Below, piece after piece: positions 1 through 63,393 of a stretch of 63,393 nucleotides of DNA. The position numbers and the translations under genes were made by a program. How positions within the stretch are numbered: position 1 is the stretch's first letter; each line of letters opens with the position of its first letter. The notes beneath the pieces are model-generated. The model was not told the origin of the DNA. It saw only the letters and a program-made list of their open reading frames with translations, and did no database searches. Source of the stretch: Actinomycetota bacterium (GTDB taxonomy: Bacteria > Actinomycetota > AC-67); NCBI GenBank assembly GCA_046565595.1, contig JBKHYG010000017.1, forward strand, positions 1 to 63,393. The letters run 5' to 3'.

Positions 1-671
1 ACGGCGGCCGCAACGGCTACTCGCTGTTCCTGGTGGACACCGACAACCCGGGCTGGAAGATCCTGCGCGAGATCGAGGTGATGGGCCCAGAGACCCGCGG
101 CGGAGGCCACTACGAGTTGGTCCTTGAAGATCTGGCGGTCGGCGACGAGGCTCTTCTAGGCGGCGTAGGCGAAGGGTTCGCGCTCAGCCAACATCGCCTC
201 GGGCACGGTCGTATCGCTCACGCTATGAGGTGGATCGGAGTCGCCCAGCGCAGCCTCGACATGGCGACGACGCGGGCGGTAGAGCGCGTCGCCTTCGGAA
301 AGAGGTTGGCTGAACATCAGACGGTCTCGAACTGGCTCGCCGATTCGGCGATCCAGCTCTACAACTCGCGTCTGATGGTCATGCACGCGGCTTGGCTGAT
401 CGATCAGGGGCGCTCAGCCAAGCAGGAGATCTCCATGTTGAAGGTCTATGTCTCCGAGGCGCTGAACGACATCGTGGATCGCGCTGTGCAGATCTTCGGG
501 TCGCTCGGGTATTCGAAGGACACCCCGCTCGAGGGCTTCTATCGGGCCGCCCGCGCAGCCCGGATCTACGACGGAGCTAGTGAGGTTCACCGCATGGTGA
601 TCGCGCGCAATGTCGTGAAGGCACAGCTCTCGAACGGAACGACGACGCAGGCGACCGGAGGGCTCGCGTGA
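1..671 (+). CDS. acyl-CoA dehydrogenase, C-terminal part (5' end outside window), FadE2/ACAD10-11-like
   Basis: The frame is open to the left edge (..GGRNGYSLFLVDTDNPGWKIL..). ACAD C-terminal domain motifs are present (..RVAFGKRLAEHQ.., ..RIYDGASEVHRMVIAR..). The stop overlaps the next start (GTGA at 668-671). Confidence 0.9.
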   Translation, partial: GGRNGYSLFLVDTDNPGWKILREIEVMGPETRGGGHYELVLEDLAVGDEALLGGVGEGFALSQHRLGHGRIAHAMRWIGVAQRSLDMATTRAVERVAFGKRLAEHQTVSNWLADSAIQLYNSRLMVMHAAWLIDQGRSAKQEISMLKVYVSEALNDIVDRAVQIFGSLGYSKDTPLEGFYRAARAARIYDGASEVHRMVIARNVVKAQLSNGTTTQATGGLA

Positions 672-1738
672 GCGAGATCGATCCCAGGACCGGCGCCGCA
701 CCTGGACTCGATCCACTCGTCGATCCGGATGCACTCAAGACTTACCTGGACGACCTGTTCGGCAACGACGAAGACTTGGAGATCAGCAGGCATCAAGCGG
801 GGCACTCCAACGAGACCTTCTTCGTGACCCGCGGCGACGACGCGATGGTGCTTCGAAGGCCGCCGAGACCCCCCTACCTGCCCACCGCGCACGATGTGCA
901 GCGCGAACACACCTTGTTGAACGCGCTGCACCCGTTGGGCATACGGGTTCCGCGACCGATCGTCTATTGCGCCGACGAGAGTGTGATCGGAGCGCACTTC
1001 TATCTGATGGAGAAGGTAGAGGGGACCGTGATCCGGCATGAGGTTCCGCCGGAACTCGATTCTCCCGAGCAGCACGCGCGCATCGGCGAGGAACTGATAG
1101 ACGCTCTGGCGGAACTCCACATGGCCGACTGGCGAGCGGCTGGTCTGGACGGGTTCGGCAAACCCACCGGCTACATCTCTAGGCAGCTGAAACGCTGGAA
1201 CATGCAGTTAGAGGGCGCCACGAAACTCACCCGACCGGTGCCAGATCTCGTCAAACTGACCCAGTGGCTCCACGAACATGAACCCCCCGAACAGGAACAC
1301 ACCGTCGTACAGGGCGACTACAAACTGGACAATGTCGTGTTCGCTCCCGGCGACCGGGCCCGTCTGGTCGCGATCCTCGACTGGGAGATGGGGACGATCG
1401 GCGATCCGCTAGCAGACCTCGGGTACGCGATGAGTTTCTGGCGGGAGCCAGGCGACGCACCTGATCCTCTCCACAGCGCGCTAGGTGATGTCTTCAGCGG
1501 CGAAGGTTGGCACACCCGCCAAGGGTTGATCGACCGCTATGCGTCCAAGACAGGTCGGGACATGACCGATCTGACCTTCTACCTGGTGCTGGCGGTGTGG
1601 AAACTCGCGATACTCCTAGAGGGTTCCTACGCGCGTCACCTGATGGGCACGACCGACGATCCGTTCTTCGCGGCACTCGAGCAGGGCGTACCGGCCTTGG
1701 CGGCGCGAGCGATGCAGATAGCCAAGCACGGAGCATGA
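668..1738 (+). CDS. phosphotransferase family protein (aminoglycoside-phosphotransferase/choline-kinase-like fold)
   Basis: 356-aa ORF with the kinase-fold catalytic loop 'VVQGDYKLDNVVF' and 'ILDWEMGTIGDPLADLGY'. It is translationally coupled to the upstream ACAD gene. Confidence 0.85.
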   Translation: MSEIDPRTGAAPGLDPLVDPDALKTYLDDLFGNDEDLEISRHQAGHSNETFFVTRGDDAMVLRRPPRPPYLPTAHDVQREHTLLNALHPLGIRVPRPIVYCADESVIGAHFYLMEKVEGTVIRHEVPPELDSPEQHARIGEELIDALAELHMADWRAAGLDGFGKPTGYISRQLKRWNMQLEGATKLTRPVPDLVKLTQWLHEHEPPEQEHTVVQGDYKLDNVVFAPGDRARLVAILDWEMGTIGDPLADLGYAMSFWREPGDAPDPLHSALGDVFSGEGWHTRQGLIDRYASKTGRDMTDLTFYLVLAVWKLAILLEGSYARHLMGTTDDPFFAALEQGVPALAARAMQIAKHGA

Positions 1739-1747
1739 CCCAGATGA

Positions 1748-1775
1748 GAGAGGACCCGCCGAAGCGGGTCCTCTC
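1748..1775. terminator. bidirectional hairpin terminator between convergent genes
   Basis: Perfect 12-bp stem gagaggacccgc/gcgggtcctctc with loop cgaa. It lies between the stops at 1738 (+) and 1792 (-). Confidence 0.6.
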
Positions 1776-1791
1776 CAAGGGGGATCAACTA

Positions 1792-2574
1792 TCAGCTGGC
1801 TACGCGGAGGACTCGCAGCGGACCAGACTCGGCTGAACGGTTACCAGCGGCGTCGGTCACCGAGACCTTGAGCGTCCAGAGGCCGGTGCCAAGGTCCGAC
1901 AGGTCGATCTCGACAGGTGTCGAGGTCGGGCAAGCCCCGGTGCAGTCGACATCGAAGGACTTGCTGAAGGCCTGCGGGATACCACCTAGGGTGGCTTGCT
2001 GCGGGTTCGCGGCCGGGTTGTAGTAATGAACCTGGATCTTCGCGATACCCGAACCGAGCAGATCGTCGGCCGCGGTACCGTTGAGCGAGAGTTCGTCGTC
2101 GAGCAGGCTCACCGTGACAGCCTGGGTGCCGTCGTTGAGCTGAACATCGGGCGGGAACGGTGTCACCACATCGATCGAGAAGTCAAGCGTCTCGACGGTC
2201 GGCGCGATGGTCACATCCTGGCCGAGTGTCTTCGCCGTGAAGGTCACCGTGTACGGGGCGCCCTCTTCGTTGAAGGACAGCTGCGGTACGAAGCTGAGGG
2301 TCTTGGTGTCGGCGCTGAAGGTGTGGAAGCCTCCGACGGGAGCTCCGTCACGATCCACGACGGTGGCCGACGAGCCTGTGGCGTCCAAGACGCGATCGAA
2401 CGAGGCAGCGACCAAGCGCGCGTTGTTGCTCCAACCCATCGCGACGGAGTTGCCGAGCATGATCGGCGCCGGCTTTCCCGCCGCCTGAGCGGGGACGAAC
2501 GCCGTGACCGCCGATGCGATCATCGCGGCTACCAATAGGCGTGCACTGCCCCGACGGGCCGTTACAGGGTTCAT
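1792..2574 (-). CDS. secreted hypothetical protein, probably Ig-like/beta-sandwich repeats
   Basis: Start chosen at the internal ATG (2574), preceded by the strong SD GGAGGAGGAAGAC. Signal peptide MNPVTARRGSARLLVAAMIASAVTAFVPAQAAG. T/V/D-rich beta-strand-like composition. No family recognised. Confidence 0.6.
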   Translation of the reverse strand: MNPVTARRGSARLLVAAMIASAVTAFVPAQAAGKPAPIMLGNSVAMGWSNNARLVAASFDRVLDATGSSATVVDRDGAPVGGFHTFSADTKTLSFVPQLSFNEEGAPYTVTFTAKTLGQDVTIAPTVETLDFSIDVVTPFPPDVQLNDGTQAVTVSLLDDELSLNGTAADDLLGSGIAKIQVHYYNPAANPQQATLGGIPQAFSKSFDVDCTGACPTSTPVEIDLSDLGTGLWTLKVSVTDAAGNRSAESGPLRVLRVAS

Positions 2575-2735
2575 GTCTTCCTCCTCCGGGTCTGCGGCGG
2601 ATGGTCCGCCTTCAGCCTCGGGGCGCAACTTCTGTAGGAAGACCCCTTGTGCCTGCTCCTGCTTCGACGCTTAGGCTCGAAGTTACCGTTTCATCCCTAC
2701 AACCTTCAGCACCCAAACCGAACCGGAGCGAACAG

Positions 2736-3392
2736 TTGGACGAATCAGAACCCCCCTACGAGGCCCTGTTGCTCGATTACGGAGGCGTCCTCACGACCTC
2801 CGTACACGGCAGTTTCGAGGCCTTCTGCGAGCGTGAGGAACTCGATATCCGGCTGTTCCGTCAGGTGCTCGGCTCTGCGCTGATGGACGCATCTTCGCCG
2901 GCCGCTCGGGTAGAGGTGGGCGACCTGGATCCGGAAGGATTCGACAGGGAGATGGCCGCACTCCTCTCGGCGGGCCTCGGCTGCGAGGTGAGGCCCGATG
3001 GGCTCGTTTCTCGGCTGTTCCAGGGAGTTCGCACGGAACCAGCGATGGTGGACGCGGTCGCTGACATCCGCTCGCACGGAACGACGGTGGTGTTGGTCTC
3101 GAACTCTTGGGGTGGAGCCACTTACGATCCAGCGGTGATCGACGCTCTCTTCGATTCGGTGATCATCTCTGGAGATGTCGGCGTGCGCAAGCCCGATCGC
3201 GAGATCTTCGAGTTGGCCGCGAAACGCGCTGGTACCACTACCGACCGATGCGTCTTCGTGGATGATCTTCCGCTCAACTGTGATGGCGCCCGCGCGGTGG
3301 GGATGCGTGCCATCCATCATGTGGAGCCGGGACCTACGATCTCGGTGTTGCGGGAACTGTTCGGCGGTTCACGCGACCACTCTCGTGGGTAA
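2736..3392 (+). CDS. HAD-superfamily hydrolase (subfamily IA-like phosphatase)
   Basis: HAD motif I 'LLLDYGGVLT', motif II 'VLVSNS' and motif IV 'VFVDDLPLN'. The longest ORF (from 2514) would overlap the divergent gene. An in-frame TTG at 2736 has the SD GGAGCG 6 nt upstream. The start is uncertain. Confidence 0.8.
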   Translation: MDESEPPYEALLLDYGGVLTTSVHGSFEAFCEREELDIRLFRQVLGSALMDASSPAARVEVGDLDPEGFDREMAALLSAGLGCEVRPDGLVSRLFQGVRTEPAMVDAVADIRSHGTTVVLVSNSWGGATYDPAVIDALFDSVIISGDVGVRKPDREIFELAAKRAGTTTDRCVFVDDLPLNCDGARAVGMRAIHHVEPGPTISVLRELFGGSRDHSRG

Positions 3393-3422
3393 CATCAAGA
3401 CCGAAGGGAAGACGGAGAACCT

Positions 3423-3911
3423 ATGGTGCCGAAAGCAGAGCAGGAACTTACCCAAGCCGCCTACGACCGACTGCAGGCAGAGTTGGACGAGAAGTCGACG
3501 ACTGGGCGCAAGGACATCGCCGAACGGCTGCAGCGTGCGCGCGAACTCGGAGATCTCTCCGAGAACGCGGAGTACCACTCGGTCCGCGAACAGCAGGGGA
3601 TCATGGAGGCTCGCATCCGCGAACTCCAACACATCCTCGAGAACGCGAAGATCGTGGCGGTACCAACCGACACCGGTAGTTGCGTGCCTGGGACGATCGT
3701 GACCATCCGTCCTCGGGGTGGTGGCGAGGAGGACCGTTACCTGTTCGCTGCCAGCAAGCAGGAGAAGGCGCCCGACTGCATCACCGTCACGACCGCCTCG
3801 CCGTTAGGAGAGGCGCTGCTTGGCAAGTCGGTCGGGGAAGTGACCACCTATCAGGCGCCGGGTGGCAAGTTCTCGGTCGAGGTAGTGAAGATCGAAGCCT
3901 GGAACGGTTAG
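3423..3911 (+). CDS. greA: transcription elongation factor GreA
   Basis: 162 aa. N-terminal coiled-coil '..LGDLSENAEYHSVREQQGIMEARIRELQ..' and a C-terminal FKBP-like domain typical of GreA. SD GACGGAGA lies upstream. Confidence 0.95.
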   Translation: MVPKAEQELTQAAYDRLQAELDEKSTTGRKDIAERLQRARELGDLSENAEYHSVREQQGIMEARIRELQHILENAKIVAVPTDTGSCVPGTIVTIRPRGGGEEDRYLFAASKQEKAPDCITVTTASPLGEALLGKSVGEVTTYQAPGGKFSVEVVKIEAWNG

Positions 3912-4804
3912 CGGCCCGGGATCCGGAACGCCGGTAGGACCTCAGAGCCCAAGACCTCTACCTGGCGGATGTCCGGCACCTGCGGCATGAGGATCAGCAG
4001 ATCGAGCCCCGCCTCCTCGTACTCCTTGCAGGACGCGAGGATCTCTTCGCCGCCCCCGTGGAGGAACACCTCTTCGGCTGGCGCCCACAGAGGGCCACCG
4101 TAGTAACGCTCGGTCAGCCGGGTCGCATCATCCAATGCCTGCGCATCACCGGCGGCCACATACTTCAACCCCACGATCTGGAACCGACGCTTCTTCGCGT
4201 CGGTGACCATCTGCCGGAGTTTCTCGATGCGCGGCTTGATCTGCTGGGGACCGCCGCCGGCTCCGAATATGTAGCCATCGCCAAGTTTGATCGCGCGTTC
4301 CAGGGATGCCTCGACGCTGCCGCCCACCCATATCGGCGGCATCGGCTTCTGGATCGGGGCGGGGCCGCTGACCGAAGGTTGCTCTTCGGTCGCCTTCTTG
4401 GCTGCTCGCCAGGCTCGTTTGATCTTGCGGATCTGTCTCTCGATCTTGCGCCCTCGGTTCTTCATCTTCGTGCCCAGAGCCGCGTAATCGGACTCGCGCC
4501 CGCCGAGAGCAACGCCGAGGTCGACCCGACCACCCGAGAGCCTGTCAACCGCGGCGATCTGGGTGGCGACCTGGAGTTCGTTCCGTGGAGGCAGTTGAAG
4601 CACCGTGGTCGCTAAGCGCACTCGCTCGGTAACAGCCGCCGCCGCGGCCAGAGCCACTATGGGATCGAAGCCCTCATACGCGGGGTGATCGACGGTTCCG
4701 AAGGTGTGGAAACCAAGTTGGTCCGAGACCTTCGCCCAGTCCAGCAACAATCCCCTGTTCACGGCCGGCGCGAGCGCGTTGGGTAACCCGATCCCCAGAT
4801 GCAT
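3908..4804 (-). CDS. LLM-class (luciferase-like) flavin/F420-dependent oxidoreductase
   Basis: Start set at 'MHLGIGLPN..' (ATG 4804) with a perfect SD AGGAGGAAGC. The longer ORF to 5290 overlaps the upstream gene in another frame. TIM-barrel LLM motifs 'FHTFGTVDHP', 'RLATTVLQLPPRN', 'RVDLGVALGGRESDY'. Confidence 0.85.
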   Translation of the reverse strand: MHLGIGLPNALAPAVNRGLLLDWAKVSDQLGFHTFGTVDHPAYEGFDPIVALAAAAAVTERVRLATTVLQLPPRNELQVATQIAAVDRLSGGRVDLGVALGGRESDYAALGTKMKNRGRKIERQIRKIKRAWRAAKKATEEQPSVSGPAPIQKPMPPIWVGGSVEASLERAIKLGDGYIFGAGGGPQQIKPRIEKLRQMVTDAKKRRFQIVGLKYVAAGDAQALDDATRLTERYYGGPLWAPAEEVFLHGGGEEILASCKEYEEAGLDLLILMPQVPDIRQVEVLGSEVLPAFRIPGR

Positions 4805-4818
4805 GCTTCCTCCTAAAG

Positions 4819-4848
4819 CCGACGACGCGCGATTCGGCGCGTCGTCGG
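4819..4848 (-). terminator. hairpin (terminator/attenuator) between the MTHFR-fusion gene and the LLM oxidoreductase gene
   Basis: Perfect 12-bp stem ccgacgacgcgc/gcgcgtcgtcgg with a 6-nt loop. It sits 25 nt after the stop at 4873 and just before the SD of the next gene. Confidence 0.5.
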
Positions 4849-4872
4849 GTCGTCTCCATCGGTCAGAGCTCT

Positions 4873-6714
4873 CTATGTGAGATGCTCGATCAGTTCTGCG
4901 ACCGCATCGTAGCGCCGGAACGCAGGTATGAGGTACACCCCGGACGCCCAGGGGCTCGTAGCCTCGATCGTCTCTCGGGCGATGGCCATCCCCTCGGCCC
5001 TGGGGTCGTTCGCCCTGGTCAGGCGGTCCCTGACGGCCTCCGGGATCTCTATCCCCGGCACCTCGTTGTGCAGGAATTCGGCGTGGCGTGCCCCGACCAA
5101 GGGTAGCGATCCAAGGATCAGGGGCAGGGTCAGGTCCCCGTAAGCCGCCCGGTAGGTCTCGACCAGCCGTTCGAGGCTCTTCGGCTCGTAGACCGGCTGG
5201 GTGAGCGCGAAGGCGGCTCCTGCCTCGATCTTGCGACGGAGCACGCGGGCCTCTCGTTCCAGATCGGCCGCGTTGGGGTCTACGGCGCATCCCACGGTGA
5301 ACCTGGTCGGCTCTCCGATCGTTGCCCCTGATCCGTCGCTGCCGGCGTTCAGGCGCTGAGCGATGAGCGCGATCAAACCCGACGGGGTCACCTCCGAGAG
5401 GTCTCCCGTTCCCGGGTCAGTAGACACCGGGTCGCCCATGACGGCGAACAGGTTCCGAAGGCCAAGCGCATGAGCGGCCAGCAGGTCGGACTGGATCCGC
5501 AAGAGGTTGCGTCCCCGGGTAGGGAAGTGCAGGATCGTCTCGACTCGGGCCTCGGTCTGGATCAGGTGAGCTGCTGCCCATGGCGCCATCCTTAGTTGGG
5601 CGCGAGGGGAATCGGCGATGTTGACCGTGGTCGCACCTGCGTCCCGAAGGGTCTCGGCTGCGGCGATCATGCGAGACAGGCTCGGACCGTGCGGTGGCTC
5701 CATCTCGACCGTGATGACCCGCTGTCCTGCCGCCAGCGCAGCAGCCAGACGCGAGGGCGGCTGCTCGACGGGGGTTGTGCCGGCGGGCCCTTCCTCGCTC
5801 TCGAAGACCTCTACACGAACGGCATCTGACGGAGCGGAGGCCAAGGCGGCAGCTGCCATCGCGATGTGCCGAGGACGGGTTCCGCAACACCCTCCGATGA
5901 TGCGTGCACCCACCTCGACGAATGCCGGCATGTAGCGCGCGGTGTATTCGGGCGCGGCGGAATACAGGGTCCTCCCGCCCGAATGTTGTGGCCCACCGGC
6001 GTTCGGTTGCGCGATGAGGGGTGTCGAGTGGGCATGTGGGGCCATCGCGCTCAGGACCCGCAGCACCTGCTCGGGACCTTCCGAGCAGTTCGCCCCTAGC
6101 GCGTCGGCGCCTGCAGCCGCCAGCTCGGACGCGATGCGCCAGGGAGGCTCCCCTAGCAGCGTCCGATCGTCGCGCGTGAATGTCATCGTGACCGCGACCG
6201 CAAGATCCCCGCCGACCTCTCGAGCGACCCGGAGCGCAACCAGCGCCTCGCTCAGATCGCTGAAGGTTTCGAGCAGCAGCAGATCCACTCCCGCTCTAAC
6301 AAGGGCGCCGATCTGCTCGGCGAAGGCTTCGGCAGCCGCCGGCTCTGCCACCCTCCCGTAAGGCGCCAGTCGGACCCCCAGCGGGCCGACCGACCCAGCC
6401 ACGATCTCGGCTCCTGCTTCCCGGGCTCGAGCCACGCCAGCCAGGTTCACCTCTTCGACCAGGTTCTCGGCACCGAAGGACCCCAAGCGGTAGCGGTTCG
6501 CGCCGAAGGTGTTGGTCTCGATGATCTGGGCGCCGGCCTCGACGAACGAGGCGTGCACATCCCGAACCAGGTCGCGGTCCTGGATGTTCAGTAGGTCGGC
6601 GCACGCGTCAGGTGCGGCTCCTCGTTCCAGCAGGCTCGTGCCGGTGCCCCCATCGGCCAGTAAGACACGATCGGCCAGGAGTTGAGCGAAGGAGCCACGA
6701 TCCATCGGTGGCAC
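4873..6714 (-). CDS. bifunctional homocysteine S-methyltransferase / 5,10-methylenetetrahydrofolate reductase (YitJ-like)
   Basis: The N-terminal S-methyltransferase domain has '..ADGGTGT..', 'IIETNTFGAN' and the zinc motif 'GGCCGTRPRHI'. The C-terminal MTHFR domain has '..VEMEPPHG..', 'NIADSPRAQLRM', 'HFPTRGRN'. Confidence 0.9.
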   Translation of the reverse strand: MPPMDRGSFAQLLADRVLLADGGTGTSLLERGAAPDACADLLNIQDRDLVRDVHASFVEAGAQIIETNTFGANRYRLGSFGAENLVEEVNLAGVARAREAGAEIVAGSVGPLGVRLAPYGRVAEPAAAEAFAEQIGALVRAGVDLLLLETFSDLSEALVALRVAREVGGDLAVAVTMTFTRDDRTLLGEPPWRIASELAAAGADALGANCSEGPEQVLRVLSAMAPHAHSTPLIAQPNAGGPQHSGGRTLYSAAPEYTARYMPAFVEVGARIIGGCCGTRPRHIAMAAAALASAPSDAVRVEVFESEEGPAGTTPVEQPPSRLAAALAAGQRVITVEMEPPHGPSLSRMIAAAETLRDAGATTVNIADSPRAQLRMAPWAAAHLIQTEARVETILHFPTRGRNLLRIQSDLLAAHALGLRNLFAVMGDPVSTDPGTGDLSEVTPSGLIALIAQRLNAGSDGSGATIGEPTRFTVGCAVDPNAADLEREARVLRRKIEAGAAFALTQPVYEPKSLERLVETYRAAYGDLTLPLILGSLPLVGARHAEFLHNEVPGIEIPEAVRDRLTRANDPRAEGMAIARETIEATSPWASGVYLIPAFRRYDAVAELIEHLT

Positions 6715-6791
6715 GATAGCGGCGACATGCAGGTCGCAAGAGTCGTTGCGTCGCTAGGATTGGGCCCTGACGAGATTTGGAGGGAGCCTTC

Positions 6792-7184
6792 GTGCATCGG
6801 AAACGGATCATCGCACTGGTATTGCTCGCTGCCGTGCTGCCTGCGTGCGCGGCCTTGAAGGACCGCGAGCCGTTCCTGGCGCCGGCCATCACCCTCACCG
6901 AGGACCCGGTGACCGGTCAACCGATGATGACCCCCAACGAGATCACTGGCACATGGTCCTACGGGAAGATCCAGATCGAGAACAGCACGGGCTCGGACTA
7001 CTACTTCGTCCAAGACGACCTAGCCATCTACCAGCTGCTGCCCAAGGGTCAGGCTCCCATCGTCTCGATATCTGAAGCCAAGGACGGCAGGACCTACACC
7101 TTCTACCTGGCCAAGGAGAAGCCCGAGAGCGAGATCCGGGCCGAGGGGAAGCTGCACATCAGCTACACAGAAGAGGACCTCTAA
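6792..7184 (+). CDS. lipoprotein, function unknown
   Basis: GTG at 6792 is preceded by GGAGGGAG. Signal plus lipobox 'VHRKRIIALVLLAAVLPAC'. No family recognised. Confidence 0.65.
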   Translation: MHRKRIIALVLLAAVLPACAALKDREPFLAPAITLTEDPVTGQPMMTPNEITGTWSYGKIQIENSTGSDYYFVQDDLAIYQLLPKGQAPIVSISEAKDGRTYTFYLAKEKPESEIRAEGKLHISYTEEDL

Positions 7185-7199
7185 GGCGAGGTCCTCTTC
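7170..7199. terminator. bidirectional hairpin terminator
   Basis: Perfect 12-bp stem gaagaggacctc/gaggtcctcttc with loop taaggc. It spans the TAA stop of the + gene and lies 22 nt from the stop of the convergent - gene. Confidence 0.6.
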
Positions 7200-7220
7200 G
7201 CGGAAGTCGTACAGCAGAGG

Positions 7221-7760
7221 TCAGGCTGGCCGGACATCCAGGGCTTCGTTGAGGACCTGCTCGAAATCGACATTGACCGCCTGGCCTTCGATCGTAGGGT
7301 CTTCGCGGACGGTCAGGAAGTACATGAAGTTGTCGTGGAACCATGTCGAGATGATCTGACCGTTCGACACGATCTGATACACATCGACGCCTTCCTTCTC
7401 GACCGGCTGGGGAACCGCACCCGTGATCCCGCCGAGCAGGTTCCGCAGGAACTCTCGATCATCGAGCCGTGCGTCTGGAGCTAGCCGCGAGACCTGGAAG
7501 ACTGCCCGCAGCTCCTCGCCATCGCGAAGCGCGTAGACGGCTCCCTCGCACTGGTAGGTATCTTTAGGCTCAGACGCGGTGTTCAGCGATTCTGCTGCGT
7601 CGGGCTCGGGCACAACCCGCAAGCCGCCGATCCGATCCGGTGGAGACACTTCCATCCCGAGAGTGGCGTCATCAGGACCACCGCACTGGGCCGCCTCGAA
7701 CGAGGCGCACGCGCTGAGACCCATCGCCAACACCACGAGCAAAGCGACCTTCCTGATCAT
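7221..7760 (-). CDS. lipoprotein, function unknown (last gene of the long minus-strand operon)
   Basis: Start at 'MIRKVALLVVLAMGLSAC' (ATG 7760), overlapping the upstream stop in ATGA. Lipobox LSAC. No family recognised. Confidence 0.65.
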   Translation of the reverse strand: MIRKVALLVVLAMGLSACASFEAAQCGGPDDATLGMEVSPPDRIGGLRVVPEPDAAESLNTASEPKDTYQCEGAVYALRDGEELRAVFQVSRLAPDARLDDREFLRNLLGGITGAVPQPVEKEGVDVYQIVSNGQIISTWFHDNFMYFLTVREDPTIEGQAVNVDFEQVLNEALDVRPA

Positions 7761-8224
7761 CCGTACACGACCAGCTTCCCAGACACCATGTACGGGACCA
7801 CGGTGCACTTGAACTGATAGTTGCCAGGAGCGAGGTTGATCGTCAAGGTCTTCGACTGGCCGCCATCCAACTCGCCCGAGTCGATCGGTGTTCCTTCTAC
7901 GGTGAAAGAGTGTTTCTGACCGGGGTTGGCGCTGTTGATGAACTTCACCTTGTCGCCGGACCTCACCGCGAAATCATTAGGTTCGTAGACATTGCCAGAG
8001 GTCGCCCTGACCTCGTAGGTCTCGGCCTTCGGACCTTGAGGCTTCTGAGTGGTAGGAGGCGGAGCCTTCTTGGTCGGCTTCGGCTTGTCAGGGGCCTTCT
8101 TCGTTGTCGGCGGCTTGGAGGAGGGCGGCGGCGTGTAGTCGAGATCATCACCGATGGAGGTTCCGCTCGAGCAGGCGCCGAGCACCAACAGCATCGCGAG
8201 ACTGATCGATAGACGACGGATCAT
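7757..8224 (-). CDS. cupredoxin-like lipoprotein with Pro/Lys-rich linker
   Basis: Lipobox 'LLVLGAC' and linker 'PPTTKKAPDKPKPTKKAPPPTTQKP'. The C-terminal domain '..GDKVKFINSANPGQKHSFTV..GNYQFKCTVVPYMVSGKLVV' resembles amicyanin/plastocyanin-type cupredoxins. Confidence 0.7.
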   Translation of the reverse strand: MIRRLSISLAMLLVLGACSSGTSIGDDLDYTPPPSSKPPTTKKAPDKPKPTKKAPPPTTQKPQGPKAETYEVRATSGNVYEPNDFAVRSGDKVKFINSANPGQKHSFTVEGTPIDSGELDGGQSKTLTINLAPGNYQFKCTVVPYMVSGKLVVYG

Positions 8225-8232
8225 CAGGGAAG

Positions 8233-11200
8233 CTACTCCTTGTTCTTCTTGGTTACGGCGCCAGAGCGCTTGATGACCGACTCGTCGCCACCCAGATAGG
8301 CCTGGACGACTCGCTCATCGCTCAAGACGACATCGGGACGATCACGGATCACGACCTTGCCCAGTACCATCGCGATCAGCTCGTCGCTGACCGCGCTGAT
8401 CAGAGGCATGTCGTGCTCGATGATGATAAGACTGCAGCCGGTCTCTCGCTTGATCTGGTTCAGCAGCGGGCCCATGTTCTCGGCCTCGCGCTGGGCAAGA
8501 CCGCTCGAAGGCTCATCCAGCAGGAGCACTCGAGGTTCTGCGGCCAATACGCATGCCAGGTCGAGGATGCGACGGGTTCCCGTAGAGAGTTCGCTGACGA
8601 ACTTGTCCCGGTAACCGCCGAGCTCTAAGAGTTCGATGAGAGCATCCGCCTTGCGCCGCGTGGTGGCTTCACTGCGGCGCGCCTGCGGTAGACCCAGGCC
8701 GTGGACCACCATGCTCTTGACCTCGAGGTGCCGTTCGAAGGAGAGCGCGACGGTCTCGAACACGGTCAGCGAGGGGAACAGCTTGGCGTCCTGGAATCGA
8801 CGGACCATACCGAGGGCCGCCCTTTGCTCGGGCGAATAGTTGGTCACATCCTTTCCGAGCAGCATGATGCGACCCTCATCGATCGGGTTGAAGCCGCTGA
8901 TCATCTCGAGGACCGTGGTCTTACCGGCACCGTTCGGCCCGATCAGACCGAGCGCTTCGTTCTCACGGAGGGCGAATGAGACACCGTCGACCGCCCGCAC
9001 GCCGCCGTAGGTCTTGACCAGACCTTCTACCTCGAGGATGTTTGCACGCTCCTCGTCGCGGAGCTTGGGAGCGACCGCGGCGCTGCCTCCGAGGCTCTTG
9101 CCACCCTTGAGGAATACAGCACGCATGATGTCGGGACGGCCGAGCAGGTCCTCGGTCGGACCGTCGAAGCGGATCTCGCCCTTCTCCATGAACACGGCGC
9201 GTTCGGCGACCGTGAGGGCAACATTCACCGACTGCTCGACGAGGATGATCGTCGTCCCACGCTGGTGGATCGCACGAACGATCTTCAGCAGTTGCTCGAC
9301 GATCGCCGGCGCTAGTCCCAGAGACAACTCGTCGATCATCAGCAACTTCGGACGAGACAGGAACGCCTGAGCGAGGGTGAGCATCTGCTGCTCGCCACCG
9401 GACATCGATCCGGCCGCCTGACCGAGCTTCTCACGCAGGATCGGGAAGTAGGAGAAGACCTGCTCGACCTCGTTGGCGTAGTTGGGGTCGTCGCTGTAGA
9501 GCCAGCCGGCGAGCTCGAGGTTCTCCTTGACGGTCAAGGACGGGAAGATGCCTCGTCCACCGGGCGTCTGGGCTATGCCTTCAGCCGCGATCTCGTGCGG
9601 AGGGACATGGGTGATGTCCTTGCCATCGAAGACGATGGCGCCGCCCGAGGCCTCCTGCGTGCCGCTGATGGCTCGTAGAACCGTCGATTTACCCGCGCCG
9701 TTGGTTCCGAGCAGCGCGATGATCTCGCCCTCCTCGACATCGAGATCCACATCGAACAGAACCTGGACGGAGTCGTAGTGGACATCCACGCCGCGAAGGA
9801 CCAGCAACTTGCCCTTGCCGGCGAGCTTGGCTTCTCGCCAGGTCTCCTCTGCGAGTGCTGCCGCTGCGGCCGAGCGCATGTCGAACTCGACATAGGGTCC
9901 GGCGGTGATAACGATGAGGCTACCGATGAACGAGAAGGGCACGAAGGTCAAGATCGCGGATCTCATGCCACCCGCGCCAGCGATCGCGCCGATGATCGGG
10001 AACATGAAGAAGACCGGGATGGTCCAGTAGTCGAGCGTCGCGATACCGAGGTTCCTGAGCCGAGGCGGGATGACCATCGAGGTCACCGCGACGGTCGCGG
10101 GAAGGATCATCGCGTCGAAGAAGGTCGTTATCAGGATGATCGCAACCACGAAGGGGACATTCGGCCCCAGCGCGATCCCTACATAGCCGAGCGCAGTTAC
10201 GGCGCCCGCCACGCCAGAGATCATGACTACACGGCCAGGGTTGCGGCCAACGATGCGGTCCACCAACGGGCCACCCATCGCGACCCCCATGAAGGCGGTG
10301 AGTGCGGCTAGCGAGCCGATGACGCCGCGCGCGAACAGGTCCACCTGATGGGTCGTGGCCAGATACAACGGCATGAAGATGGCGAAGCCCAGCGTCGATA
10401 GCTGGGCGAAGGGGACGGCGTACGAGTAGCGCCTGAGTGTCCGGACCCCCCACGCCGCGCGGAAGGCCTCTCCCCAGGAGGGCGGCTCCTGCTGGCGCCG
10501 CGCGATCTCTTCGTTGGCACCGAAGGCTTTGCGTTCGTGATAGCCGCGGATCGGCTCGGGCATCTTGAAGAAGTACAGGGACAGCAAGACCCCTGCGACG
10601 CCGACGATGAGGAACGGAACGCGCCAGCCGAACATCGACCCGATGACGCCTACGAACAGAGGAGCGATGACTGCGCCGATCTGGCGCCCCGCTGCGCGGA
10701 AGGCATATGACTGGCCGCGCGCTTCGGGCGGGACATAGTCGGCGATCAGCGAGAATCCCACGGCATTGGGACCGAGCTCGCCGACCGTGTCCAAACTGCG
10801 GGCTCCATATAGGCCGAACCTGTTCGGCGAGAGACCGGTGAAGAGGACTCCGATCGAGTTGACCAGCGAACCGATCGCGAACAGCGTGACGCGACGGGAC
10901 CGGTCACCCAGGTATCCCAGCGGCACTGACAACAGCGTTCCCAGGAGCCCGATCCACTTGGCCAACTCGAGGATGGCGCTCAGGTTCAGCTTGAAGGACC
11001 GCTGGATCTCGGGAAGCGCCTGGCTGAAGGCCCTCGCACCGAAGATCGAGACGATCCCGAGAGCCATCAGCATGATCAGGGGTGTGCGACCGTAAGAGGA
11101 CTGCAGGTTGCTGATCCTCAAGCCTTGGCGGATCAGCTTGAAAGGCTGCAACCAGAGCGGACCGTCAGGTTTCTCGTCGCGCCTGGCCGTGGTGCCGGGG

Positions 11201-11364
11201 ATGTGAGATTCGACGATCTCGGTGGGTGCGTCAGCGGGCGGCTCGTGCGAGGTGTCTTCGGGAACCGGAGCGTTGACCGCCGGGATCTCTTTGGTGTCGT
11301 CCTCTACGGTCGTCGAATCGACCTGCGCACCCTCGATCGGTTTCGGGTCCTCTTGCCGGCTCAT
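8233..11364 (-). CDS. triple fusion: MFS transporter domain + LivF-like ABC ATPase + LivG-like ABC ATPase
   Basis: Start at 'MSRQEDPK' (ATG 11364, ATGA overlap with the upstream stop). MFS motifs 'LGYLGDRSRRVT' and 'VPPEARG'. NBD1 has GTNGAGKST/SGGEQQ/LLMIDELSLGL. NBD2 has GPNGAGKTT/LSTGTRR/LLLDEPSSGL. Confidence 0.85.
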   Translation of the reverse strand: MSRQEDPKPIEGAQVDSTTVEDDTKEIPAVNAPVPEDTSHEPPADAPTEIVESHIPGTTARRDEKPDGPLWLQPFKLIRQGLRISNLQSSYGRTPLIMLMALGIVSIFGARAFSQALPEIQRSFKLNLSAILELAKWIGLLGTLLSVPLGYLGDRSRRVTLFAIGSLVNSIGVLFTGLSPNRFGLYGARSLDTVGELGPNAVGFSLIADYVPPEARGQSYAFRAAGRQIGAVIAPLFVGVIGSMFGWRVPFLIVGVAGVLLSLYFFKMPEPIRGYHERKAFGANEEIARRQQEPPSWGEAFRAAWGVRTLRRYSYAVPFAQLSTLGFAIFMPLYLATTHQVDLFARGVIGSLAALTAFMGVAMGGPLVDRIVGRNPGRVVMISGVAGAVTALGYVGIALGPNVPFVVAIILITTFFDAMILPATVAVTSMVIPPRLRNLGIATLDYWTIPVFFMFPIIGAIAGAGGMRSAILTFVPFSFIGSLIVITAGPYVEFDMRSAAAAALAEETWREAKLAGKGKLLVLRGVDVHYDSVQVLFDVDLDVEEGEIIALLGTNGAGKSTVLRAISGTQEASGGAIVFDGKDITHVPPHEIAAEGIAQTPGGRGIFPSLTVKENLELAGWLYSDDPNYANEVEQVFSYFPILREKLGQAAGSMSGGEQQMLTLAQAFLSRPKLLMIDELSLGLAPAIVEQLLKIVRAIHQRGTTIILVEQSVNVALTVAERAVFMEKGEIRFDGPTEDLLGRPDIMRAVFLKGGKSLGGSAAVAPKLRDEERANILEVEGLVKTYGGVRAVDGVSFALRENEALGLIGPNGAGKTTVLEMISGFNPIDEGRIMLLGKDVTNYSPEQRAALGMVRRFQDAKLFPSLTVFETVALSFERHLEVKSMVVHGLGLPQARRSEATTRRKADALIELLELGGYRDKFVSELSTGTRRILDLACVLAAEPRVLLLDEPSSGLAQREAENMGPLLNQIKRETGCSLIIIEHDMPLISAVSDELIAMVLGKVVIRDRPDVVLSDERVVQAYLGGDESVIKRSGAVTKKNKE

Positions 11365-13511
11365 ACGGTCACCTTCCCATATAGACGGGACGGCAGCGTG
11401 TAACGCTGATCGGCCCGAAGGGCTCCGATCCCTTGGCTTGGCACGGCAGGAGCCAAGGGCGTGAGGCGTTTCTCCCAAGCATCTGGAGAGTAATCAGCGA
11501 ACAGACTGGGAACGACGATGTGTCGCCTAAGCGCGACGACCCGCAGCACAGCATCCCGTATCCCGAAGACGATCTGGGCGAGGCCGCCTGGGATCGCCAT
11601 CATCAGGGCGAGCCCACCGACCCCGGTCAGGATGCCAAGCACCCCAGGGAACAGGATGCCTCCGCCCACGAAATACAGGGTTCCGAGGAAGGCACCAGCG
11701 ATCGAACTCACGCCTCCGATGATGACCAGTTGGAACACACCGAAGGAGAGTTGCGCGTTGTAGAAGGCTGGATCCATGCCTCGCTGAAGATGCACAGTGA
11801 TGCCTCCAGCGAAGGCCGCCAAGAAGCCCGAGATCGCGAAGGCCATCAGGCGTGTTCGCACGATGTCCACACCGAAGGCCTGGACACCCTGCTCGTTGTC
11901 GCGAAGCGCGATCAGCAGGCGGCCTGCGCGACTGTTGCGAAGGGTCCTCACCATCACCGCGACGATCAGGAACGCCAGCAGGGAGAAGTAATACTGCGTC
12001 CGCGGATCGTCGAGATTGAACACCAAGATGCTCGGACTCTCGATGAGAGTTGGAACGCTGCTAGCCAGGAACCTGTCCGAGAACAGGATCGTCGGGAACG
12101 CGATAGCCAGCGCGAAACTCGAGACCGCAAGGAACAAGCCTCGGATCCGCAGAGCGGGAAGCCCAACCAGAACCGCGAGTATGGCGCCAGCGAGACCAGC
12201 GATGGGCAGCGCGAGGAGGAACGGGAACCCGGTCGAGGTCAGGTTTCCTGCGATGTAGGCCCCTGTCCCCAGGAATGCGATGTGACCCAGGCTGATCTGG
12301 CCGGTCCAGCCGGTCAGGATGACCAGAGATACCGCCAGGATCGACCCGGTCCAAACCGCGCTCATCGCGCCGGTGTTCTCGGATCCGAACACCCATGGGA
12401 ACGCCAAGACGATCAATGCCCCGATGGCGATCAACGATTGGCGCGTTCGTCGGATGAAGGGCAGCGCCAAGAGTTCGCGCGGGGTGGGGCGCACCTCTCG
12501 GGTCGCCTTCCAAGAACTCGAGTCGTCCACGCGAGAAACCTTGTGCCTCTGGAACAGCAGGGCAACCAGGACGATGCCGAAGGTGATGATGTCGAGCAGA
12601 GAACCATCACCCAGTTGGGCGAACATGCTCTGCCGAAGGATCACCAGCCCCATACCCGTGAGGAAAGCGATCGGGAGGCTCATCATCTTGGCTACCACCG
12701 CGGCGGTCAGCGGTAGCACCAGGACGGTCTGAGGGGCGACCTGTCCGGGGACATAGGGTTCGGTCACCATGTTGGCGATGCCGGCAACACTCGTGATCAA
12801 CCCGACGATGGCCCAGACGCCGATGTTCAGCAGCTTGACATTGATACCGAGCAGCGATGCACGATCGGCGTTCTCGGCAGAAGCTCGGACCGCGATCCCC
12901 ATCCGGGACCGTTTGAAGAAGATCACCAGACCAAGCAAGGCGAGCGCGATGGCGAAGAAGCTGACGATGTGAGCCAGCCGGATGGGGGTAACCCCTAGCT
13001 GGAAGATCTGGTTATCGAAGAATGTGCCGGGCGTTGGGATCGGCTGAACCTGGATGCTCTCGCCGGGCTTCTGGAAGGCCGAGGCGACCTCTTGACTGAC
13101 GATCCCAACGATGCCGGTCATGAACACGGTGACAACCGTCAAGGTCAGGCGCGGATGCCTGAAGAACAGCGTCGAGGCCAGGATCCCGATGATCACCGCG
13201 ACCAAGGTTCCGCCGATGATCCCGACCGGCCAAGCGATCGGATACGGCAGGATCCCGCGCGTGTAGAACTCGTAGAAGAGCTGCATCGCGACCAGCGCCA
13301 GAGACGACTGCGCGAAGTTGATGATCCTGACCGTGCGGTAGATCATCACCAGCCCGATCGCGGAGATGCCCACGGTGGCAGCAGGGATAAGGCCGGTCAG
13401 GAACTCGCCAGCGGTTAGGCCCGCGACACCGAACGCATAGATCCCAAGGAGCAGGCCGATCCCCGCCGTTAGCGCGACGGTGAGTGTCTTACCTTCGAGC
13501 TTCTTGCTCAC
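11361..13511 (-). CDS. fused branched-chain-amino-acid-type ABC permease (LivH-like + LivM-like halves)
   Basis: 716 aa and very hydrophobic. The N half resembles LivH ('..MIYRTVRIINFAQSS..'). The C half resembles LivM ('..LTGWTGQISLGHIAFLGTGAY..'). The GTG start overlaps the upstream stop (GTGA). Confidence 0.9.
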   Translation of the reverse strand: MSKKLEGKTLTVALTAGIGLLLGIYAFGVAGLTAGEFLTGLIPAATVGISAIGLVMIYRTVRIINFAQSSLALVAMQLFYEFYTRGILPYPIAWPVGIIGGTLVAVIIGILASTLFFRHPRLTLTVVTVFMTGIVGIVSQEVASAFQKPGESIQVQPIPTPGTFFDNQIFQLGVTPIRLAHIVSFFAIALALLGLVIFFKRSRMGIAVRASAENADRASLLGINVKLLNIGVWAIVGLITSVAGIANMVTEPYVPGQVAPQTVLVLPLTAAVVAKMMSLPIAFLTGMGLVILRQSMFAQLGDGSLLDIITFGIVLVALLFQRHKVSRVDDSSSWKATREVRPTPRELLALPFIRRTRQSLIAIGALIVLAFPWVFGSENTGAMSAVWTGSILAVSLVILTGWTGQISLGHIAFLGTGAYIAGNLTSTGFPFLLALPIAGLAGAILAVLVGLPALRIRGLFLAVSSFALAIAFPTILFSDRFLASSVPTLIESPSILVFNLDDPRTQYYFSLLAFLIVAVMVRTLRNSRAGRLLIALRDNEQGVQAFGVDIVRTRLMAFAISGFLAAFAGGITVHLQRGMDPAFYNAQLSFGVFQLVIIGGVSSIAGAFLGTLYFVGGGILFPGVLGILTGVGGLALMMAIPGGLAQIVFGIRDAVLRVVALRRHIVVPSLFADYSPDAWEKRLTPLAPAVPSQGIGALRADQRYTLPSRLYGKVTV

Positions 13512-14554
13512 AACACCTCACCGGGATCAAGCCGGGCGAGACGCGCGAGGAAGTTGCCGCTGATGAAAGTGTTGCCGCCGTCGATCGAGAAGACCTCCTG
13601 GATCGACCAACCGCCATACTGGGTCGCCATCCAGAAACTCCCGATCAACGAGACCTCGACATCACCGGTGATCTCGATGCTCGTGTTGAAACGCCAGGCC
13701 TGCGCCATCTGGTCACAGACGAAGACATTCTGTGGCTGCGCGACGATCACGCTCGTCGAGATGGTGGAGCTAGGCGGCGCAAGGGGAAGCTGCTGGCCTT
13801 CGACTTCCACATCGTTAGCTGCACGGTTGGGCTGAGTCGAGTCGGTCCTTTGGCCGGCACCCAGTGGGAAGCTGGCCAGTTTGAGACCACCGGTCTCGGC
13901 GTTGGCAGGTATGAACACGCGCGACTGTGTCTTATCGGCGGCCAGCGGGATCCGGATGCTTCGCAGGTAGATGCCAGCGACCTCGGCGTTCGAGGATTCC
14001 GCGTTCTCTGAAGCCTGCGACGGATAGATGATCGTGTACTCCATCGTCACGCCGTGACCTTCGTCGATCACCGTGTAGAAGAAGGAGTTCGTGCTCTCGT
14101 TGTCGCGCCGGACACCGACCCGCTTGTAGTCGTAGCCAGACTTCGACGGCTCGCCCGCGTAGTTGCCCTGATAGAAGGTCGGATACTGGCCGCGTCGAGG
14201 CCAGTTCCCTCCCCGCTCTGGGTCGTCAGGGTCGAAGGGACCAGGCCTGACCGAAGGAGGCGCCTGACCGTCGCGTGGCGAGTTCGTCTGCACGCCCGGG
14301 CAGAACGGGGTAGGCGGCGGCGGGGGTGGCGGCGGCGGAAGTGGAGGCGGCTCGTCCGGCGGGATGAAGATGTTCGGCGGAGGCGGGGGAGGAAGCGGCG
14401 GAGGCTCCAAGAGCTCCTCGACATCCACACCGAAGGCGAGGTCCACGGCGACCTTGCCGATGCTGACATCGGCCTTGGGCGCGAGGTTCGCGCAGGAGCT
14501 CACCGCGAAGGCGAGAGCCAGGACCGAAGCGAGATAGTTACGCGACCACTTCAT
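13508..14554 (-). CDS. lipoprotein with long poly-proline tracts, function unknown
   Basis: Signal/lipobox 'MKWSRNYLASVLALAFAVSSC'. Tracts 'PPPLPPPPPPN..PPPLPPPPPPPPPTP' are followed by a ~250-aa beta-rich domain. It overlaps the upstream gene by 17 nt and the downstream gene by 4 nt. It does not resemble a Peripla_BP_6 binding protein. Confidence 0.7.
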   Translation of the reverse strand: MKWSRNYLASVLALAFAVSSCANLAPKADVSIGKVAVDLAFGVDVEELLEPPPLPPPPPPNIFIPPDEPPPLPPPPPPPPPTPFCPGVQTNSPRDGQAPPSVRPGPFDPDDPERGGNWPRRGQYPTFYQGNYAGEPSKSGYDYKRVGVRRDNESTNSFFYTVIDEGHGVTMEYTIIYPSQASENAESSNAEVAGIYLRSIRIPLAADKTQSRVFIPANAETGGLKLASFPLGAGQRTDSTQPNRAANDVEVEGQQLPLAPPSSTISTSVIVAQPQNVFVCDQMAQAWRFNTSIEITGDVEVSLIGSFWMATQYGGWSIQEVFSIDGGNTFISGNFLARLARLDPGEVL

Positions 14555-16973
14555 CTTGCTTTCCCTTCCGTCTGGGGAACGACGGTAGACGGAGACGGAT
14601 CCGGTTTCCGTAGCGGATCTTCGTGCCCCTCTTCCTACGCTTCGGGAGGAACTTCCGCCACTCGAACTTGGGTACCGGCGGGCTCAGGAGTTCCGGAGCG
14701 TACGGATTGCGAAGACTCAAGCGCGACACATAGGCGACCGCCCTGATGGTGAAGGGTTGGGCTTCCGAGAGCCTCCTACGCAGGGAGCGCGACAACTCCT
14801 CGGCAGCTAGGACCTCGTCATCAGTGATCCGGCCTCGCAGGTCGCCGAAGAGCGTGCGTGTGACCAGCCAGGCCAACTCTTGGTGTTCCTCGTCGGGAAC
14901 GACCTTGCGGGTGTAGGCCAGCGGGGTCCCATAGGGGTCTCCGACGCCCAGGTCGGTGGCTAGGTCGCGCATGTCCGCATAAGCCACGGCGATCCGCTCG
15001 GAGCGTCCCTGCCGCAGCGCCCATTCCTTGCGTTTGGACCGGCGGCGCGCTTTGAGGATCACCGGGTAGGCGAAGTAGGCGAGGATGGCCGCGAGGATGA
15101 AAGGCATGGCGAGCAAGATGTATGCCTGCGCTTGCCGCAGCAGGTAGTTGGTGGGCTCGTCACGCTGAGGCACGAACAGGTTCACCGCGATGTCGTCACT
15201 CGGCAGGATGATGGAGTCCTGCGAAGCGTCGCCGGTGAGGCTCTGGCGCGCCTTCTTTGGAAGTCCGGTCACCGGGAACCAGCCGATGCCCTCGAAGTAG
15301 ACCTCGAGCCAGGAAGCGCCGTGCTTGGGTCGGTACTCGCGAAGCGTCTGGGCGGCCGCGGAAGCCTCACCGACATCGAAGCCGTAGCCGATACGCGCAG
15401 GCACACCGAGCCAACGCGCGAACATCGCTTGCGTTGCGACGATCTCGAATGGTGTGGCCTCACGGGTGCCGCTGAACATGTCTTCGATCTTCTCTGGCGG
15501 CACCGGGCTCGGAAGGCCGGCTCCGGCTGCCGTGATCATGCCCAGGTACTCCTCACGGATGTAGTCGAGCTGATCCCAGGTGTTGTCATAATCCTGTCGC
15601 GCCGTGGCGATGAGCGCGGCCGCAGACTCAGGCGGTTCGAGTTCAGCGGTGGAGGTGAATTCTTCGAAGAAGGCGGGGTCGGTGGGAGCAGGAGCGTTAC
15701 GCAGTTCCTGCTCGGTCGGCAGGAACGAGAACGAAGCCTGGTAGGCCAGCCCGTCGCCGACCTGACCCTCACGCACGAGGACGCGCTGCGTACGCACCTC
15801 GAGATCGAGTTTCGGGCCCTTGGTCACGCGGATCGCCTGCACCCGCGCCGGCATCGGGAGAACGGTGCCGTCGAGCCCCTGAACATTGATCGTCACGATC
15901 GACTGGCTCGGGCCCTCGTGACCGAAGGGACGGCCGACCAGACCATCGCGCGGCGCAGCTCGTTGTCCCGCCGCGTTGAAAGGCGGCAGCCTCCACCAAC
16001 CCTCCGGATCGATGACATCGAGGACGCCGGTGCGCCACGGCCCGGTGAAAGGAGCGTCCGGCGGGGTCTCGGCGGTGAACAGAACCCGGTCTTCGATCTC
16101 GGACAGTGGGATGGACTTAGGCCGCTGCGCGCGCTCGGTGGGGTCGAAGATCGGGTCGGGGAACAGGAAGCCTGCCTGGCTGACGGCGACCAGCGCGGCT
16201 GTCAGTGCTGCCAGCAGAGGCAACATACGGACCGCGCGACGGATCTCGTAGGCGACCGAGACCCCGTCACCTTCTCCCCTGTCCGCTCGGTAGATGACAG
16301 CCAGGCCGACGACGAAGGTGATGAAGGCGACGATGCCGGATGCGATCTGAGCGTCGGAAGGCTGCGCGATGGCTGCGAATGCGATCACCGGCATCGGTAC
16401 GAGAACGCCCATGGCCGGTTTGCGACCTACGGATCCCACCCAGGCGGCAGCGAAACCGAGCATCGCGAGCGTCCAGGGCAGGATCGCTTTCCAACCGTCA
16501 TCGAAGACCGCAGGAGGGCGGCGTTGCCTGGCGTTGGAGACTGCCTTTCCGAGCGTTTCTCCGATCGAGCCCAACGCTCCAGGGGAGGTGATCGCGAGCG
16601 CAACCAGTCCGCAGGCGAGGATCGCGCCGAAGGCGATCAGTTGGCTGACCCCGGGGCGCTTCGAGGGGCGTGCGGCGAACATCGCCGCGCCCACACCGAC
16701 CAAGGCACCGAAGACCGCGTAGAAGCGCGGCAGCGCACCGACGAACATGCCACCGACCAGGAACGCCGCACCGAGCGTGGTCGAGAGCGCCCCGAACGAG
16801 GGGCGCATGATCTCTTCCCGCGTTAACGGGCGATCCTCTTCCTCCTCGATCAGTTCAGAAGCCTGGCGGACCTTGCGTTCGGCTTCGCCACCGGAGTCCG
16901 CATGGGTGTCCGGCGTGGGAGCCGCCTGAGCATCCTCGAGTTCGGTGCGCGGGTCTTCGATGATCTGGCTCAT
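14538..16973 (-). CDS. transglutaminase-like (TgpA-type) polytopic membrane protein, apparently lacking the catalytic Cys
   Basis: 811 aa with N-terminal multi-TM region. The transglutaminase-core-like segment is '..ATPFEIVATQAMFARWLGVPARIGYGF..KHGASWLEVYFEGIGWFPVTGLP..'. A further TM is followed by a DUF4129-like tail. ATGA overlap with the DUF58 gene. Confidence 0.8.
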   Translation of the reverse strand: MSQIIEDPRTELEDAQAAPTPDTHADSGGEAERKVRQASELIEEEEDRPLTREEIMRPSFGALSTTLGAAFLVGGMFVGALPRFYAVFGALVGVGAAMFAARPSKRPGVSQLIAFGAILACGLVALAITSPGALGSIGETLGKAVSNARQRRPPAVFDDGWKAILPWTLAMLGFAAAWVGSVGRKPAMGVLVPMPVIAFAAIAQPSDAQIASGIVAFITFVVGLAVIYRADRGEGDGVSVAYEIRRAVRMLPLLAALTAALVAVSQAGFLFPDPIFDPTERAQRPKSIPLSEIEDRVLFTAETPPDAPFTGPWRTGVLDVIDPEGWWRLPPFNAAGQRAAPRDGLVGRPFGHEGPSQSIVTINVQGLDGTVLPMPARVQAIRVTKGPKLDLEVRTQRVLVREGQVGDGLAYQASFSFLPTEQELRNAPAPTDPAFFEEFTSTAELEPPESAAALIATARQDYDNTWDQLDYIREEYLGMITAAGAGLPSPVPPEKIEDMFSGTREATPFEIVATQAMFARWLGVPARIGYGFDVGEASAAAQTLREYRPKHGASWLEVYFEGIGWFPVTGLPKKARQSLTGDASQDSIILPSDDIAVNLFVPQRDEPTNYLLRQAQAYILLAMPFILAAILAYFAYPVILKARRRSKRKEWALRQGRSERIAVAYADMRDLATDLGVGDPYGTPLAYTRKVVPDEEHQELAWLVTRTLFGDLRGRITDDEVLAAEELSRSLRRRLSEAQPFTIRAVAYVSRLSLRNPYAPELLSPPVPKFEWRKFLPKRRKRGTKIRYGNRIRLRLPSFPRRKGKQDEVVA

Positions 16974-18271
16974 CCGCGGCTCCCCGCGCCGACCTCGTGG
17001 TACAGGGCACTTGCTATGGACTGTCCGGGCCTCAGTTCAACGACCTGACAGCCAAGCGACGCCGCGACCCGGACGGTCTCCTCGTGATCCTCTTCCCACA
17101 CGAGAGCCACCACCAAGACAGAGACACCCTTGCGAAGCAGGAACTGCAACCGCGCTGCGGTCTCTCTGGAGAGCAGAGGCGTGATGAGGATCGTGTGCGC
17201 GTCGCGCTTGTTGTTGACCAACAGACGCTGGAACACCTCGTCCAACAACTTCTTGGATGGCTCGAGTCGAGCGAAGCCGTCCAGCACCTGCATCGCCGCC
17301 GCGTCTCCTCGGGCCTTCATCGCGAGCATCGGCCCATCGTTGGTCTCGACATTGACCGTGTAGCCCTCGTGCAGGTGTCGAACCGCCAGCGAGGCCGCGG
17401 TACGGACCCCTGCCTCGAAGGATTCGCTCTGCTCTTCTCGAGAGTGGGTGCCCTTGAAGGTGTCGAAGATGATCGTGATCTGGTCGGTGATGCCCTGCTC
17501 GGCTTCGCGTACGAGCATCCGCCCGGTGCGTGCGAAAGCGCGCCAGACGATCCGCCGCAGATCGTCACCGGGCTGGTAGTCGCGCATCCCGTAGAACTCG
17601 AGACCGCTCGGCCAGGGCTTGGAGAACGGAGGACGGATCGGCGGGTCTTCGAAGTGGCGCGTGAGCGGTCGACTGGAGACATGTTCGATGTTCGGATGGA
17701 CCAGCAACTCGAACTCGGGAACGAGGACCTGCTCGCGTTGGGTCAGTCCGATCGGATCGCCCCACCGGACCACCAGTGGTCCCAACTTGTAGACGCCGCG
17801 CCGCTTGCAGTAGAGGCGGTAGGAGTGCTGGATGTCTTCGCCCGCGTGAAGGGTGGCCAGCGGCAACTGCACCGTCGTACCCAGACGGTCGGGCAGTTCC
17901 TCTTCGAGGACGATCGTCGACAGCTTCTTCTTCGCATGCAGGATCAGGTCGATACCCAGCGTCTCGCCGACGCGTGCACGCGCGCGCACATCCGAGCGTT
18001 CGCCGGTCAGCGGAAGGCTACGGCGTCCGGTCAGGTAGACCGTGAGTATCAGACCGACCGCACCGTAGGCGAAGAGATAGAGCGTCTTGCCCGCTACCCA
18101 ATAACCGATCAGCCAGAGGATGACGGCGAGCACGACTCCCAGCAGACCGATCGGCGTCAGGCCGATCTTGCGCTGGATGCGCAGCATCAACGGACGCCAG
18201 GTCTTGGCGGAAGTCGCGGTAGCGATCCCGTCGCTGACGCTCCGTTGGAGCCGCTTGAGCCGACCCTCCAT
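16970..18271 (-). CDS. DUF58 domain-containing protein (MoxR partner, VWA-related)
   Basis: Two N-terminal TM helices and the hallmark 'FYGMRDYQPGDDLRRIVWRAFARTGRMLVRE'. It sits immediately downstream of moxR. Confidence 0.85.
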   Translation of the reverse strand: MEGRLKRLQRSVSDGIATATSAKTWRPLMLRIQRKIGLTPIGLLGVVLAVILWLIGYWVAGKTLYLFAYGAVGLILTVYLTGRRSLPLTGERSDVRARARVGETLGIDLILHAKKKLSTIVLEEELPDRLGTTVQLPLATLHAGEDIQHSYRLYCKRRGVYKLGPLVVRWGDPIGLTQREQVLVPEFELLVHPNIEHVSSRPLTRHFEDPPIRPPFSKPWPSGLEFYGMRDYQPGDDLRRIVWRAFARTGRMLVREAEQGITDQITIIFDTFKGTHSREEQSESFEAGVRTAASLAVRHLHEGYTVNVETNDGPMLAMKARGDAAAMQVLDGFARLEPSKKLLDEVFQRLLVNNKRDAHTILITPLLSRETAARLQFLLRKGVSVLVVALVWEEDHEETVRVAASLGCQVVELRPGQSIASALYHEVGAGSRG

Positions 18272-18296
18272 CTGTTACCTCGTCCCGTCCAGGTCC

Positions 18297-19352
18297 CTAC
18301 TCGTCGGACACGACAGAGCGGTTACCGGTTCCGTCCTTCACATCACCCATGAGAGGAGCCTTGACTCGACCGACGACTCGCTCGATGACCGCCTCGATGT
18401 TCTCGCCGCGCAGGATCGCGTCGGGAGACAGGATGAGACGGTGCGCGAGCACCGGGTTCAAGATCGTCCGCACATCATCTGGGTACACATGGCCACGACC
18501 ATCACTGGCAGCCAGGACGCGTGCAGCGCGCAGCAGGTTGATGGGAGCACGCGGCGATGCGCCCATCGCGAGCCCAGGCTCTTCGCGGGTCGCCTGGCAC
18601 AGATCAACGATGTAGAACTGGACCGCCTCGGAGCATTCGATGGACTCCTGAGCGAATGCGATCATCGCCGCCGCGTCCTCGGTCTCGATGACGGCGCCCA
18701 GGGAGTCGACAGCCAGTTCCTTGGCGTTGGCGGACATGATGATGCGCTCGGCGTCACGACTGGGATAGCCCATCTTCAGCTTGAACATGAAACGGTCGAG
18801 CTGGGCCTCAGGGAGAGGGAAGGTACCCGCCTGCTCGACAGGGTTCTGGGTCGCAAGCACGAGGAAGGGCCGCGGCAGGTTGCGGATAACTCCGTCACCG
18901 GTCACGCGACGCTCTGCCATGGCCTCCAGCAGCGCGGACTGGGTCTTTGGGGTCGCGCGGTTGATCTCGTCAGCCAGGAGGATGTTGGCGAAGATCGGCC
19001 CTTCGTGGAAGACGAACTTCTTCTTCTCTTGGTCGTAGATGCTGGTTCCGGTGATGTCCCCGGGGAGCATGTCCGGCGTGCACTGGATGCGGCCGGCTTC
19101 AGCGTTCAACGACTGCGCTAACGCACGCGCGAGGACGGTCTTGCCGACGCCCGGAACATCCTCGAACAGGATGTGGCCCTCGGAGAGCATCGCGACCAAA
19201 GCGAGACGCGAGACATCGTCCTTACCCTTGACGACGGTGCCGACATTGCTGATGACCGCTTCGAAGACCCGCTGATAGGTCTTCGGATCGAGCCGAGCCG
19301 AACCCCTGCTGCTCGTGGCGCTGGAGCTCCGCTTCTTGGTGGTTGTCGCCAT
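18297..19352 (-). CDS. moxR: MoxR-family AAA+ ATPase
   Basis: Walker A 'DVPGVGKTVLARAL', Walker B 'ILLADEINRATPKTQSALLEAM', and the MoxR-type 'RIQCTPDMLPGDITG' and 'FLVLATQNPVEQAGTFPLPEAQLDRF' segments. Confidence 0.93.
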   Translation of the reverse strand: MATTTKKRSSSATSSRGSARLDPKTYQRVFEAVISNVGTVVKGKDDVSRLALVAMLSEGHILFEDVPGVGKTVLARALAQSLNAEAGRIQCTPDMLPGDITGTSIYDQEKKKFVFHEGPIFANILLADEINRATPKTQSALLEAMAERRVTGDGVIRNLPRPFLVLATQNPVEQAGTFPLPEAQLDRFMFKLKMGYPSRDAERIIMSANAKELAVDSLGAVIETEDAAAMIAFAQESIECSEAVQFYIVDLCQATREEPGLAMGASPRAPINLLRAARVLAASDGRGHVYPDDVRTILNPVLAHRLILSPDAILRGENIEAVIERVVGRVKAPLMGDVKDGTGNRSVVSDE

Positions 19353-19639
19353 CCTCTCCCCTATGTCGCGTGCTGACGCCTAGGCGTCTGGTCATGCCAG
19401 GCCACACCAGGGACGGGAACCAGGACGGGTCGTCCTGCCCCACGACCTCCATGCAACCTTCGTCCCCCTCTGACCACGGACGGCATGAGACGCCTCCCGA
19501 CTCCGAGGGGAAGGCGCCAGAGTAGCGCAGGGAAAGGCGATACCGCCAACGCCCGCGGGCAGGGAAATCGCATCAAGACGGCGAACATCATGTGCGAGCG
19601 TGGCCCATCGCCACCTTTACTTCCAAGGAGGAAACCCCG

Positions 19640-20125
19640 ATGCGATCCATCCGATTCCTGCTGGCAGCCCTGCTGCTCGGCATGCTCGCTCCGGTTGCGG
19701 CACAAGCCGATTATCCGGAAGAGTGCGAATCCCCCATCCGCCTGCTGTCTGGCCGCGGCGTGCTATTCGACTGGGGTGCTGTGAACTGCAGTTATGCCCA
19801 GGAGCCGACCCTAGGTAGCACCTCCATCGTTATCCCTGGCGGAACCCAGATGGTCGTCCGCTTCAACGGCGCGAAGCCGGTGGACGGCATCTCGCAGATG
19901 GGTACCGGCTCGAAGGTCACATACGGTCAGACCACCAAGTACCTGCGGTTCGAGCCTGCCACCGGCGCCGACGGCAACCCGCTGGCTGGACACTGGGACG
20001 CTTCCTTCAGCGTCGGCAATGTCGAAACGGTTAACGCGGGCGAGTACCTCATCTCTGTGATCTCGCCTGAGGGGCTCGAGGGTGCGGATGTCACCTACGA
20101 GCGCTCGTACAGCACCGTCGCCTGA
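19640..20125 (+). CDS. small secreted protein, function unknown
   Basis: ATG at 19640 is preceded by AAGGAGGAAA. Signal peptide 'MRSIRFLLAALLLGMLAPVAAQA'. No family recognised. Confidence 0.6.
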   Translation: MRSIRFLLAALLLGMLAPVAAQADYPEECESPIRLLSGRGVLFDWGAVNCSYAQEPTLGSTSIVIPGGTQMVVRFNGAKPVDGISQMGTGSKVTYGQTTKYLRFEPATGADGNPLAGHWDASFSVGNVETVNAGEYLISVISPEGLEGADVTYERSYSTVA

Positions 20126-20140
20126 TCGATAGGAACATGC

Positions 20141-20166
20141 GAGGAGGGCCCCTAGGGGCCCTCCTC
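20141..20166. terminator. bidirectional hairpin terminator
   Basis: 26-nt perfect palindrome gaggagggcccctaggggccctcctc, between convergent stops at 20125 and 20198. Confidence 0.65.
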
Positions 20167-20197
20167 TTCGTTGCGCTCGCTTTCTCCCGGCCGGGCT

Positions 20198-21628
20198 TCA
20201 GGCCCGGATGGTCTCGTAGGGAGCGACCACCAAGGTGCGGCGATCCTTGGTTCCGCCCAGGGCGAAGACCCGACGGCTCGAGCCGTTGGTCAGGTCTCCC
20301 TCCAGGAGGTTGCCTTCCGGGTTGGCGACGACCTCGAGCTGATAGAAGCCGTTCGGCAGGTCGGTGACATCGAAGGCCTGGCCGAACTGCCCCTGGTGGT
20401 AGGTGTCTCCCCAACCCACGGGCAGGGTCTCGCGGATCGCCACGCTCTCAGGACCTCCGCAGCGGCTGTAGCCGAGTTCACCGGGACGCCAGTTGGCTCC
20501 AGGGACGGTGACGTCCTGAGCATCGGTCGGAGCTAGGCAGAACGACTGCTTGCCGGAGGTCAGCGTGTGCACGCCGTCCGCGTCCAACAGCCTGTATTCG
20601 GCGAAGTCGGTGAAATGCCAGTGGTAGTGGGTCGGATCGTCGTGGAAGATCATCTCCCCGACCTCTTGGGTTCCGATGCGGACCCCGTCGCGGAAGAACG
20701 CCTGATAGGCCCGCATGGTCTCTTCGCCATCTTCCCTGAACGCGTCCACGACCAGAGGAGCGGGACCGGCGTTCCACACCGTCGCGTTGAAGGCGACCAG
20801 GGTCCGACCGAACTCGCGTCGCAGGCCGATGTTCCAGGCCGGCAGGGAGCGCAGGTCAGGCAGCGTCGCCGGGTCGAGATCGGAGGGAGCGCCATCAGGT
20901 CCGTCCGGGACGACCTCGGGCCCACGATCGTCGATCGGGCGGGGCTTACCCGGTCCGGGGCCGCCCCAGTTGGCCTCGTTGATGGTCATCGGATAGCTCA
21001 TCACCTGCGGGGGCAGGCCGAGAGCATCCCGCCAGGGCTTCGTGATCCAGATCCGTACCGCATACGACTGCCTAGCCGGCAGCGGGGCGGTCAACGAGAG
21101 ATAGGGGCTCGCGATCCAGCCTTTCTCGATGCCCCAGACCTGACCTTGCGTGAAGGGGTTGCCGTAGCAGCCGGAATCCGGGTATATCGCCTGGTCAGAG
21201 GCCTCAGCGGTGGCAGGGAAGCGGTCGTATCCCGACGGACAGAAGGACCTTCGGACGCTAGCCAGGGTTCGGCCAGCCCCGTCGACGACCTCCATCCGGA
21301 AGAAGCCGTAGAAGGCCCCGCCCCGCCATCCGCGGATGAGTCCGGCGGGCAGGACGACATCCCCGCTCGGACGCCTCCAAGTGGCGACGATGGGCTCGTC
21401 ATACTTGGGCCTCTGAACGAGGATCTCGAAGTTCTCTCGGTCTGCCTGGACCATGACCGTCGGCGAGATCCAGACCTTTCCGGTCTGCGAGTCGCGCCAG
21501 GCGTCTACGGTCTTGGAACCTCCTCTGAGGCGAAGGGTGGGTGCTTCTTCAGCCTGCGCGCTCGTCGTTCCAACGACCGGGAGCATGCTGAAAGCGGCGA
21601 CGATCGCCGCGAGTCTCGAACGAGACAT
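20198..21628 (-). CDS. secreted lysyl-oxidase-like copper amine oxidase
   Basis: Start at 'MSRSRLAAIVAAFSMLPVVGTTSAQA' (ATG 21628, SD AGGAGGAAC). The C-terminal domain aligns by eye to the LOX catalytic domain: 'THYHWH' (HxHxH Cu site), 'SGKQSFCLAPTD' (LTQ Lys), 'GWGDTYHQGQFGQAFDVTDLPNGFYQLEVVANP' (LTQ Tyr). Confidence 0.8.
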   Translation of the reverse strand: MSRSRLAAIVAAFSMLPVVGTTSAQAEEAPTLRLRGGSKTVDAWRDSQTGKVWISPTVMVQADRENFEILVQRPKYDEPIVATWRRPSGDVVLPAGLIRGWRGGAFYGFFRMEVVDGAGRTLASVRRSFCPSGYDRFPATAEASDQAIYPDSGCYGNPFTQGQVWGIEKGWIASPYLSLTAPLPARQSYAVRIWITKPWRDALGLPPQVMSYPMTINEANWGGPGPGKPRPIDDRGPEVVPDGPDGAPSDLDPATLPDLRSLPAWNIGLRREFGRTLVAFNATVWNAGPAPLVVDAFREDGEETMRAYQAFFRDGVRIGTQEVGEMIFHDDPTHYHWHFTDFAEYRLLDADGVHTLTSGKQSFCLAPTDAQDVTVPGANWRPGELGYSRCGGPESVAIRETLPVGWGDTYHQGQFGQAFDVTDLPNGFYQLEVVANPEGNLLEGDLTNGSSRRVFALGGTKDRRTLVVAPYETIRA

Positions 21629-21747
21629 CGTTCCTCCTGGTGAACCGCGGGGGCCAGCGCTGATCGTCGACCCTCTCGCGTCTGCTAACCGTTCAGACAC
21701 CGGCCGAGCGCTTCCGGTTCCACCGGACGGGAACTCATCCCATGCGA

Positions 21748-21776
21748 GAGGGCTGCCCGCTCGGCGGACAGCCCTC
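21748..21776 (-). terminator. possible hairpin terminator after glnK
   Basis: Imperfect stem gagggctgcccgc/gcggacagccctc (one mismatch) with a 3-nt loop, 28 nt downstream of the glnK stop. There is no U-tract. Confidence 0.35.
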
Positions 21777-21803
21777 AAGATCTCCGTTCGGACGGTCAGT
21801 AGG

Positions 21804-22166
<363 letters not shown>

Positions 22167-22203
22167 TTACCCGGGGAGTTTGCAGCGTATCCGGCTTGCT
22201 GGG

Positions 22204-23424
22204 TCATCCGGCTCGCATAGAACCAGCGTCGCTGGTCACATAGGCGGTCTCCCCATGTTGGGTGAGATCGCAGCCGGTCATCTCCTCTTCCTCCGATACG
22301 CGGAGCCCCACCGTCTTGTCCACGAGCACGATCAGGACGAAGCTCACCACGGCACTGAAGGCCATGGTCGCTAAGACCCCGACACCTTGATCGACGAACT
22401 GACTGAAGTTACCGAACAACCAACCGTCGTCCCCAGCGGGGTTCACGGCGGTCGTCGCGAAGACTCCTGTCAGCATCGCGCCGATCAGACCACCGACCAG
22501 GTGGACGCCGACGACATCCAACGAGTCGTCGTAACGCAACCGCGTCTTGAGTCCGACGGCCAGGTAGCAGACCAGCGCAGCGACGAAACCGATCACAGCC
22601 GCTGCCCATGGCTCGACGAAACCTGCAGCCGGAGTCACCGCGACGAGCCCGCCTACGGCACCGGTTGCCGCGCCGACCGCGGTCGCCTTACCTGCACGCA
22701 ACCGCTCGATCAGGAGCCAGCCGCACAGACCGGCTGCCGCACCGAAGTGCGTCGTAGCGAGCGCGTTGATCGCGACCCCGTCTGCGGCTAGCGCGCTGCC
22801 TGCGTTGAAGCCGAACCAACCGAACCACAGGATGCCTGCGCCGAGCACGGTCATCGGGATGTCGTGCGGAGGCGCGCCGTCCCTTGGGAAACCCTTGCGT
22901 GGCTTCAGATAGATGGCGAACACCAGTGCAGCGATGCCAGCGTTGATGTGTACGACCGTGCCTCCGGCGAAGTCCAGGACTCCCTTGGTGAACAGCCATC
23001 CGTCGCCGTGCCACACCCAGTGCGCGACCGGGGAGTAGACGAGCAACGACCAGAGCACGAAGAACACGACGACCCCACGGAACTTCGCTCGCTCGGCGAA
23101 CGCTCCGCTGATCAGCGCCGGAGTGATGATCGCGAAGGTCATCTGGAAGGTCGCGAAGAGTAGATCGCCGCCTGCGACATTGTTGAAGAAGTAGAAGTCA
23201 CCGCCTCCGATGAATCCGCCCTTGTCGGGCCCGAAGGCGAGCGCGTAGCCGGCTGCCAGCCACACGATCGAGATGACCCCCATGCATACGACCGAGTGCA
23301 TGAAGGTCGACAGAACATTCTTGGAGCGGACGAGTCCGCCATAGAACAACGCCAGGCCTGGCGTCATGAAGAGCACGAGCGCCGTGGCCATGATCAGCCA
23401 AGCGATCGATCCTGAGTCTTCCAT
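22204..23424 (-). CDS. amtB: ammonium transporter (Amt family)
   Basis: 406 aa and polytopic, with '..LVLFMTPGLALFYGGLVRSKN..' and 'DFAGGTVVHINAGIAAL'. SD AGGGGGA lies upstream of the ATG at 23424. Confidence 0.95.
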   Translation of the reverse strand: MEDSGSIAWLIMATALVLFMTPGLALFYGGLVRSKNVLSTFMHSVVCMGVISIVWLAAGYALAFGPDKGGFIGGGDFYFFNNVAGGDLLFATFQMTFAIITPALISGAFAERAKFRGVVVFFVLWSLLVYSPVAHWVWHGDGWLFTKGVLDFAGGTVVHINAGIAALVFAIYLKPRKGFPRDGAPPHDIPMTVLGAGILWFGWFGFNAGSALAADGVAINALATTHFGAAAGLCGWLLIERLRAGKATAVGAATGAVGGLVAVTPAAGFVEPWAAAVIGFVAALVCYLAVGLKTRLRYDDSLDVVGVHLVGGLIGAMLTGVFATTAVNPAGDDGWLFGNFSQFVDQGVGVLATMAFSAVVSFVLIVLVDKTVGLRVSEEEEMTGCDLTQHGETAYVTSDAGSMRAG

Positions 23425-23493
23425 CTCTACGGTTCCCCCTTGGCGAGGGATGGAGTGTGGTCCCCGCCAGGTTCCGAGATTAGATAGTGACCC

Positions 23494-23531
23494 GTTTCGC
23501 TCCCGTAACCCGCCTGTTACGGATGTGTAAA
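23494..23531 (-). promoter_or_regulatory. candidate GlnR-type operator upstream of amtB
   Basis: On the minus strand the sequence reads TTTAC-n6-GTAAC-n6-GTTAC-n6-GAAAC. These are four pentamers at 11-nt spacing, 70-107 nt upstream of the amtB ATG. It matches the actinobacterial GlnR box gTnAc-n6-GaAAc. Confidence 0.45.
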
Positions 23532-23598
23532 GGCTCGGGTAGGTGGATGACGGTCGGCGTCGAACAGATAACCATCGCTTCTAGGGAGGGAGCCCAAG

Positions 23599-24933
23599 AT
23601 GAAGCACAGGTTGTTGATCGCCGCCGGACTCTCCGCGGCCATGGTCTTACCCACCGTCGGACATGCTGCGGATGAGGACCCGACCCCTGGATCTGCTGAG
23701 TGGATCCAGCGTGATCTGGAGAACCAGGCCTACGCGATGCAGCGGCAGGTAGACATGGCGACGAACCCCGCGTTCGGCCACGTCTACTGGACCGAAGCCA
23801 TCCCCGAGTGGGTCGAGGGGTTCGGCGATCAACTCCAGCATCCGGACCAACCCGCGCCCACCCTGTCTCGGGTGTTACCGGGTGAAGCTGCAGATCCGTA
23901 TCGGCGTCACTGGGGTGGTGCGCGTGGGATCATGCAACCCATCGAGTACTACAACGATTGCGGTGCTCGCATCCAGGGAACCGTGTTCGCGCCGAAGACG
24001 ACAGCACGCGACACCGTCACGGGGGATCGCTTCACCTTCCCACTGCCAGGCATCGTCATCACGACCGGATCCATCCAGGGATACGAGGAGATGTACTGGT
24101 GGGCCGCGCAGGGTCTCGCCGAGGCCGGCTACATCGTCATGACCTACGACGTGATGGGCCAAGGCGAATCGTCCTCGAGTGGTTCGGTTCCAGGCTGCAA
24201 CACCGGTTTCGATCGAGGCACCGTGGATGCGCTCGGCTGGTTCCTATCGGATGCCAATCCCATGCGTGGCCTGATAGACGAGGAACTGATCGGGCTAGCT
24301 GGCCATTCGGCTGGCGCGTTCGCGGTTACCTCGGTCGGGAACAGGCCGACCATCCAACTGGGCGGCGCAGATGTCCCGAACCCGGTCGATGCGGTCGTCG
24401 GCTGGGACAACATCTCGCTACCGACCAACACGGCGCCCCGCGTTCCCACGATGGGACAGGCGGCTGAGTACTTCTTCAACCCCACGCCCGCTTTCACCGC
24501 ACCGAATGCGGAGTCGAAGTTGGGGACGTTCAAGCGGTTCGATGAGGCAGGGGTGCCCAGCTATCAGATAGTGCATCGCGGATCCACGCATATGGAGTGG
24601 ACCTTCGTGCCATACATCCTGTCCGCGTCTCGCAAGGGTGAGCGTGTCGCCATGTACTACACGCTGGCGTGGTTCGACCGGTACCTGAAGGGGATCGCGT
24701 CTCCCGAGCATGCTGCCGATGGACTCCGTCGCCTGACTGCGGTGGCCTTCGATGGATCAGCGGATGCGTCTTCGATCGGGGCGGGAACCTGGAGCCCGGA
24801 GGACGGGAACCAGCCGAACATGATCGAGGGTGAACTCGCCTCGGATCACCTGTCGATCTACTACCGCTCCGCCTACTCGCTGCCCGACGCCAGCGTCTCC
24901 TGCTCGAACATGAGGACCGAAACCGACTGTTGA
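23599..24933 (+). CDS. secreted alpha/beta-hydrolase-fold protein
   Basis: Signal peptide 'MKHRLLIAAGLSAAMVLPTVGHA'. Nucleophile elbow 'GLAGHSAGAFA'. SD GGGAGGGA. Substrate unknown. Confidence 0.7.
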   Translation: MKHRLLIAAGLSAAMVLPTVGHAADEDPTPGSAEWIQRDLENQAYAMQRQVDMATNPAFGHVYWTEAIPEWVEGFGDQLQHPDQPAPTLSRVLPGEAADPYRRHWGGARGIMQPIEYYNDCGARIQGTVFAPKTTARDTVTGDRFTFPLPGIVITTGSIQGYEEMYWWAAQGLAEAGYIVMTYDVMGQGESSSSGSVPGCNTGFDRGTVDALGWFLSDANPMRGLIDEELIGLAGHSAGAFAVTSVGNRPTIQLGGADVPNPVDAVVGWDNISLPTNTAPRVPTMGQAAEYFFNPTPAFTAPNAESKLGTFKRFDEAGVPSYQIVHRGSTHMEWTFVPYILSASRKGERVAMYYTLAWFDRYLKGIASPEHAADGLRRLTAVAFDGSADASSIGAGTWSPEDGNQPNMIEGELASDHLSIYYRSAYSLPDASVSCSNMRTETDC

Positions 24934-25026
24934 CCCTCCTTCGCGCCGTCACGCTGGACTCGCTTGGATCGAGCGCGGGGAAGTGATCGATCCTCCCTCC
25001 GCGTAGACGCTACCCTTTAAGGCCTG

Positions 25027-26364
25027 ATGACTTGGACCCCAGACGATTGGCGCGGCCTCTCCGCGCTGCAGCAACCTGATTGGCCCGACCAGGCGGCGGT
25101 AACCACCGCTGCCAAGGAGCTCGCCCAGTGGCCTCCGCTCGTGTTCGCTGGCGAGGTGCGCGACCTCAAGTCTTCGCTGGCTGAGGTCGCGCACGGCAAC
25201 GCGTTCCTGCTGCAGGCCGGCGACTGCGCCGAGTCGTTCCACGACCATTCGGCCTCGCGGGTTCGCGAGATGCTGAAGGTGCTGCTGCAGATGTCGGCGA
25301 TCGTCACATACGCGGCCGGGACGCCTGTGGTCAAGATCGCGCGCACGGCGGGTCAGTACGCGAAGCCGCGCTCGTCGCCGACCGAGACCGTGGACGGGGT
25401 CGAACTGCCGTCGTTCCGCGGACACATCGTCAACTCCGAGGACCCGGACGCGACCGCGAGGATCCCAGACCCGCGCCGCATGCTCGATGCGTACCACCGG
25501 GCGGCCTCGACGCTGAACCTCCTCCGCGCGTTCACCCACGGTGGTTTCGCCGATCTCACGCGCGTGCACGCTTGGAACCAGGAGTTCATCGCGAGTTCGC
25601 CGGAAGGCAAGCGTTTCGAGAAGCTCGCCGCCGAGATCGACCGCGCACTCGATTTCATGCGTGCCATCGGCGTGCAGACCGACGACCCGCGGTTGCATCA
25701 AGTGGATGTTTGGACTTCGCATGAAGCACTGCTGTTGGAGTACGAACAAGCGCTTACGCGCACGGATTCACTGACCGGCGACTGGTACGACTGTTCCGGA
25801 CACATGCTCTGGATCGGCGAGCGGACCCGCGACCCGGATGGCGCACACGTGCGGTTCCTGTCCGGTGTCGGCAACCCGATCGGCTGCAAGGTGGGCCCCA
25901 CGGCAACACCCGAGGATGTGAAGCGCCTATGCGAGGTACTCGACCCGGATAGGGAACCAGGGCGTCTGACCTTGATCAGCCGCATGGGTAAGGACAAGGT
26001 CCGAGACTCGCTGCCCGCGCTCGTCGAGGCGACGCGTGCCGAAGGCTGGCCGGTTATCTGGCAGTGCGACCCGATGCACGGGAACACCTTCACCTCATCC
26101 AACGGGCGCAAGACCCGCAACCTGAGCGACATCGTGAACGAGATCGACGGCTTCTTCGAGGTGCACTCATCGCTCGGGACACACCCGGGAGGCATCCACC
26201 TCGAGATCACCGGCGACGCGGTCACCGAATGCATAGGCGGCGAGACCGCACTCACCGAGGATGATCTTCCTCGGGCTTACTCGACGCTGTGCGATCCCCG
26301 GTTGAACGGTAGGCAAGGGATAGACCTGTCGTTCCATCTCGCTGATCTGATCGTCGGAAGGTGA
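25027..26364 (+). CDS. aroG: class II 3-deoxy-7-phosphoheptulonate (DAHP) synthase
   Basis: 445 aa with class II hallmarks 'WRGLSALQQPDWPD', 'FLLQAGDCAESF', 'RTAGQYAKPRS', 'WIGERTR', 'CDPMHGNT'. Confidence 0.93.
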   Translation: MTWTPDDWRGLSALQQPDWPDQAAVTTAAKELAQWPPLVFAGEVRDLKSSLAEVAHGNAFLLQAGDCAESFHDHSASRVREMLKVLLQMSAIVTYAAGTPVVKIARTAGQYAKPRSSPTETVDGVELPSFRGHIVNSEDPDATARIPDPRRMLDAYHRAASTLNLLRAFTHGGFADLTRVHAWNQEFIASSPEGKRFEKLAAEIDRALDFMRAIGVQTDDPRLHQVDVWTSHEALLLEYEQALTRTDSLTGDWYDCSGHMLWIGERTRDPDGAHVRFLSGVGNPIGCKVGPTATPEDVKRLCEVLDPDREPGRLTLISRMGKDKVRDSLPALVEATRAEGWPVIWQCDPMHGNTFTSSNGRKTRNLSDIVNEIDGFFEVHSSLGTHPGGIHLEITGDAVTECIGGETALTEDDLPRAYSTLCDPRLNGRQGIDLSFHLADLIVGR

Positions 26365-26366
26365 CG

Positions 26367-27749
26367 ATGGACGATCGGTTCAAGACGATCATCGAGCCGT
26401 TCAGGATCAAGAGCGTCGAACCGATCCGCCACACCACAGTCGAACAGCGTCGCGCAGCCCTAGAGGCTGTCGGTTGGAATCCGTTCGGTCTGCACGCAGA
26501 GGATGTGTTGATCGACCTGTTGACCGACTCGGGGACCGGTGCGATGTCCTCGGGTCAATGGGCGGGCATGATGCGCGGCGACGAGTCTTACGCAGGCTCC
26601 CCCTCTTACTTCCGCTTCGAGCGGGCGGTCAAGGAGATCACAGGCTTCGATCAGATCATCCCCACGCACCAGGGTCGCGCCGCGGAACGCATCCTCTTCG
26701 CCGAGGTCTGCTCCGTCGGATCGGTGGTTCCCAACAACACGCACTTCGATACGACCCGGGCCAATGTCGAACATGAGGGAGCCGAGGCGCGGGATCTGGT
26801 GCGCGCGATCGGGCGAGACCCCGCCGCCTTCGATGACTTCAAGGGCAACATCGACCTCGAGGCGCTCGAAGCGACGCTACAGACGGACGGCGACAAGGTT
26901 CCGCTTGTGATGGTCACCGTGACGAACAACTCGGGTGGAGGGCAGCCGGTCTCGCTGGAGAACCTGCGAGGCGTGCGCGAACTGTGTGACAGGTACGGCA
27001 AGCCGTTCTTCCTGGACGCGTGCCGCTTCGCAGAGAACGCCTGGTTCATCAAGCAACGGGAGCCTGGCCAGCAGGATCGCTCGCCGAAGGAGATCGCGCA
27101 GGAGATGTTCTCGCTCGCGGACGGAGCGACCTTCAGCGCGAAGAATGACGGCCTCGCGAACATCGGCGGCTTCCTGGCGATGAACGACACCGAGTTGGCA
27201 GGACGCTGTCGCGCCAACCTGATCCTCACCGAAGGCTTCCCCACCTACGGTGGCTTGGCCGGATACGACCTGGAAGCGATCGCGGTAGGACTACACGAGG
27301 TCTTGGACCCCGACTACCTGCGGTACCGCACCCGTAGCGTCGAGTACCTGTGGGAACGCTGCCGGGCCGCTGGTGTTCCAACGCTCAACCCTCCCGGCGG
27401 ACACGCGGTTTACCTGGATGCGAAGGCGATGTTGCCGCACATCCCGCCGGCAGAGTTCCCCGCCTGGTCGCTGTCGTGCGAGTTCTACCTGGAGGGCGGG
27501 GTCCGCAGCGTCGAGATCGGCTCTGTCATGTTCGGCAAGGTCCTGCCCGACGGGAGCGAGACCCCAGCACCTATGGAGTTGGTCCGGCTCGCCATCCCTC
27601 GTCGCGTGTACACGCAGTCGCATGTCGACTACACCGCAGAAGTGGTTGCCTTGGTCGCCGATAGGGCGAGCGAGCTACGCGGTTACAGGATCGTCGAACA
27701 GGCCCCTTGGCTCCGGCACTTCACGGCTCGGTTCGAACCGCTGAGGTGA
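26367..27749 (+). CDS. beta-eliminating lyase family protein, tryptophanase-like (tryptophanase/tyrosine phenol-lyase family)
   Basis: 'EPFRIKSVEP', 'DLLTDSGTGAMS', 'PTHQGRAAE', 'LVRLAIPRRVYTQSHVD', and the C-terminal 'LRHFTARF' (TnaA-like RHF). ATG 26367 has SD GGAAGG 5 nt upstream. The alternative GTG 26361 overlaps the aroG stop. Confidence 0.9.
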   Translation: MDDRFKTIIEPFRIKSVEPIRHTTVEQRRAALEAVGWNPFGLHAEDVLIDLLTDSGTGAMSSGQWAGMMRGDESYAGSPSYFRFERAVKEITGFDQIIPTHQGRAAERILFAEVCSVGSVVPNNTHFDTTRANVEHEGAEARDLVRAIGRDPAAFDDFKGNIDLEALEATLQTDGDKVPLVMVTVTNNSGGGQPVSLENLRGVRELCDRYGKPFFLDACRFAENAWFIKQREPGQQDRSPKEIAQEMFSLADGATFSAKNDGLANIGGFLAMNDTELAGRCRANLILTEGFPTYGGLAGYDLEAIAVGLHEVLDPDYLRYRTRSVEYLWERCRAAGVPTLNPPGGHAVYLDAKAMLPHIPPAEFPAWSLSCEFYLEGGVRSVEIGSVMFGKVLPDGSETPAPMELVRLAIPRRVYTQSHVDYTAEVVALVADRASELRGYRIVEQAPWLRHFTARFEPLR

Positions 27750-28198
27750 TCAGTCTTTGGTCATCTGGCGGCGATCCTCTTCGAGGATGAGTTCGTGCTT
27801 GCCTGCCATCTTGCTGCGCCAACGCATCGCCTGAGAAGACATCGACCTACCGGCGGCTCGGACATTCTTGCCTCGGGTCGCGTAGAACGCTGAAGAACCC
27901 CGTGCGATCCCGAGCTGGTCGACCTGGTCGAGGACAACTTCGTCTCCATCGACGCGAGCGTGTGGCCGATCGCATCCAGCAGCGGCGTTCCGCCGCGAGG
28001 GATGTAGGTCTCGCGCGTCAACGGCGTGGCCTCTTGGATGGGGATCGAGTCGTAGATCGTCTCGATCCCCTCGGTGTCGAACTGGACGAGCGTCAGCAGC
28101 GTCCGTCCCTGTTGATTCTTGAGGTCGTCAACGAAGGTATTGAAGGAGCCGATCGTGTCGTCGCGGATGCTGCCCATGGATCCTGAGCGGTCATCACC
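27750..28198 (-). pseudogene. degraded VWA (von Willebrand A)-domain gene remnant
   Basis: Frame 1 reads '..GDDRSGSMGSIRDDTIGSFNTFVDDLKNQQGRTLLTLVQFD..YIPRGGTPLLDAIGHTL' (MIDAS DxSxS plus VWA core) with no usable start codon upstream of the motif. From about 27955 the plausible protein continues in another frame ('..AFYATRGKNVRAAGRSMSSQAMRW..MTKD*'). The total length is too short for a VWA domain. Confidence 0.35.
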
Positions 28199-28239
28199 CC
28201 TTTGAAACCCAGCGTGACTGTCAGTTTTCCCGGGAAACG

Positions 28240-28270
28240 AGAGAGCCACCGCATGCAGCGGTGGCTCTCT
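28240..28270 (-). terminator. hairpin terminator after the 501-codon secreted-protein gene
   Basis: Perfect 13-bp stem agagagccaccgc/gcggtggctctct with loop atgca, 17 nt downstream of the stop at 28287. On the transcribed strand it is followed by CGTTTCCC. Confidence 0.65.
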
Positions 28271-28286
28271 GGGATCGGGCGAGGTT

Positions 28287-29789
28287 CTAGCGTTCGATCG
28301 CTGATACCTCAACCGGGTTGTCGTGGCGCTGCTGAACGGCAGCTCCCACATTCGGGGTGTTCGGGCCGGTCAGGTAGTGCTCCTGGCGGATGATGTTCTC
28401 GATCAGCGGGCTGAGACCGGCTTCGCCTGTCGGGCCGGGGCCGTCGCTGTCATCCGCGAGGTGGGCGTGCATACCGAACGAACCGCAGGCACCCTGCGCC
28501 CCTTCGGGCAGTGAACCGGTCCGGTCGTTGTAACTGTGGTCATCGCGGTAGTAGCCGCTGACCAGTCCACGGACAGGCTTGGGCTGACTCCACACGCCGA
28601 CCCAACCGCCGTTAGGACCCGAGATCTGTTCCCACTGGGTTCCCACCGGCGGCACGATCAGGTCTGCTCGCGGCGAGTAGAAGAGCGGGTACTGGTGAGC
28701 GAAGTCGTCACGGATGTCGCCTACCGGATCCGGCACACCATCGACCGGAACGCCCTGCTCGTTCAGGCTGTTGTAGAAGGTCCAGTCGCCCTTACTGCAG
28801 TCCATATCCCAGTAGCCGTAGAAGCCTTCCGGAGGCATCGGGTGCAGGTGCAGCACGAACTCCTGACGGAAGGTGTTCGGGTAGGCGATGATCGTCCGCG
28901 TCACGTTCGTTCCCGAAGCGGCGCCATTGGTGGCGCGGATCACTCGAACGGGACCGACGATCGTGCCGAGCATGGTCGAGTGCTGAGACCAGTACCACTC
29001 GGTCTGGGACGAGCCGTCTCCGGCGTAGGCGCGACCCTTCCAGCGGTCGATCACATCGGGGCCCAGACCGTTGGTAGCCAGCAGGCGCTCCTCGGGGGTG
29101 CCGGTCGCGTCATTGGCGCCTGTGCGGATCCGGATCGAGTCGATGCCCCAGCGGCTGTCGAAGTGCATCTGGTAGCCGGTGGTCGCGATCAGGTCGTTGC
29201 GGTTGTAGCCGCTTTCCTTGTTACACGGGATGTCTGCGGAGTTGTCCGGATCGTCGGACTGGTAGGTCACATACGGATCCGGTGCGGCGGCGGTCGCGCC
29301 CGTGACCAAGCTGACCCACGCTTGCTGCTTGGTCACCGGGTCGGTCACCTGCAGATCCGTGCGCGCGGTGGCGCCGTCCGGGAGTTCAGACTCTGGAGCC
29401 AGCTGACCTGCGTCACCCAGCATGAAGACGAGTTCATCGTCGGCGTCGAAGCCGTTGGTCTCTTGGCCGTCGTAGTCGTAGGTGTTCTGAACATCCGCAC
29501 CCGAGTACGCGTTGAAGAAGCCGCAACCGGCGAGACGCACGTCGCGGCGCTCATCGATCTGGCTGGGGATCCGACGCCATTCGGAGCCGTTCCACGAGTG
29601 TGCGGTGATGTCCTCGACGGGGACGCCTTGGAGCCTGCTGCCCAGGATCCCGAAGATGTCCGCGCCGGTTACGACGACGGGCTCTCCGGAGCGATCGCTG
29701 GTCAGCTCCGTTGCTTGCGTGGGGGTGGTGATGAGGGTGCTTGTCAGCGCCGTCGCGAGCACCGCCCCGATGATGGTTGATCGTTTCAT
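28287..29789 (-). CDS. secreted protein, function unknown
   Basis: Start at 'MKRSTIIGAVLATALTSTLITTPTQA' (ATG 29789, SD GGGAGGAAC). 500 aa, rich in D/G/Y/W. No family recognised. Confidence 0.7.
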   Translation of the reverse strand: MKRSTIIGAVLATALTSTLITTPTQATELTSDRSGEPVVVTGADIFGILGSRLQGVPVEDITAHSWNGSEWRRIPSQIDERRDVRLAGCGFFNAYSGADVQNTYDYDGQETNGFDADDELVFMLGDAGQLAPESELPDGATARTDLQVTDPVTKQQAWVSLVTGATAAAPDPYVTYQSDDPDNSADIPCNKESGYNRNDLIATTGYQMHFDSRWGIDSIRIRTGANDATGTPEERLLATNGLGPDVIDRWKGRAYAGDGSSQTEWYWSQHSTMLGTIVGPVRVIRATNGAASGTNVTRTIIAYPNTFRQEFVLHLHPMPPEGFYGYWDMDCSKGDWTFYNSLNEQGVPVDGVPDPVGDIRDDFAHQYPLFYSPRADLIVPPVGTQWEQISGPNGGWVGVWSQPKPVRGLVSGYYRDDHSYNDRTGSLPEGAQGACGSFGMHAHLADDSDGPGPTGEAGLSPLIENIIRQEHYLTGPNTPNVGAAVQQRHDNPVEVSAIER

Positions 29790-29886
29790 GGTTCCTCCCG
29801 TGCCCCTGTCGAGGCTCTCCACGAGAGGATTCCCGGTCGGACGGTCGGAATCCTTCCCGGCGGCGTCGGACGGTTATCGTCCGGGC

Positions 29887-30591
29887 ATGGTCATCGTGCG
29901 CCGTGACGCTGAGATCCACCGAGAGGACGGCGGGTGGTTCAGCGCGCGCTGGCACTTCAGCTTCGATCGGTATCACGACCCGGAGAACATGGGTTGGGGT
30001 GCGCTCCGTGTCTTCAACGACGACCGTCTCATCGAGGGAGCTACTTGGCCGATGCACCCGCATCGGGATGTCGAGGGCATCACCTATGTCGTCGAAGGCA
30101 CCTTCGAACATGCGGACTCGCTAAGCAACGGTGGAGTGCTGCCGGCGGGATCGGTGCAGAGGATGACCTTGGGCCGGGGGGCCTGGCACTCTGAGTCCAA
30201 CCACTCCAGGACAGAGCCGATGCGCTTCCTCCAACTCTGGATCCTGCCCGACCGCACGGATCTCGAGCCAGAGGTCGAGCAGAAGATCTTCACGCTCGAA
30301 GATCGCACTGACCGGCTGCTGTGCGTACTGAACCCCGATGGATCGGGTGGCGCTCTCAAGGTTCACCGAGACTCATCCATGTTCATCTCACGGATGAACG
30401 CGGGACTAGAGCTCGAGCATCGTTTCGCGGCCGGACGCGGCGGTTACCTCTATCTCATCTCTGGAGAGTTGCTCTTGGGGCCCGAGCGACTTTCCACCGG
30501 CGACGCCGCCAAGATCGCCGGTGAGTCTTCCATATCGCTTCATGCCGAAGATGTGTGCGAACTGGTCCTGGTCGATGTGAGCCTGCCGTGA
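29887..30591 (+). CDS. pirin family protein (bicupin)
   Basis: Start at 'MVIVRRDAEIH' (the longer ORF from 29512 runs antisense through the neighbouring gene). Cupin metal motif 'WPMHPHRDVEGITYVVEG..H'. Confidence 0.9.
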   Translation: MVIVRRDAEIHREDGGWFSARWHFSFDRYHDPENMGWGALRVFNDDRLIEGATWPMHPHRDVEGITYVVEGTFEHADSLSNGGVLPAGSVQRMTLGRGAWHSESNHSRTEPMRFLQLWILPDRTDLEPEVEQKIFTLEDRTDRLLCVLNPDGSGGALKVHRDSSMFISRMNAGLELEHRFAAGRGGYLYLISGELLLGPERLSTGDAAKIAGESSISLHAEDVCELVLVDVSLP

Positions 30592-31532
30592 GCCTGCGCA
30601 TCGAGGAGTGGCACTCATCCGAGCTCGGCAAACCGCCGGGGTTGGATGCGTTGGTCGCTGCGGCGATCGAAGCGGATGGCCGTAAGCCGATAGACGAGTC
30701 AGCGCTCGCAGAACTGAAGGCGGGCGCACCGGAGATGCCTCATGCCGCATTCGTGGCGAGAGATGCCGAAGGTCTGATCGGTTACGCACACGTGTCCTTC
30801 CGGGCGACGCGGCATGGTTGGCGGACCGACCTGGTCGTCCATCCGCGCGCACGCCACGAAGGCGTCGGATCGGAACTGACCCGCAAGGTCTTCGACCATG
30901 TGGCATGGGACGGTGGCGGAACGCTGCACCTGTGGGTTCCGTCGGATGCGACCTCGAGCAAACTCGCGGAACGGTTCGGCTTCGTTCCGGTGCGCCGACT
31001 GCACCAGCAGCACGCCGCGCTTCCTGCACCGACCTTCCCTGCTCCTTACGGGATCGAGATCCGTCCCTTCTCTGACCCCGACCGGGATGCCTGGCTGCGC
31101 ACCCACAATCTGGCGTTCGGCGATCATCCCGATGCCGGTGGATGGAGCGATGCCGACTTCGAATGGCGGACCAGGGAGCCGTGGTTCGATGCGGATGGAC
31201 TCCGTCTCGCATACGACGAGCAAGGCCAGATGCTCGGATCTTGCTGGATGAAGATCCACGACCATTCCGATCCTGCTCATGACCTGAGCGACACCACCTC
31301 GAAGAGGGTGGCGGAGATCTACATGATGGGAGTCGCACCACAGGCCAGAGGCCGGGGCCTGGCTCCGGCCCTCGCATCTGACGGGCTGGCTTGGGGGGTT
31401 TCGAAGGGCGCTGACCGGGCCATGCTCTATGTGGACGAGTCCAACGCTCCTGCCATGCGGCTCTATCGCGGATTCGGCTTCCAGACCACCGCCATCCAGG
31501 TGTGCCTAGAGGTCGAGATACCGGCCAGATAG
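30588..31532 (+). CDS. mshD: mycothiol synthase-like tandem-GNAT acetyltransferase
   Basis: GTG 30588 overlaps the pirin stop (GTGA). There are two GNAT cores ('LVVHPRARHEGVGSEL', 'MMGVAPQARGRGLAPAL') and the tail 'NAPAMRLYRGFGF', as in MshD. Confidence 0.75.
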   Translation: MSLRIEEWHSSELGKPPGLDALVAAAIEADGRKPIDESALAELKAGAPEMPHAAFVARDAEGLIGYAHVSFRATRHGWRTDLVVHPRARHEGVGSELTRKVFDHVAWDGGGTLHLWVPSDATSSKLAERFGFVPVRRLHQQHAALPAPTFPAPYGIEIRPFSDPDRDAWLRTHNLAFGDHPDAGGWSDADFEWRTREPWFDADGLRLAYDEQGQMLGSCWMKIHDHSDPAHDLSDTTSKRVAEIYMMGVAPQARGRGLAPALASDGLAWGVSKGADRAMLYVDESNAPAMRLYRGFGFQTTAIQVCLEVEIPAR

Positions 31533-31611
31533 CGGCTTGGGGGTAGGTGTCGTTACTCGATAGGCTGCTACCGGCTCGGACGAGCCCCCAACCTCGATCG
31601 GAAAGGCACCC

Positions 31612-33318
31612 ATGTCCCTCATCGCTCCCTACGGCGGCACGCTCTGTGATCTCGTCGTTGACCCCTCTCGCGCAGGCGAACTCAAGGCCGAGTCCACCGA
31701 ACTCGCTTCTTGGGATCTGACGCCCCGGCAGGTCTGCGACATCGAGCTGCTGCTGAACGGCTCATTCAGTCCGCTGCGCGGCTACATGACCGAAGCCGAT
31801 TGGAAGAGCGTGTGCGAGAACATGCGCCTAGCCGACGGGACGCTCTGGCCGCTGCCGATCACGCTCGACGTCTCTGAGGAGTTCGCCGAGAAGGCCGCGC
31901 CAGGTGCGCGTGTCGCGCTGCGCGATCCCGAGGGTGTCGTGCTGGCGATCCTGACCGTCAGCGACCGTTGGACGCCGGACCGCGAGTGGGAAGCCGAGAC
32001 CGTGTTCGGCTCGAAGGATGTTCGTCACCCGGGTGCCCAGGCGATGGTCAACGCCAACCCGGTCTACCTCGGCGGGACGCTCGAGGGTCTCGAGCTCCCC
32101 CACCACTACGACTTCAAGCAGCTGCGCAACACGCCGGCAGAACTGCGCGAACACTTCGAGAAGCGCGGCTGGAGCAAGGTCGTCGCCTTCCAGACGCGCA
32201 ACCCGCTGCACCGTGCGCACTACGAACTGACGCGCCGCGCAGCCGAGGAGACGGGCGCCGGCCTGCTGATCCACCCGGTCGTCGGGTTGACCAAGCCCGG
32301 CGATGTCGACCACTACACGCGCGTCCGCTGCTACGAAGCGCTGCTCCCCCGCTATCCCGAGGGCACCGTCGAGTTGTCGCTGTTGAACCTCGCGATGCGC
32401 ATGGGCGGTCCTCGCGAAGCGATCCTGCATGCGATCATCCGCCGCAACCATGGAGTCACGCACTTCATCGTCGGCCGCGACCACGCGGGCCCTGGCAAGG
32501 ACTCGCAGGGCAACGACTTCTACGGTCCTTACGACGCGCAGGAACTGGTCATCAAGTGCCAAGAAGAACTCGGCGTCGAGATGGTGCCTTTCAAGCTGAT
32601 GGTCTATGTCCCGGGCAAGGACGAGTACTACCCGGTCGATGAGGTGCCAGAGGGCGAAGAGACCGCCAACATCTCGGGTACCGAACAGCGCGAGCTGCTC
32701 GCGGCCGGAGCTGAGATCCCCGAGTGGTTCAGCTTCCCGGAAGTCGTCGAGGAGTTGCGTAAGACCTCGCCGCCGCGCTCGGAGCAGGGCGTCACCGTCT
32801 TCTTCACCGGCCTGTCGGGTTCCGGAAAGTCGACGATCGCGAACATCCTGTTGGCCAAGCTGCTCGAGCAGGGCGGTCGCCAGATCACGCTGCTCGATGG
32901 CGACCTGGTCCGGAAGCACCTGTCCAAGGGCCTCGGATTCAGCAAGGAAGACCGCGACACGAACATCCTGCGGATCGGGTGGGTCGCCGCAGAGGTGACC
33001 CGCCACGGCGGGATCGCTGTCTGCGCACCGATCGCTCCCTACGAGGCGACACGCTCTGAGGTGCGTCGCATGGTCGAGGAGGGCGGCGGCTTCATCCTCG
33101 TTCATGTCGCCACCCCTCTCGAGGAGTGCGAGAAGCGGGACCGCAAGGGGCTCTACGCGCAGGCACGCGCGGGCAAGATCAAGGGCTTCACCGGTATCGA
33201 CGATCCTTACGAGGAGCCGACGGACGCTCAGATCGTGCTCACGACGGTTGACGAGACCGCCGAGCAGTCGGCCGACCGCGTACTCGACTATCTGAGGTCC
33301 GAGGGCTACCTAGCCTGA
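31612..33318 (+). CDS. bifunctional sulfate adenylyltransferase (ATP sulfurylase) / adenylylsulfate kinase
   Basis: The N-terminal Sat domain has 'FQTRNPLHRAHYELT' and 'GPREAILHAIIRRNHG'. The C-terminal APS kinase has the P-loop 'FTGLSGSGKSTIA', 'LDGDLVRKHL' and 'KGFTGIDDPYE'. Confidence 0.93.
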   Translation: MSLIAPYGGTLCDLVVDPSRAGELKAESTELASWDLTPRQVCDIELLLNGSFSPLRGYMTEADWKSVCENMRLADGTLWPLPITLDVSEEFAEKAAPGARVALRDPEGVVLAILTVSDRWTPDREWEAETVFGSKDVRHPGAQAMVNANPVYLGGTLEGLELPHHYDFKQLRNTPAELREHFEKRGWSKVVAFQTRNPLHRAHYELTRRAAEETGAGLLIHPVVGLTKPGDVDHYTRVRCYEALLPRYPEGTVELSLLNLAMRMGGPREAILHAIIRRNHGVTHFIVGRDHAGPGKDSQGNDFYGPYDAQELVIKCQEELGVEMVPFKLMVYVPGKDEYYPVDEVPEGEETANISGTEQRELLAAGAEIPEWFSFPEVVEELRKTSPPRSEQGVTVFFTGLSGSGKSTIANILLAKLLEQGGRQITLLDGDLVRKHLSKGLGFSKEDRDTNILRIGWVAAEVTRHGGIAVCAPIAPYEATRSEVRRMVEEGGGFILVHVATPLEECEKRDRKGLYAQARAGKIKGFTGIDDPYEEPTDAQIVLTTVDETAEQSADRVLDYLRSEGYLA

Positions 33319-33369
33319 GCCGACTGTCTTAGATGAGCGCGGCCGCGTGCTCCGTCTAGCCTGGCGCGC

Positions 33370-35301
33370 GTGGTAATCGAGTCACCTCTCACCGCGCTAG
33401 CGGTCATAGTCGGTCTAGGCATCACCGCCCAATGGATCGCGTGGCGATTCGACCTGCCCGCGATCCTGTTGCTCTTGGCGGGCGGGATCATGCTGGGTCC
33501 GGTCACCGGAGCCCTCTCGCCCGATCGGGTCTTCGGAGACGCGCTACTTCCGTTCGTGTCCGTCGCGGTCGCCATCATCCTGTTCGAGGGCGGGTTGACG
33601 CTGGATCTCCGAGATCTCGGCGCTCATGGGCGTGCGGTGACGCTGTTGGTCACCGTCGGCGCGGTGGTCACCTGGGCGACAGCGACGCTCGCTGCCCGCT
33701 TCTTCCTGTTCGAGAACTGGTCGCTCTCTTTCCTGATCGGCGCCATCGTGGTCGTCAGCGGACCGACGGTGATCATCCCGCTGCTGAGACAGGTCAGACC
33801 GAACAAACAGACCTCCACCGTGCTGCGGTGGGAAGCGATACTGATCGACCCCATCGGCGCGATCATGGCGGTCCTGGTCTACGAGGTCATCCTCGCCGAG
33901 GGCGGCACGCTGGGACAGATCGTCTTCTCGAACCTGCTGAACGCCTTCTTCATCGGCGGCGTCGTCGGGGGCGTCGGCGCGATCGCGATGATCCAGCTCC
34001 TGAAGCGTTACCTGTTGCCCGATTTCCTGCATGTGGCCGTGACGCTCGCGATCGTCATCGGAGCGTTCGCCGGATCGAACGCGCTACACGAGGAGAGCGG
34101 CCTACTGGCGGTCACGGTCATGGGCGTCGTGTTGGCCAGCCAACGTTCCGTGCATGTGCGTCACATCCTCGAGTTCGAGGAGAACCTGCGAACCCTGTTG
34201 TTGAGCGGATTGTTCATCGTCCTAGGGGCCCGCCTGGGTCTGGACGACCTGCGGCAAGCGGCGACGCTTCCGGTCCTCGGCTTCTTGGCCGTGCTGATCT
34301 TCATCGCACGACCACTAGCCGTTGTCGTATCGACCTGGCGATCGACGCTTTCCAAGAAGGAGCGCGTCTTCCTGTCCTGGGTCGCACCACGCGGGATCGT
34401 CGCCGCCGCTGTCGCATCGCTGTTCGCCTTCAAACTGGCCGACCATTTCGAGCCCCTGAGCGGAGGCGAAGGCACGATCTTCCTGTCAGGTGCAGGAAGG
34501 CTGGTTCCCACGACCTTCGCCGTGATCCTGGGCACGATCGCGATCTACTCGACGACCGCCAAGCCTCTGGCGTCGAAGCTCGGGATCACCTCGAAGACGG
34601 CCAGCGGCGTGCTGATCGTCGGCGGCAACGAGTTCACCCGTGATCTCGCGTTGGTGTTGCAGGATCAGGATGTTCGCGTGGTGCTGGCGGACACTGCGTG
34701 GGACGCCGTAACAAAGGCCAGGCAACGCGGCGTCAAGGAGACCTTCTACGGGAGCGTCCTTTCGGATTCCGCGATGAGCGAACTCGATCTGACAGGGATG
34801 GGGATCCTGCTGGCGCTGACTCAGAACGACGAGGTGAACGCGCTCGCCACGCAGCATTTCGTGCACATGTTCGATCGGAAGGGCGTGTTCCAGGTCTCGC
34901 CTCGGAGTGGTCATCATCGTCAACAGCTCGCCTCGCACATGCGGGGACGCGTGTTCGCAGCCGACGATGCGACGCTGGTCGAGCTCACCGCACGACTCGC
35001 TGCCGGCCACAAGATCAAGGTCAAGAAGCTGACCGAGGCCTCGCCCTACCAGTCGCTGGTCGAGGAATACGGCGACACCATGCTGCCACTGCTGATCATC
35101 GAACCCGATGACGAAGTCCTGCCGTTCGCTGCAGACGAGACACCTGCAACTCCGCCCGGCGCGCGGCTGGTGGCGCTGATGCCCGCGCCGACCCCGGTCG
35201 AGAAGGCCATCGCGAAACAGAGCGAAAAGAAGAAGCGCGACGACGAACTTCAGGACGCATCGCAGGGCGAGACGCAGAGCGCGGATTCGCCGACCGGCTA
35301 G
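33370..35301 (+). CDS. cation:proton antiporter (CPA1 Na+/H+ exchanger type) with C-terminal RCK/TrkA-N-like domain
   Basis: GTG start. About 12 TM helices with '..LFEGGLTLDL..' and 'SWVAPRGIVAAAVASLF'. The cytoplasmic tail 'VLIVGGNEFTRDLALVLQDQDVRVVLAD' has a Rossmann-like pattern. Confidence 0.9.
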   Translation: MVIESPLTALAVIVGLGITAQWIAWRFDLPAILLLLAGGIMLGPVTGALSPDRVFGDALLPFVSVAVAIILFEGGLTLDLRDLGAHGRAVTLLVTVGAVVTWATATLAARFFLFENWSLSFLIGAIVVVSGPTVIIPLLRQVRPNKQTSTVLRWEAILIDPIGAIMAVLVYEVILAEGGTLGQIVFSNLLNAFFIGGVVGGVGAIAMIQLLKRYLLPDFLHVAVTLAIVIGAFAGSNALHEESGLLAVTVMGVVLASQRSVHVRHILEFEENLRTLLLSGLFIVLGARLGLDDLRQAATLPVLGFLAVLIFIARPLAVVVSTWRSTLSKKERVFLSWVAPRGIVAAAVASLFAFKLADHFEPLSGGEGTIFLSGAGRLVPTTFAVILGTIAIYSTTAKPLASKLGITSKTASGVLIVGGNEFTRDLALVLQDQDVRVVLADTAWDAVTKARQRGVKETFYGSVLSDSAMSELDLTGMGILLALTQNDEVNALATQHFVHMFDRKGVFQVSPRSGHHRQQLASHMRGRVFAADDATLVELTARLAAGHKIKVKKLTEASPYQSLVEEYGDTMLPLLIIEPDDEVLPFAADETPATPPGARLVALMPAPTPVEKAIAKQSEKKKRDDELQDASQGETQSADSPTG

Positions 35302-36335
35302 ACGCGTTCGTTCAGGCGATCGATCAGCCGGCGTAGGCGGCCGGTGCGCGCGCGGTCGTAACTGAGCACGATCCTCGGGAACTCGAGCGCATCCTCGTCT
35401 CGGACCTCCTGCGGATAGGGATCGCAACGCATTATCGGTCCGTGCAAGACATCGGCGAACTCCTCGGACAGTTCGGCAAGCAGAGCGTCACTGGGTTCCT
35501 TGCGCAGACGGATCACGAGCTCACCGCCCACATACCGCTCCGAGTGGTAGATGCGATAGAAGCGCTCGACCTCTTCGACCGTCTCGTCGATGCTGTCGGT
35601 GACGCGGTAGAGGTCCAGATCGCTCGAGTCGATGAAGCCGCGATCCGCGACGACCTCGCGGATGAAGCGGTCGAAGCGGGCCCAGTAGTCGTTCTCGGGA
35701 GTGTCGAGCATGACGATCGGATGCATGTCGCTCTTGCCGGTCTGGATAAGGGTCAACAACTCGAAGCATTCATCCAGGGTCCCGAAGCCGCCTGGTAGCA
35801 GCACGAACGCGTCCGATTCCTTGACGAACATCAGCTTGCGGGTGAAGAAATAGCGGAAGTTCAACAACTTCGGATCGCTGGCGATCACGGGGTTCGGTTC
35901 CGCCTCGAAAGGCAGCACGATGTTGACGCCGATGGCATGCTCGGCTTCGGCTCCCTCATGACCCGCATGCATGATCCCTGGTCCGGCGCCGGTCACGATC
36001 ATCCATCCGCGTTGGGCCATCGTGTGCGCGAGTTCCTTAGCGGCCTCGTACTCGGGATGACCTGCGGGGGTGCGGGCGGACCCGAAGATCGTGAGCTTCG
36101 GACGGTCCCGCAACGAGTGGTAGAGCTTGAACGCCGTGCGCAGTTCCTTCAGTGCCGAGTTCGCGATCTTGAGATCCAGTCGAGGGATGCCGTCGGTAGC
36201 GATACCTAGGACGCTGCCGACCGCTTCGAGCGCGATCCTCTTGTCGAGGGGAGACAGGTCACCCAGGAACTCGGCGAGGGCTTCGTCGATCGCCGGATCG
36301 CCGGTCGGACGCGGCAGACGCCGCCCGGTGCTCAT
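35298..36335 (-). CDS. LOG/TIGR00730-family nucleotide 5'-monophosphate nucleosidase-like protein (PpnN-like, extended)
   Basis: 'IVTGAGPGIMHAGHEGA' and the signature 'LLPGGFGTLDECFE', with extra N- and C-terminal extensions. Confidence 0.85.
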   Translation of the reverse strand: MSTGRRLPRPTGDPAIDEALAEFLGDLSPLDKRIALEAVGSVLGIATDGIPRLDLKIANSALKELRTAFKLYHSLRDRPKLTIFGSARTPAGHPEYEAAKELAHTMAQRGWMIVTGAGPGIMHAGHEGAEAEHAIGVNIVLPFEAEPNPVIASDPKLLNFRYFFTRKLMFVKESDAFVLLPGGFGTLDECFELLTLIQTGKSDMHPIVMLDTPENDYWARFDRFIREVVADRGFIDSSDLDLYRVTDSIDETVEEVERFYRIYHSERYVGGELVIRLRKEPSDALLAELSEEFADVLHGPIMRCDPYPQEVRDEDALEFPRIVLSYDRARTGRLRRLIDRLNERV

Positions 36336-36464
36336 ATCGGCAGGTCAACCATGCATCGAGTCATCGCGCCAGCCTATAACGGGCGCACCACGCGCCCACC
36401 GTCTTTCACACAAGGTTCACGTGTACTCCACCGAGGTCCAGGGCCAGCACCGTACCTTTGCTGC

Positions 36465-37166
36465 GTGACATCGGACCCAGTGCAGCCGAGGGTACTCATC
36501 GTCGAGGATGAAGTGACGATCGCGGACGCGATCCGCTACGCACTGGACCGCCATGGGTTCAGATGCGAGGTGGTCCATGATGGCCGGTCGGCTCTAGCCA
36601 GCGCGCGAGCGTCGTCTCCCGACCTCGTGCTCCTCGATCTCATGCTGCCCGGCCTTGACGGCAATGACGTCTGCCGAGAACTTCGTAAGACGTCTACCGC
36701 AGCGGTCATGGTCATCAGCGCCCGCGACTCTGAAGCGGACAAGGTGCTGGCTCTTGAACTGGGAGCTGATGACTATCTGACCAAACCCTTCGGTACAGCG
36801 GAGCTGATCGCTAGGGCTCGTGCACTGTTGAGACGGCAGAACCCCGTCGGAGATAGGACCATCGAGACGACGCTAGAAGCGGGCCCCATCGCCATGGATG
36901 TGGACAGACACGAGGCCTCGGTGCGGGGCGAACCCCTCGACCTCCCCCTGAAGGAGTTCGTCCTGCTCGAGGTCCTCGTGCGAAGAGCTGGCAGGCTCTG
37001 CTTGAGGGAACACCTCATCTCAGATGTATGGGGCCCCGATTACTTCGGGGACACCCGAACCCTCGATGTTCACATCAAGAGACTGCGAGAGAAGATCGAA
37101 GAGGACAAGCGGGAGCCCCGGCACCTGCTCACCGTTAGAGGACTCGGGTACAAGTTCCAACCGTGA
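36465..37166 (+). CDS. OmpR/PhoB-family response regulator (no adjacent kinase)
   Basis: Receiver 'RVLIVEDEV..DLVLLDLMLPGLDG..DDYLTKPF' plus winged-helix 'TLDVHIKRLREKIE..LLTVRGLGYKF'. Start is GTG 36465 (or GTG 36480). The ORF from 36351 has an implausible leader. Confidence 0.9.
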   Translation: MTSDPVQPRVLIVEDEVTIADAIRYALDRHGFRCEVVHDGRSALASARASSPDLVLLDLMLPGLDGNDVCRELRKTSTAAVMVISARDSEADKVLALELGADDYLTKPFGTAELIARARALLRRQNPVGDRTIETTLEAGPIAMDVDRHEASVRGEPLDLPLKEFVLLEVLVRRAGRLCLREHLISDVWGPDYFGDTRTLDVHIKRLREKIEEDKREPRHLLTVRGLGYKFQP

Positions 37167-37181
37167 ATCCCCCTTCACGGC

Positions 37182-37210
37182 AACGGGCGGCACCGATGGT
37201 GCCGCCCGTT
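37182..37210. terminator. bidirectional hairpin terminator
   Basis: Perfect 13-bp stem aacgggcggcacc/ggtgccgcccgtt with loop gat, between convergent stops at 37166 and 37226. Confidence 0.65.
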
Positions 37211-37225
37211 GGTCTACGCCATGAT

Positions 37226-39220
37226 TCAGACGACCGCCGGCCGAGGCTTGCCGTTACGCGATCTCGAAGAGTCTCCTCTTACCTTGCTCTCTGGCTCAGC
37301 TCTGACTGAATCGATAAGGGCATCCAACTCAGGACCGGTCAGCGTTTCCCGTTCGAGCAGTGATCCGACGATGGCGTCGACGACCTTCGAGTTCCGAGCA
37401 AGTATCGCCATGGCCCGTCGTTCTGCCCCCTCGATCAACGCGCGGATCTCCTCGTCGACGATCTCCATCAGAGAGGCCGAAAGGTTTCCCATCTGGGCGA
37501 GCTCCTTGCCCAGGAACACCTCGCCGCCCTTCCGGCCGACCGAGACACGACCCACCCGATCGCTCATCCCGTAGATCGTAACCATCTCGCGCGCGAGATC
37601 TGTCGCTGTCTGGAGATCCTGCTGACTGCCCGTCGAAAGTTCTCCGAGTCTGAGCAACTCGATCGCAGTGCCACCGAGGTGCGCAACCAATTGGCGTTCC
37701 ATCTCGGTCCGCTTCAAGATCATCCGATCAGCGAGCCGGTAGGCCGTCGTGTGCCCCAACGATCGTCCCCGGGCGACGATGGATATCTTGTTCACCGCCG
37801 GAAGCACACCTACTCCCGCAGCTGCGACCGCATGGCCGGCTTCGTGCAGTGCGACCAGATGCCGTTCCACTTCGGTCAAGATGTGGCTCCTCCGCTGAGG
37901 GCCCGCAAGGACACGATCGATGGCCTCTTCGAGGTCACGCTGTTCGATCGTCGAGCGCCGCTCACGAACCGCGAGAAGAGCTGCCTCGTTCACCAGGTTA
38001 GCTAGATCTGCCCCCGTGAACCCAGGGGTCTGGTGGGCGATCCTGCGAAGATCGACCACCCCCAGTGGTCGCTTAGTCGCGTACAGCGAAAGGATCTCAG
38101 CCCTTCCGTCCACATCGGGGACATCCACCACGACGCGCCGGTCGAAACGACCTGGTCGAAGGAGCGCCGGATCGAGGATGTCAGGTCGGTTGGTTGCCGC
38201 GAGGATCACGATGCCGCTCGAAACGCTGAAGCCATCCATCTCGACGAGCATCTGATTCAGCGTCTGCTCGCGCTCATCGTTCCCCTGACCCACCCCTGCT
38301 CCGCGAGCGCGGCCGGCAGCGTCCAGCTCATCGATGAAGATGATCGCGGGAGCTGCTTCGCGTGCCTGGCGGAAGAGATCACGCACCCGAGCTGCTCCCA
38401 CTCCGACCAGTGATTCGACGAACTCCGAACCGGAGAGACTGAAGAATGGAACGGCAGCTTCTCCAGCGACCGCCCGCGCAAGCAGGGTCTTCCCTGTACC
38501 CGGAGGGCCCGCCAGCAGGACGCCCTTGGGGGCGAGTGCACCAACCTCCTCGAAGCGTCCTGGATCCTTGAGGTAGTCGACCACCTCGCCCAGCTCGGTC
38601 TTGGCTTCAGGGTTCCCCGCCACATCGTCGAAAGTGATACCGCCTGGGCGATCCTCCTTGCGCCCGCTGAATCGGGAAAAACCTAGGAACTCAGCGCCCT
38701 GACCTCCACGATTCATCACCATGAAGAACAAGCCGAACATCGAGGCGAGGATCACGAGAGGCAACAGGAACTGGGCGATGAAACGCGTTCGGCCCTTGCC
38801 CGATTGATGGTCGATCTCGACTCGAGCTCCTGTCGAGATCATGCGGTCTATCAGGTTTGCGGTCTCAGCATCCGAGCGCGGATAGGCGGTCCAGAAGGTA
38901 TTCCCATCCTGGGTAACCAGACCGACCCTGGCGTCTTCGTCGTAGAAGGTAGCTGCGACGACAGCACCAGGCCGCATCGTCCTCTCAAGCTGGTCGTAGG
39001 TGAGTGGGCGACCCGGCGCCGCGGGTTGGATGCGATCCAGCAGGACGAAATAGAGGACGAAGAGCGCGATCACCATCGCGACCAACCCCAGGATAGGTCT
39101 CCCTAAGGCCAAGACTGATCCGATCGCACGCTTGAGCGGGTCAGGGAGTCGATGCGGATCCAATGCTTCCTTCACACGCGTTCGCATATCGGGGACATCC
39201 CCTCGGGTTCCGTGGGACAT
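37226..39220 (-). CDS. ftsH: ATP-dependent zinc metalloprotease FtsH (divergent paralogue-like)
   Basis: Two TM helices. Walker A '[18 protein letters not shown]', Walker B 'IIFIDELDA', SRH '[20 protein letters not shown]', zinc site 'HEAGHA'. SD AGGAGA lies inside the upstream gene, and the start is 2 nt after the upstream TAA. Confidence 0.93.
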
Positions 39221-39222
39221 GT

Positions 39223-42200
39223 TTATCTCCTGGTCTCTGTCGTTAGAGGTCGCGGGATCGACATCACCGGACCTGCGTGCAAGCGTCGGCGCCTAGCCAT
39301 GACTGCCCCTCCAGTCCAGGCCAGAACCGCGAGAGCTAGGACGAACGCCATCGGCCCGACCGACGAGCTTTCGCTACGGCGCGCAGTGAAGTTGGCCCTC
39401 TCACTCGCCGCCTCGTGTTCTTCCTGCTTGGAACCCGTTCCTCCACCTGGAGGTGCAGGGGCAGGATTGATCGGCGGAGGGGCAACCGCCGCGACCACCG
39501 CCGTTTCCGGGACCCGGCCGTGCTTGATCGGCGGCCTCGTGTCTTCACCCTGAAGTTCACCGGTTCGTAGCTGCGGCGGATCCGGTGCGAGCACGCTAGG
39601 AAGTACGCGGACCCCCTCGGGCGAGCACGGCCCTGCTCCGCCGATAACCTCGACCGGGAGTTCAGCCCGATGGGTTCCGGTCTCCAAGGCGACCGTCACA
39701 CGGCCGGGCCGGAAGGCACACAGCAGTCCGCTGGTCGTACTAGGGACCAAAGAGCCTTCGAGCCGCAAGGGACTACCCGGATCGGCCGGATCCCGCTCGA
39801 CGAAATCCGCGATCGTCCGATCGCTAGAGACGAACCTGTGGTCCGGGACCAAGACATCCGACGGCCTGCACCGTTCATCAACCCCAGGTGTTTCGAGAAG
39901 GCCGCAAGGACGCTTGAACGGGAAGCGCACATGGAGAGCGTTCGCCTGATCCGTATCTGGTGACTGCAGCGCGTTCACCCCTCCCACATCCGGAAGGCGT
40001 CCAAGACCCAGCACATCCGACGCCTGTCCCGTTCTCAGGACCCGTCCCGCCGCAAGATCTATCGCGAGGTCGCGCAAGATGGGTATCGCCTGCAACTTGG
40101 TCGCGCCACCCATGACGGTGACCCTCAGCCAAGCGTGGTACGCGCCGTGTTGCGGCCTGTATCGCTCTCGCAGAGGGGACCCCCCCGTCCCTGCGGCAAC
40201 CATGGGGATCCCACCCGCACCAGCACCACCAACCCAGCCGACCAGGTTGCGTGCGTCGATGCCACCGGCGACGAAAGCTCGAGCACCTGCCTGCAAGATG
40301 GGCGTGATCGTTCCCGCATCCGCACGAGATGAATGGGGCAACACGATGGGATCATGGGCGACGACTACGACGGGCACCCCCTGGGCGCCAGATATCGCTA
40401 ACACCGATCCCAGCCAAGCGTCCTGCCTCTCGGGCGGATTCTGAGACGTAACGTCGAGGGCTAGGTTCTGCGAAGTGTCGAGTACCGCAACCCTCACGGT
40501 AGAGCCGGGTTCTCCGATGTCGAACGCGTAGTGGGTTCGAGCCCCAGGCTCCGGCTGAGCGGCTCCAGGCACGCTGACCCTGCGCACCCCTTCTGGCAAT
40601 GGTCCGGTTCCCCAGGGGGCAGGAGCCTTTGCATACACCTCGCGGAAGAAGCTGTTGGAGGCTGTGAGATCTGACTCTGTAAGGGGACCCGACGAGGCCA
40701 AACCAGGACGCAGATCTAGGGGTCCGAGAGCTCCATAGACCGGCACCGACAGGGACGAGAACAGATCGCGCACCGGGGCTAGCTCGTCAGGGATACCGAT
40801 CCGCCGCTGGTTCCCACCGTGGACCACTACCTCGATATCGCCGTTCTGGGCCGCAAGGTCCATCTCGCGGAGAGCTTGTGTGAGGACCACATCCGCGCGA
40901 GTGTCGATCCCCAAGGTTGGGCCGCACGAGATCCCGGTGCAAGCAGAATCGCTGACGAACCCGAACGAGGTCCCACCAAGTCTCGGCAGTTCGACGGTCC
41001 GATGCATGGGTGAGGGCTCCGGATCGCCCGATAGATCTACCCGCCAAACGCTCATGCTGGGCGGACCGCGGCGGTGACCTTCTCCGTTGTCCGCAGAGGC
41101 CGGAAACCCCCCGACCGCCCACCCACTTCCGCGTGCATCGAGCACCGCATCATGGATCGGGTCAGCGGGCGCAGGAGCATCGAAGACTGCCGAAACACTG
41201 CGTCGATAATCGTGACGAACATCCATCCAGCCGTCGGGGCCTCCGGCCATCAGACCGCCCCAAGCCTGGGCCAGCCTGCCGCCTCGCGCATACGTCTCCC
41301 CTACCCCCGTGACCGCGATGACCTGGTCGCCCGACGGGACCAGCGAGGTCACCGTGGCCGATAGCGCTGCTAACCCTCTGTGACTCCAATCGCCGTCCGC
41401 ATCCCTGACCAACATGAGCCCGCCAGTCCCGGCCGCAACGAGCCGCCCATCCGGAGCCAACGCCAGCGCCTGGAAGGAGTTCTCCTCGGCAACAGGTCCG
41501 AGATCCTGCACCTGCTGCCATCGTCCTCCTCGACGCTCTAGGAGAGTGCCTTGGCTACCGGCCGCGACCGGCATCCCGTCAGCTGTGACGCTCACTGCAC
41601 GAAGGGTCGCCTCCGTCCCAGAGCTATCGACTCGCCAGATCCCCCGGTCCAGGCGCAAGATGGTCCCAGCCTCACCGACGGCGAAACCGTTGCGAGGGTC
41701 CATCAGATGGAGCGCCAACAAGCCTCGATCGGTCATGGATGAGGCTCGGTGATCGACGACTATCCCGGCTGGATCGATCCGCAGGACAGTACCTCCCGCC
41801 CCTACTGCATATCCCTCTGCTCCGTAGAGATCAACATCCCTCAGATGCTCCCGGGTAGGAGTCGGCAAGCTGGTGACGCCGATCAGAGGATCGAGCCGAA
41901 CCAGTGTGCCGTTCTCGCCCACGGCGATACCTACCCCATCGGTATCCATGTCGACCGCAGTGAGCGGTTCGGTGACCACCGAAGGCCACCTCTCCAGGAC
42001 AGGTCGAGGCGGGTCGTCCGTGTACCGGCCGACCAGTCGATCCGTCGCCTGAAGATCCCGGATCGGGGTCACGCCCTCGAACGGGGTTACCCAACCATCG
42101 CGCAGGGAAGAGAAGCCAACACGCTGAACGAAACCGACAGGACTTGGCAACCTTCTCCAGGATCCCCCATCGAAGGAGAACAAGCCGGTTCCTCCGGCAA

Positions 42201-43281
42201 CGACTCCTCCAGGAACCGCATCGAGATCTACGAGGAACCCAGCGGTGAAAGGCATCCTCCGGTCGCAGATCTCGATCGCTTCCGCATCCTGCTGAGAGGC
42301 GCGATACTGCGCTGGACAATGAGAGGTGACTACTTCGTCACGGATCTGCAGCACGAAGGGTCGCTCAGCGCCACCGCCGATCAGGCGCTGGGGGTCTACC
42401 GGCTGGATGAAGCCCGCGATCCAGATGGTCCCATCCTGGACATCTACCGACATCCCTCTGGCGAGTCGGTTTGCCGTTGATGGGTCGGCAGTGGGAGCCG
42501 GCGGGACATCGAACATCGGCAGGCCGGTAGGAGTCAGCGTCCAGGTTCCGTTCTCCCTACGCATGACCACCAGCCGGCTGGGATTGCCCGAATATCCGAC
42601 CGCGACCGCGCGATCGCGATCTATAACCGCTACATCCATGAGGGTCGGCACCGCCGCGTTGTCCGCGCTGCTCAGTCCTGGCGTTTCAGCCGTCCACGCT
42701 CCACGGTCAAGGCGATAGATCGTGGCGCGCGCACCAACCGCATAGCCGAACGCACCCAAGCCATCCGAGGAGATGGATGCGCCATTCAACGGCGAGGTCG
42801 TACGGAATGAGGTTTCGACCCACGATCCCGAACTGGTCCGCCTGATGAACCCTCCGAACTTCGGAGCCGCCCAGGCCTCTCCGTTGGGCGCCGCCGAGAG
42901 AGCGGCCAGTGACGGACCGAATGGCTTGCCCGTTAGATCAGAGATCGGAGACCCCTCGACCTTCCAGCCGCTCGAGCGTTCCCAACGCAGGAAAGAGATG
43001 TCAGAGGCCACGGTTCCGTAGGCATGACCGACGGCGTAGGCGATGCTCCCGCCGGTACCAGGAACCGGAACGATCTCGGATACGGGGACCGGTGGAGCCT
43101 CGGGAAGCATGACGACTTCGGGATCGAGCTCCAGACCACCCTGGCCGACCCGAGATCCGGCTTGAACCGGTCCTATGGCCGCCAGGATGATCAAGAACAA
43201 CATCCCGTGGCGACGGCCGAACCCGGTCCCGGGGGATGTCCCCCGGGACCGGATACGACGAGGCTGTCTACTGAGAAGCAC
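39223..43281 (-). CDS. very large (up to 1352 aa) membrane-anchored extracytoplasmic protein with beta-propeller-type repeats
   Basis: N-terminal hydrophobic segment 'MLFLIILAAIGPV'. Recurrent 'GxxGT(I/V/L)LR(L/I)D'-type blades (ENGTLVRLDP, AGGTVLRIDP, EAGTILRLDRG, SQGTLLERRGG, ARATIYRLDRG). Pro-rich stalk and C-terminal TM 'VGPMAFVLALAVLAWTGGAVMARRRR'. Start is GTG 43281 or ATG 43203. Confidence 0.75.
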   Translation of the reverse strand: MLLSRQPRRIRSRGTSPGTGFGRRHGMLFLIILAAIGPVQAGSRVGQGGLELDPEVVMLPEAPPVPVSEIVPVPGTGGSIAYAVGHAYGTVASDISFLRWERSSGWKVEGSPISDLTGKPFGPSLAALSAAPNGEAWAAPKFGGFIRRTSSGSWVETSFRTTSPLNGASISSDGLGAFGYAVGARATIYRLDRGAWTAETPGLSSADNAAVPTLMDVAVIDRDRAVAVGYSGNPSRLVVMRRENGTWTLTPTGLPMFDVPPAPTADPSTANRLARGMSVDVQDGTIWIAGFIQPVDPQRLIGGGAERPFVLQIRDEVVTSHCPAQYRASQQDAEAIEICDRRMPFTAGFLVDLDAVPGGVVAGGTGLFSFDGGSWRRLPSPVGFVQRVGFSSLRDGWVTPFEGVTPIRDLQATDRLVGRYTDDPPRPVLERWPSVVTEPLTAVDMDTDGVGIAVGENGTLVRLDPLIGVTSLPTPTREHLRDVDLYGAEGYAVGAGGTVLRIDPAGIVVDHRASSMTDRGLLALHLMDPRNGFAVGEAGTILRLDRGIWRVDSSGTEATLRAVSVTADGMPVAAGSQGTLLERRGGRWQQVQDLGPVAEENSFQALALAPDGRLVAAGTGGLMLVRDADGDWSHRGLAALSATVTSLVPSGDQVIAVTGVGETYARGGRLAQAWGGLMAGGPDGWMDVRHDYRRSVSAVFDAPAPADPIHDAVLDARGSGWAVGGFPASADNGEGHRRGPPSMSVWRVDLSGDPEPSPMHRTVELPRLGGTSFGFVSDSACTGISCGPTLGIDTRADVVLTQALREMDLAAQNGDIEVVVHGGNQRRIGIPDELAPVRDLFSSLSVPVYGALGPLDLRPGLASSGPLTESDLTASNSFFREVYAKAPAPWGTGPLPEGVRRVSVPGAAQPEPGARTHYAFDIGEPGSTVRVAVLDTSQNLALDVTSQNPPERQDAWLGSVLAISGAQGVPVVVVAHDPIVLPHSSRADAGTITPILQAGARAFVAGGIDARNLVGWVGGAGAGGIPMVAAGTGGSPLRERYRPQHGAYHAWLRVTVMGGATKLQAIPILRDLAIDLAAGRVLRTGQASDVLGLGRLPDVGGVNALQSPDTDQANALHVRFPFKRPCGLLETPGVDERCRPSDVLVPDHRFVSSDRTIADFVERDPADPGSPLRLEGSLVPSTTSGLLCAFRPGRVTVALETGTHRAELPVEVIGGAGPCSPEGVRVLPSVLAPDPPQLRTGELQGEDTRPPIKHGRVPETAVVAAVAPPPINPAPAPPGGGTGSKQEEHEAASERANFTARRSESSSVGPMAFVLALAVLAWTGGAVMARRRRLHAGPVMSIPRPLTTETRR
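43225..43250 (-). other. strong intercistronic/5'-proximal RNA hairpin between the PstS-like gene and the large-protein gene
   Basis: ggtcccggggga-tg-tcccccgggacc, with perfect 12-nt arms. It lies between the PstS-like stop (43288) and the ATG at 43203. Confidence 0.4.
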
Positions 43282-43287
43282 CAGAGA

Positions 43288-44526
43288 TCAGGCGTACACC
43301 AGCGAGAGCAGACCAGCGCGTGCAACCTGCAGAACCGAGACCGGCAACGCGGCGTAGCCGTTCTGACCGAGCTTGGTCTGGGTCGAGTCTCGCAGCAACA
43401 CATCGAGATAGTCGACCAAGGTCTGGGCCTTCCCAGGCGTCGCAGTCCCTCCACCGAATGCGCTCAGGAGATTGTTGTAGACGAGCGCGTAGGTCATGGT
43501 GCAGATCGGGTACGCACCGGGAGCCAGACCGTCGGTGATCGACACCGCATCCCAACCGGGGCTGAGAGTGCTGGCTGGGTGGGTCATCCCGACCGTGGCA
43601 GCCTCGCATCGAGCAGACAGACCCGAGTTGGGACTCAGGAACTCACCGGCCGGGTTATCGACGCGCGCCCAGTCCAAGATCCCGTGAGGAGAAGAGCTCC
43701 CCCCAGCTGCTCGGACCCTGGAGGCCTCCGCCAGCTCGACGTACCCGATGGCGCCGGGGATCGTGTCGACCAGGTTCGCGACACCATCGTTCTTCTTCTT
43801 CCGAACGAGCGTCCCTCCGAGATCCTCGATGGGCCAGGCGGTGTTGAACTGGTTCTGCTTGTAGACCTGGAACTGTGGGTTGCGCTTGGACAGGAAGTCC
43901 TTGAACGCATAGGTGGTCCCAGAGACATCTTCGCGGACTGCGACCGTGATAGGAAGCCCACAGTTCGACAGCTTCGACCTGATGCCATCGCTCTGATCCT
44001 GACCGATCAGTCCATCATTCCAGTCCGTGATGATCCCACTGAAGATCGATCCGATGACCTGCGAACGGAGGTTGAGCTCCACGAGACCGTTAGTACCTGC
44101 CCCGATGCCGCAGTCCTCGAGATTCACCGAGACGGTGATGGCCCCAAGGCCGATAGGGATGTGGTGAGACGGACTGACGCGCCCCGCACCGGAATCGGCG
44201 TCTAGGGCACCGGCCATCTGTTCATCGAAGGAGAGTGGTTCGTCGGAGCCTGCATACAGGTAGCTGTGATCGGCGTAAGCAGCCTTGCCCGCACCGGAAC
44301 CGCCACCCAGGTACTTGAAGGTTCCCTTGCCACACGCCTTGTTGAACTCGGGTATCCCTACCTTGTCGTGAAGGTTCTGTGCGAAGGATGCGCCTACCCC
44401 TTCGACGAAGCCGCCCGATGTGCAGAAGCCTGGCATCAGCGGGGACTCGGCTAGACCGTTCCCTGCCCCAGTGACCAAGGTCAGCGATGTGAGTGCTAGC
44501 ACCGCCCCGAAACGACGTATCAGCAT
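43288..44526 (-). CDS. PstS-family (PBP_like_2) phosphate-binding-protein paralogue, secreted
   Basis: Signal 'MLIRRFGAVLALTSLTLVTGAGNGLA'. 'KYLGGGSGAGKAAY..YAGSDEPLS' and 'GAIGYVELAEA' match actinobacterial PstS-type binding proteins. It is separate from the pstSCAB operon. Confidence 0.8.
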   Translation of the reverse strand: MLIRRFGAVLALTSLTLVTGAGNGLAESPLMPGFCTSGGFVEGVGASFAQNLHDKVGIPEFNKACGKGTFKYLGGGSGAGKAAYADHSYLYAGSDEPLSFDEQMAGALDADSGAGRVSPSHHIPIGLGAITVSVNLEDCGIGAGTNGLVELNLRSQVIGSIFSGIITDWNDGLIGQDQSDGIRSKLSNCGLPITVAVREDVSGTTYAFKDFLSKRNPQFQVYKQNQFNTAWPIEDLGGTLVRKKKNDGVANLVDTIPGAIGYVELAEASRVRAAGGSSSPHGILDWARVDNPAGEFLSPNSGLSARCEAATVGMTHPASTLSPGWDAVSITDGLAPGAYPICTMTYALVYNNLLSAFGGGTATPGKAQTLVDYLDVLLRDSTQTKLGQNGYAALPVSVLQVARAGLLSLVYA

Positions 44527-44626
44527 GTTCGTCCTCCTAGCGTCCCGCGTGGGACCTTCTTCCGACGCCCTGTCTCTCAGCGCGTCGCAAGGGACGGTAG
44601 GAGAGCTGTCGGACGCTCAGGCATCT

Positions 44627-44648
44627 AGGAGGTGAACGAGTGATGAAC
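44627..44648 (-). promoter_or_regulatory. candidate PHO box (two 11-nt direct repeat units) upstream of the PstS-like gene
   Basis: The minus strand reads GTTCATCactc GTTCACCtcct, about 100 nt upstream of the ATG at 44526. It matches the GTTCACC-type 11-nt repeat units bound by actinobacterial PhoP-type regulators. Confidence 0.5.
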
Positions 44649-44695
44649 GGCTGCAGAGCGTAAGGAGACGGGAAGTCCCTGCGGCCCCATGGGTA

Positions 44696-45355
44696 TCAGG
44701 CGAAGTCGGCGATCTCTCCGGTAACGAGGAACACGACCTGCTCGGCGACATCGACCGCGTGATCGCCGACCCGTTCGATCTGCCTACTGACGACATGCAT
44801 CCGGATACCCCACTCGAGCATCCTCTTGTCATCCCCGACCCGCAGGACCTCGTCGAGCATCCCGCGATTGAGCTTGTCGATCGGCTCGTCCATCCGAGGC
44901 AGTTCCCTAGCGAGTTCGACATCGCGCCGCGCGAAGGCGTCCATCGCAGCCCCGATCATCTTGAGCGCGATCGTGCCCATCTCCTCCAAGGTATCCCGCA
45001 CCGTGGGTGCCTGGGGAAGTCCCGAAGCCACACGAGCGATCTTGGCGAGATTGACGCTCATGTCCCCGATGCGCTCGAGGTGGGTGTTGATATGCAGGAG
45101 TGCGGTCAGCAACCGTAGGTCACTAGCGACCGGCGCCTGGAGGGCGAACAGGTTCGTGATCCGCTGTTCGTTGCGCTGGTAGTACTCGTCGATGACATCG
45201 TCACCATCGATGACACGCGCGCAGAGTTCCACATCATCCTTGACCACCGCTCGCAGCGATCGTGCGAACAGGTCTTGGGCAGCCGCACCCATGGCCTGAC
45301 AGTGGGCCTCAACCCGCCGCAGCTCGTCGTGGAACTGGTGACGCGACTCGCTCAC
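44696..45355 (-). CDS. phoU: phosphate signalling complex protein PhoU
   Basis: GTG 45355 overlaps the pstB stop (GTGA). 219 aa with two PhoU repeats containing '[12 protein letters not shown]' and '[12 protein letters not shown]'. Confidence 0.9.
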
Positions 45356-46230
45356 CCGAATCTCCCCGTGATGTAGTCCTCGGTCCGGGAGTCGCTCGGA
45401 TTGGTGAAGATCTTCCGTGTGACATCGAACTCGACCAACACACCGCACCTTGCCGAACCATCCTCGTTCACTTGGGCTGTGAGGAACGCGGTGCGATCGC
45501 TGACGCGCGCCGCCTGTTGCATGTTGTGGGTGACGATGATGATCGTGTACTCGTGCTTGAGCTCGACCATCAGGTCCTCGATCCGCGCCGTGGCGATGGG
45601 ATCGAGGGCAGAGCAGGGTTCGTCCATCAGGATGACATCAGGCCGGACGGCTATCGCCCTTGCGATGCAGAGCCTCTGCTGTTGCCCGCCCGACATCGCA
45701 AGAGCTGATCGATCCAGATCGTTGCGGACCTCTTCCCATAGTGCCGCTCGCTTGAGCGCCTCCTCGACCCGATCGTCAAGGGAGTCGGTCATCCCGTTCA
45801 CCCGCAGTCCGAAAGCGACGTTCTCGTAGATAGATTTCGGGAATGGATTCGGTTTCTGGAAGACCATGCCTATGCGACGACGAACCTCAACTGGATCCAC
45901 ACCCGCCCCATAGAGGTCGGCGCCGCGATAGCGAACGGTGCCGCTCAATGAGGCCGACGGGATGAGGTCGTTCATCCGGTTGAAGCTGCGTATAAGGGTG
46001 GATTTGCCGCAACCCGACGGACCGATGAGGGCGGTGATCTCGTTGGACGCGATCTGAAGGTTCACATCGCGTACGGCGGGGTTCCCGTCGTAGGCGATCT
46101 CCAGATCCTCTACCTCGAAGATGATCTGGCGTTCCTCACGGATCTGTATGTCTTCCGAGCTCTGCTCGGCCTCAGTCATCAGCGTCCTAAGTTCAGTCGT
46201 TCGGAGCCGCGGCTCCGTCTTGGTGCGCAT
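45352..46230 (-). CDS. pstB: phosphate ABC transporter ATP-binding protein PstB
   Basis: '[22 protein letters not shown]', '[14 protein letters not shown]' and '[12 protein letters not shown]'. The start could be the internal ATG at 46179. Confidence 0.95.
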
Positions 46231-46234
46231 GTTT

Positions 46235-47116
46235 CTACCACCTCTGCTCGAATCGATTCCTTAGCCAGACCGCCGTGGCGTTCATCGCTAGGAGCACGAC
46301 GAGTAGCACCACGATGCCTGCCGCCGCGGTCACGGCGAACTCAGACTGGGGACGACTCGTCCAATTGAAGACCTGGATCGGCAGGGCTGTGAACCGATCG
46401 AGGAATCCGGAGGGAACGAAGGTCACATAGGTGAGCGCACCCATGGTGATGAGCGGGGCTGTTTCACCCAGCGCTCGAGATATCGCAAGGATGATGCCCG
46501 TCATGAATCCAGGAAGAGCAGCTGGAACGACCTGACGGCTCACCGCCTTCCATCTCGTGGCCCCGAGGGCAAGCGCGGCCTCATTGATGCTAGGTGGAAC
46601 CGCTCGGAGGGCCTCCCGCCCTGCGATCGTGATGACCGGTAAGACCAGCAAGCCGAGGGTCAGGCCCCCAGCCAGCACACTGCGGCCCATGGCCATGAGT
46701 CGCACGAACACTGCAAGCCCGAGGAGACCGTAGATGACGCTCGGGATACCGGCCAGGTTGGCGATATTGACCTCGATGAAGCGGTTCAGCCGACCTGGTC
46801 CGGCGTATTCCTCGAGATATATCGCCGCTCCCATCCCGACGGGGATCGCGAAGGCTCCGCAGATGGCGATGATCCAGAGGCTGCCGAAGATCGCAGGTTT
46901 GGCTCCGGCTTTCTCGGGGAAACGCGAGGGGAGGCCGGTTAGGAAATCCGAGGACACGCGCGGAAGGCCGACTCGGAACACATCGATCAGCAGCATGAGG
47001 AGTGCGATGAGCGTGAGTGCCAACGCAAGCCACATGATCACCAGAAAGGTGTTCTCTCGGCGTACCCTTCGGGCGCGGTCGCTGCTCGCGCGCAGATCCT
47101 CGACCCGTACGGTCAT
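46235..47116 (-). CDS. pstA: phosphate ABC transporter permease PstA
   Basis: 293 aa with six TM segments and the EAA-like loop '[13 protein letters not shown]'. It occupies the pstA position (third gene) in pstSCAB. Confidence 0.93.
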
Positions 47117-48045
47117 TCGTACCGCTCCCTATAGCGATTCGCGATCCGGTTGCTGAAGGCATTCAGGGTGAAGGTCATGACGAACAGCGTGGTGGCAACC
47201 GCGAAGATGGTCTTGTAGGCCGTAGAACCGTAGGGTGTGTCACCGAGCGAAACCTGGACGATGAACGCGGTCATCGTTTGGATCCCCTTCAGGGGATCGA
47301 AGCTCAGTTGAGGCTGGTTGCCCGCCGCGATCGCGACGATCATCGTCTCACCGATCGCGCGTGCTAGACCCAACACGACGCTGGCGACGATCCCCGACAC
47401 CGCCGCCGGGAAGACGACCTTGAGAGCGACCGTTCGCCTCGGGGCCCCGAGCCCGTAGGCCGCTTCACGAAGGCCACGGGGGACTGCGCGCATGGCATCC
47501 TCGGACAGACTCGCGATCGTTGGGACGATCATCAGCCCAACGACAAGACCCGCCGAAAGCGCATTGAATGTCTCGATACCAGGGATGAACCGCTTCAGGA
47601 CCACCTGGGTTACGAAGTGCAGGGCGAAGAATCCCAGGACGACGGTCGGTAGCCCTGCGAGCACCTCGAGGAACGGCTTGAGGATCCTGCGGACTCGTAC
47701 CGGGGCATATTCCGACAGGTAGACCGCCACCAATAGGCCTAGGGGTACCGCGGTGAGGATGCCGATACCAGCGACCATCAGCGTGCCGTTGATGAGCGGC
47801 CACACTCCGAAGGCCGCATTACTACCGAAGGTCGGCGCCCAGCTGGTTGAGCCGAAGAATTCCCCGAAACTTACCTCCCGGAAGAACCCTACGGTTTCAC
47901 CGAACAGCGTGAAGACGATCCCGAAGGTCGTGAGCACAGTGACACCCGCGCAGAGTCGCAAGAGGAACTCAAGGGCTCCTTCTCCACGCCGACGGCGCCC
48001 CCGCAGATCGGGGGCGCCGTCGGAGTGAGAGATGATCTGGTTCAC
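47113..48045 (-). CDS. pstC: phosphate ABC transporter permease PstC
   Basis: 310 aa with '[22 protein letters not shown]' and '[10 protein letters not shown]'. It overlaps pstS and pstA by 4 nt each. Confidence 0.93.
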
Positions 48046-48980
48046 GCGTTGATGGCGGCTTCGAGTTCGGCCATGTCCTCGGCAATCGTAGCCTCGTCGA
48101 CGGGCGTATAGCCAACGTCGCCCACCAGGTCATCGGCGTGCTCGATGTAGAAGCGAACGAAGGCTTCGACCTCGGGTTTCGCCAGTGCGGCGTGCTTCAC
48201 ATAGATGAAGAGCGGACGGGCCAACGGGGAGTAGGAACCGTCCCGAACGGACTCGTCGCTAGGTTCGACACAACCGTTGCCACCGTCCACAGCCACCAGC
48301 TTGAGCTTGTCGGAGTTTTCCGCGAAGTAGGCGAAGCCGAAGTACGCCAGGGCAGACTTGTCTCCCGAGACTCCGGTCACGAGGGTGTTGTCATCCTCGG
48401 AAGCGGTGTAGTCGCTGCGGCTGGCCCCCTCCTCACCGTTGATCTCGTCGGTGAAGTAGTCGAAGGTTCCAGAATCGGTCCCGGGACCGAACAGTTTGAG
48501 CGGCTGGTCGGGGAAGCCTGGACGAATCTGGTTCCAGTTGCTCACCTTGCTGCCGGGAGCCCAGATCTGGCTCAGTTCGGCGGTCGTCAGGCAGTCCACC
48601 CAGTCGTTCGCTGGATTGACCACAACGGCCAGCCCGTCCAACGCCACCGTGAGCTCAGTGAACTCGATCCCCGCCGCGGCACAATTCGCTGCCTCTGAGT
48701 CCTTGATCGGACGGGAAGCATTGCTGATGTCCGTTTCACCACCGCAGAACTTCTCGAAGCCCCCACCCGTACCGGAGACCCCGACGGTGATCTGGACATT
48801 GGGATGTTCGACGCGGAACTCTTCTGCTACGGCTTCGGTCACGGGGAAGACGGTTGAGGAGCCGTCCGCTTGGATGGAGCCCGCAAGCTCATTGCCGCCA
48901 CTAGACCCGCCGCTCGACGCACAGGCAGTTAGGCCCAGGGCGGTTGCGAGGATCATGCCCGCGGTCTTGGTGAGATTCAT
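48042..48980 (-). CDS. pstS: phosphate ABC transporter substrate-binding lipoprotein PstS
   Basis: Lipobox 'ALGLTAC'. '[20 protein letters not shown]', '[13 protein letters not shown]' and 'SNASRPI' are typical of the PstS family (PBP_like_2). Confidence 0.9.
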
Positions 48981-49034
48981 CTAGAAGCCTCCTTGGCTAT
49001 CGGATGGGCTCGACGATAAGGAATCGCGACGGAA

Positions 49035-49067
49035 GGCCGGTGTACGGGCCGTGAACCCTCTGTGAAC
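49035..49067 (-). promoter_or_regulatory. candidate PHO box: three tandem 11-nt direct repeat units upstream of pstS
   Basis: The minus strand reads GTTCACagagg GTTCACggccc GTACACcggcc, 55-87 nt upstream of the pstS ATG (48980). It lies in the pstS / response-regulator divergent region. Confidence 0.55.
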
Positions 49068-49103
49068 TTCCTCCCGGGGGCTGGCATCTGGCTCCGATCC
49101 CTG

Positions 49104-49125
49104 TCAGAGTGAAACCATCATGAAC
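49104..49125 (-). promoter_or_regulatory. second, weaker PHO-like repeat pair next to the response-regulator start
   Basis: The minus strand reads GTTCATgatgg TTTCACtctga (11-nt spacing), 12-33 nt upstream of the regulator ATG at 49137 on the opposite strand. Confidence 0.35.
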
Positions 49126-49136
49126 TCCAAGGTCAG

Positions 49137-49844
49137 ATGGCGCGCGTACTGATCGTCGAGGACGATGCCACCATGGCCGAGATGGTTGCGTACAACCTCC
49201 GGCGCCAGGGCATCGACGCCGAGGTGCACTCGGATGGACAGGCTGGCTTGAAGGCCGCACGGAAGAAGGACATCGGGTGCATAGTCCTCGACCTCATGCT
49301 GCCTGGGCTAGACGGGATCCGCCTCGCAACCGAGATACGGAGTCAGCGAGCAGATGTACCGATCATCATGCTCACCGCCAGGAGCGAGGAAGAGACGAAA
49401 CTCCGCGGCTTCGCAGCGGGAGTGGATGACTACCTGACCAAGCCCTTCAGCATGGACGAACTCGTCGCACGCGTGAAGGCTCTACTCCGTCGGAGCCGGG
49501 TGGAGGCTGTGAGGCAGGTCGCGCCAGACGAGCTGGTCTTCGGCGATCTGCGGATCAACCCTCGAGACTTCCTCTGTTGGCTTCGTGACGAAGAGGTCGA
49601 GCTTCGACCGAAGGAACTCTCTCTGCTGGCAACACTCGCCTCCGAACCAGGCCGGCTCTTCAGCAGGATCGAGCTCGCTGAGCTCGTCTGGGGTTACTCC
49701 TACCTGGGCGACACACGCACGATCGATACTCATGTCAAGAACATCAGACGGAAGATCGAAGACGCCAGCGACTACACCTACATCGAGACCGTACGCGGGA
49801 TCGGCTATCGGTTCCGTGTACGACCGAGAGGGTCTGACACTTGA
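49137..49844 (+). CDS. OmpR/PhoB-family response regulator (phosphate regulon type, RegX3/PhoP/PhoR-like)
   Basis: 'RVLIVEDD..CIVLDLMLPGLDG..DDYLTKPF' plus winged helix 'TIDTHVKNIRRKIE..IETVRGIGYRF'. It is divergent from pstS and overlaps the kinase gene by 4 nt. Confidence 0.93.
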   Translation: MARVLIVEDDATMAEMVAYNLRRQGIDAEVHSDGQAGLKAARKKDIGCIVLDLMLPGLDGIRLATEIRSQRADVPIIMLTARSEEETKLRGFAAGVDDYLTKPFSMDELVARVKALLRRSRVEAVRQVAPDELVFGDLRINPRDFLCWLRDEEVELRPKELSLLATLASEPGRLFSRIELAELVWGYSYLGDTRTIDTHVKNIRRKIEDASDYTYIETVRGIGYRFRVRPRGSDT

Positions 49845-50971
49845 GTGCCGAGGGTGCTGCCCTGGTCGCAGCGATCCTCGTGCTCGCAGCGGCGCTGATC
49901 GTAGCCCTCGCCATGGTGAAGACCATGGGTCGCCGCATCCGAGAACTCGAGGAGGACCGCAGCAGAGCACACCGGACCGCCGAGGACGCGGCCGAGTCCT
50001 CCTCGATCGCAGCCCAAGAAGCTCTCAGGTTCGGACGCATACTCTCCGCGATGCCCGATGGAGTGCTGCTCTTCACGGACGATCGAGTGAGATACGCGAA
50101 CCCAGCTGCGATCACATTGCTAGGTGGGGATCCGGTCAGACTGTTACCGCATGTGCGGTCGGCAGAGGGGTCCTTCGACATCCAGGTTCATCATCCCGTT
50201 TACCGAGACATCCAATGTCTGGTCACCGATCTGGATGCTCGAACTACGCTAGTGGTGGCCCGGGATGTCACGGATAGCCGGCGCGTAGATCGGATGCGTC
50301 AGGATTTCGTCGCGAACGCCTCTCACGAGCTGAAGACTCCTGTAGCAACCATCCTTGCGGCCGCTGAGACCCTCGCCACCGCGATCCAGGATGACCCGGA
50401 GACCGCCGAACGATTCACCCATGCCCTCGTTCGCGAAGCATCGCGTCTGTCGCGGATGGTCCAGGATCTCCTCGACCTCGCACGCCTTGATGACCCGCTT
50501 CCGGGTGATGAGTCGGCGGATCTCTCCAAGGCGACACAAGACGTGGTGACTCGATATCGCACCCTCGGCCGAGATCGCGACCTGGCTGTCGACCCATCCA
50601 TCGAGCACGGGCTCAGGGTTGCGCACCGAGAGCACGATGTTCGCGTCGCACTCTCGAATCTGCTGGACAACGCCTTCCGATACACCCCGAGTGGAGGCCG
50701 CATCACGGTCAGACTCCGCCGTGAGGGAGAGGTGGCGGTCTTAGAGGTCGCCGACGATGGCGAAGGTATACCGGCCAAGGATCTTCCCCGGATCTTCGAG
50801 CGCTTCTACCGGGTAGACCGTGCGCGTGCACGAGAAACCGGCGGTACAGGCCTCGGATTGGCGATCGTCAAACACATCGCGGAGCAGGCGGGCGGCACGG
50901 TGTCTGCCGACAGTGTCCTAGGCGAAGGAGCGACCTTCACCCTCCGGATCCCGATCCTGCCGGGAACCTGA
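49841..50971 (+). CDS. sensor histidine kinase (SenX3/PhoR-like)
   Basis: One N-terminal TM and a PAS-like segment. H-box 'NASHELKTPVATI', N-box 'NLLDNAFRYTP', G-boxes 'DDGEGIP' and 'GGTGLGLAIVKH'. Confidence 0.9.
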   Translation: MSAEGAALVAAILVLAAALIVALAMVKTMGRRIRELEEDRSRAHRTAEDAAESSSIAAQEALRFGRILSAMPDGVLLFTDDRVRYANPAAITLLGGDPVRLLPHVRSAEGSFDIQVHHPVYRDIQCLVTDLDARTTLVVARDVTDSRRVDRMRQDFVANASHELKTPVATILAAAETLATAIQDDPETAERFTHALVREASRLSRMVQDLLDLARLDDPLPGDESADLSKATQDVVTRYRTLGRDRDLAVDPSIEHGLRVAHREHDVRVALSNLLDNAFRYTPSGGRITVRLRREGEVAVLEVADDGEGIPAKDLPRIFERFYRVDRARARETGGTGLGLAIVKHIAEQAGGTVSADSVLGEGATFTLRIPILPGT

Positions 50972-51373
50972 CCCACGGTCGCTCATCAGCGCAACGAGTT
51001 GCTCTATCAACACACCTGGATCGATCCCCTTCTCGATGTACGCAGCCGCGCCGAGTTGTCGGGCGTCCGTACCGATCTTCTCCTCGATGAACCCAGAGAA
51101 GACGACCACGGTCGAATCGGGGGACGCCTCGCGGATCCGCGGAAGCGCTTGGAGGCCGTCCATCTCGGGCATGGACATGTCCAACAGGACGAGTTCGGGT
51201 TGGAGACGGCGGCTCTCCTCGATGCCCATCATGCCGTCCTCCGCTTGCCCCACCACCTCGAATCGCCCCGACGATTCGAGGGTGATCTGCATCAGTCGCC
51301 GCAACGCCAGAACATCGTCGACCAGCAGCACCCTTATGCCTCGGTCCGGATCACCCCCGGTTGGTCCCATCAC
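50918..51373 (-). CDS. stand-alone receiver (CheY-like) response regulator
   Basis: 'RVLLVDDV', 'LVLLDMSMPEMDG', 'VVVFSG' and 'YIEKG' give the full acidic pocket, phospho-Asp, Ser/Thr and Lys. There is no output domain. The start overlaps the upstream stop (GTGATG). Confidence 0.85.
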   Translation of the reverse strand: MMGPTGGDPDRGIRVLLVDDVLALRRLMQITLESSGRFEVVGQAEDGMMGIEESRRLQPELVLLDMSMPEMDGLQALPRIREASPDSTVVVFSGFIEEKIGTDARQLGAAAYIEKGIDPGVLIEQLVALMSDRGSGSRQDRDPEGEGRSFA

Positions 51374-52197
51374 CTGGGCCCCAGGAACGAGGAGTGCACC
51401 AGGTCTCCGGGTTCAACCGCTCCAGGCGCGGCACCTTCTCCTACGAGTTCGCTGATGATCCCCTTGGCTGACTCAAGGGCATCGGCCATCGCTTCCTTAG
51501 CCTCATCCGTTCGGCCCGACGCCTGAGCCAGTTGTGCCACAACGAGTCCCTGAACGATCCCGTCGTTGATCTGAAGCGCTTGACGACGACGGAGGTTCGC
51601 GTCGTGCATGAGTTGACGGAAGCTCTCAGCTCGAGCGTGCTCGAGCTCGTTGACCTTCCAAGAGAACAGTTGAACTATGCAAGCCGCAGCCACGAATCCA
51701 CCGTGGATCAACGCCCACACCCAAGGCTGGTTGAGCGCGGCCTCGTGGTTGTAGACGGCTGCGGGGTCCAGCGCGCCCATGACGCCGTGATGCACGACCA
51801 CATAACCGAACGCCACTCCATAGGGTGCCCAGTCCTGGTAAAGAGTCATGAGGCCAAGGACGACGAAGAAGTGGAAGTGCATCTCGATCAATCCGCCGCT
51901 CAGATGCACGAGGACCGCCGAGCAAGTCACGAGTCCGAGGGCTGCAAGGGTTCCACGCATAGCGCGGGACGCCTTCGCGTTCGCCGCGGCGATGGCAAGC
52001 ACGGCGATGATCGAGGTCTCCGCTACGGTGTGCACGACGCCGTAGCCACGAGTGATACCCAGGACTGCCACCGCGGGGATGTGGGCTGCCAGTATCCAGA
52101 CGACCACGAGGTGCCGGTTCCTGAAGACCTCGGGTGGCAGATCCCTGCCGCGAGGGACCGCCGCGCGTAGACGATCCATGGATCGATAGATGCTCAC
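51370..52197 (-). CDS. His-rich polytopic membrane protein with C-terminal HisKA_3-like dimerisation helix, lacking the phospho-His and any ATPase domain
   Basis: About five TM helices ('..LIEMHFHFFVVLG..', 'VVVHHGVMG', 'ALIHGGF'), then 'LRRRQALQINDGIVQGLVVAQLAQASG..EAKEAMADALESAKGIISEL'. The start is uncertain (GTG 52197 or ATG 52179). The ORF extension to 52356 overlaps typA. Confidence 0.7.
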   Translation of the reverse strand: MSIYRSMDRLRAAVPRGRDLPPEVFRNRHLVVVWILAAHIPAVAVLGITRGYGVVHTVAETSIIAVLAIAAANAKASRAMRGTLAALGLVTCSAVLVHLSGGLIEMHFHFFVVLGLMTLYQDWAPYGVAFGYVVVHHGVMGALDPAAVYNHEAALNQPWVWALIHGGFVAAACIVQLFSWKVNELEHARAESFRQLMHDANLRRRQALQINDGIVQGLVVAQLAQASGRTDEAKEAMADALESAKGIISELVGEGAAPGAVEPGDLVHSSFLGPR

Positions 52198-52324
52198 CTT
52201 CCTTGAATCGGCCTGATGAGGAGCAACGGATACGCCCTGTTGTGACCAGGTGGCCGGTGGAATGCCCGTTTCGTCCGGCCTCGAAGTGACCTGAGGGGTG
52301 CTGGCCCCTAGGCTGCGCGCCCGC

Positions 52325-54133
52325 ATGACCTCCCCCGAACAGCGCCGCCTGCGCAACCTCGCTCTCGTCGCCCATGTCGATCATGGGAAGACCACGCTCG
52401 TCGACGCCATGCTGCGCCAGACCCACACGGTCAAGGACGACAGCGAAGACCGAGTGATGGACTCGAACGATCTGGAACGCGAACGCGGGATCACCATCCT
52501 GGCCAAGGCGGCGTCCGTCGAGTGGCACGGCATCCATCTGAACCTGGTGGACACGCCCGGCCACGCCGACTTCGGCGGCGAGGTCGAACGCGGCCTCACC
52601 ATGGTGGACGGCATCTGCCTGCTGGTGGATGCCGCCGAAGGTCCGCTGCCTCAGACGCGTTTCGTCCTGCGCAAGGCATTGATCCTCGGTCTTCCTCACA
52701 TCGTGATCATCAACAAGGTCGACCGTAAGGATGCGCGCCCACACGAGGTGCTCGAAGAGATCTACGAGCTCTTCCTGGATCTCGGGCACGAGGATCTGGA
52801 TTTCCCCGTCATCTCCGCGGTCGCGCGCGAAGGTCGCTCGATGAAGGGCATCGGCATGCCTGCCGAGGATGCCACGCTCGAACCTCTCTTCGACACGATC
52901 GTGCACACGGTTCCCCCGCCGTCCGGCGACGCTGATGCGACGCTGCAGGCCCTCGTGACGAACCTCGACGCGAGCGACTACCTCGGGCGTCTCGCGATCG
53001 GGCGCGTGCAGGCTGGCCGTTTGCGGCTGGAACGGCCGATCGGGATCGTCGGCGCAGACGGCAAGGTCCGCTCGATCAAGGCGCAGGCGCTCCAGCGTTT
53101 CGTCGGACTCGGCCGCGAAGAGGTCGGACACATCGACGCTGGCGATCTGTTCATCATCGCCGGCGACCCGGATGTAGAGATCGGCGACACGCTCACCGAT
53201 CCCGCGAACCCGCTGCCGCTGCCTCGCATCGAGGTGGACGAGCCAGTCCTCACGATGACTTTCGCGCCTTCCACATCTCCGCTTGCCGGCGACGGCAAGT
53301 ACCTGACGGCTCGTCACATCGCGGACCGCCTGCGGAAAGAGGCTCTGGGCAATGTGTCCATCCGCGTCAGCCCGACGGATTCCCCCGATGTCTTGCAGGT
53401 CGCTGGTCGTGGCGAGCTACAGTTGGCGGTGCTGATCGAAACGATGCGTCGAGAGGGCTACGAGTTCCAGGTGTCCAGGCCTGAGGTCATCACGAAGATG
53501 ATCGATGGCAGCAAGCATGAGCCGCAGGAGCGCCTCACGATCGATGTTCCGAGCGAGCATGTCGGAACCGTCACCCAGGTGATGGCGCCGCGTCGAGGCG
53601 AGACGCTCGAGATCCGTCCCGGCGAGACCGGTCGCAGCATCCTGATCATCGAGGCTCCCTCGCGAGGGTTGCTCGGGTTCCGCTCCACGCTGCTCACCGC
53701 AACGCAGGGAACCGCGATCATCAACATCGAGTCAGCCGGATGGATGCCTTGGGCCGGCGAGCTTCCACACCGCAAGGGTGGCGCTATGGTCGCCGATCGT
53801 GCGGGTGTCGCCAACATCTACGCGTTGGACAACCTGCAGGACCGAGGCATGTTCTTCGTCGGCGTTGGCGACAAGGTCTACGAAGGGATGGTCGTTGGCG
53901 AGAATGCGCGACCAGAGGAGATGGTCGTCAATCCCACCAAGGAGAAGAAGGCGACCAACATCCGCACGCACTCGCATGACGAGGCCGCGAAGTTGCCTCC
54001 GCCCAAGATCCACACCGTCGAGAGCGCGATCGAGTGGCTCGGACCCGACGAACTCGTCGAGGTGACTCCCAGCGGGTTGCGGATCAGGAAGCGTCTGCTG
54101 AACCAGAAGGATCGTGCGCGCGCGACGAACTGA
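52325..54133 (+). CDS. typA: translational GTPase TypA/BipA
   Basis: 'RNLALVAHVDHGKTTLVD', 'DTPGHADFGGEV' and 'NKVDR', with EF-G-like domain order and a characteristic C-terminal domain. Confidence 0.95.
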   Translation: MTSPEQRRLRNLALVAHVDHGKTTLVDAMLRQTHTVKDDSEDRVMDSNDLERERGITILAKAASVEWHGIHLNLVDTPGHADFGGEVERGLTMVDGICLLVDAAEGPLPQTRFVLRKALILGLPHIVIINKVDRKDARPHEVLEEIYELFLDLGHEDLDFPVISAVAREGRSMKGIGMPAEDATLEPLFDTIVHTVPPPSGDADATLQALVTNLDASDYLGRLAIGRVQAGRLRLERPIGIVGADGKVRSIKAQALQRFVGLGREEVGHIDAGDLFIIAGDPDVEIGDTLTDPANPLPLPRIEVDEPVLTMTFAPSTSPLAGDGKYLTARHIADRLRKEALGNVSIRVSPTDSPDVLQVAGRGELQLAVLIETMRREGYEFQVSRPEVITKMIDGSKHEPQERLTIDVPSEHVGTVTQVMAPRRGETLEIRPGETGRSILIIEAPSRGLLGFRSTLLTATQGTAIINIESAGWMPWAGELPHRKGGAMVADRAGVANIYALDNLQDRGMFFVGVGDKVYEGMVVGENARPEEMVVNPTKEKKATNIRTHSHDEAAKLPPPKIHTVESAIEWLGPDELVEVTPSGLRIRKRLLNQKDRARATN

Positions 54134-55813
54134 TCAGTTCCAGTCGATCGGTTCGCTCAGGTTCTCGGCGCCGGGTAGGTCTATCCACGAGCCCTGGCCG
54201 ATGACGACCTCGAACGGATTGGTCGCCGGACGCAGGTACGGCGTGTCGTTGGTCGAGATCTCGATCTGGATCCGATGCCCCGCGGGGAACCGGTAGCTCA
54301 GTCCGAAGATGTCGAACTCGGCCATGTGCGGTCCGAGCGGCGCATCGAGGTTCTCCGAGTACGCACCCCGCGTGACCATCTTGCGTGAGCCGTCAGGCGC
54401 GAGATCCCAGATGATGGGATCTAGCTGCAGGGTCTGACCCGGACCTGGTCCCCTATCCGGGGCACCGACGGAGGCCGCCAACACATCTAGGCCGAAGCGA
54501 GGCGTTCCGGTCAGTTGCAGGTCTCCGGCAAGCGGTTCGCTCAGGTAGGTGACCGTGTCCGCCGGGGTAGGCGTGCGACCCTCTGGGATGCGCTGGCCGG
54601 TGGCGTCCTCGACATAAGGGTCGAAGAAATATCGCGCGAGGTATTCGCCGCCTGGGTGCGCGGTCGCCCAGGTGTTCGTCAACGCAGCGGCACCGGCGCC
54701 CTCGCAGGGTGTCTCCTGCACGGTTCCGGTCGGTAGACCTACACAGAGATAGCGGCGCACTGGGTCGCCGAAGGACAGCCCATCGACCGTCATCGTCGTG
54801 CCGTCCCAGACCGATCCGCTCCAATGCGTGTTCGATACCTCGATGCGAGGGGTCTCTTCGAACCCGTTCTCCTCGCCCTTGACGAAGTGGTCGAAGAAGG
54901 GGATCAGGCGATCGAACGCGATGTGCAGAGCCTCCCTGGAACCCGTGTCGGGCTCCGCGGCGGGGTGACCGATACCGCCGAGGTAGATCCAGAAGGGAAC
55001 ACCGTTGGCTTCGAGTCTCGGAGCGATGTTCAGCCATTGCTCGGCATCGAAGTAGCTGTCGTTCCATCCGTTCGCCAGGTACAGGGGCGTGCGGATGTTG
55101 TCGAGGCGATTGATCTCCGAGCGCAGGCGCAGCTGTTCCCGCGCGTAGGGCATCCCGACACCTGTGATCATCGCCAGGATCAGACGGTGGAACTCTTCAG
55201 AGATCTTGTTCGTCGGAACGGCCAGGGCCCAGGTGACCGCCGGGATGGTCAGCTTGGGAACATCGTTCGGGACCATAGCGGCGTAGAAGTCACTCGGACC
55301 AGCGAGAGGTGCGATCGCTTTTATGGCGGGATGGTTCAAGGTCGCGTACGCCATCGCATAGGAAGCGCCGTAGGAGGCTCCGACCTGTCCGATGTGGTCG
55401 ACCCAGATCTCGGGAACATTCGCAGGGTCGTTCAGCCAGTTCACCGCGTCTAGGGCGTCCTGCCTCTCCTTCTCGCCCATCAGATCGATCTCGCCGCCGG
55501 TTTGGCCGAAGCCTCGCTGAGACCAGCGCAGCACGATGTAGCCGGCGTCCGTCAGACGGTGACGCGTTCCGCCATCGCTCGTGCGGCTTCCACCGAAACC
55601 GTGGTTGAGGATGATCGCCGGGTACGGCGGGGTTCCGTGCGTCGGAACCGACACCGACGCGTCGAGGATTATCGGGTTCCCGTCATCGTCGGGCATAGAC
55701 GCCGGGATCTTGACGAGCCGTTCCTCGAACGGCTTGCTCGCGTTCGCGACGGTAACCGCCGGGAGGATGGATGCCGCGAGGGCGATGGCGAGGAGCGTTG
55801 CGGTCCTTCTCAT
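54134..55813 (-). CDS. secreted CocE/NonD (X-Pro dipeptidyl-peptidase S15) family hydrolase
   Basis: Start at 'MRRTATLLAIALAASILPAVTVANA'. 'AIILNHGFGGS', nucleophile 'QVGASYGASYA', and a C-terminal beta-sandwich ending '..IGQGSWIDLPG'. Confidence 0.8.
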   Translation of the reverse strand: MRRTATLLAIALAASILPAVTVANASKPFEERLVKIPASMPDDDGNPIILDASVSVPTHGTPPYPAIILNHGFGGSRTSDGGTRHRLTDAGYIVLRWSQRGFGQTGGEIDLMGEKERQDALDAVNWLNDPANVPEIWVDHIGQVGASYGASYAMAYATLNHPAIKAIAPLAGPSDFYAAMVPNDVPKLTIPAVTWALAVPTNKISEEFHRLILAMITGVGMPYAREQLRLRSEINRLDNIRTPLYLANGWNDSYFDAEQWLNIAPRLEANGVPFWIYLGGIGHPAAEPDTGSREALHIAFDRLIPFFDHFVKGEENGFEETPRIEVSNTHWSGSVWDGTTMTVDGLSFGDPVRRYLCVGLPTGTVQETPCEGAGAAALTNTWATAHPGGEYLARYFFDPYVEDATGQRIPEGRTPTPADTVTYLSEPLAGDLQLTGTPRFGLDVLAASVGAPDRGPGPGQTLQLDPIIWDLAPDGSRKMVTRGAYSENLDAPLGPHMAEFDIFGLSYRFPAGHRIQIEISTNDTPYLRPATNPFEVVIGQGSWIDLPGAENLSEPIDWN

Positions 55814-55862
55814 CCCCAGAGATTCGCCCCGTCGAGCATCATCCCTGCCTCTGACCGCGACT

Positions 55863-57227
55863 TCAGAGTCCGAACTCGTCACGCATCGCGTCCTCGAGGC
55901 TCGAGTGCGAGTGAGCGAACCCGCTCTCCATCAGCCGATCGGGTATAGCTCGCTGACCGCTCAACAGCAGCACCTTCCCCAACTCACCTAGCAAGAGTTC
56001 CACCGCGAGACGAGGCGCCGGGAGGAAAGACGGCCGTCCCAAGGCTCGACCGAGGGTCTTGGCGAACTCGCGTTGCGGCACGGGGCCGGGGCCGGTGAGG
56101 TTCACGGGTCCCTCGAGATCGCTGGCGGCGAGATGCTCGAGTCCCCGAGTCACATCGTGCAGGCTGATCCAGGGCCAGAACTGCTTCCCCGAACCGAGAG
56201 GTCCGAACAGTCCGAGCCGTCCGAGCAGCAGCAACGGCGTCATGGCTCCGCTCTTGGCGGCCAGTACGAGTCCGATGCGCGGATGCACGACCTTGATCCC
56301 GGCGTCGCGTGCGGGTTGCGCCGCAGCCTCCCAGCGTCGAACCACCTCTGCGAGGAAATCGTCGCCACTTCCGGCGTCCTCGGTGAGTATCTCGTCTCCG
56401 CGATGGCCGTAGTAACCCACGGCAGCGGTTGAAACCAGTATGCGTGGAGGGTTCGTCAGCTTCGCCAAGCCGGTCGCCAGTGAGCGTGTCCCCTCCTCTC
56501 TGCTTTCGAGGATGCGTCGCTTCTTGTTCTCCGTCCATCGGGGGATGCCTCCACCGATGCTCTCTCCTGCGAGGTGGATCACCGCGTCGAAGCCTTCCAA
56601 TGGGCTCGGATCCCAGTCGCCCTTCGGGTTCCAGCGCACCTGTTCCGGGGACGGCTTGGACCTGACGAGTTCCACGACCTCGTGTCCGCGGATCCTCAAG
56701 CGCGCGCACAATCGCGAACCGATTAGGCCGCTCGCCCCGGTTACCGCGATCCGCATCTTGCCGCGAGGTAACGGATCCTGCAGATCGTCCTTGGTCACCA
56801 GGTGTCGGTAGCGCAGCAGCGTTTCGATCTCGGTCCGTACCTGCCTCGTCACGAACGGCGGAACCACCTTGCCGACGGGAAGCGATGCAGCGACCGTGTC
56901 ACTGAGCGCGGAGCGCGTATCGCCCAACGACTCGAAGTCATGCTGGTGGATCCACGATCCGAACGGACCCTGGCGTTGTACATCGGTGAAGCCGATCCCA
57001 TCGTGTTCGATGTGCTCGGCTACCCACTTGAACCTGATCGGTCCCTTCCAGCCGTAGAAGACGGTGCGCGCGCCGGGCTCGATCCCTCCCGTGCGTTCCA
57101 GCAGGCGCATCTTCTGCCAGGGTGGGGCTAGCCGTTCGAAGCATCCCTCGTGCAGGTGATACGCCAGAACCTCCTCGAGGCTCGCGTCTACCTCGGTGCG
57201 ACGGCCGACCTGGAACCGGCCGCTCAC
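55863..57227 (-). CDS. SRPBCC-domain / TIGR01777 (YfcH-like, DUF1731) NAD-dependent epimerase-family fusion protein
   Basis: The N-terminal ~150 aa is START/SRPBCC-like. It is followed by the Rossmann motif 'IAVTGASGLIGSRL' and the C-terminal DUF1731-like '..GQRAIPDRLMESGFAHSH..'. Confidence 0.85.
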   Translation of the reverse strand: MSGRFQVGRRTEVDASLEEVLAYHLHEGCFERLAPPWQKMRLLERTGGIEPGARTVFYGWKGPIRFKWVAEHIEHDGIGFTDVQRQGPFGSWIHQHDFESLGDTRSALSDTVAASLPVGKVVPPFVTRQVRTEIETLLRYRHLVTKDDLQDPLPRGKMRIAVTGASGLIGSRLCARLRIRGHEVVELVRSKPSPEQVRWNPKGDWDPSPLEGFDAVIHLAGESIGGGIPRWTENKKRRILESREEGTRSLATGLAKLTNPPRILVSTAAVGYYGHRGDEILTEDAGSGDDFLAEVVRRWEAAAQPARDAGIKVVHPRIGLVLAAKSGAMTPLLLLGRLGLFGPLGSGKQFWPWISLHDVTRGLEHLAASDLEGPVNLTGPGPVPQREFAKTLGRALGRPSFLPAPRLAVELLLGELGKVLLLSGQRAIPDRLMESGFAHSHSSLEDAMRDEFGL

Positions 57228-59011
57228 AGCAGTGCCTTCGGGATCTCGACTACGCGACTGCGCAGATACTCGCCGAGTCCCTTGGCCTGTGGATCAGGAC
57301 GCGACGACGACGAGACCCCTTCGCCGAGGAGTCCGTGGAACACGAAGTTGAGCGCGAACAGGTTCGGAAACTCGAACCGTTCGATCGTCAGATCATCTGC
57401 CTCGCCACCCATGAGTTCCCTGATCCTCTCGATAGTCAGCGTGTGTCGCATCCACTCGTAGCGTTCGGACGAGTCGACCCAGAAGCCACAGTTGGCGTTG
57501 CCGCCCTTGTCGCCGCTGCGCGCGCCGACGAAGGTACCCAGCGGGTGCGGCTCGGTCGGACCGTCTGCGAGCTCGGCGACGCGCTTGCCCGCCGCAGCGA
57601 GTTCGTCCAACCGGTCTTCTGACCGCTTCGCTTCCTCGGGAGCGGGTTGGCCCGGGACCTGGTCGATGGCGGATCGTTCGCCTTCGAACACGACCTCCTC
57701 GTGGATCTCCGACTTCGGAACCAGGCATGGCCAATAGACGCCGTATGGCGTGCCGTCGCCGGGTGGGGCCGTCATCGTGAAGCCTGGGTAGCTCGCCAAC
57801 GCCATCTCGGTCACGGCTCCAGAGAACGCTCGACCGACCTTGTTCGGATCGTGATCCTTCACATCGATCCGCAGTAGGGCGACCGCCTGGTCGTTGCGCG
57901 CAGCATCGCTCTTGTCCGAACGCACCAGGCGCACATCCGCGCTGCGGAAGGCCTCGTGCCCGCCGAGCTTGTCGAAGATGCTGCGTTCGACGAGTGCAGC
58001 TTTCGCATCGATGTCGAGTCCGGTGAGCACGAGTTCCATCCGATTACGGAAGCCGCCCAGGTAGTTGATGCACACCTTCGCATCCGGCGGCGCCGGCTCA
58101 CCGCGAACGCTCGTGACCCCAACCCGGTTCGGAGCAAGTTGAGCGAGACGGATCGTGTCGAAGCGGGCGATCACATCTGGGTTCGCATACCGCGGTCCCG
58201 CGATCTCGTAAAGCAGCTGCGCGGTCACGGTTCCGACGCTGACCTCGCCGCCGGTTCCCTCATGTTTGGTAACCACGCAGGAGCCGTCACCAGCGAGTTC
58301 GACCAGCGGGAACCCGGGATGTTCCAGACCCTCGATCTGCGTGAAGAACGGATAGTTGCCGCCGGTCGCCTGCGCCCCACACTCGATGATGTGTCCCGCC
58401 ACGACCGCACCCGCAAGAGCATCGAGGTCCTCGGCCGACCAACCGTGACGCCAGATCCCAGGGCCAACGACCAGCGCGGCATCGGTCACGCGGCCCGTGA
58501 CGACGACGTCTGCTCCGAGATCGAGCGCTTTGGCGATCCCGAAGCCACCGAGGTACGCGTTCGCGCTCACAGGCTGAACCCCGGCCTCGTTCAGGGTCTG
58601 GCCGGTGTCGAGGTTGCGGAGGTCGTGTCCTGCGGCCTGAAGGTCGGGTAGTCGAGGCATCAGGTCGTCGCCCTCGATGTGAGCCACCTTGGCTGACAGA
58701 CCGAGCTTCGCAGCGAGTTCGCGCACTGCTTCAGCGCATCCGGACGGGTTCAGGCCGCCCGCGTTCACCACGATCTTGATGTTGCGATCCAGGCAGGTTC
58801 CCAGGATCTGCTCGCACTGCTTCAGGAAGGTGCTCGCGTAGCCGCGGTTCGGGTCCTTCAGCTTCGAGCGGAACAGGATCAGCATCGTCAGCTCGGCCAG
58901 ATAGTCGCCGGTGAGCACATCGATGGGGCCGCCCTCGACCATCTCTCTCGCGGCCGAGAGCCGGTCTCCGTAGAAACCCGAACAGTTAGCGATGCGTATG
59001 GGTTCTGCCAT
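57224..59011 (-). CDS. AtuA-like (DUF1446) protein fused to a DUF4387-like C-terminal domain
   Basis: Start at 'MAEPIRIANCSGFYGDRLSAAREMVEGGPIDVLTGDYLAELTM' (ATG 59011), the hallmark N-terminus of the acyclic-terpene-utilisation AtuA family. 595 aa. Confidence 0.85.
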   Translation of the reverse strand: MAEPIRIANCSGFYGDRLSAAREMVEGGPIDVLTGDYLAELTMLILFRSKLKDPNRGYASTFLKQCEQILGTCLDRNIKIVVNAGGLNPSGCAEAVRELAAKLGLSAKVAHIEGDDLMPRLPDLQAAGHDLRNLDTGQTLNEAGVQPVSANAYLGGFGIAKALDLGADVVVTGRVTDAALVVGPGIWRHGWSAEDLDALAGAVVAGHIIECGAQATGGNYPFFTQIEGLEHPGFPLVELAGDGSCVVTKHEGTGGEVSVGTVTAQLLYEIAGPRYANPDVIARFDTIRLAQLAPNRVGVTSVRGEPAPPDAKVCINYLGGFRNRMELVLTGLDIDAKAALVERSIFDKLGGHEAFRSADVRLVRSDKSDAARNDQAVALLRIDVKDHDPNKVGRAFSGAVTEMALASYPGFTMTAPPGDGTPYGVYWPCLVPKSEIHEEVVFEGERSAIDQVPGQPAPEEAKRSEDRLDELAAAGKRVAELADGPTEPHPLGTFVGARSGDKGGNANCGFWVDSSERYEWMRHTLTIERIRELMGGEADDLTIERFEFPNLFALNFVFHGLLGEGVSSSSRPDPQAKGLGEYLRSRVVEIPKALL

Positions 59012-59062
59012 ACCCCGAGGATAGGACCCCGCGGGCAAGCGGGGTCGCCGTAGGCTCACGAC

Positions 59063-60238
59063 ATGACCGAGATACGACGGCTGCGGGCCGACGAGTTCGA
59101 TGAAGCGTTCTCGCTCGGCCGCCGCGCATTCCCGATGCAACCCGAATCGGATCGCGAGCGCCTACGGGACAGGTTCGTCCCCGAGATGTTCACGGGAGTC
59201 TTCGATGACGGACGCATGATCGGCCGCACGATCGAGCACCGGTTCGGACATCACCTGGGTGGCCGCGTCGTACCGGCTATCGGCATCGCGGGGGTCGCCG
59301 TCGATCCGACCATCCGCGGACGGGGCATCGGATCCCAGATGATGAACTGGGTTCACGAGCAGGCGCGAGGGGACGGGATCCCGTTCGCTTCCCTGTATCC
59401 CGCAACGCTGCCTATCTACAGGAACCTGGGCTATGGCGACGCTTTCCACCGAACGGCATTCACGGCCCGACTGGAGCGGCTGCCCTCGAAGCCGATCGGA
59501 ACGGCGGTGGTGGAGTCCTACACCGACTCGGATGAGTCTGCCGTCCGCGATGCATACGACCGGTTCGCTTCGACTCAGGCTGGCATCGTCGCCCGTGACG
59601 ACGATTGGTGGGAGCACAGGATCCTCGACCTGAAGACCACTCCTCAGCGCTATGTCGTTCGCGAGGAAGGTGAACTGGTCGGCTACTTCTTCTTCGACTT
59701 CGCTCCGGCAAAGGATGATTGGCGGCAGCGCATCGATGTGAAGGACATGGTTGCGCTGACACCGAGCGCTGGCTCAGCGATCCTCGCGTTCGCCGCCCTC
59801 CATCGTTCGACATGCTCGACCATCCACTGGACAGGACCGGCCAACGAGCCGCTTCAGTGGCTCCAACACGATCACGCCATCGAGTTGAGCCACGGCTTCA
59901 ACGCGATGGCACGCGTCCTGGATGTTCCGGGCGCGATCGCATCGAGGGGATACTTCGAGGCGGTCGAAGCGGAGGTGTCGCTTGCGATCAGCGATCCCCG
60001 CATCCCGGATAACGACGGTCCTTGGCTGATCTCGGTCGTCAAGGGTGTTGGCTCGGCCGAGCCGGCCCGCTCTACCGATGGCTTCTGCACGATCCAGGCG
60101 TTCTCGTCCATGTTCACGGGGATGCTGTCTCCCGCCGACGCTCGTCGGGTCGGAGGGCTCTCCGCGGACGACGAGGCGGTCCGGAAGCTAACGGCGATCT
60201 TCGCTGGACCTACGCCTTGGTTGAGCGACTTCTACTGA
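59063..60238 (+). CDS. Eis-like GNAT N-acetyltransferase with C-terminal SCP2-like domain
   Basis: 'IGIAGVAVDPTIRGRGIGSQMM..ASLYPATLPIYRNLGYG'. Its ~390-aa three-domain length is typical of enhanced-intracellular-survival-type acetyltransferases. Confidence 0.8.
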   Translation: MTEIRRLRADEFDEAFSLGRRAFPMQPESDRERLRDRFVPEMFTGVFDDGRMIGRTIEHRFGHHLGGRVVPAIGIAGVAVDPTIRGRGIGSQMMNWVHEQARGDGIPFASLYPATLPIYRNLGYGDAFHRTAFTARLERLPSKPIGTAVVESYTDSDESAVRDAYDRFASTQAGIVARDDDWWEHRILDLKTTPQRYVVREEGELVGYFFFDFAPAKDDWRQRIDVKDMVALTPSAGSAILAFAALHRSTCSTIHWTGPANEPLQWLQHDHAIELSHGFNAMARVLDVPGAIASRGYFEAVEAEVSLAISDPRIPDNDGPWLISVVKGVGSAEPARSTDGFCTIQAFSSMFTGMLSPADARRVGGLSADDEAVRKLTAIFAGPTPWLSDFY

Positions 60239-61185
60239 TCCTTCCGCAGAAGCGGAAGACATCGATCAGCAACCATAGAGACGTGCCGTTCGTCGGTTCC
60301 GCAACAGCCCCCCAGGATGTTCAACTCCGGCAGCCTGCTCAGAAGGGTTCCGTGGCGTTCAGCCAGATCGTGAGGATCGCCGTCATCCAGTTCGGTCGCC
60401 TCATCGAGTTCGGCGTGGCTCAACGCGGATGCGTTCGCTCGCAGTCCTCGGATACGGTTGGTCCAACCCTCGCCATCTAGAGCCGTTTCAAGGTGCGACG
60501 GGTGGGCGCAGTTGATCATGTAGTACGCCACCCGCCCGTCTGTCGCGTCGTCGACCAAGCTGATGGCGTTCTGAAGCGAATGCCCTGTCGGGAGCCGCCC
60601 ATCCGTCTCGACCGTGAACGAGATCGCCACCGGCATGTCGTTGGCGAACGCCGCGTCCGCTATCCCGATCGCCTCTTCCACATAGTTCATGGTTATCGCG
60701 CAGACCATATCCACGCCTTCTTCGGCCATCGTCGCGATCTGGTGTGCGTGGTAGACGGAGGCCTCGGACCGGCTCATCTTGCGGTCGGCTCGGTATCCGT
60801 CGCCGCGGGGTCCCACACAGCCACTCAGCACGGTCGGCTCTCCGATGGATACCTCTCTGCGGACATCCTTCAGCAGTTGGATGGCGGCGCGGGTAGCAGA
60901 GTCGAGAGCGTGCTTGTCGTAGCCGATCCTGGCTGCCCAATCAGGATTGGCCCGCCAGGTGGGGCTCTCGTAGATGAACCCGGTTCCTCGTGCCGCTGCG
61001 ATCTGCGCGAAAGACCTGTAGTAGCGGCGCAGAGCGTCCGAACCCCGTTCGGTTCGCAGCAGATCGAATGCCGCGAACTCCGGCAACTCGAATCCATCCC
61101 TGTAGATCAGCGTCGTCTCTATGCCACCGTCAGTGAGGAACGGGGCGCCAGAAGCCTGCGGCAAGCGGTGCTCGGCAACGCTCAT
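60232..61185 (-). CDS. homocysteine S-methyltransferase family protein (MmuM-like)
   Basis: 'FLTDGGIETTL', 'MINCAHP' and the zinc motif 'LGGCCGTDERHV'. Confidence 0.88.
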   Translation of the reverse strand: MSVAEHRLPQASGAPFLTDGGIETTLIYRDGFELPEFAAFDLLRTERGSDALRRYYRSFAQIAAARGTGFIYESPTWRANPDWAARIGYDKHALDSATRAAIQLLKDVRREVSIGEPTVLSGCVGPRGDGYRADRKMSRSEASVYHAHQIATMAEEGVDMVCAITMNYVEEAIGIADAAFANDMPVAISFTVETDGRLPTGHSLQNAISLVDDATDGRVAYYMINCAHPSHLETALDGEGWTNRIRGLRANASALSHAELDEATELDDGDPHDLAERHGTLLSRLPELNILGGCCGTDERHVSMVADRCLPLLRKDQ

Positions 61186-61278
61186 ATGGTCTCCTGCTGA
61201 AGGCGGGACGTCTGGTCCGGAATATACGCCGGACCTGACAGGAGTGGAAGCAACAGCCCCCGATCCCAGGCGAGGGGC

Positions 61279-62301
61279 CTAGAGAGCCGTCAGGAGCTCG
61301 GCGATCTGAACCGTGTTCAGAGCCGCCCCTTTGCGCAGGTTGTCACAGGCACTGAAGAAGCCGATCGCCTTGGTGTGGTTGCCGTCACCGCGGATACGAC
61401 CGACGATCGCCTTGTCCCCGCCCGAGGAAGCTAGAGGTGTCGGGTAGCGGAATGCCGCCGGGTCGTCCTCGACGATCACCCCTTCGGCTTCCTGCAGGAT
61501 GGCTCGGGCTTCCGCGGCGTCGATCTCGCGGTCGAATTCGACCCAGGCGCCGATGCCGTGCCCGACGACGGTCGGTATGCGTACGGCGGTCGCGAAGATG
61601 TCTATCGCGGCGTCCAAGATCTTGTTGGTCTCGCTAGAGACCCGACGCTCTTCGCTGGTGGTCCCTGCGGCGTCGAAGCCACCAACATGGGGAATCGCGT
61701 TGAAAGCGATGGGATGCTTGAACGCCGTTCCCGCTGGCACATCGAGCTGTCCGTCGCCGATCGCATCGCGCTGCGGCATGGCCTTCTCGAGCTGGGCGAA
61801 CAGGTCCTCGACGCCGGCAACGCCCGCTCCCGAGGTCGACTGATACGAAGAGCAGATGACCCGTCTGGCGTTAGCTACCCGATGCAACGGGGCGAGAGGC
61901 AGGATCAGCGTCGTCATCGTGCAATTCGGGTTCGCGATCAGGCCCGAGTGGTTCAGAGCCGCGTCGGGGTTGATCTCTGGGATGACCAGCGGTACATCGT
62001 CCTGCAGCCGGAACTGCGCCGAGTTGTCGATGTTCAGGACCTTGTCGCGCACCTTGGGAACCCACTCGGCTGCAACCTCATCGGGGGTGTCCCAGATCGC
62101 GATGTCCATCCCCTCGAAAGCCGCGTCGCCGATAGCGACCACCGGGATCTGTTCGCCGGCGAATGTGACCGTTCGGCCATCTGCGCGACTGGCTACGGGA
62201 CGCAGCGAAGCGAGGGGGAAGTTGCGTTCCTCGAGGATGCGAAGGACATTGCGTCCGACGGCTCCGGTCGCTCCTATGACTGCGATGTGCGGCTGGCTCA
62301 A
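61279..62301 (-). CDS. asd: aspartate-semialdehyde dehydrogenase
   Basis: '[13 protein letters not shown]', active-site 'IANPNCTMT', and 'SGAG'. It overlaps the aspartokinase stop by 4 nt, the classical ask-asd operon arrangement. Confidence 0.95.
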
Positions 62302-62786
62302 GCGTCTACCTCTGGTGTTTCGGGGAAGGCGCCGTGGATGGCCCGCACGGCACGCTCGGTGTCGGTCTCGCGGACGACGACGCTGATCCGGATCGTAGAG
62401 GTCGAGATCATCTCGATGTTCACGCCGGCTTCCGACAGAGCCGCGAACATGTCGGCCGCCACACCTGGATGCGTCTTCATCCCGGCGCCGACGAGCGAGA
62501 CCTTGGTGATCGACGCATCGAACTCAACCCCGTTCGCACCGATATCGGTCACATACGGCTCGATGATCGCGCGGGCGCGTTCGATGTCTTCCCGCGGCAC
62601 CGTGAACGAGATGTCGGTCACGCCGGCGGTCGAAACGTTCTGGACGATCATGTCGACATTCACGCCACCTTCGGCGACCTGACGGAACAGTCGCGCGGCG
62701 ACGCCGGGACGGTCCGGGACGCCATGTACCGTGACCTTCGCTTCGCTGGTGTCGTGAGTGACACCGCTGATGATCGCCTTCTCCAC
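62298..62786 (-). CDS. possible nested in-frame aspartokinase beta-subunit
   Basis: In-frame GTG at 62786 ('[12 protein letters not shown]..') is preceded by GAGGAGGA with a 7-nt spacer. This mirrors the internal lysC-beta start known in Corynebacterium and Mycobacterium. Confidence 0.4.
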
Positions 62787-63393
62787 TGTGGAATCCTCCT
62801 CGGACACGATCGTGCCCGGGTCTTCACTGAAACTCGATGCGACCCTGATGGTCACTCCGTAGTTGCGTCCGTACTCGACGCTGCGAGCCATCAACACGCG
62901 CGCACCCGAGGCAGCCATCTCTAGCATCTCCTCGTAGGAAAGTTGCCGCAGCAGCCGCGCATCGGGAACGATCCGCGGGTCAGCCGTGTAGACGCCGTCG
63001 ACATCGGTGAAGATGTCGCAGCGATCCGCCTCGAGGGCCGCCGCGAGCGCCACAGCGGTCGTGTCGCTTCCGCCTCGTCCGAGCGTCGTCACATCTAGCG
63101 TGTCGCTAGACACCCCTTGGAAGCCGGCGACGATGACGACCTTGCCCTCGTCCAAGGCTTCGCGGAGCCGGGTCGCGCGCACCTCTTTGATCTTCGCGCG
63201 GCCGTGTTCTGTGGTCGTGATGATCCCAGCCTGAGAGCCGGTGAACGAGGCTGCCTCGTGACCGAGATCGCTGATGGCCATCGCCAGCAGAGCCATCGAG
63301 ATGCGCTCTCCGGCGGTGAGGAGCATGTCCATCTCTCGCCCCGGCGGCGTCGGCGTGATCTGCGCCGCCAGGTCGATCAGCTCGTCGGTGGTC
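62298..63393 (-). CDS. lysC: aspartate kinase (N-terminus outside window)
   Basis: The frame is open to the right edge ('..[32 protein letters not shown]..'). Two C-terminal ACT domains ('[19 protein letters not shown]', '[19 protein letters not shown]'). Confidence 0.95.

Follow-up and report, generated by a model that had tools for sequence, protein, structure and literature searches.

We identified a conserved gene system of uncultured Actinomycetota in which a MoxR-DUF58-TgpA-like module is linked to a fused ABC/MFS transporter. Comparison of gene neighbourhoods renders the functional linkage of module and transporter well supported, and a core of seven proteins travels together, comprising MoxR, the DUF58 protein, the TgpA-like protein, lipoprotein X, lipoB, the LivH-LivM fusion and the MFS-LivF-LivG fusion. 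We consider it probable that these proteins constitute one conserved envelope system in which MoxR most likely assembles, remodels or gates the transporter.

In the window, i.e., the whole 63,393-nt stretch analysed here, the open reading frames as called include eight co-directional genes that run on the minus strand from 19352 to 7221. In gene order, they are separated by 25, -4 (ATGA), -17, -4 (GTGA), -4 (ATGA), +8, and -4 (ATGA) nt; genes and junction lengths are exactly those given in an earlier note on this DNA, and all of its domain calls were confirmed by Pfam and NCBIfam. Tight junctions by themselves are nothing unusual in a high-GC operon; it is the recurrence of the gene set in other genomes that exceeds chance. 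The first gene, moxR, has a ribosome-binding site (GGGGAGAGG) ahead of its ATG and is preceded by a 239-nt intergenic region (19353-19591, minus strand), which is shared with a divergent gene and presumably holds the promoter. We searched this region for a sigma-70 consensus and for Rfam families, matched neither, and did not locate the promoter. At the other end, between the operon and a convergent lipoprotein gene, lies a hairpin without strand assignment at 7170-7199 (GAAGAGGACCTC-gcctta-GAGGTCCTCTTC). It has a perfect 12-bp stem and, at -26.0 kcal/mol, gives the most stable local fold of all 44-nt stretches of the transcript strand (mean -11.5, sd 3.9). It is likely a bidirectional terminator that lacks a U-tract. 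The earlier note had seen no strong hairpin ahead of this one. The hairpin is indeed real and the most stable, but several imperfect structures within genes come close, at -25 to -22.5 kcal/mol, so that the statement is only roughly true.

moxR (18297-19352) encodes a cytoplasmic MoxR-type AAA+ ATPase of 351 aa with the Pfam domains AAA_3 (4.2e-62, 208 bits against a cut-off of 27) and AAA_lid_2 (5e-21, 74.6 bits) and with intact P-loop (PGVGKT) and Walker B (ILLADE) motifs. By its core, lid, Walker A/B motifs and adjoining DUF58 partner, it falls into the MRP-like subfamily, and orthologues that are 57-87% identical occur in every linked locus. The DUF58 gene (16970-18271) follows 25 nt downstream, the pair being kept in all linked loci, and its stop overlaps the start of the next gene (ATGA). 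The 433-aa product consists of two N-terminal transmembrane helices (41-59 and 64-82) and a vWA-like DUF58 domain (PF01882, 6.8e-14, 52 bits against a cut-off of 23.4). Its MIDAS position does not carry DxSxS and reads D-T-F-K-G-T-H-S in the window, while 52 orthologues share the MIDAS-like consensus D-T-D-R-G-S-H-S with invariant D, H, and S. MoxR-vWA systems of “biological conflict” have reportedly been described by Kaur et al. in 2020, and the weak match of the window's protein to the bpMoxR Pfam family, which stays below threshold (24.5 bits against a cut-off of 27), would fit such a system or an anti-phage role. We disfavour this reading as highly improbable, since PADLOC matched none of the six non-transporter proteins, beta-propeller and effector domains are absent, and the cluster sits in an ordinary chromosomal context and is vertically conserved.

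The third gene (14538-16973) encodes a membrane protein of 811 aa with about seven predicted transmembrane helices. An N-terminal helical bundle is followed by an extracytoplasmic pseudo-transglutaminase domain and, after a single transmembrane helix, by a helical C-terminal domain that is highly conserved. The earlier description of this protein as transglutaminase-like holds for the fold. Transglut_core is detected (9e-7, 29.6 bits against a cut-off of 23), and in the AlphaFold model (pLDDT 77) the ectodomain matches Pseudomonas aeruginosa TgpA (6g49; Foldseek E 2e-10, TM-score on target 0.68). TgpA_N (DUF3488) scores 19.3 bits in the window's protein, against a cut-off of 30, and PF11992 is on record for many of its relatives. 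The description does not extend to catalysis. In a profile alignment to 6g49, the catalytic Cys-His-Asp triad is missing, with Pro508 in place of Cys, Ala in place of His, and Thr in place of Asp. Pro508 is invariant among 40 sequences. The protein is accordingly a pseudoenzyme and no active transglutaminase. The confirmed TgpA-like fold together with the invariant replacement of the catalytic Cys points to a function in scaffolding or binding and not in catalysis.

Three lipoprotein genes belong to the operon. Lipoprotein X (13508-14554, 348 aa), the “poly-Pro lipoprotein” of the earlier note, has a lipobox Cys at position 21, a conserved V.V.K..DL.FG strand, a Pro-rich linker, and an all-beta C-terminal domain with invariant Cys85 and Cys280. 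No fold match was obtained with its structure model, which is of poor quality (pLDDT 46). Neither X nor lipoB (7221-7760, 179 aa), the “third lipoprotein”, matches Pfam or has a recognisable fold or family. Using family HMMs, we found X in a total of 76 loci, which include both gene orders described below, and directly 3' of the TgpA-like gene in 56 of 63 loci; lipoB was found in 46. X is fused C-terminally to the TgpA-like protein in P0135 and P0139, and lipoB is fused in the same manner in P0146, P0147, P0148, and P0150. X and lipoB are thus members of the MoxR/TgpA-like module, with lipoB part of its core. We rejected the idea that X and lipoB stand in for a binding protein, in whose place the lipoproteins had been put, because elsewhere both travel with the TgpA-like protein or are fused to it. 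LipoA (7757-8224, 155 aa) consists of a Pro/Lys-rich linker and a cupredoxin-fold domain (Cupredoxin_1, 6e-9, 36.3 against a cut-off of 27) and occurs only in the gene order termed O1 below, in about 23 loci. Its cupredoxin-like fold stands, but not a conserved copper site. At the positions of the type-1 copper ligands His-Cys-His-Met the window's protein has H/C/Y/M, the His, Cys, and Met ligand positions are not conserved in the family alignment, and the window's Cys is absent from all other members.

The transporter is encoded by two fusion genes. The LivH-LivM fusion (11361-13511), whose GTG start overlaps the X stop, specifies a HAAT family permease of 716 aa with about 17-18 transmembrane segments and two BPD_transp_2 domains (2.2e-52, 178 bits), one LivH-like (38-320) and one LivM/UrtC-like (269-613). 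In all relatives it lies 5' of the gene for the MFS-LivF-LivG fusion (8233-11364, 1043 aa in the window). The latter protein combines MFS_1 (1.8e-35, 123 bits) with two ABC_tran domains, laid out as a Spinster-like MFS domain (about 90-520), a LivF/UrtE-like nucleotide-binding domain (NBD; 523-740), and a LivG/UrtD-like NBD (774-1026). Walker A (GTNGAGKS/GPNGAGKT), signature (MSGGEQQ/LSTGTRR), and Walker B (LLMIDE/VLLLDE) motifs of the NBDs are intact; their BCA_ABC_TP_C tail matches weakly (20.4 against 25.5). The fused ATPases do not genuinely reach any specific equivalog cut-off, the UrtE score of 309 bits being a sum over two NBDs. The best solved relative of the MFS profile is a Hyphomonas Spinster homologue (6e8j, 3.6e-32; next best 1e-16). 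A crude hydropathy scan gave about 10-11 hydrophobic segments for this domain, and its motif-A-like sequence GYLGDRSRRV has an invariant D and R. Unfused, free-standing MFS homologues with 25-30% identity occur in Caulobacter, Pseudomonadales, and Streptomyces. In 57 independent loci the frame of the MFS-ABC-ABC fusion continues uninterrupted through the junction, which excludes an assembly artefact. Both fusions, the single polypeptide carrying MFS domain and ATPases and the joined permease, are as originally proposed.

We detected no Peripla_BP_6 binding-protein homologue within the 63-kb window, either by tblastn or with a family HMM at E<=1. The transporter had accordingly been called binding-protein-less, which is true of the window but not of the family, since most relatives have, next to the cluster, the gene of a divergent Peripla_BP_6 protein that is anchored in the membrane (the one of locus L006 matches PF13458 at 7e-9) and it is missing nearby only in the window's small subclade. 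The presence of this cognate binding protein in most relatives suggests that the transporter is most likely an importer. In the window's subclade, substrate must be delivered either by an unlinked binding protein or by an assembly of the lipoproteins and the ectodomain.

The linkage of module and transporter was assessed in a metagenome scan anchored on relatives of the TgpA-like protein, of which the best 80 of 160 (33-65% identity) represent 80 distinct loci. The relatives are all metagenomic and derive from uncultured, Acidimicrobiia-related soil Actinomycetota. Among these best 80, both transporter genes adjoin the TgpA-like gene in all 47 loci with enough flank, and no informative locus has the TgpA-like subfamily without the transporter. 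The remaining 33 end too early on the side needed to show it, so that they offer no counterexample. Six further contigs again show the adjacency. This synteny comparison of the transporter with the moxR, DUF58, and TgpA-like genes had been set beforehand, and its outcome favours linkage.

The genes occur in two orders, moxR-DUF58-TgpA-like-X-LivHM-MFSABC-lipoA-lipoB (O1) and LivHM-MFSABC-moxR-DUF58-TgpA-like-{X,lipoB} (O2), in the second of which lipoB adjoins X and the TgpA-like gene. Module junctions range from -4 to +46 nt in both. O1 places the transporter genes between X and lipoB, each of which is tied to the TgpA-like protein by gene fusions, and the transporter is therefore embedded in the module. 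It might nevertheless be argued that two independent systems lie side by side by shared descent in compact genomes, with stop/start overlaps reflecting genome economy. The arrangements are few and follow phylogeny, and in the window's own subclade synteny extends to the genes downstream (MetH-like, luciferase-like, PPIase, GreA). Furthermore, a sister clade of about 33 species (clade B; Ilumatobacteraceae and others) has the transporter and its binding protein alone, with no MoxR module within 10 kb, which indicates that MoxR is not a general requirement of this transporter type. In a neighbour-joining tree of the transporter, calculated without support values, O1 and the MoxR-less clade B are each monophyletic. 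As the arrangements track transporter phylogeny, few independent evolutionary events underlie the linkage, roughly one rearrangement and one loss. However, outside the window's subclade the flanking genes differ between loci, yet the pairing is kept down to 33% identity of the TgpA-like protein and about 30% of the MFS domain. The pairing also outlasts the change of gene order and the positional changes among X, lipoB, and the binding protein, and the lack of any informative transporter-free locus among the best 80 of 160 relatives likewise speaks against mere cohabitation, which we regard as unlikely. The proposal that module and fused transporter form one conserved system is thus supported by the adjacency, the two gene orders and the unrelated flanks.

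PA2875, which we take to be MoxR-type, PA2874, presumably DUF58-type, and tgpA (PA2873) of P. aeruginosa form the same trio in the same order (ATPase, DUF58-type, TgpA) as in the window. These genes are co-transcribed, the trio has internal promoters, tgpA is essential, and TgpA shows transglutaminase activity in vitro (PMC3507681). TgpA and the window's protein share a multi-pass N-terminus and a large outward-facing transglutaminase-fold domain, but TgpA keeps the Cys-His-Asp triad whereas all three residues are replaced in the window. The Pseudomonas operon also lacks an ABC/MFS transporter, X, and lipoB. Actinobacterial MoxR-DUF58(-transglutaminase) sets that, like the window, include an extracytoplasmic accessory protein are the PFNA cluster of bifidobacteria (pkb2-fn3-aaa_atp-duf58-tgm) and the moxR1 operon of mycobacteria (PMC8430577, cited in PMC12067865). 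Neither cluster contains a transporter, and the moxR1 operon has a vWA membrane protein where the window has the TgpA-like one. A scan of the window's operon and of genes flanking it revealed no Ser/Thr kinase and no FN3 protein, both of which belong to the PFNA cluster.

Such transporter-free trios, in Pseudomonas (PMC3507681) and in the bifidobacterial clusters (PMC8430577, cited in PMC12067865), lend some plausibility to a looser relationship. MoxR, DUF58, TgpA-like protein, X, and lipoB may be an envelope-remodelling or surface-binding machine of their own, with MoxR acting on the TgpA-like complex instead of the transporter, and the transporter may merely supply or remove a small-molecule substrate (for example, a lipid or amphipathic compound via the Spinster-like MFS domain, or released peptides or amino acids via the Liv-type part). 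This would agree with the fusion of X and lipoB to the TgpA-like protein and not to transporter subunits, with the closeness of the MFS domain to a Spinster homologue, and with the clade B transporters that do without the module. On the other hand, with the triad lost, the module has no evident enzyme that would release a product, and the 47/47 adjacency among the best 80 of 160 relatives together with the embedding in O1 is tighter than loose coupling usually is. We therefore hold such pathway coupling possible but rather doubtful.

The transporter itself resembles LivHMGF/LivJ and UrtABCDE (HAAT family, TCDB 3.A.1.4) in combining LivH/LivM permease domains with LivG/LivF ATPases. It differs from them in that the permeases form one chain, both ATPases are placed behind a 12-TM-class MFS domain, and the binding protein is TM-anchored and highly divergent in relatives and absent from the window. 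HnSpns (PDB 6e8j) is a stand-alone secondary transporter, whereas in the window the Spinster-like domain is fused N-terminally to two ABC ATPases.

MoxR-vWA pairs act on neighbouring clients, as exemplified by NorQ/NorD and NOR, CbbQ/CbbO and Rubisco, CoxD/E/F and CODH, and RavA/ViaA. The window similarly encodes a MoxR-class AAA+ ATPase and a vWA-like adaptor beside a presumed client complex, but here the adaptor is a DUF58 protein whose MIDAS position is non-canonical, and a TgpA-like scaffold comes in between. We know of no described MoxR-vWA pair whose client is an ABC or MFS transporter, and our literature search found none. It likewise yielded no paper on the association of module and transporter, in line with the earlier note, which had considered it undescribed.

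By analogy with MoxR-vWA pairs and their adjacent clients, the assembly, remodelling or gating of the transporter by MoxR may proceed as follows. A cytoplasmic MoxR hexamer would be recruited by the DUF58 protein together with the TgpA-like protein's conserved C-terminal domain and would act on the transporter complex in one of these ways at the expense of ATP. X and lipoB may associate with the TgpA-like scaffold, so that the pseudo-transglutaminase ectodomain and the two lipoproteins would form the extracytoplasmic side of this putative complex. The poorly understood MoxR-DUF58-TgpA trio thereby gains a candidate client, the fused transporter.

The eight co-directional minus-strand genes encode a MoxR-type ATPase (18297-19352), a DUF58 protein (16970-18271), a TgpA-like protein (14538-16973), the 348-aa poly-Pro lipoprotein X (13508-14554), a LivHM permease (11361-13511), a 1043-aa MFS-LivF-LivG protein (MFS-ABC, 8233-11364), the cupredoxin-like lipoprotein lipoA (7757-8224), and a third lipoprotein, lipoB (7221-7760); their coordinates are those of the earlier note. 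Recomputed from the sequence, the junctions are 25 nt, -4 (ATGA), -17, -4 (GTGA), -4 (ATGA), +8, and -4 (ATGA), bearing out the tightly joined run of eight genes described there. Pfam and NCBIfam searches also confirmed each domain call that had been made from the sequence alone: AAA_3 with AAA_lid_2 in MoxR, DUF58 in the second gene product, a double BPD_transp_2 permease (LivH-like plus LivM-like), and MFS_1 followed by LivF/UrtE-like and LivG/UrtD-like ABC domains in MFS-ABC. Pfam further matched Transglut_core in the TgpA-like protein, with TgpA_N below threshold, and Cupredoxin_1 in lipoA. The ATPase motifs are retained in MoxR and in both nucleotide-binding domains. No Pfam or NCBIfam family matched X or lipoB.

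A hairpin at 7170-7199 has a perfect 12-bp stem with no U-tract behind it and, at -26.0 kcal/mol, is the top 44-nt local fold of the transcript strand (mean -11.5, sd 3.9). The earlier statement that no strong hairpin precedes it holds only roughly, as imperfect structures within the genes reach -25 kcal/mol. A 135-aa lipoprotein gene (6777-7184, plus strand) converges on the operon and shares this hairpin; it has no family match, and its position is kept only in the window's subclade (loci L001, L004, and L007/L087). For X, lipoB, and this convergent lipoprotein, Pfam at E≤5 gave nothing usable. A sigma-70 promoter scan, which is uninformative for this phylum, returned 0 sites, and Rfam and tRNA scans over the window had no matches. 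The genes around the operon are ordinary chromosome, including Amt, DAHP synthase, a MetH-like gene, FtsH, and BipA. Just upstream lies the gene for a Lysyl_oxidase-domain protein of 526 aa (20198-21778, minus strand; PF01186, 8.9e-9), adjoined by genes for a family-less 177-aa secreted protein (19592-20125, plus strand) and the Amt ammonium transporter (22204-23424, minus strand). Farther away, a 1352-aa ORF without Pfam match (39223-43281, minus strand) is flanked by genes for an FtsH-like protease (37226-39220) and a PBP_like_2 protein (43288-44526). PADLOC had no match, and a defense-system reading of the operon was rejected.

MoxR-DUF58-TgpA trios are widespread, and we know of neither a client nor a mechanism for them. 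The trio in the window resembles the PA2875-PA2874-tgpA operon of Pseudomonas aeruginosa (PMC3507681), the mycobacterial moxR1 operon (PMC12067865) and the bifidobacterial PFNA core (PMC8430577, cited in PMC12067865). In P. aeruginosa, tgpA is essential, and its product has a conserved catalytic triad and activity in vitro (PMC3507681). The AlphaFold model of our TgpA-like protein (pLDDT 77) matches the P. aeruginosa TgpA structure 6g49 in Foldseek (E 2e-10, TM-score 0.68 on the target), which marks it as a predicted structural homologue. In the profile alignment to 6g49, however, the catalytic Cys is replaced by an invariant Pro, His by Ala, and Asp by Thr. The subfamily is therefore a putative pseudoenzyme, the transglutaminase label does not hold in the enzymatic sense, and we rejected a role as active transglutaminase or protease because the triad is absent. 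The most conserved part of the protein is a C-terminal helical domain following the last membrane helix; the DUF58 protein lacks a canonical MIDAS motif. Our literature search found no description of a catalytically dead TgpA subfamily.

Seen from the MoxR side, the linkage to the transporter is consistent. The TgpA-like protein has 59 indexed homologues (35-100% identity), and all six neighborhoods picked to cover 36-52% identity contain the transporter. Four of them (L087-L090) repeat the window's gene order, from moxR to lipoB (O1), among unrelated flanking genes. The other two (L091 and L172) have the transporter genes first (O2): binding protein, a 310-318-aa protein, LivHM, MFS-ABC, moxR, DUF58, TgpA-like, X, and lipoB. 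A metagenome scan with a nine-sequence TgpA-like profile, keeping the best 80 of 160 relatives, added 79 loci; after de-duplication, 80 distinct loci are left. The transporter adjoins the module in 47 of these 80 loci (O1 in 31, O2 in 16); each of the remaining 33 is cut short on the transporter's expected side and so provides no counterexample. The junctions between module and transporter are short in both orders. The core claim, that module and transporter belong together, thus passes the synteny test of the earlier note. In a midpoint-rooted neighbor-joining tree of 57 MFS-ABC sequences, computed without support values, O1 forms one clade, O2 is paraphyletic, and a MoxR-less clade B stands beside an O2 group, a pattern that fits few events, probably one rearrangement and one loss. 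Deep as the linkage is, few independent events stand behind it. That module and transporter are neighbors by pure chance is unlikely, because their linkage was rearranged and nevertheless persists. O1 relatives outside the window's subclade carry extra conserved genes, none with a Pfam match and all missing from the window: after lipoB, genes for 346-439-aa (16 loci) and 163-187-aa proteins (11 loci) and, adjoining the divergent binding-protein gene, one for a ~320-380-aa protein (19 loci). Examples are L088 14882-16445, L089 19920-21764, and L090 4409-5377 and 19994-21792.

The MFS-ABC protein has ~40 full-length homologues of the same architecture, with identities down to 40% and all from uncultured Actinomycetota. 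Of the five neighborhoods examined, those at 64-67% identity repeat the complete eight-gene arrangement. Those at 43-47% have only LivHM and MFS-ABC, followed by a ~600-aa protein, and no MoxR genes. Copies of this protein are 38-60% identical to one another, are anchored in the membrane at the N-terminus, and contain a low-complexity linker and a divergent Peripla_BP_6 domain (PF13458; 7e-9 in the L006 copy); it is therefore the binding protein. We found no member of this binding-protein family in the whole 63-kb window, so the earlier description of the transporter as binding-protein-less is right for the window, but as a general trait it fails, being peculiar to the window's subclade. A GTDB one-genome-per-species scan with the MFS-domain profile yielded one more full cluster, L007, and, among the matches listed, at least approximately 33 genomes of Acidimicrobiia, Ilumatobacteraceae, and Microthrixaceae with LivHM, MFS-ABC, and a binding protein, whose flanks held no moxR, DUF58, TgpA-like, X, or lipoB gene; these counts are lower bounds from which a ratio of linked to unlinked cases is not derivable. 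In the clade B loci L025, L030, L038, and L040, two to five tandem divergent-binding-protein matches lie downstream of the transporter, and fragmented matches in some clade B loci (L039, L040, L062) suggest frameshifts in long-read assemblies.

Judged by its permease and ATPase domains, the transporter can be assigned to the HAAT family. The closest structure to the MFS domain, by far, is the bacterial Spinster homologue 6e8j; free-standing MFS homologues from Proteobacteria and Streptomyces carry no ABC fusion. Four proteins of ~1260-1333 aa (P0043-P0046) join BPD_transp_2 permease domains and two ABC domains in a single chain without MFS; at 50-52% identity to the ATPase half of the window's protein, they represent another way of fusing components within this transporter family. 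The literature search found no description of a Spinster-MFS/LivF/LivG fusion.

The lipoproteins had been proposed to replace the binding protein, but X and lipoB belong with the TgpA-like protein. Their families were defined by seeded iterative HMMs over all loci; single-linkage ORF clustering was discarded, as it merged TgpA-like, X, and lipoB through overlapping or low-complexity ORFs. X was found in 76 loci and directly follows the TgpA-like gene in 56 of 63 loci examined, in both orders. LipoB was found in 46 loci and in O2 directly adjoins X and the TgpA-like gene. Source annotations also show the C-terminus of the TgpA-like protein fused to X (P0135, P0139) or to lipoB (P0146-P0148, P0150), and several of these fusions have multiple members or contigs. 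In the fused chain, what was once the signal peptide would become an additional membrane helix. Such fusions measure ~1097 aa with X and 902-960 aa with lipoB, L171 1018-4317 being among the examples. Fusions and positions thus make X and lipoB partners of the TgpA-like protein; in O1, components of its module effectively enclose the transporter genes. In X, the lipobox Cys is followed directly by a conserved strand motif. The protein also has a Pro-rich linker, exaggerated in the subclade of the window, and an all-beta domain in which two cysteines are invariant. Its structure model from a five-sequence alignment (pLDDT 46) had no Foldseek match in the PDB below E 0.1. Searched against PDB sequences, a 25-sequence profile of X and a 23-sequence profile of lipoB returned only noise (E>0.7). 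With the C-terminal domain of X, a k-mer-indexed homologue search gave only 5 matches; at E≤1e-3, an exhaustive profile search yielded just 46 cluster representatives. X forms a small family that evolves fast, and the profile built from the subclade is a narrow one. Neither family was found described in the literature search. LipoA is confined to O1; HMM matches to it over X in L092 and L093, and some on the minus strand, were rejected as Pro-rich low-complexity artefacts. Its copper ligands are not conserved, and we dropped its reading as a copper protein.

Taken together, a LivHM/MFS-LivFG transporter always accompanies this subfamily of the TgpA trio with X and lipoB, as a Peripla_BP_6-type protein usually does, and a functional linkage between module and transporter is highly probable. 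Elsewhere, MoxR-vWA pairs act on clients encoded by neighboring genes. By analogy, the DUF58 protein and the TgpA-like scaffold, the latter through its cytoplasmic tail, may recruit MoxR, which would assemble, remodel or gate the transporter complex, while the dead transglutaminase ectodomain, X, and lipoB would form its outer face. That MoxR acts on the transporter itself we propose only tentatively, at somewhat less than even chances; the chief competing explanation is pathway coupling, with no physical chaperoning involved. As a whole, one envelope system in which MoxR assembles, remodels or gates the transporter is the explanation we favor with moderate confidence. The binding proteins argue for import, and the MoxR-less sister clade shows that the module is accessory and not required by every such transporter. 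It is rather unlikely, though conceivable, that the full picture applies: MoxR, DUF58, pseudo-TgpA, X, and lipoB as a dedicated ATP-driven partner machine of a Spinster-MFS/Liv-type ABC transporter and, in the window's subclade, the extracytoplasmic pseudo-transglutaminase-lipoprotein assembly capturing substrate in place of the lost binding protein.

All parts of the system are of known kinds, and our literature search found no description of MoxR/DUF58(-TgpA) coupled to a transporter. A Spinster-like MFS domain covalently joined to both Liv-type ATPases is kept in dozens of Acidimicrobiia-related species and raises the question of a secondary-transporter fold working inside a primary transporter. 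The loci offer a natural series for comparison: module with binding protein, module without it, as in the window, and binding protein without module. One trio subfamily tied to a specific transporter, in two gene orders and across deep divergence, makes that transporter a concrete, testable candidate client. If the partner-machine reading is true, this would be the first MoxR system with a membrane transporter as its client, and the first concrete job for the widespread MoxR-DUF58-TgpA trio.

Follow-up and report, generated by a model that had tools for sequence, protein, structure and literature searches.

The window, by which is meant the whole stretch of DNA analysed (63,393 nucleotides), carries on its minus strand a string of genes in which a fused LivH-LivM permease gene (LivHM) is followed by a gene for a protein that combines an MFS domain with two ABC ATPases, NBD1 and NBD2 (Table 1). 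Upstream, the genes for a MoxR ATPase, a DUF58 protein and a TgpA-like membrane protein (14538-19352) are tightly packed, with overlaps of 4-17 nt, and the gene for a lipoprotein, hyp348, lies between them and LivHM. The order MoxR, DUF58, TgpA-like is repeated in related loci (L001, L003-5, L044 and L046), which also have orthologues of hyp348 between the TgpA-like gene and LivHM. Downstream of the fusion gene, the genes for a cupredoxin-like protein and a hypothetical protein are conserved in L001, L003, L005 and the contig of P0004. A scan of positions 6500-20500 for promoters and terminators gave no signal above chance.

Table 1. Features of the transporter gene string, in the direction of transcription; features of the fusion protein follow its gene.
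Feature	Position (nt)	Strand	Size or residues	Description
MoxR AAA+ ATPase	18297-19352	-		Pfam; same minus-strand gene string
DUF58 protein	16970-18271	-		Pfam; same gene string
TgpA-like transglutaminase membrane protein	14538-16973	-		Pfam; same gene string
Lipoprotein hyp348	13508-14554	-	348 aa	Signal peptide with lipobox Cys, poly-proline stalk, all-beta domain
Fused LivH-LivM permease	11361-13511	-	716 aa	About 17 hydrophobic segments (hydropathy)
Fusion gene	8233-11364	-	1043 aa	N-terminal tail, MFS, linker helix, LivF-type NBD, LivG-type NBD
N-terminal acidic tail	11086-11364	-	aa 1-93	Mostly disordered, poorly conserved
MFS domain	9907-11085	-	aa 94-486	12 TM helices, motif A GYLGDRSRRV
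Junction	9811-9906	-	aa 487-518	Helix 489-514 joins TM12 to first strand of NBD1
NBD1	9112-9810	-	aa 519-751	LivF/UrtE-type (NCBIfam)
Inter-NBD linker	9043-9111	-	aa 752-774	Disordered, pLDDT <50 for aa 752-768; low conservation
NBD2	8233-9042	-	aa 775-1043 and stop	LivG/UrtD-type (NCBIfam)
Cupredoxin-like protein	7757-8224	-		Cupredoxin_1, E=6e-9 (Pfam)
Hypothetical protein	7221-7808	-	195 aa	Downstream, same gene string

In the ORF listing of the window, the reading frame of the fusion gene is open without interruption from 11478 to 8233. The ATG at 11364, from which the product is 1043 residues long, is preceded at a distance of 5-8 nt by a Shine-Dalgarno-like stretch, GGAAGGTGA, and shares nucleotides with the TGA of the upstream LivHM gene in an ATGA overlap. 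Of 56 loci, 53 retain a 4-nt overlap of this kind (ATGA or GTGA). Such an arrangement suggests that the two genes are coupled in translation, so that one LivHM would be made for each MFS-NBD-NBD chain.

Pfam, NCBIfam and an AlphaFold2 model agree that a single polypeptide holds an MFS domain together with both LivF- and LivG-type ATPases, as a first-pass annotation of the sequence had claimed. The HMM scan it had proposed recovered MFS_1 (E=1.8e-35) plus two stretches of ABC_tran (E=5.2e-59), and the motifs it had quoted are all present in the translation (GYLGDRSRRVT, PPEARG, GTNGAGKST, SGGEQQ, LLMIDELSLGL, GPNGAGKTT, LSTGTRR and LLLDEPSSGL). The single-chain model (pLDDT 81.9, pTM 0.68) lays out 12 TM helices at residues 94-486, the linker helix at 489-514, NBD1 at 519-751 and NBD2 at 775-1025. 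In a Liv/HAAT-type ABC importer, the gene product is the motor subunit on the cytoplasmic side, and the N-terminus of its LivF-type ATPase bears an MFS domain.

The N-terminal tail is the least conserved region of the whole protein. It is acidic and disordered, as had been proposed, but not over the 100 or so residues originally ascribed to it; in the model the unstructured part is about 70 residues long and the region preceding the MFS domain about 93. No regular structure is modelled ahead of a short helix at 73-82, TM1 begins at residue 94, and only residues 1-39 of the tail have a pLDDT below 50. A tail of this kind is specific to the clade to which the window belongs, where it has 70-99 residues against 11-47 in Acidimicrobiales-type loci; L044 (46 residues) and L046 (52 residues) are intermediate.

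The membrane region that follows is a complete 12-TM MFS fold, a claim on which Pfam, AlphaFold2 and hydropathy concur. MFS_1 (PF07690) scores 123 bits against a cut-off of 33.4, covering residues 100-391 and a second stretch. The two halves are modelled with a pLDDT of 85-94 as six helices at 94-265 and six at 308-486, joined by short intracellular helices at 275-306, and the hydropathy profile is in accord with this layout. A LivM-type permease, the alternative considered for this region, is ruled out by the MFS_1 match and by the lack of a significant BPD_transp_2 match (Pfam). Motif A is present between TM2 and TM3, and its counterpart in the C-terminal half, looked for between TM8 and TM9, is PLVDRIVGRNPGR. 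Further motifs are DYVPPEARG at the end of TM4 and in L4-5, IPPRLRNLG in the C-terminal half, and a conserved central loop, EPIRGYHER...EPPSWGEAFR...TLRR.

Invariant across 39 sequences are D154 and R158 of motif A, D209 at the end of TM4, P433 and R437 of the C-terminal counterpart, and P271, R273, E299, R302 and R312. An arginine of TM4, R189, is conserved in both clades. By contrast, an aspartate in TM1 that occurs in 21 of the 22 sequences of the other clade is absent from the clade of the window, and coupling or substrate may therefore differ there. The role of motif A in MFS proteins is taken here from a review (PMC8154325). Retention of the conformational-switch motifs and of the TM4 arginine makes it probable that the MFS domain works as an active transporter and is not just an anchor. 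Its likeness to organic-anion carriers is only weak. The domain falls far below the cut-off of every named MFS subfamily, including ACS/D-galactonate (2.A.1.14), aromatic acid:H+ (2.A.1.15) and Spinster, the best NCBIfam models being TIGR00893 (79.7 bits, cut-off 395) and TIGR00895 (55.1 bits, cut-off 418.55). With scores so far under the cut-offs, any substrate class for the MFS domain would be a guess.

The linker helix between TM12 and NBD1 is conserved and 26 residues long in the model; D495 and G516 are invariant among the 39 sequences, and all complete relatives read through the junction in frame. The order of the ATPases, LivF-like and then LivG-like, holds in both NCBIfam and AlphaFold2. 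The LivF/UrtE models span residues 520-752 and the LivG/UrtD models 774-1026. Of the named models, LivF fits NBD1 best and LivG fits NBD2 best (E about 1e-86 to 1e-89), with 288.6 bits against a cut-off of 441 for LivF and 298.5 bits against 362 for LivG, a resemblance that, judged by these scores, is one of family level and not of an equivalog. NBD1 has the Walker A motif GTNGAGKST, the signature SGGEQQ and the Walker B motif LLMIDE, with VEQS at the H-loop position, and among solved structures it is closest to 1JI0 (E=2.3e-59, TM-score 0.91). The corresponding motifs of NBD2 are GPNGAGKTT, LSTGTRR, LLLDEP and, at the H-loop, IEHDM; BCA_ABC_TP_C matches its C-terminus weakly (20.4 against a cut-off of 25.5, Pfam). 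Walker A, the signature and the Walker B Asp-Glu are invariant in both domains, as is the H-loop histidine of NBD2, and on the strength of these motifs the ATPases are counted as competent. A urea transporter of the UrtBCDE type is ruled out, since not all subunits reach the equivalog cut-offs (UrtE 309 against 285.8, UrtD 289.7 against 304.1, UrtC 80 against 296.2 and UrtB 49 against 250.3). UrtE alone exceeds its cut-off because its score sums both NBD stretches.

The cognate permease is, as had been proposed, encoded separately by the LivHM gene upstream. BPD_transp_2 matches this gene twice (E=2.2e-52, 178 bits against a cut-off of 26.8, Pfam), and NCBIfam gives partial matches to LivH, LivM and UrtB/C. 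The two BPD_transp_2 stretches identify it as a fusion of LivH and LivM. Comparison with Acidimicrobiales-type loci gives identities of 26-36% for the MFS domain, 31-39% for LivHM and 45-67% for the NBDs; by this measure, MFS and LivHM diverge at an equal rate, which counts in favour of an active MFS domain.

In most related operons there is a gene for a LivJ-type binding protein, enlarged and divergent; the clade of the window has the all-beta lipoprotein instead. A conserved protein of about 600 residues adjoins the module in 27 related loci and is homologous (E about 1e-106) to a Peripla_BP_6-bearing protein, which points to importer character for these related systems. Searching the ORFs of at least 80 residues in the 63-kb window with the profile of this family detected no Liv-type binding protein, and none of about 36 window proteins scanned with Pfam was a Peripla_BP_6 protein. 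One reading considered is that the MFS domain takes the place of the binding protein. This is rejected as a general reading because most related operons encode the divergent Peripla_BP_6-type protein; for the clade of the window it may hold. The domain of hyp348 contains two invariant cysteines, and the protein has no match in Pfam or NCBIfam. Its AlphaFold2 model is all-beta, with a pLDDT of 51 that is too low for a fold search. On this low-confidence model hyp348 is unlikely to be a classical binding protein, but it may serve as an extracytoplasmic partner in the clade of the window.

A single MFS-NBD1-NBD2 ORF directly after LivHM occurs in about 47 genomes at species level, most of them from Acidimicrobiia, and 38 full-length homologues in the databases show identities of 39-94%. 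An exhaustive search for the MFS subfamily returned 455 representative clusters at E<1e-30, the best 150 of which comprise about 40 MFS-NBD1-NBD2 proteins, some 13 complete MFS-NBD1 proteins and some 25 complete stand-alone MFS proteins. The variant layouts include MFS-LivF followed by a separate LivG; LivHM, a free MFS and then MFS-LivF-LivG; LivG followed by a free MFS; and a solo MFS. Such variants form, at the level of gene layout, a Rosetta-stone pattern that ties the MFS subfamily to Liv-type ABC systems. The comparison shows that the MFS-LivF-LivG fusion is a real family, conserved mainly in Acidimicrobiia. The central loop and an aspartate motif after TM12 also occur in stand-alone paralogues, one of which (L085) has no upstream Liv gene. 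Both are thus traits of the MFS subfamily and not proof of an interface with the NBDs, and the idea that the central loop is a docking surface for the NBDs is weakened accordingly. The MFS domain may work independently of the ABC cycle.

It might be supposed that an error of assembly or sequencing had merged an MFS gene with a LivFG gene. Some relatives are indeed split where assemblies are error-prone or have gaps: L051 and L057 are in fragments, L001 contains a run of N, and the contig of P0004 has two overlapping gene calls. A scaffold with a run of N and a double, overlapping gene call account for the truncation of P0002 and P0004. Nothing specific to this window points to an artefact, however. 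About 47 independent genomes, together with 38 proteins from databases, share the in-frame junction and its conserved linker residues, a 1043-residue protein from a different sample is 94% identical, and the overlap with LivHM recurs as described above. With so many genomes sharing the in-frame fusion, an overlooked stop or frameshift is rejected on comparative evidence, and an artefact of this kind is exceedingly improbable.

The module shares with LivFGHM(J/K) (HAAT, TC 3.A.1.4) and UrtBCDE its BPD_transp_2 permease halves and its LivG- and LivF-type ATPases with typical motifs, and most related operons add a binding protein of the Peripla_BP_6 type. It differs in that no described system of this type has an MFS domain, in that LivH and LivM form one chain and the ATPases another, in the order F then G, and in that the window is without a Liv-type binding protein and its scores, save for UrtE, lie under the equivalog cut-offs. 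The closest relatives without an MFS domain are uncharacterised metagenomic proteins, P0230-P0233, in which LivHM, LivF and LivG form a single polypeptide in the same F-then-G order, with NBDs about 51% and permease parts 35-38% identical to those of the window. In these proteins LivF directly follows the C-terminus of LivM, whereas in the window family the MFS domain occupies this place and LivHM is a separate chain. One of them has beside it a Peripla_BP_6 protein of 576 residues, a homologue of the binding proteins in the MFS operons.

Among solved structures, the full-length fold search of the model was informative for the NBDs only. Its best matches were DppABCD and OppABCD of Mycobacterium tuberculosis (Foldseek E about 1e-24), actinobacterial importers that likewise have two NBDs in one chain (DppD/OppD), but belong to a peptide, BPD_transp_1-type family and carry no membrane domain on that chain. 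No HAAT-family permease was detectable among solved structures by sequence with LivHM as the query. The nearest solved MFS sequences are HnSpns (6E8J, E=3.8e-14) and DgoT (6E9N, E=1.9e-9). These Spinster-like and anion:cation symporter carriers, with sialin, share the 12-TM fold and motif A, but the similarity is weak and, with HnSpns, partial (about 110 residues only), the NCBIfam scores of about 80 bits fall far short of subfamily cut-offs of about 400, and none is fused to ABC parts or encoded beside them.

Membrane domains added to an ABC core are familiar from the N-terminal TMD0 of ABCC/TAP-type transporters. TMD0, however, is a bundle of 3-5 helices on the transporter's own TMD, whereas here an entire transporter fold is joined to an NBD. 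The MFS fold has been wired to other activities, within a single chain or a single complex, in LplT, which is fused to acyltransferase/acyl-ACP synthetase, and in the transceptors Rgt2/Snf3 (PMC8154325). In these and in UhpC the partner is an enzyme or a signalling tail, never an ABC ATPase. No fusion of an MFS domain to ABC NBDs was described in the full-text literature searched or in the same review, and no solved structure with the MFS-NBD-NBD architecture was found by sequence or fold searches. The first-pass annotation had remarked that no role for the MFS domain is evident from known Liv systems, and this stands; the MFS-NBD-NBD transporter family is apparently undescribed.

What, then, might the MFS domain do? 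How the MFS and ABC parts would cooperate is a matter of inference. The reading tentatively favoured, at a likelihood a little short of even, is that the MFS domain would provide a working, gradient-driven translocation path placed next to LivHM within one complex, while the ABC half would act as an ordinary binding-protein-dependent importer. The MFS solute would be the same as that of the importer or metabolically linked to it, and the MFS domain would offer a second route of different affinity or act as an exchange or export partner. Through the short, rigid tether, the MFS cycle could be influenced by the NBD dimer as it closes and opens with ATP. It is more doubtful that the two form a mechanically coupled machine, in which the ATP-dependent closure of the LivF-LivG dimer is transmitted by the helix to the MFS rocker-switch, so as to gate or drive it, or in which the state of the MFS domain gates the ATPase. 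Were this true, it would be a natural hybrid of primary and secondary transporters, with a mode of coupling undescribed for either superfamily.

Alternatively, the MFS domain may have ceased to transport and, somewhat like TMD0, serve to anchor, assemble or localise the NBD pair or to recruit partners for it, possibly the lipoprotein or the TgpA-like protein. Its fusion to the motor and not to the permease would suit this, as would the loss of the TM1 aspartate in the clade of the window, the other membrane and extracytoplasmic proteins of unassigned role in the operon, and the two-MFS operon L080, where the fused copy has a degenerate central loop and the free copy a canonical one. The motif-A residues of both halves and the TM4 arginine are nevertheless invariant, or nearly so, over 39-94% identity, which is hard to reconcile with a static anchor, and stand-alone members of the subfamily look like ordinary transporters; such an accessory role is unlikely. 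A transceptor is distinctly so. In that case the MFS domain would bind a solute outside or inside the cell and signal through the rigid linker to NBD1, and so turn ATPase activity on or off; it would be an integral sensor or a device for trans-inhibition. The tether is short, conserved and helical, the conformational motifs are kept, as a sensor would need, and there are known MFS transceptors (Rgt2/Snf3, above) as well as a weak NCBIfam match of this MFS domain to UhpC. Operons with a free MFS gene after LivG, or ahead of a second, fused MFS, show instead that the covalent link is dispensable. The same unfused variants count against the idea that the NBD dimer powers the MFS rocker-switch, as a second ATP-energised pathway that either runs beside LivHM or replaces its function. 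This would fit the covalent attachment to NBD1 by a conserved rigid helix and an operon without a recognisable Liv-type binding protein. However, a full LivHM, the canonical partner of LivF and LivG, is never missing and is apparently coupled in translation. The tether reaches a single NBD, and from TM12 only, and MFS proteins are not known to have coupling helices for NBDs; we regard this reading as very unlikely.

MFS and ABC proteins are the two largest transporter superfamilies and are regarded as separate solutions, the one gradient-driven and the other ATP-driven. Here a complete MFS fold and the two ATPases of an ABC importer form one covalent chain, an arrangement conserved throughout a bacterial class, and the existence of partly fused and unfused variants shows that the association is under selection. 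The family thus offers a natural test case of whether, and how, the two mechanisms can couple, regulate each other or share a substrate. Since no HAAT permease is detectable by sequence among solved structures, a structure of the MFS-ABC complex would be doubly informative. There are also consequences for annotation. In databases these proteins go by 'MFS transporter' or by 'branched-chain amino acid transport ATP-binding protein' and nothing more, and the associated binding proteins of about 600 residues mostly escape Pfam. Acidimicrobiia are plentiful members of communities in soil, fresh water, the sea and wastewater, and with fusions incompletely named and binding proteins missed, their transport capacities are being misread.

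The minus strand of the window is open from 11478 to 8233, and a start at the ATG at 11364, preceded by the Shine-Dalgarno-like stretch GGAAGGTGA, gives a product of 1043 aa. The first-pass annotation had described this product as an MFS transporter joined to LivF- and LivG-type ATPases, and every motif it quoted is found in the translation. The Pfam scan that it had proposed returned MFS_1 (E=1.8e-35, 123 bits against a cut-off of 33.4) and two stretches of ABC_tran (E=5.2e-59), while the best NCBIfam matches are LivF/UrtE for aa 520-752 and LivG/UrtD for aa 774-1026. An AlphaFold2 model, for which the input alignment held 39 sequences (pLDDT 81.9, pTM 0.68), agrees with this layout. The N-terminal tail is indeed disordered, but it is nearer 70 aa in length than the ~100 aa first estimated, with ~93 aa ahead of TM1; comparison between loci indicates that the long unstructured tail is a peculiarity of the window's clade.

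The upstream gene encodes 716 aa with two BPD_transp_2 stretches in Pfam and partial LivH-type and LivM-type matches in NCBIfam. It is therefore read as a LivH-LivM fusion (LivHM), in line with the earlier proposal that the cognate permease is encoded separately. Its TGA stop and the fusion gene's start codon share bases as ATGA, and this 4-base overlap, conserved in 53 of 56 loci, suggests that the two genes are translationally coupled.

Features of the fusion protein, its window and related loci (window positions unless a locus is named)
Feature	Location	Remarks
N-terminal tail	aa 1 to ~70	without regular structure; pLDDT <50 for aa 1-39
MFS	aa 94-486	12 TM helices, 6 + 6; short intracellular helices 275-306
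Linker helix	aa 489-514	single unbroken helix
NBD1 (LivF-type)	aa 519-751	
Inter-NBD linker	aa 752-768	disordered
NBD2 (LivG-type)	aa 775-1025	
Homocysteine S-methyltransferase/methylenetetrahydrofolate reductase, fused gene	4873-6714 (-)	also next to the module on the P0004 contig
Cupredoxin-like and 195-aa hypothetical proteins	7221-8224 (-)	directly 3' of fusion gene; kept in close relatives
Fusion gene	8233-11364 (-)	
LivHM	11361-13511 (-)	
348-aa lipoprotein	13508-14554 (-)	orthologues L001 ~6188-7183, L003, L004, L005, L044, L046
MoxR AAA+ ATPase, DUF58, TgpA-like transglutaminase membrane protein	14538-19352 (-)	linked to transporter also in L044, L046
Tightly overlapping gene string	window (-)	MoxR, DUF58, TgpA-like transglutaminase, 348-aa lipoprotein, LivHM, fusion, cupredoxin, 195-aa protein
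526-aa protein with lysyl-oxidase-like domain	20198-21778 (-)	
1352-aa ORF, no Pfam match	39223-43281 (-)	between FtsH gene 37226-39220 and PBP_like_2 (PstS-like) gene 43288-44526
Phosphate-uptake region	43288-48980 (-), 49841-50971 (+)	two PBP_like_2 (PstS-like), two BPD_transp_1 permeases, ABC ATPase, PhoU; PAS histidine kinase nearby
LivHM, MFS-LivF, LivG (three genes)	L082	ATGA overlap
LivHM, free MFS, MFS-LivF-LivG (three genes)	L080	genomic context; MFS units at 8001-12286
LivG, MFS (two genes)	L086	genomic context
MFS without Liv gene upstream	L085	short contig
LivH-LivM-LivF-LivG, one polypeptide	L083 6001-9963, L084 6001-9783	whole Liv-type transporter
Extracytoplasmic binding-protein family, ~575-675 aa	L009 10979-12736, L010 9542-11356, L054 3760-5787, L080 1957-5830, L082 4121-5851, L083 3999-5942, L084 4261-5991	adjoin Liv-type modules
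AMP-binding (acyl-CoA synthetase-like) gene	L008 3196-4893	one of 12 such loci

The junction was judged against other genomes. Scanning one genome per species gave 77 loci encoding a relative of the MFS part, and all of their ORFs were translated and compared with the single domains and neighbour proteins of the window. At ~47 of these loci a single ORF carries MFS, NBD1 and NBD2 in that order, immediately after the LivHM gene, and ~10 more are cut off at contig ends. By record titles, most of the 77 are Acidimicrobiia (Acidimicrobiales, Iamiaceae, Microthrixaceae, Acidimicrobiaceae, Aquihabitans), with a few given as Frankiales or Dormiibacterota and several named no further than "Actinomycetota"; the database protein P0222 adds an Ilumatobacteraceae label. 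A word-indexed protein search with the full-length query found 38 full-length fused proteins of 39-94% identity, and with the MFS part as query 455 representative clusters came up at E<1e-30 in an exhaustive profile search. Broken versions also occur: the fusion ORF is fragmented in two long-read contigs (L051 and L057), and two close relatives are truncated for reasons that are accounted for, P0002 because it spans a stretch of N in the scaffold and P0004 because it is the second call of an overlapping pair on its contig. That the single ORF is an artefact is scarcely credible; the MFS-NBD1-NBD2 architecture is real and conserved.

Among the top 150 representatives are ~40 MFS-NBD1-NBD2 proteins, ~13 complete MFS-NBD1 proteins with their C-terminus shortly past the LivF-type domain and ~25 complete stand-alone MFS proteins; several variant layouts are confirmed by genomic context (table). 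In L080 a free 460-aa MFS precedes the fusion, making two MFS units, and the central loop of the fused copy is without the otherwise conserved HER..A.GA segment. The closest MFS-less relatives (P0230-P0233) are single LivHM-LivF-LivG polypeptides, ~51% identical to the window's proteins in the NBDs and 35-38% in the permease part; together with those of L083 and L084, such chains measure 1260-1333 aa. This MFS subfamily is repeatedly linked in genomes with these ABC systems. On the simplest reading, this actinobacterial HAAT lineage is fusion-prone, an MFS gene was inserted between LivHM and LivF and then joined to LivF, and the MFS/ABC association was retained through later fissions and rearrangements.

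Residue invariance was measured across 39 fused sequences. NBD1 and NBD2 show no variation in their ATPase motifs. In the MFS part there is none at D154 and R158 (motif A), D209 (TM4, cytoplasmic end), P433 and R437 (corresponding loop of the C-half), five positions of the central cytoplasmic loop (P271, R273, E299, R302, R312) and D495, just past TM12. D154, R158 and D209 presumably form the motif-A charge network known from YajR, which reportedly stabilises one state of the rocker-switch. Motif A has been reviewed as a salt-bridge motif between TM2/3 and TM8/9 (PMC8154325). The arginine R189 in TM4 is conserved in both clades. In TM1, 21 of 22 sequences from the Acidimicrobiales-type clade have an aspartate that the window's clade does not conserve. 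Identity of the Acidimicrobiales-type loci to the window is 26-36% for the MFS and 31-39% for LivHM, a similar rate of divergence, while that of the NBDs stays at 45-67%. Stand-alone MFS paralogues retain both the central loop and the motif after TM12, so that these features mark the MFS subfamily and not the fusion.

Clustering of the neighbouring ORFs of 56 loci revealed a ~600-aa protein that, in 27 of them, immediately flanks the two-gene module on its downstream or upstream side. Tested members have no Pfam match, and a profile of the cluster matches the 576-aa, Peripla_BP_6-bearing neighbour of a LivHM-LivF-LivG gene at E ~1e-106. Most systems therefore look like binding-protein-dependent importers, in which the receptor would be an enlarged, divergent LivJ-type protein; the family as a whole is so assigned because it is clearly homologous to one Peripla_BP_6-carrying member. 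L080 has two tandem paralogues. A search of the window and Pfam scans of its proteins found no binding-protein gene of the ~600-aa type.

The gene order from MoxR to the 195-aa protein recurs in L001, L003-L005 and the P0004 contig, and partly in L044 and L046, which are more distant. The lipoprotein gene always lies between the TgpA-like gene and LivHM in the window and in the orthologous loci. Cys21 is the lipobox residue of its product, which also has a long poly-proline stalk and invariant Cys85 and Cys280 and received no family assignment; its C-terminal domain is all-beta in a low-confidence model, and it is unlikely to be a classical type-I binding protein. It may be an extracytoplasmic partner of the transporter in the window's clade. 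Twelve loci have an AMP-binding gene no more than a few kb away from the module, and this and the weak likeness of the MFS to organic-anion carriers give only hints of carboxylic acid substrates. The phosphate-uptake region looks like ordinary chromosomal context.

At the family level the ABC half is of the same kind as Liv/HAAT systems, but by NCBIfam it is not an equivalog of LivF, LivG or Urt. The best fold matches of the fusion model are the mycobacterial Dpp and Opp importers, which have tandem NBD chains. The MFS half is a superfamily member that scores far below every named subfamily cut-off; its nearest solved structures by sequence are a Spinster homologue (6E8J, a partial match) and DgoT (6E9N).

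LivHM and the tandem NBDs would act as an ordinary HAAT importer, with the 26-residue helix holding the MFS beside it. Tentatively, and at somewhat less than an even chance, the MFS is regarded as a transport-competent third membrane module that would serve the same or a linked solute, its tether permitting cross-talk with the NBD cycle. From the sequence, the switch motifs of the MFS are intact, and so are the catalytic motifs of both NBDs. It is rather unlikely that the MFS domain is a non-transporting accessory. A transceptor that regulates the ATPase is doubtful, and direct powering of the MFS by ATP is improbable. MFS sensors, and MFS domains fused to enzymes, are already known (PMC8154325).

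No MFS joined to ABC ATPases was found in the literature or among solved structures. Public databases already list the fused proteins under generic, automatically assigned names, the 38 being called "MFS transporter" or bearing a double COG label of Liv ATPase and MFS permease. The combination of an MFS with Liv ATPases is real and widespread, and appears to be hitherto undescribed.

Follow-up and report, generated by a model that had tools for sequence, protein, structure and literature searches.

In Mycobacterium tuberculosis, pstS1, pstS2 and pstS3 form a cluster together with pknD, the product of which has a beta-propeller as its sensor domain. The locus analyzed here resembles that cluster in having an extra PstS-family binder without its own permease beside pstSCAB-phoU, a membrane protein with a predicted extracytoplasmic propeller, and an expected Pho-type control. 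It differs from the cluster in that the partner, tail-anchored and longer than 1,300 residues, carries a probably dead phosphoesterase domain and no kinase, that FtsH is an obligatory third member, and that the PstS-like protein forms a subfamily of its own, about 33% identical to ordinary PstS. FtsH proteases with dedicated partners have been described for Escherichia coli (HflK/HflC) and for cyanobacteria, where FtsH2/3 is found with Ycf48 in PSII repair, and Pseudomonas aeruginosa clone C has an accessory FtsH2 (PMC9020784; PMC10850787). The present case appears to share with them a membrane AAA+ protease shaped by a large partner exposed on the non-cytoplasmic side, specialised paralogues beside a general one, and engagement of substrates via a tail of about 20 residues. 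In contrast, the giant partner lacks an SPFH domain (no Pfam match) and resembles Ycf48 in propeller repeats only, a Leu replaces the Phe of the FtsH pore loop, and the pairing is genomically fixed together with a phosphate binder. In Streptomyces, the PHO boxes of PhoP lie upstream of Pho genes, pstS among them, and consist of directly repeated 11-nt units with GTTCAY as their core (PMC7866108). Repeats of this kind are also seen here, but only two units occur at the PstS-like promoter, and the site is a putative one in a distant uncultured actinobacterium.

Organization and conservation of the locus

The window, i.e. the whole stretch of 63,393 nt that was analyzed, carries the three genes on its minus strand (Table 1). 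Between the end of phoU at 44696 and the PstS-like ATG at 44526 there is a 169-nt spacer, in which two 11-nt repeats (44648-44627, minus strand) are located 101-122 nt upstream of that ATG. The stop of the PstS-like gene is followed after 6 nt by GTG 43281 and after 84 nt by ATG 43203, either of which could start the giant gene. A strong hairpin (15-bp GC; -51 kcal/mol for the folded 96 nt; z = -3.3) is intercistronic if translation starts at the ATG and falls within codons 8-22 if it starts at the GTG, and an equivalent hairpin follows the PstS-like gene in 8/8 window-type loci examined. The FtsH ATG is found 2 nt after the TAA stop of the giant gene, its Shine-Dalgarno sequence (GGAG) sits within the giant ORF, and in the window and related loci the stop and start codons of this pair overlap or are 2 nt apart. 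This arrangement of spacer, repeats, tightly linked genes, hairpin and embedded Shine-Dalgarno sequence had been described in the original prediction, and every element of it was recovered. The claim that no permease or ATPase accompanies the PstS-like protein holds inside the module only: a canonical pstS-pstC-pstA-pstB-phoU operon lies directly upstream on the same strand and is the likely transporter partner.

Table 1. Features of the locus in window coordinates; residues of the giant protein are numbered from ATG 43203
Feature	Position	Strand	Details
PstS-like gene	43288-44526	minus	412 aa, PF12849
Giant ORF	39223-43281	minus	1352 aa with GTG 43281 as start, 1326 aa with ATG 43203
FtsH	37226-39220	minus	664 aa, TIGR01241
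N-terminal ectodomain with predicted Ycf48/HCF136-like beta-propeller repeats	41134-43116	minus	~aa 30-690
Degenerate calcineurin-like metallophosphoesterase domain (predicted)	40009-40971	minus	~aa 745-1065
Ig-like beta-sandwich region (predicted)	39634-39936	minus	~aa 1090-1190, conserved cysteines
C-terminal anchor unit	39226-39429	minus	acidic motif SKQEEHEAASERA, TM helix MAFVLALAVLAWTGGAVMA, 23-residue Arg-rich cytoplasmic tail
Perfect GC-rich hairpin after PstS-like stop	43216-43259	minus	core 43221-43254
PHO-box-like site, two 11-nt direct repeat units	44627-44648	minus	GTTCATCACTC GTTCACCTCCT
Three tandem 11-nt PHO units upstream of canonical pstS	49035-49067	minus	internal motif reference
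Canonical pstS-pstC-pstA-pstB-phoU operon	44696-48980	minus	context, outside triad
PhoP/PhoR-like two-component pair	49137-50971	plus	divergent from pstS

An exhaustive profile search yielded 580 representative relatives of the giant protein; species-representative genomes contained 166 loci. Fifty-nine of these loci are flanked by 5 kb or more on each side; FtsH was adjacent in 57 of them, a PstS-like protein was adjacent in 58, and 56 had both (~95%; related actinobacterial species), so that the co-localisation in related genomes on which the original prediction had staked itself was strongly borne out. Gene order in the triad differs by lineage, and a PBP_like_2 protein and an FtsH are encoded on 9/9 metagenome contigs that have a giant-protein relative, the three occurring in at least four gene orders. 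No FtsH was found in the flanks of giant-family loci L019, L060 and L072. The triad is a conserved unit, kept across many species and several gene orders, and it is an undescribed module: as had been supposed, no description of this kind of module was found in the literature searched.

A chance neighbourhood, in which a single housekeeping ftsH happens to sit beside phosphate genes, would be in line with the single ftsH of most bacteria (PMC9020784), with the lack of a second ftsH within the 63-kb window, and with a score above the TIGR01241 equivalog cut-off (674 bits vs 600) and intact Walker A/B, SRH and HEAGH motifs, by which the protease is predicted to be catalytically intact. However, the linkage to FtsH survives changes in gene order, the stop codon of the giant gene and the start codon of ftsH are coupled, two ftsH genes are located 11 kb apart in one related genome, Solirubrobacterales sequences occupy at least three FtsH clades, and 0/5 sampled contexts of the FtsH superclade have housekeeping neighbours. 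The chance reading is close to refuted.

Phosphate-related features

The exact motif GTTCAY-N5-GTTCAY has only two copies in 63 kb, one in the spacer (44648-44627) and one upstream of canonical pstS (49067-49051). With one mismatch allowed, six sites were found in the window (0.67 expected), a number reached in 0/100 shuffles; five of the six lie within three promoter regions. L001, L004, L006 and L012 are four related loci that have the motif as well, on the coding strand and some 90 to 125 nt before the PstS-like gene (measured span -91 to -123). The density of repeat sites is 0.49 per kb in upstream regions and 0.04 per kb overall. The repeats are absent from Solirubrobacterales loci and from L007, and Pho control may therefore be lineage-specific. 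To judge from the motif, transcription of the triad would be phosphate-responsive. The regulator is most likely the PhoR/PhoP-like pair divergent from pstS, whose kinase has PnpS and PhoR as best matches, both under their cut-offs. A convergent orphan regulator adjoining ftsH is a second candidate.

The PstS-like protein carries a signal peptide without a lipobox, contains insertions, and scores 158.9 against TIGR00975, under the cut-off of 205. Its subfamily, a distinct one of about 23 clusters, has members that are 45-60% identical, with a sharp fall to 33% for ordinary PstS. All phosphate-ligand residues are retained and are conserved in 23/23 subfamily members; given the score below the equivalog cut-off and the insertions, the ligand may be something other than orthophosphate. 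Because the motif is common to the pstS promoter in the window, its position is kept in four related loci, the PstS-like protein retains its phosphate ligands, and PF04185 and PF01663 phosphoesterases are present in distant versions of the cluster, the phosphate link of the module is real at the sequence level. The idea of a phosphate-starvation module is partly supported, as a conserved unit with a link to phosphate; its "envelope remodelling" part is not directly supported.

It could also be hypothesized, with rather low probability, that the module is a phosphate-sensing device, in which the PstS-like protein and the giant ectodomain would report external phosphate and turn FtsH on or off against a distinct regulatory target, for example a membrane regulator, an anti-sigma factor or PhoU; the module would then serve regulated proteolysis and not scavenging. 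A binding protein without its own permease would suit such a role, as would a non-catalytic phosphoesterase-like domain serving as ligand sensor. Several loci show synteny of the module with an orphan response regulator that has a PHO-like site, ECF sigma factor genes occur near two related clusters, and a zinc-ribbon membrane protein is encoded in the Solirubrobacterales cluster. However, the accessory genes of the clusters have no homology to one another, and the clusters of different lineages share no co-encoded candidate target. Sister FtsH clades and their giant proteins occur in contexts not obviously related to phosphate, and the true phosphoesterases of distant clusters point to scavenging.

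The giant tail-anchored ectoprotein

The giant protein has a signal peptide and a proline-rich stalk, and it has no Pfam or NCBIfam match. The N-terminal ectodomain is assigned to Ycf48/HCF136-like propeller repeats on the basis of profile comparison with PDB sequences (HCF136 at E = 1.5e-8, Ycf48 at 1e-4) and of faint PF14870 matches in relatives. The beta-propeller character originally proposed is retained for this part, but not for the C-terminal 500 residues, where a degenerate metallophosphoesterase domain, Ig-like domains and a TM anchor are predicted instead. An AlphaFold2 model of the C-terminal part (pLDDT 79, pTM 0.84) was compared using Foldseek. The metallophosphoesterase domain matched SMPDL3A (9e-9), purple acid phosphatase (1.5e-8) and GpdQ (TM 0.66), and its profile matched the PDB sequence of SMPDL3B at 6e-5. 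For the Ig-like region, in which invariant Cys residues are found across the family, matches were S-layer protein SbsC and the Big domains of LigA.

The domain has the fold of SMPDL3A/B, purple acid phosphatase and GpdQ (Foldseek E 1e-8, probability 1.0; profile E = 6e-5), and strand order and the landmarks YxFD, LDxS and QxxWL are common with these enzymes; here, in contrast, it is embedded in a giant anchored protein and its two-metal site is not conserved. An active surface phosphoesterase, with the giant protein hydrolyzing organic phosphate, the PstS-like protein collecting the product and FtsH being incidental, would agree with this fold, nearest to secreted enzymes, and with the phosphate-related gene context. 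It is nevertheless a very improbable reading: metal-ligand motifs are conserved neither in the window protein, where GD reads GGN, GNHD reads GPLD and GHxH is absent, nor in the family consensus, Pfam Metallophos has no match on the protein, and the near-universal linkage to FtsH would be left without explanation. Since the two-metal site is not conserved, the domain is probably a pseudoenzyme.

At the C-terminus, a TM helix and basic tail are found in 97/105 full-length family representatives, the tail beyond a 17-residue TM core having a median length of 25 residues. The acidic-motif pattern is also matched in 55 of those representatives. A giant protein with NHL repeats, unrelated to the family and encoded beside a sister FtsH, carries the same anchor unit. 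LPXTG/sortase, PEP-CTERM/exosortase and GlyGly-CTERM/rhombosortase systems likewise involve large surface proteins that end in a signature motif, a TM helix and a basic cluster, together with a co-encoded membrane protease. Compared with these signals, the motif is another one and the tail far longer, neither a sortase-like enzyme nor a match to an NCBIfam C-terminal sorting-domain (CTERM) model is found, and the co-encoded enzyme is an ATP-dependent protease.

A new type of C-terminal sorting or processing is a conceivable but distinctly unlikely alternative, in which the three parts of the anchor unit would together be a recognition signal; the dedicated FtsH would pull the tail, remove the anchor and stall where it meets the folded ectodomain or the proline-rich stalk, and the giant protein would be matured or released into the wall. 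The family-wide unit and its recurrence on the NHL protein are consistent with it, as are the failure of known CTERM models to match, a pore loop altered across the whole FtsH superclade, and at least three FtsH clades each with its own Big-family partner. Against it, the tail (20-35 residues) and the motif-TM distance exceed those of known sorting signals, degradation is what FtsH is known for, with site-limited processing as an exception, and in the P0178-type cluster the large neighbour has no such C-terminal signal.

FtsH and the proposed role of the module

The N-terminal and periplasmic part of FtsH had been considered divergent, but it is ordinary, matching Pfam FtsH_ext and alignable with relatives. 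The real peculiarity is the pore-1 loop, ESLVGVG, with Leu for Phe, and LVG replaces FVG in 136/136 checked sequences of the superclade. Substrates are bound by the pore Phe, and FtsH cannot begin to degrade them without a tail of about 20 residues (PMC9020784). The Leu could mean a weaker substrate grip and not a specialised one. Five of five sampled superclade members occur in non-housekeeping contexts, and four of them adjoin giant envelope proteins.

The favored explanation, given an even chance of being right, is a Pho-controlled surface complex for phosphate capture, in which a dedicated FtsH handles the giant anchor; we infer every step of its mechanism. Under phosphate scarcity, a PhoP-type regulator would bind the two 11-nt repeats ~110 nt upstream and turn the operon on, and the hairpin after the first gene would leave the binding protein in excess over downstream products. 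The giant protein would be exported and held in the membrane by its C-terminal helix, its propellers and non-catalytic phosphoesterase-like domain forming a platform for phosphorylated material and/or the PstS-like protein, and captured phosphate would pass to the neighbouring PstCAB transporter. The co-translated FtsH hexamer would grip the anchor unit (acidic motif, TM helix and ~23-residue Arg-rich tail) and keep the quality and abundance of the giant protein under control, clearing copies that are stalled or in excess. The role of FtsH would be tied to the giant partner and not to phosphate itself; in sister clades, FtsH is paired with giant envelope proteins of other kinds. If this FtsH is the only one of the cell, a role limited to the giant partner is impossible; a single ftsH per complete genome, if true, would make a housekeeping role possible, and the linkage would still not be accidental.

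Conservation and layout of the triad

Strong evidence that the PstS-like gene, the gene of the giant protein and ftsH (the module, 37226-44526 on the minus strand) form a functional unit is that their linkage outlasts rearrangement at 26-45% protein identity. On metagenome contigs that encode giant-protein relatives (loci and contigs of relatives carry handles in L, sister clades and groups of FtsH handles in P), a PBP_like_2, i.e. PstS-like, protein and an FtsH were found alongside in every case, in varying order: PBP_like_2, giant protein, FtsH (L001, L004/5, L006, L007, L009); FtsH, a small gene, giant protein, PBP_like_2 (L002, L092); FtsH divergent from giant protein, small gene and PBP_like_2 (L003); or FtsH, a 596-aa gene and giant protein, then two phosphoesterases (L010). 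A scan of species-representative genomes gave 166 loci, mostly from Solirubrobacterales and other Thermoleophilia; among the best 80 of 166, which were retained, the closest come from MAGs designated 'Actinomycetota bacterium' or 'Microthrixaceae'. A PstS-like subfamily HMM and tblastn were used to search relatives' flanks of 10 kb, and counts were restricted to the 59 loci flanked by at least 5 kb on each side. FtsH was detected in 57/59, the PstS-like protein in 58/59 and both, in differing orders, in 56/59, so that the three genes are linked, as proposed in the original prediction, and not co-localised by accident. Three loci (L019, L060, L072) have the PstS-like partner and no FtsH within the flanks.

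In Solirubrobacterales the order is PstS-like gene, ftsH, a ~580-aa gene, the giant gene, a 262-aa gene, a zinc-ribbon protein and a PF04185 phosphoesterase, and the PstS-like proteins are 650-750 aa long and carry insertions. A PMT_2 protein mannosyltransferase adjoins the phosphoesterase in one such cluster (L028 16118-17806). Accessory genes that separate ftsH from the giant gene have no homology across lineages by BLASTP, and hence there is no fourth universal member. Two MAGs, MAG113 (L017, L019) and swi_bin.332 (L014, L021), each encode two giant-protein paralogues on separate contigs. The cluster is also present on the complete chromosomes OY969921.1, OY969898.1, OY970221.1, OY970339.1, OY970270.1 and OY969105.1.

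Features of the window (coordinates as listed; strand where assigned)
Feature	Coordinates	Strand	Remarks
1,081-aa ORF	8233-11478	minus	MFS_1 transporter domain and two ABC ATPase domains in one frame; an unusual fusion, or else a TTG start placed too far upstream
Transglutaminase-core protein and DUF58 protein	13508-18271	minus	separate cluster; no relation to module
Lysyl-oxidase-like protein	20198-21778	minus	no relation to module
Orphan OmpR-family response regulator	36351-37166 (ORF as listed)	plus	convergent with ftsH; true start probably GTG 36480
PHO-like pair	36404-36420		TTTCACACAAGGTTCAC; ~60 nt upstream of orphan regulator
ftsH	37226-39220	minus	ATG 2 nt past TAA of giant gene
Very large ORF (giant protein)	39223-43281	minus	starts GTG 43281 or ATG 43203
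Hairpin	43216-43259		15-bp GC; between PstS-like stop and ATG 43203
PstS-like gene	43288-44526	minus
Module PHO-like site	44648-44627		GTTCATCACTC GTTCACCTCCT; in phoU/PstS-like spacer
phoU	44696-45448	minus	after pstC, pstA, pstB
pstS	48042-48980	minus	first of pstS-pstC-pstA-pstB-phoU, directly upstream of module
pstS/regulator intergenic region	49035-49125	minus	GTTCACAGAGG GTTCACGGCCC GTACACCGGCC in tandem, plus an imperfect pair
PhoR/PhoP-like two-component pair	49137-50971	plus	divergent from pstS; response regulator at 49137-49844

The stop and start codons of the module are closely spaced or overlapping. The description of the sequence from which this work started was right, since all its elements were found: the 169-nt spacer between phoU and the PstS-like gene with its two GTTCAY-type 11-nt repeats, the gap of 6 nt (to the GTG) or 84 nt (to the ATG, with the hairpin) after the PstS-like stop, and the GGAG of ftsH located inside the upstream ORF. 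That no permease or ATPase genes accompany the PstS-like gene holds inside the module, but in the window the canonical pstSCAB-phoU operon adjoins it on the upstream side; L007 has no such operon close to the module. No second ftsH is present within the 63-kb window, tRNA and Rfam scans of the window gave zero matches, and a promoter/terminator consensus scan yielded nothing useful.

The PstS-like protein and the giant protein

The PstS-like protein matches PF12849 (PBP_like_2, type II periplasmic binding fold) at E = 3e-23, and its best PDB sequence matches are PstS chains, but the PstS equivalog TIGR00975 is not reached (158.9 bits vs a cut-off of 205). Its subfamily consists of ~23 clusters that are 45-60% identical, with a sharp fall to ~33% for ordinary PstS. 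The phosphate site is intact: the ligand motifs GAS/TF, GSG, SDEPL and R-D-SGTT are aligned and present, and are kept in 23/23 subfamily members (the ligands of E. coli PstS are T10, S38, D56, R135, S139, G140 and T141). As read from its sequence, the protein has a signal peptide without a lipobox and most likely binds phosphate, which it would pass to the neighbouring canonical PstCAB.

The giant protein has zero Pfam or NCBIfam matches, and no SPFH (Band 7) domain of the HflK/HflC-type FtsH modulators was detected on it by Pfam. It had been taken for a giant beta-propeller surface protein, which describes its N-terminal part only. The N-terminal 690 residues appear to contain Ycf48/HCF136-like propeller repeats, suggested by a match of the family profile to HCF136 in the PDB at E = 1.5e-8 over only ~70-130 positions; PF14870 is below cut-off or faint on the family. 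Residues ~745-1065 form a four-layer alpha/beta sandwich with a metallophosphoesterase fold (AlphaFold2 pLDDT 79, pTM 0.84), followed by Ig-like domains (Foldseek on the model), a proline-rich stalk that might be glycosylated, the acidic motif SKQEEHEAASERA, one TM helix and a 23-residue Arg-rich tail. The accepted model is a 32-sequence run on the C-terminal half; it replaced a first model from 5 sequences with pLDDT 49 and weak fold matches.

For the phosphoesterase-like region, Foldseek placed SMPDL3A, purple acid phosphatase (PAP), Lmo2642 and GpdQ at ~1e-8, with probability 1.0 for SMPDL3A, PAP, GpdQ and Mre11, and a sequence-profile match reached SMPDL3B at 6e-5; an active surface phosphoesterase remains a rival, though unlikely, reading. 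However, the metal-ligand positions of the fold are not conserved: for the motifs DxH, GDxxDR, GNH[DE], H and GHxH, the window reads DSA, GGN, GPLD and AHD and has no GHxH, the motifs are also missing from the consensus of the giant family, and there is no Pfam Metallophos match on the giant protein. Judging from these residues, this region probably serves for binding rather than for catalysis.

An exhaustive profile search recovered 580 representative proteins (232 at E < 1e-30), nearly all of 1,300-2,500 residues and with the searched region near the C-terminus. A tiny family with 3 full-length matches, obtained by a word-indexed search, was a sensitivity artefact. The TM helix with its basic tail terminates 97/105 full-length representatives, with a median of 25 residues beyond the TM core, and constitutes a tail-anchor unit. 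The start of the giant gene in the window is ambiguous. The database call is ATG 43203, but five loci have no stop in this frame across the hairpin and offer a start codon 0-9 nt past the PstS-like stop, and the upstream start supplies a normal Arg-rich signal-peptide n-region. The hairpin was accordingly dropped as proof of the ATG 43203 start.

The FtsH and its sister clades

The FtsH of the module reaches the equivalog TIGR01241 (674 bits vs a cut-off of 600), with AAA, AAA_lid_3 and Peptidase_M41 domains and with Walker A/B, the SRH arginines and the HEAGHA zinc site all intact. Its two TM helices, hydrophobic segments at residues 32-50 and 146-164, lie on either side of a small external domain. 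This N-terminal and periplasmic part, held to be divergent in the original prediction, aligns normally with relatives and matches FtsH_ext (30.6 bits vs a cut-off of 25.5). It is the pore that is altered: the pore-1 loop, which reads ELFVGVG, with the aromatic FVG, at the aligned position of T. maritima FtsH, reads ESLVGVG in the module FtsH. The Phe of the FVG motif is a substrate-binding residue of FtsH (PMC9020784). Among 136 FtsH sequences of the superclade, i.e. the module FtsH and its relatives (its 120 nearest in the database, together with FtsHs encoded at the loci, were the source), ESLVGVG is found in 135 and EALVGIG in the other one, with Leu in 136/136.

In distance trees, the window-type FtsHs and the P0176 group form one clade, the FtsHs of the Solirubrobacterales clusters form another, deep clade, and Solirubrobacterales sequences also fall within two further clades. 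The housekeeping hpt/folE neighbourhood was seen in 0/5 FtsH contexts (P0176, P0247, P0167, P0178 and L010-type). P0176 has FtsH, a 227-aa gene, giant protein and PBP_like_2, and P0247 a 2,373-aa protein of the giant family near FtsH. In P0167, an NHL-repeat protein of 1,677 aa comes after FtsH, and P0178 has a 1,564-aa SLT (lytic-transglycosylase-domain) protein, a 563-aa gene, FtsH and a PF01663 phosphodiesterase. This last gene set occurs at L091 1622-12248, with an ECF sigma factor gene nearby. The P0176 clade (720-800 aa, 'Acidimicrobiales') was considered as the canonical housekeeping FtsH and rejected, its context being module-linked too. The NHL-repeat protein beside a sister-clade FtsH (L093 10001-17045) has no phosphoesterase domain and terminates in the acidic motif, TM helix and Arg-rich tail of the giant family. 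Moreover, a Solirubrobacteraceae MAG contig (L083) carries two ftsH genes 11 kb apart (~3.7-5.7 kb and ~16.7-18.4 kb), one of the cluster type and the other a deep-branching relative. Altogether, the pore loop, the trees, the five contexts, the C-terminus of the NHL-repeat protein and the L083 pair suggest that accessory FtsH paralogues have radiated, each partnered with a giant envelope protein.

Regulation and possible roles of the module

Exact GTTCAY-N5-GTTCAY occurs twice in the window, at the module and in front of the canonical pstS; with three tandem units and an imperfect pair, the pstS site is richer than the two-unit site of the module. With one mismatch allowed there are 6 sites vs 0.67 expected, a number reached in 0/100 shuffles, and 5/6 fall in three promoter regions, those of pstS/regulator, the module and the orphan regulator. 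A regulator stands at the same relative position as the orphan one in L004/L011, L006 and L009. In the window, L001, L004, L006 and L012, the stretch from -91 to -123 relative to the PstS-like start carries such repeats on the coding strand, and the density of repeat sites is 0.49 per kb in upstream regions vs 0.04 per kb overall. GTTCACC is the core of Streptomyces PhoP PHO boxes, and the module site, with at least two direct 11-nt GTTCAY-core units upstream of a Pho gene, may be regarded as a putative PHO box like the actinobacterial one. PHO boxes bound by Streptomyces PhoP are made up of 11-nt direct repeat units (PMC7866108). The repeats were not found in L007 or in the Solirubrobacterales loci, and their distribution thus supports a Pho control that would hold for the subclade of the window only. 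The more distant clusters owe their link with phosphate to phosphoesterases encoded in them.

All 8 window-type loci examined (the window, L001, L004, L006, L007, L012, L014 and L015) have a perfect GC hairpin of 12-17 bp just past the PstS-like stop. Its position is conserved and its sequence is not; some loci have it within what is probably the beginning of the giant coding region, others clearly between genes. By analogy with pstS-pstC of Streptomyces, the hairpin probably keeps the binding protein in excess (PMC7866108).

In the mechanism that we propose, the module would be induced through Pho, its surface platform would capture phosphate or phosphorylated material and pass it to PstCAB, and FtsH would grip the ~23-residue cytoplasmic tail of the giant protein and control its quality and turnover. 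A role of FtsH in phosphate signalling remains a rival. Nevertheless, we prefer the client-directed role, because no conserved regulatory target is co-encoded and sister FtsH clades pair with other giant proteins. FtsH-driven processing or sorting is a further rival. The giant protein matches no curated model for C-terminal sorting signals (LPXTG, PEP-CTERM and similar), and no sortase-type gene was seen at the loci examined. In its fullest form, which we consider rather unlikely, dedicated Leu-pore FtsH paralogues would recognise an unnoticed tripartite C-terminal signal (acidic EE-x-EA helix, TM helix and Arg-rich tail of 20-35 residues) and process or sort giant actinobacterial surface proteins, a PstS-like co-receptor wiring the system of this lineage to phosphate starvation. 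If true, this would be an ATP-driven counterpart of sortase/exosortase logic.

Each kind of protein is known by itself; undescribed are the fixed association of the three, the family of giant proteins with its C-terminal unit, and the superclade of Leu-pore FtsHs. In agreement with the original prediction, a literature search (FtsH with PstS, phosphate starvation, Actinobacteria, Thermoleophilia, paralogues and gene neighbourhood) retrieved no such module. Bacteria are usually regarded as having one FtsH, a general housekeeping protease; here, an entire superclade with an altered substrate-gripping loop is fixed beside giant envelope proteins of soil Actinomycetota from Solirubrobacterales and Acidimicrobiia-like lineages. 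The giant family, with at least 580 cluster representatives and no Pfam or NCBIfam model, is named, gains a domain map (propellers, dead phosphoesterase domain, Ig-like domains and conserved anchor signal) and is tied to phosphate acquisition. These lineages are abundant and mostly uncultured. The module offers a tractable system for studying how a membrane AAA+ protease becomes dedicated to one client, and may reveal how phosphorus is captured at the surface of bacteria of this kind.
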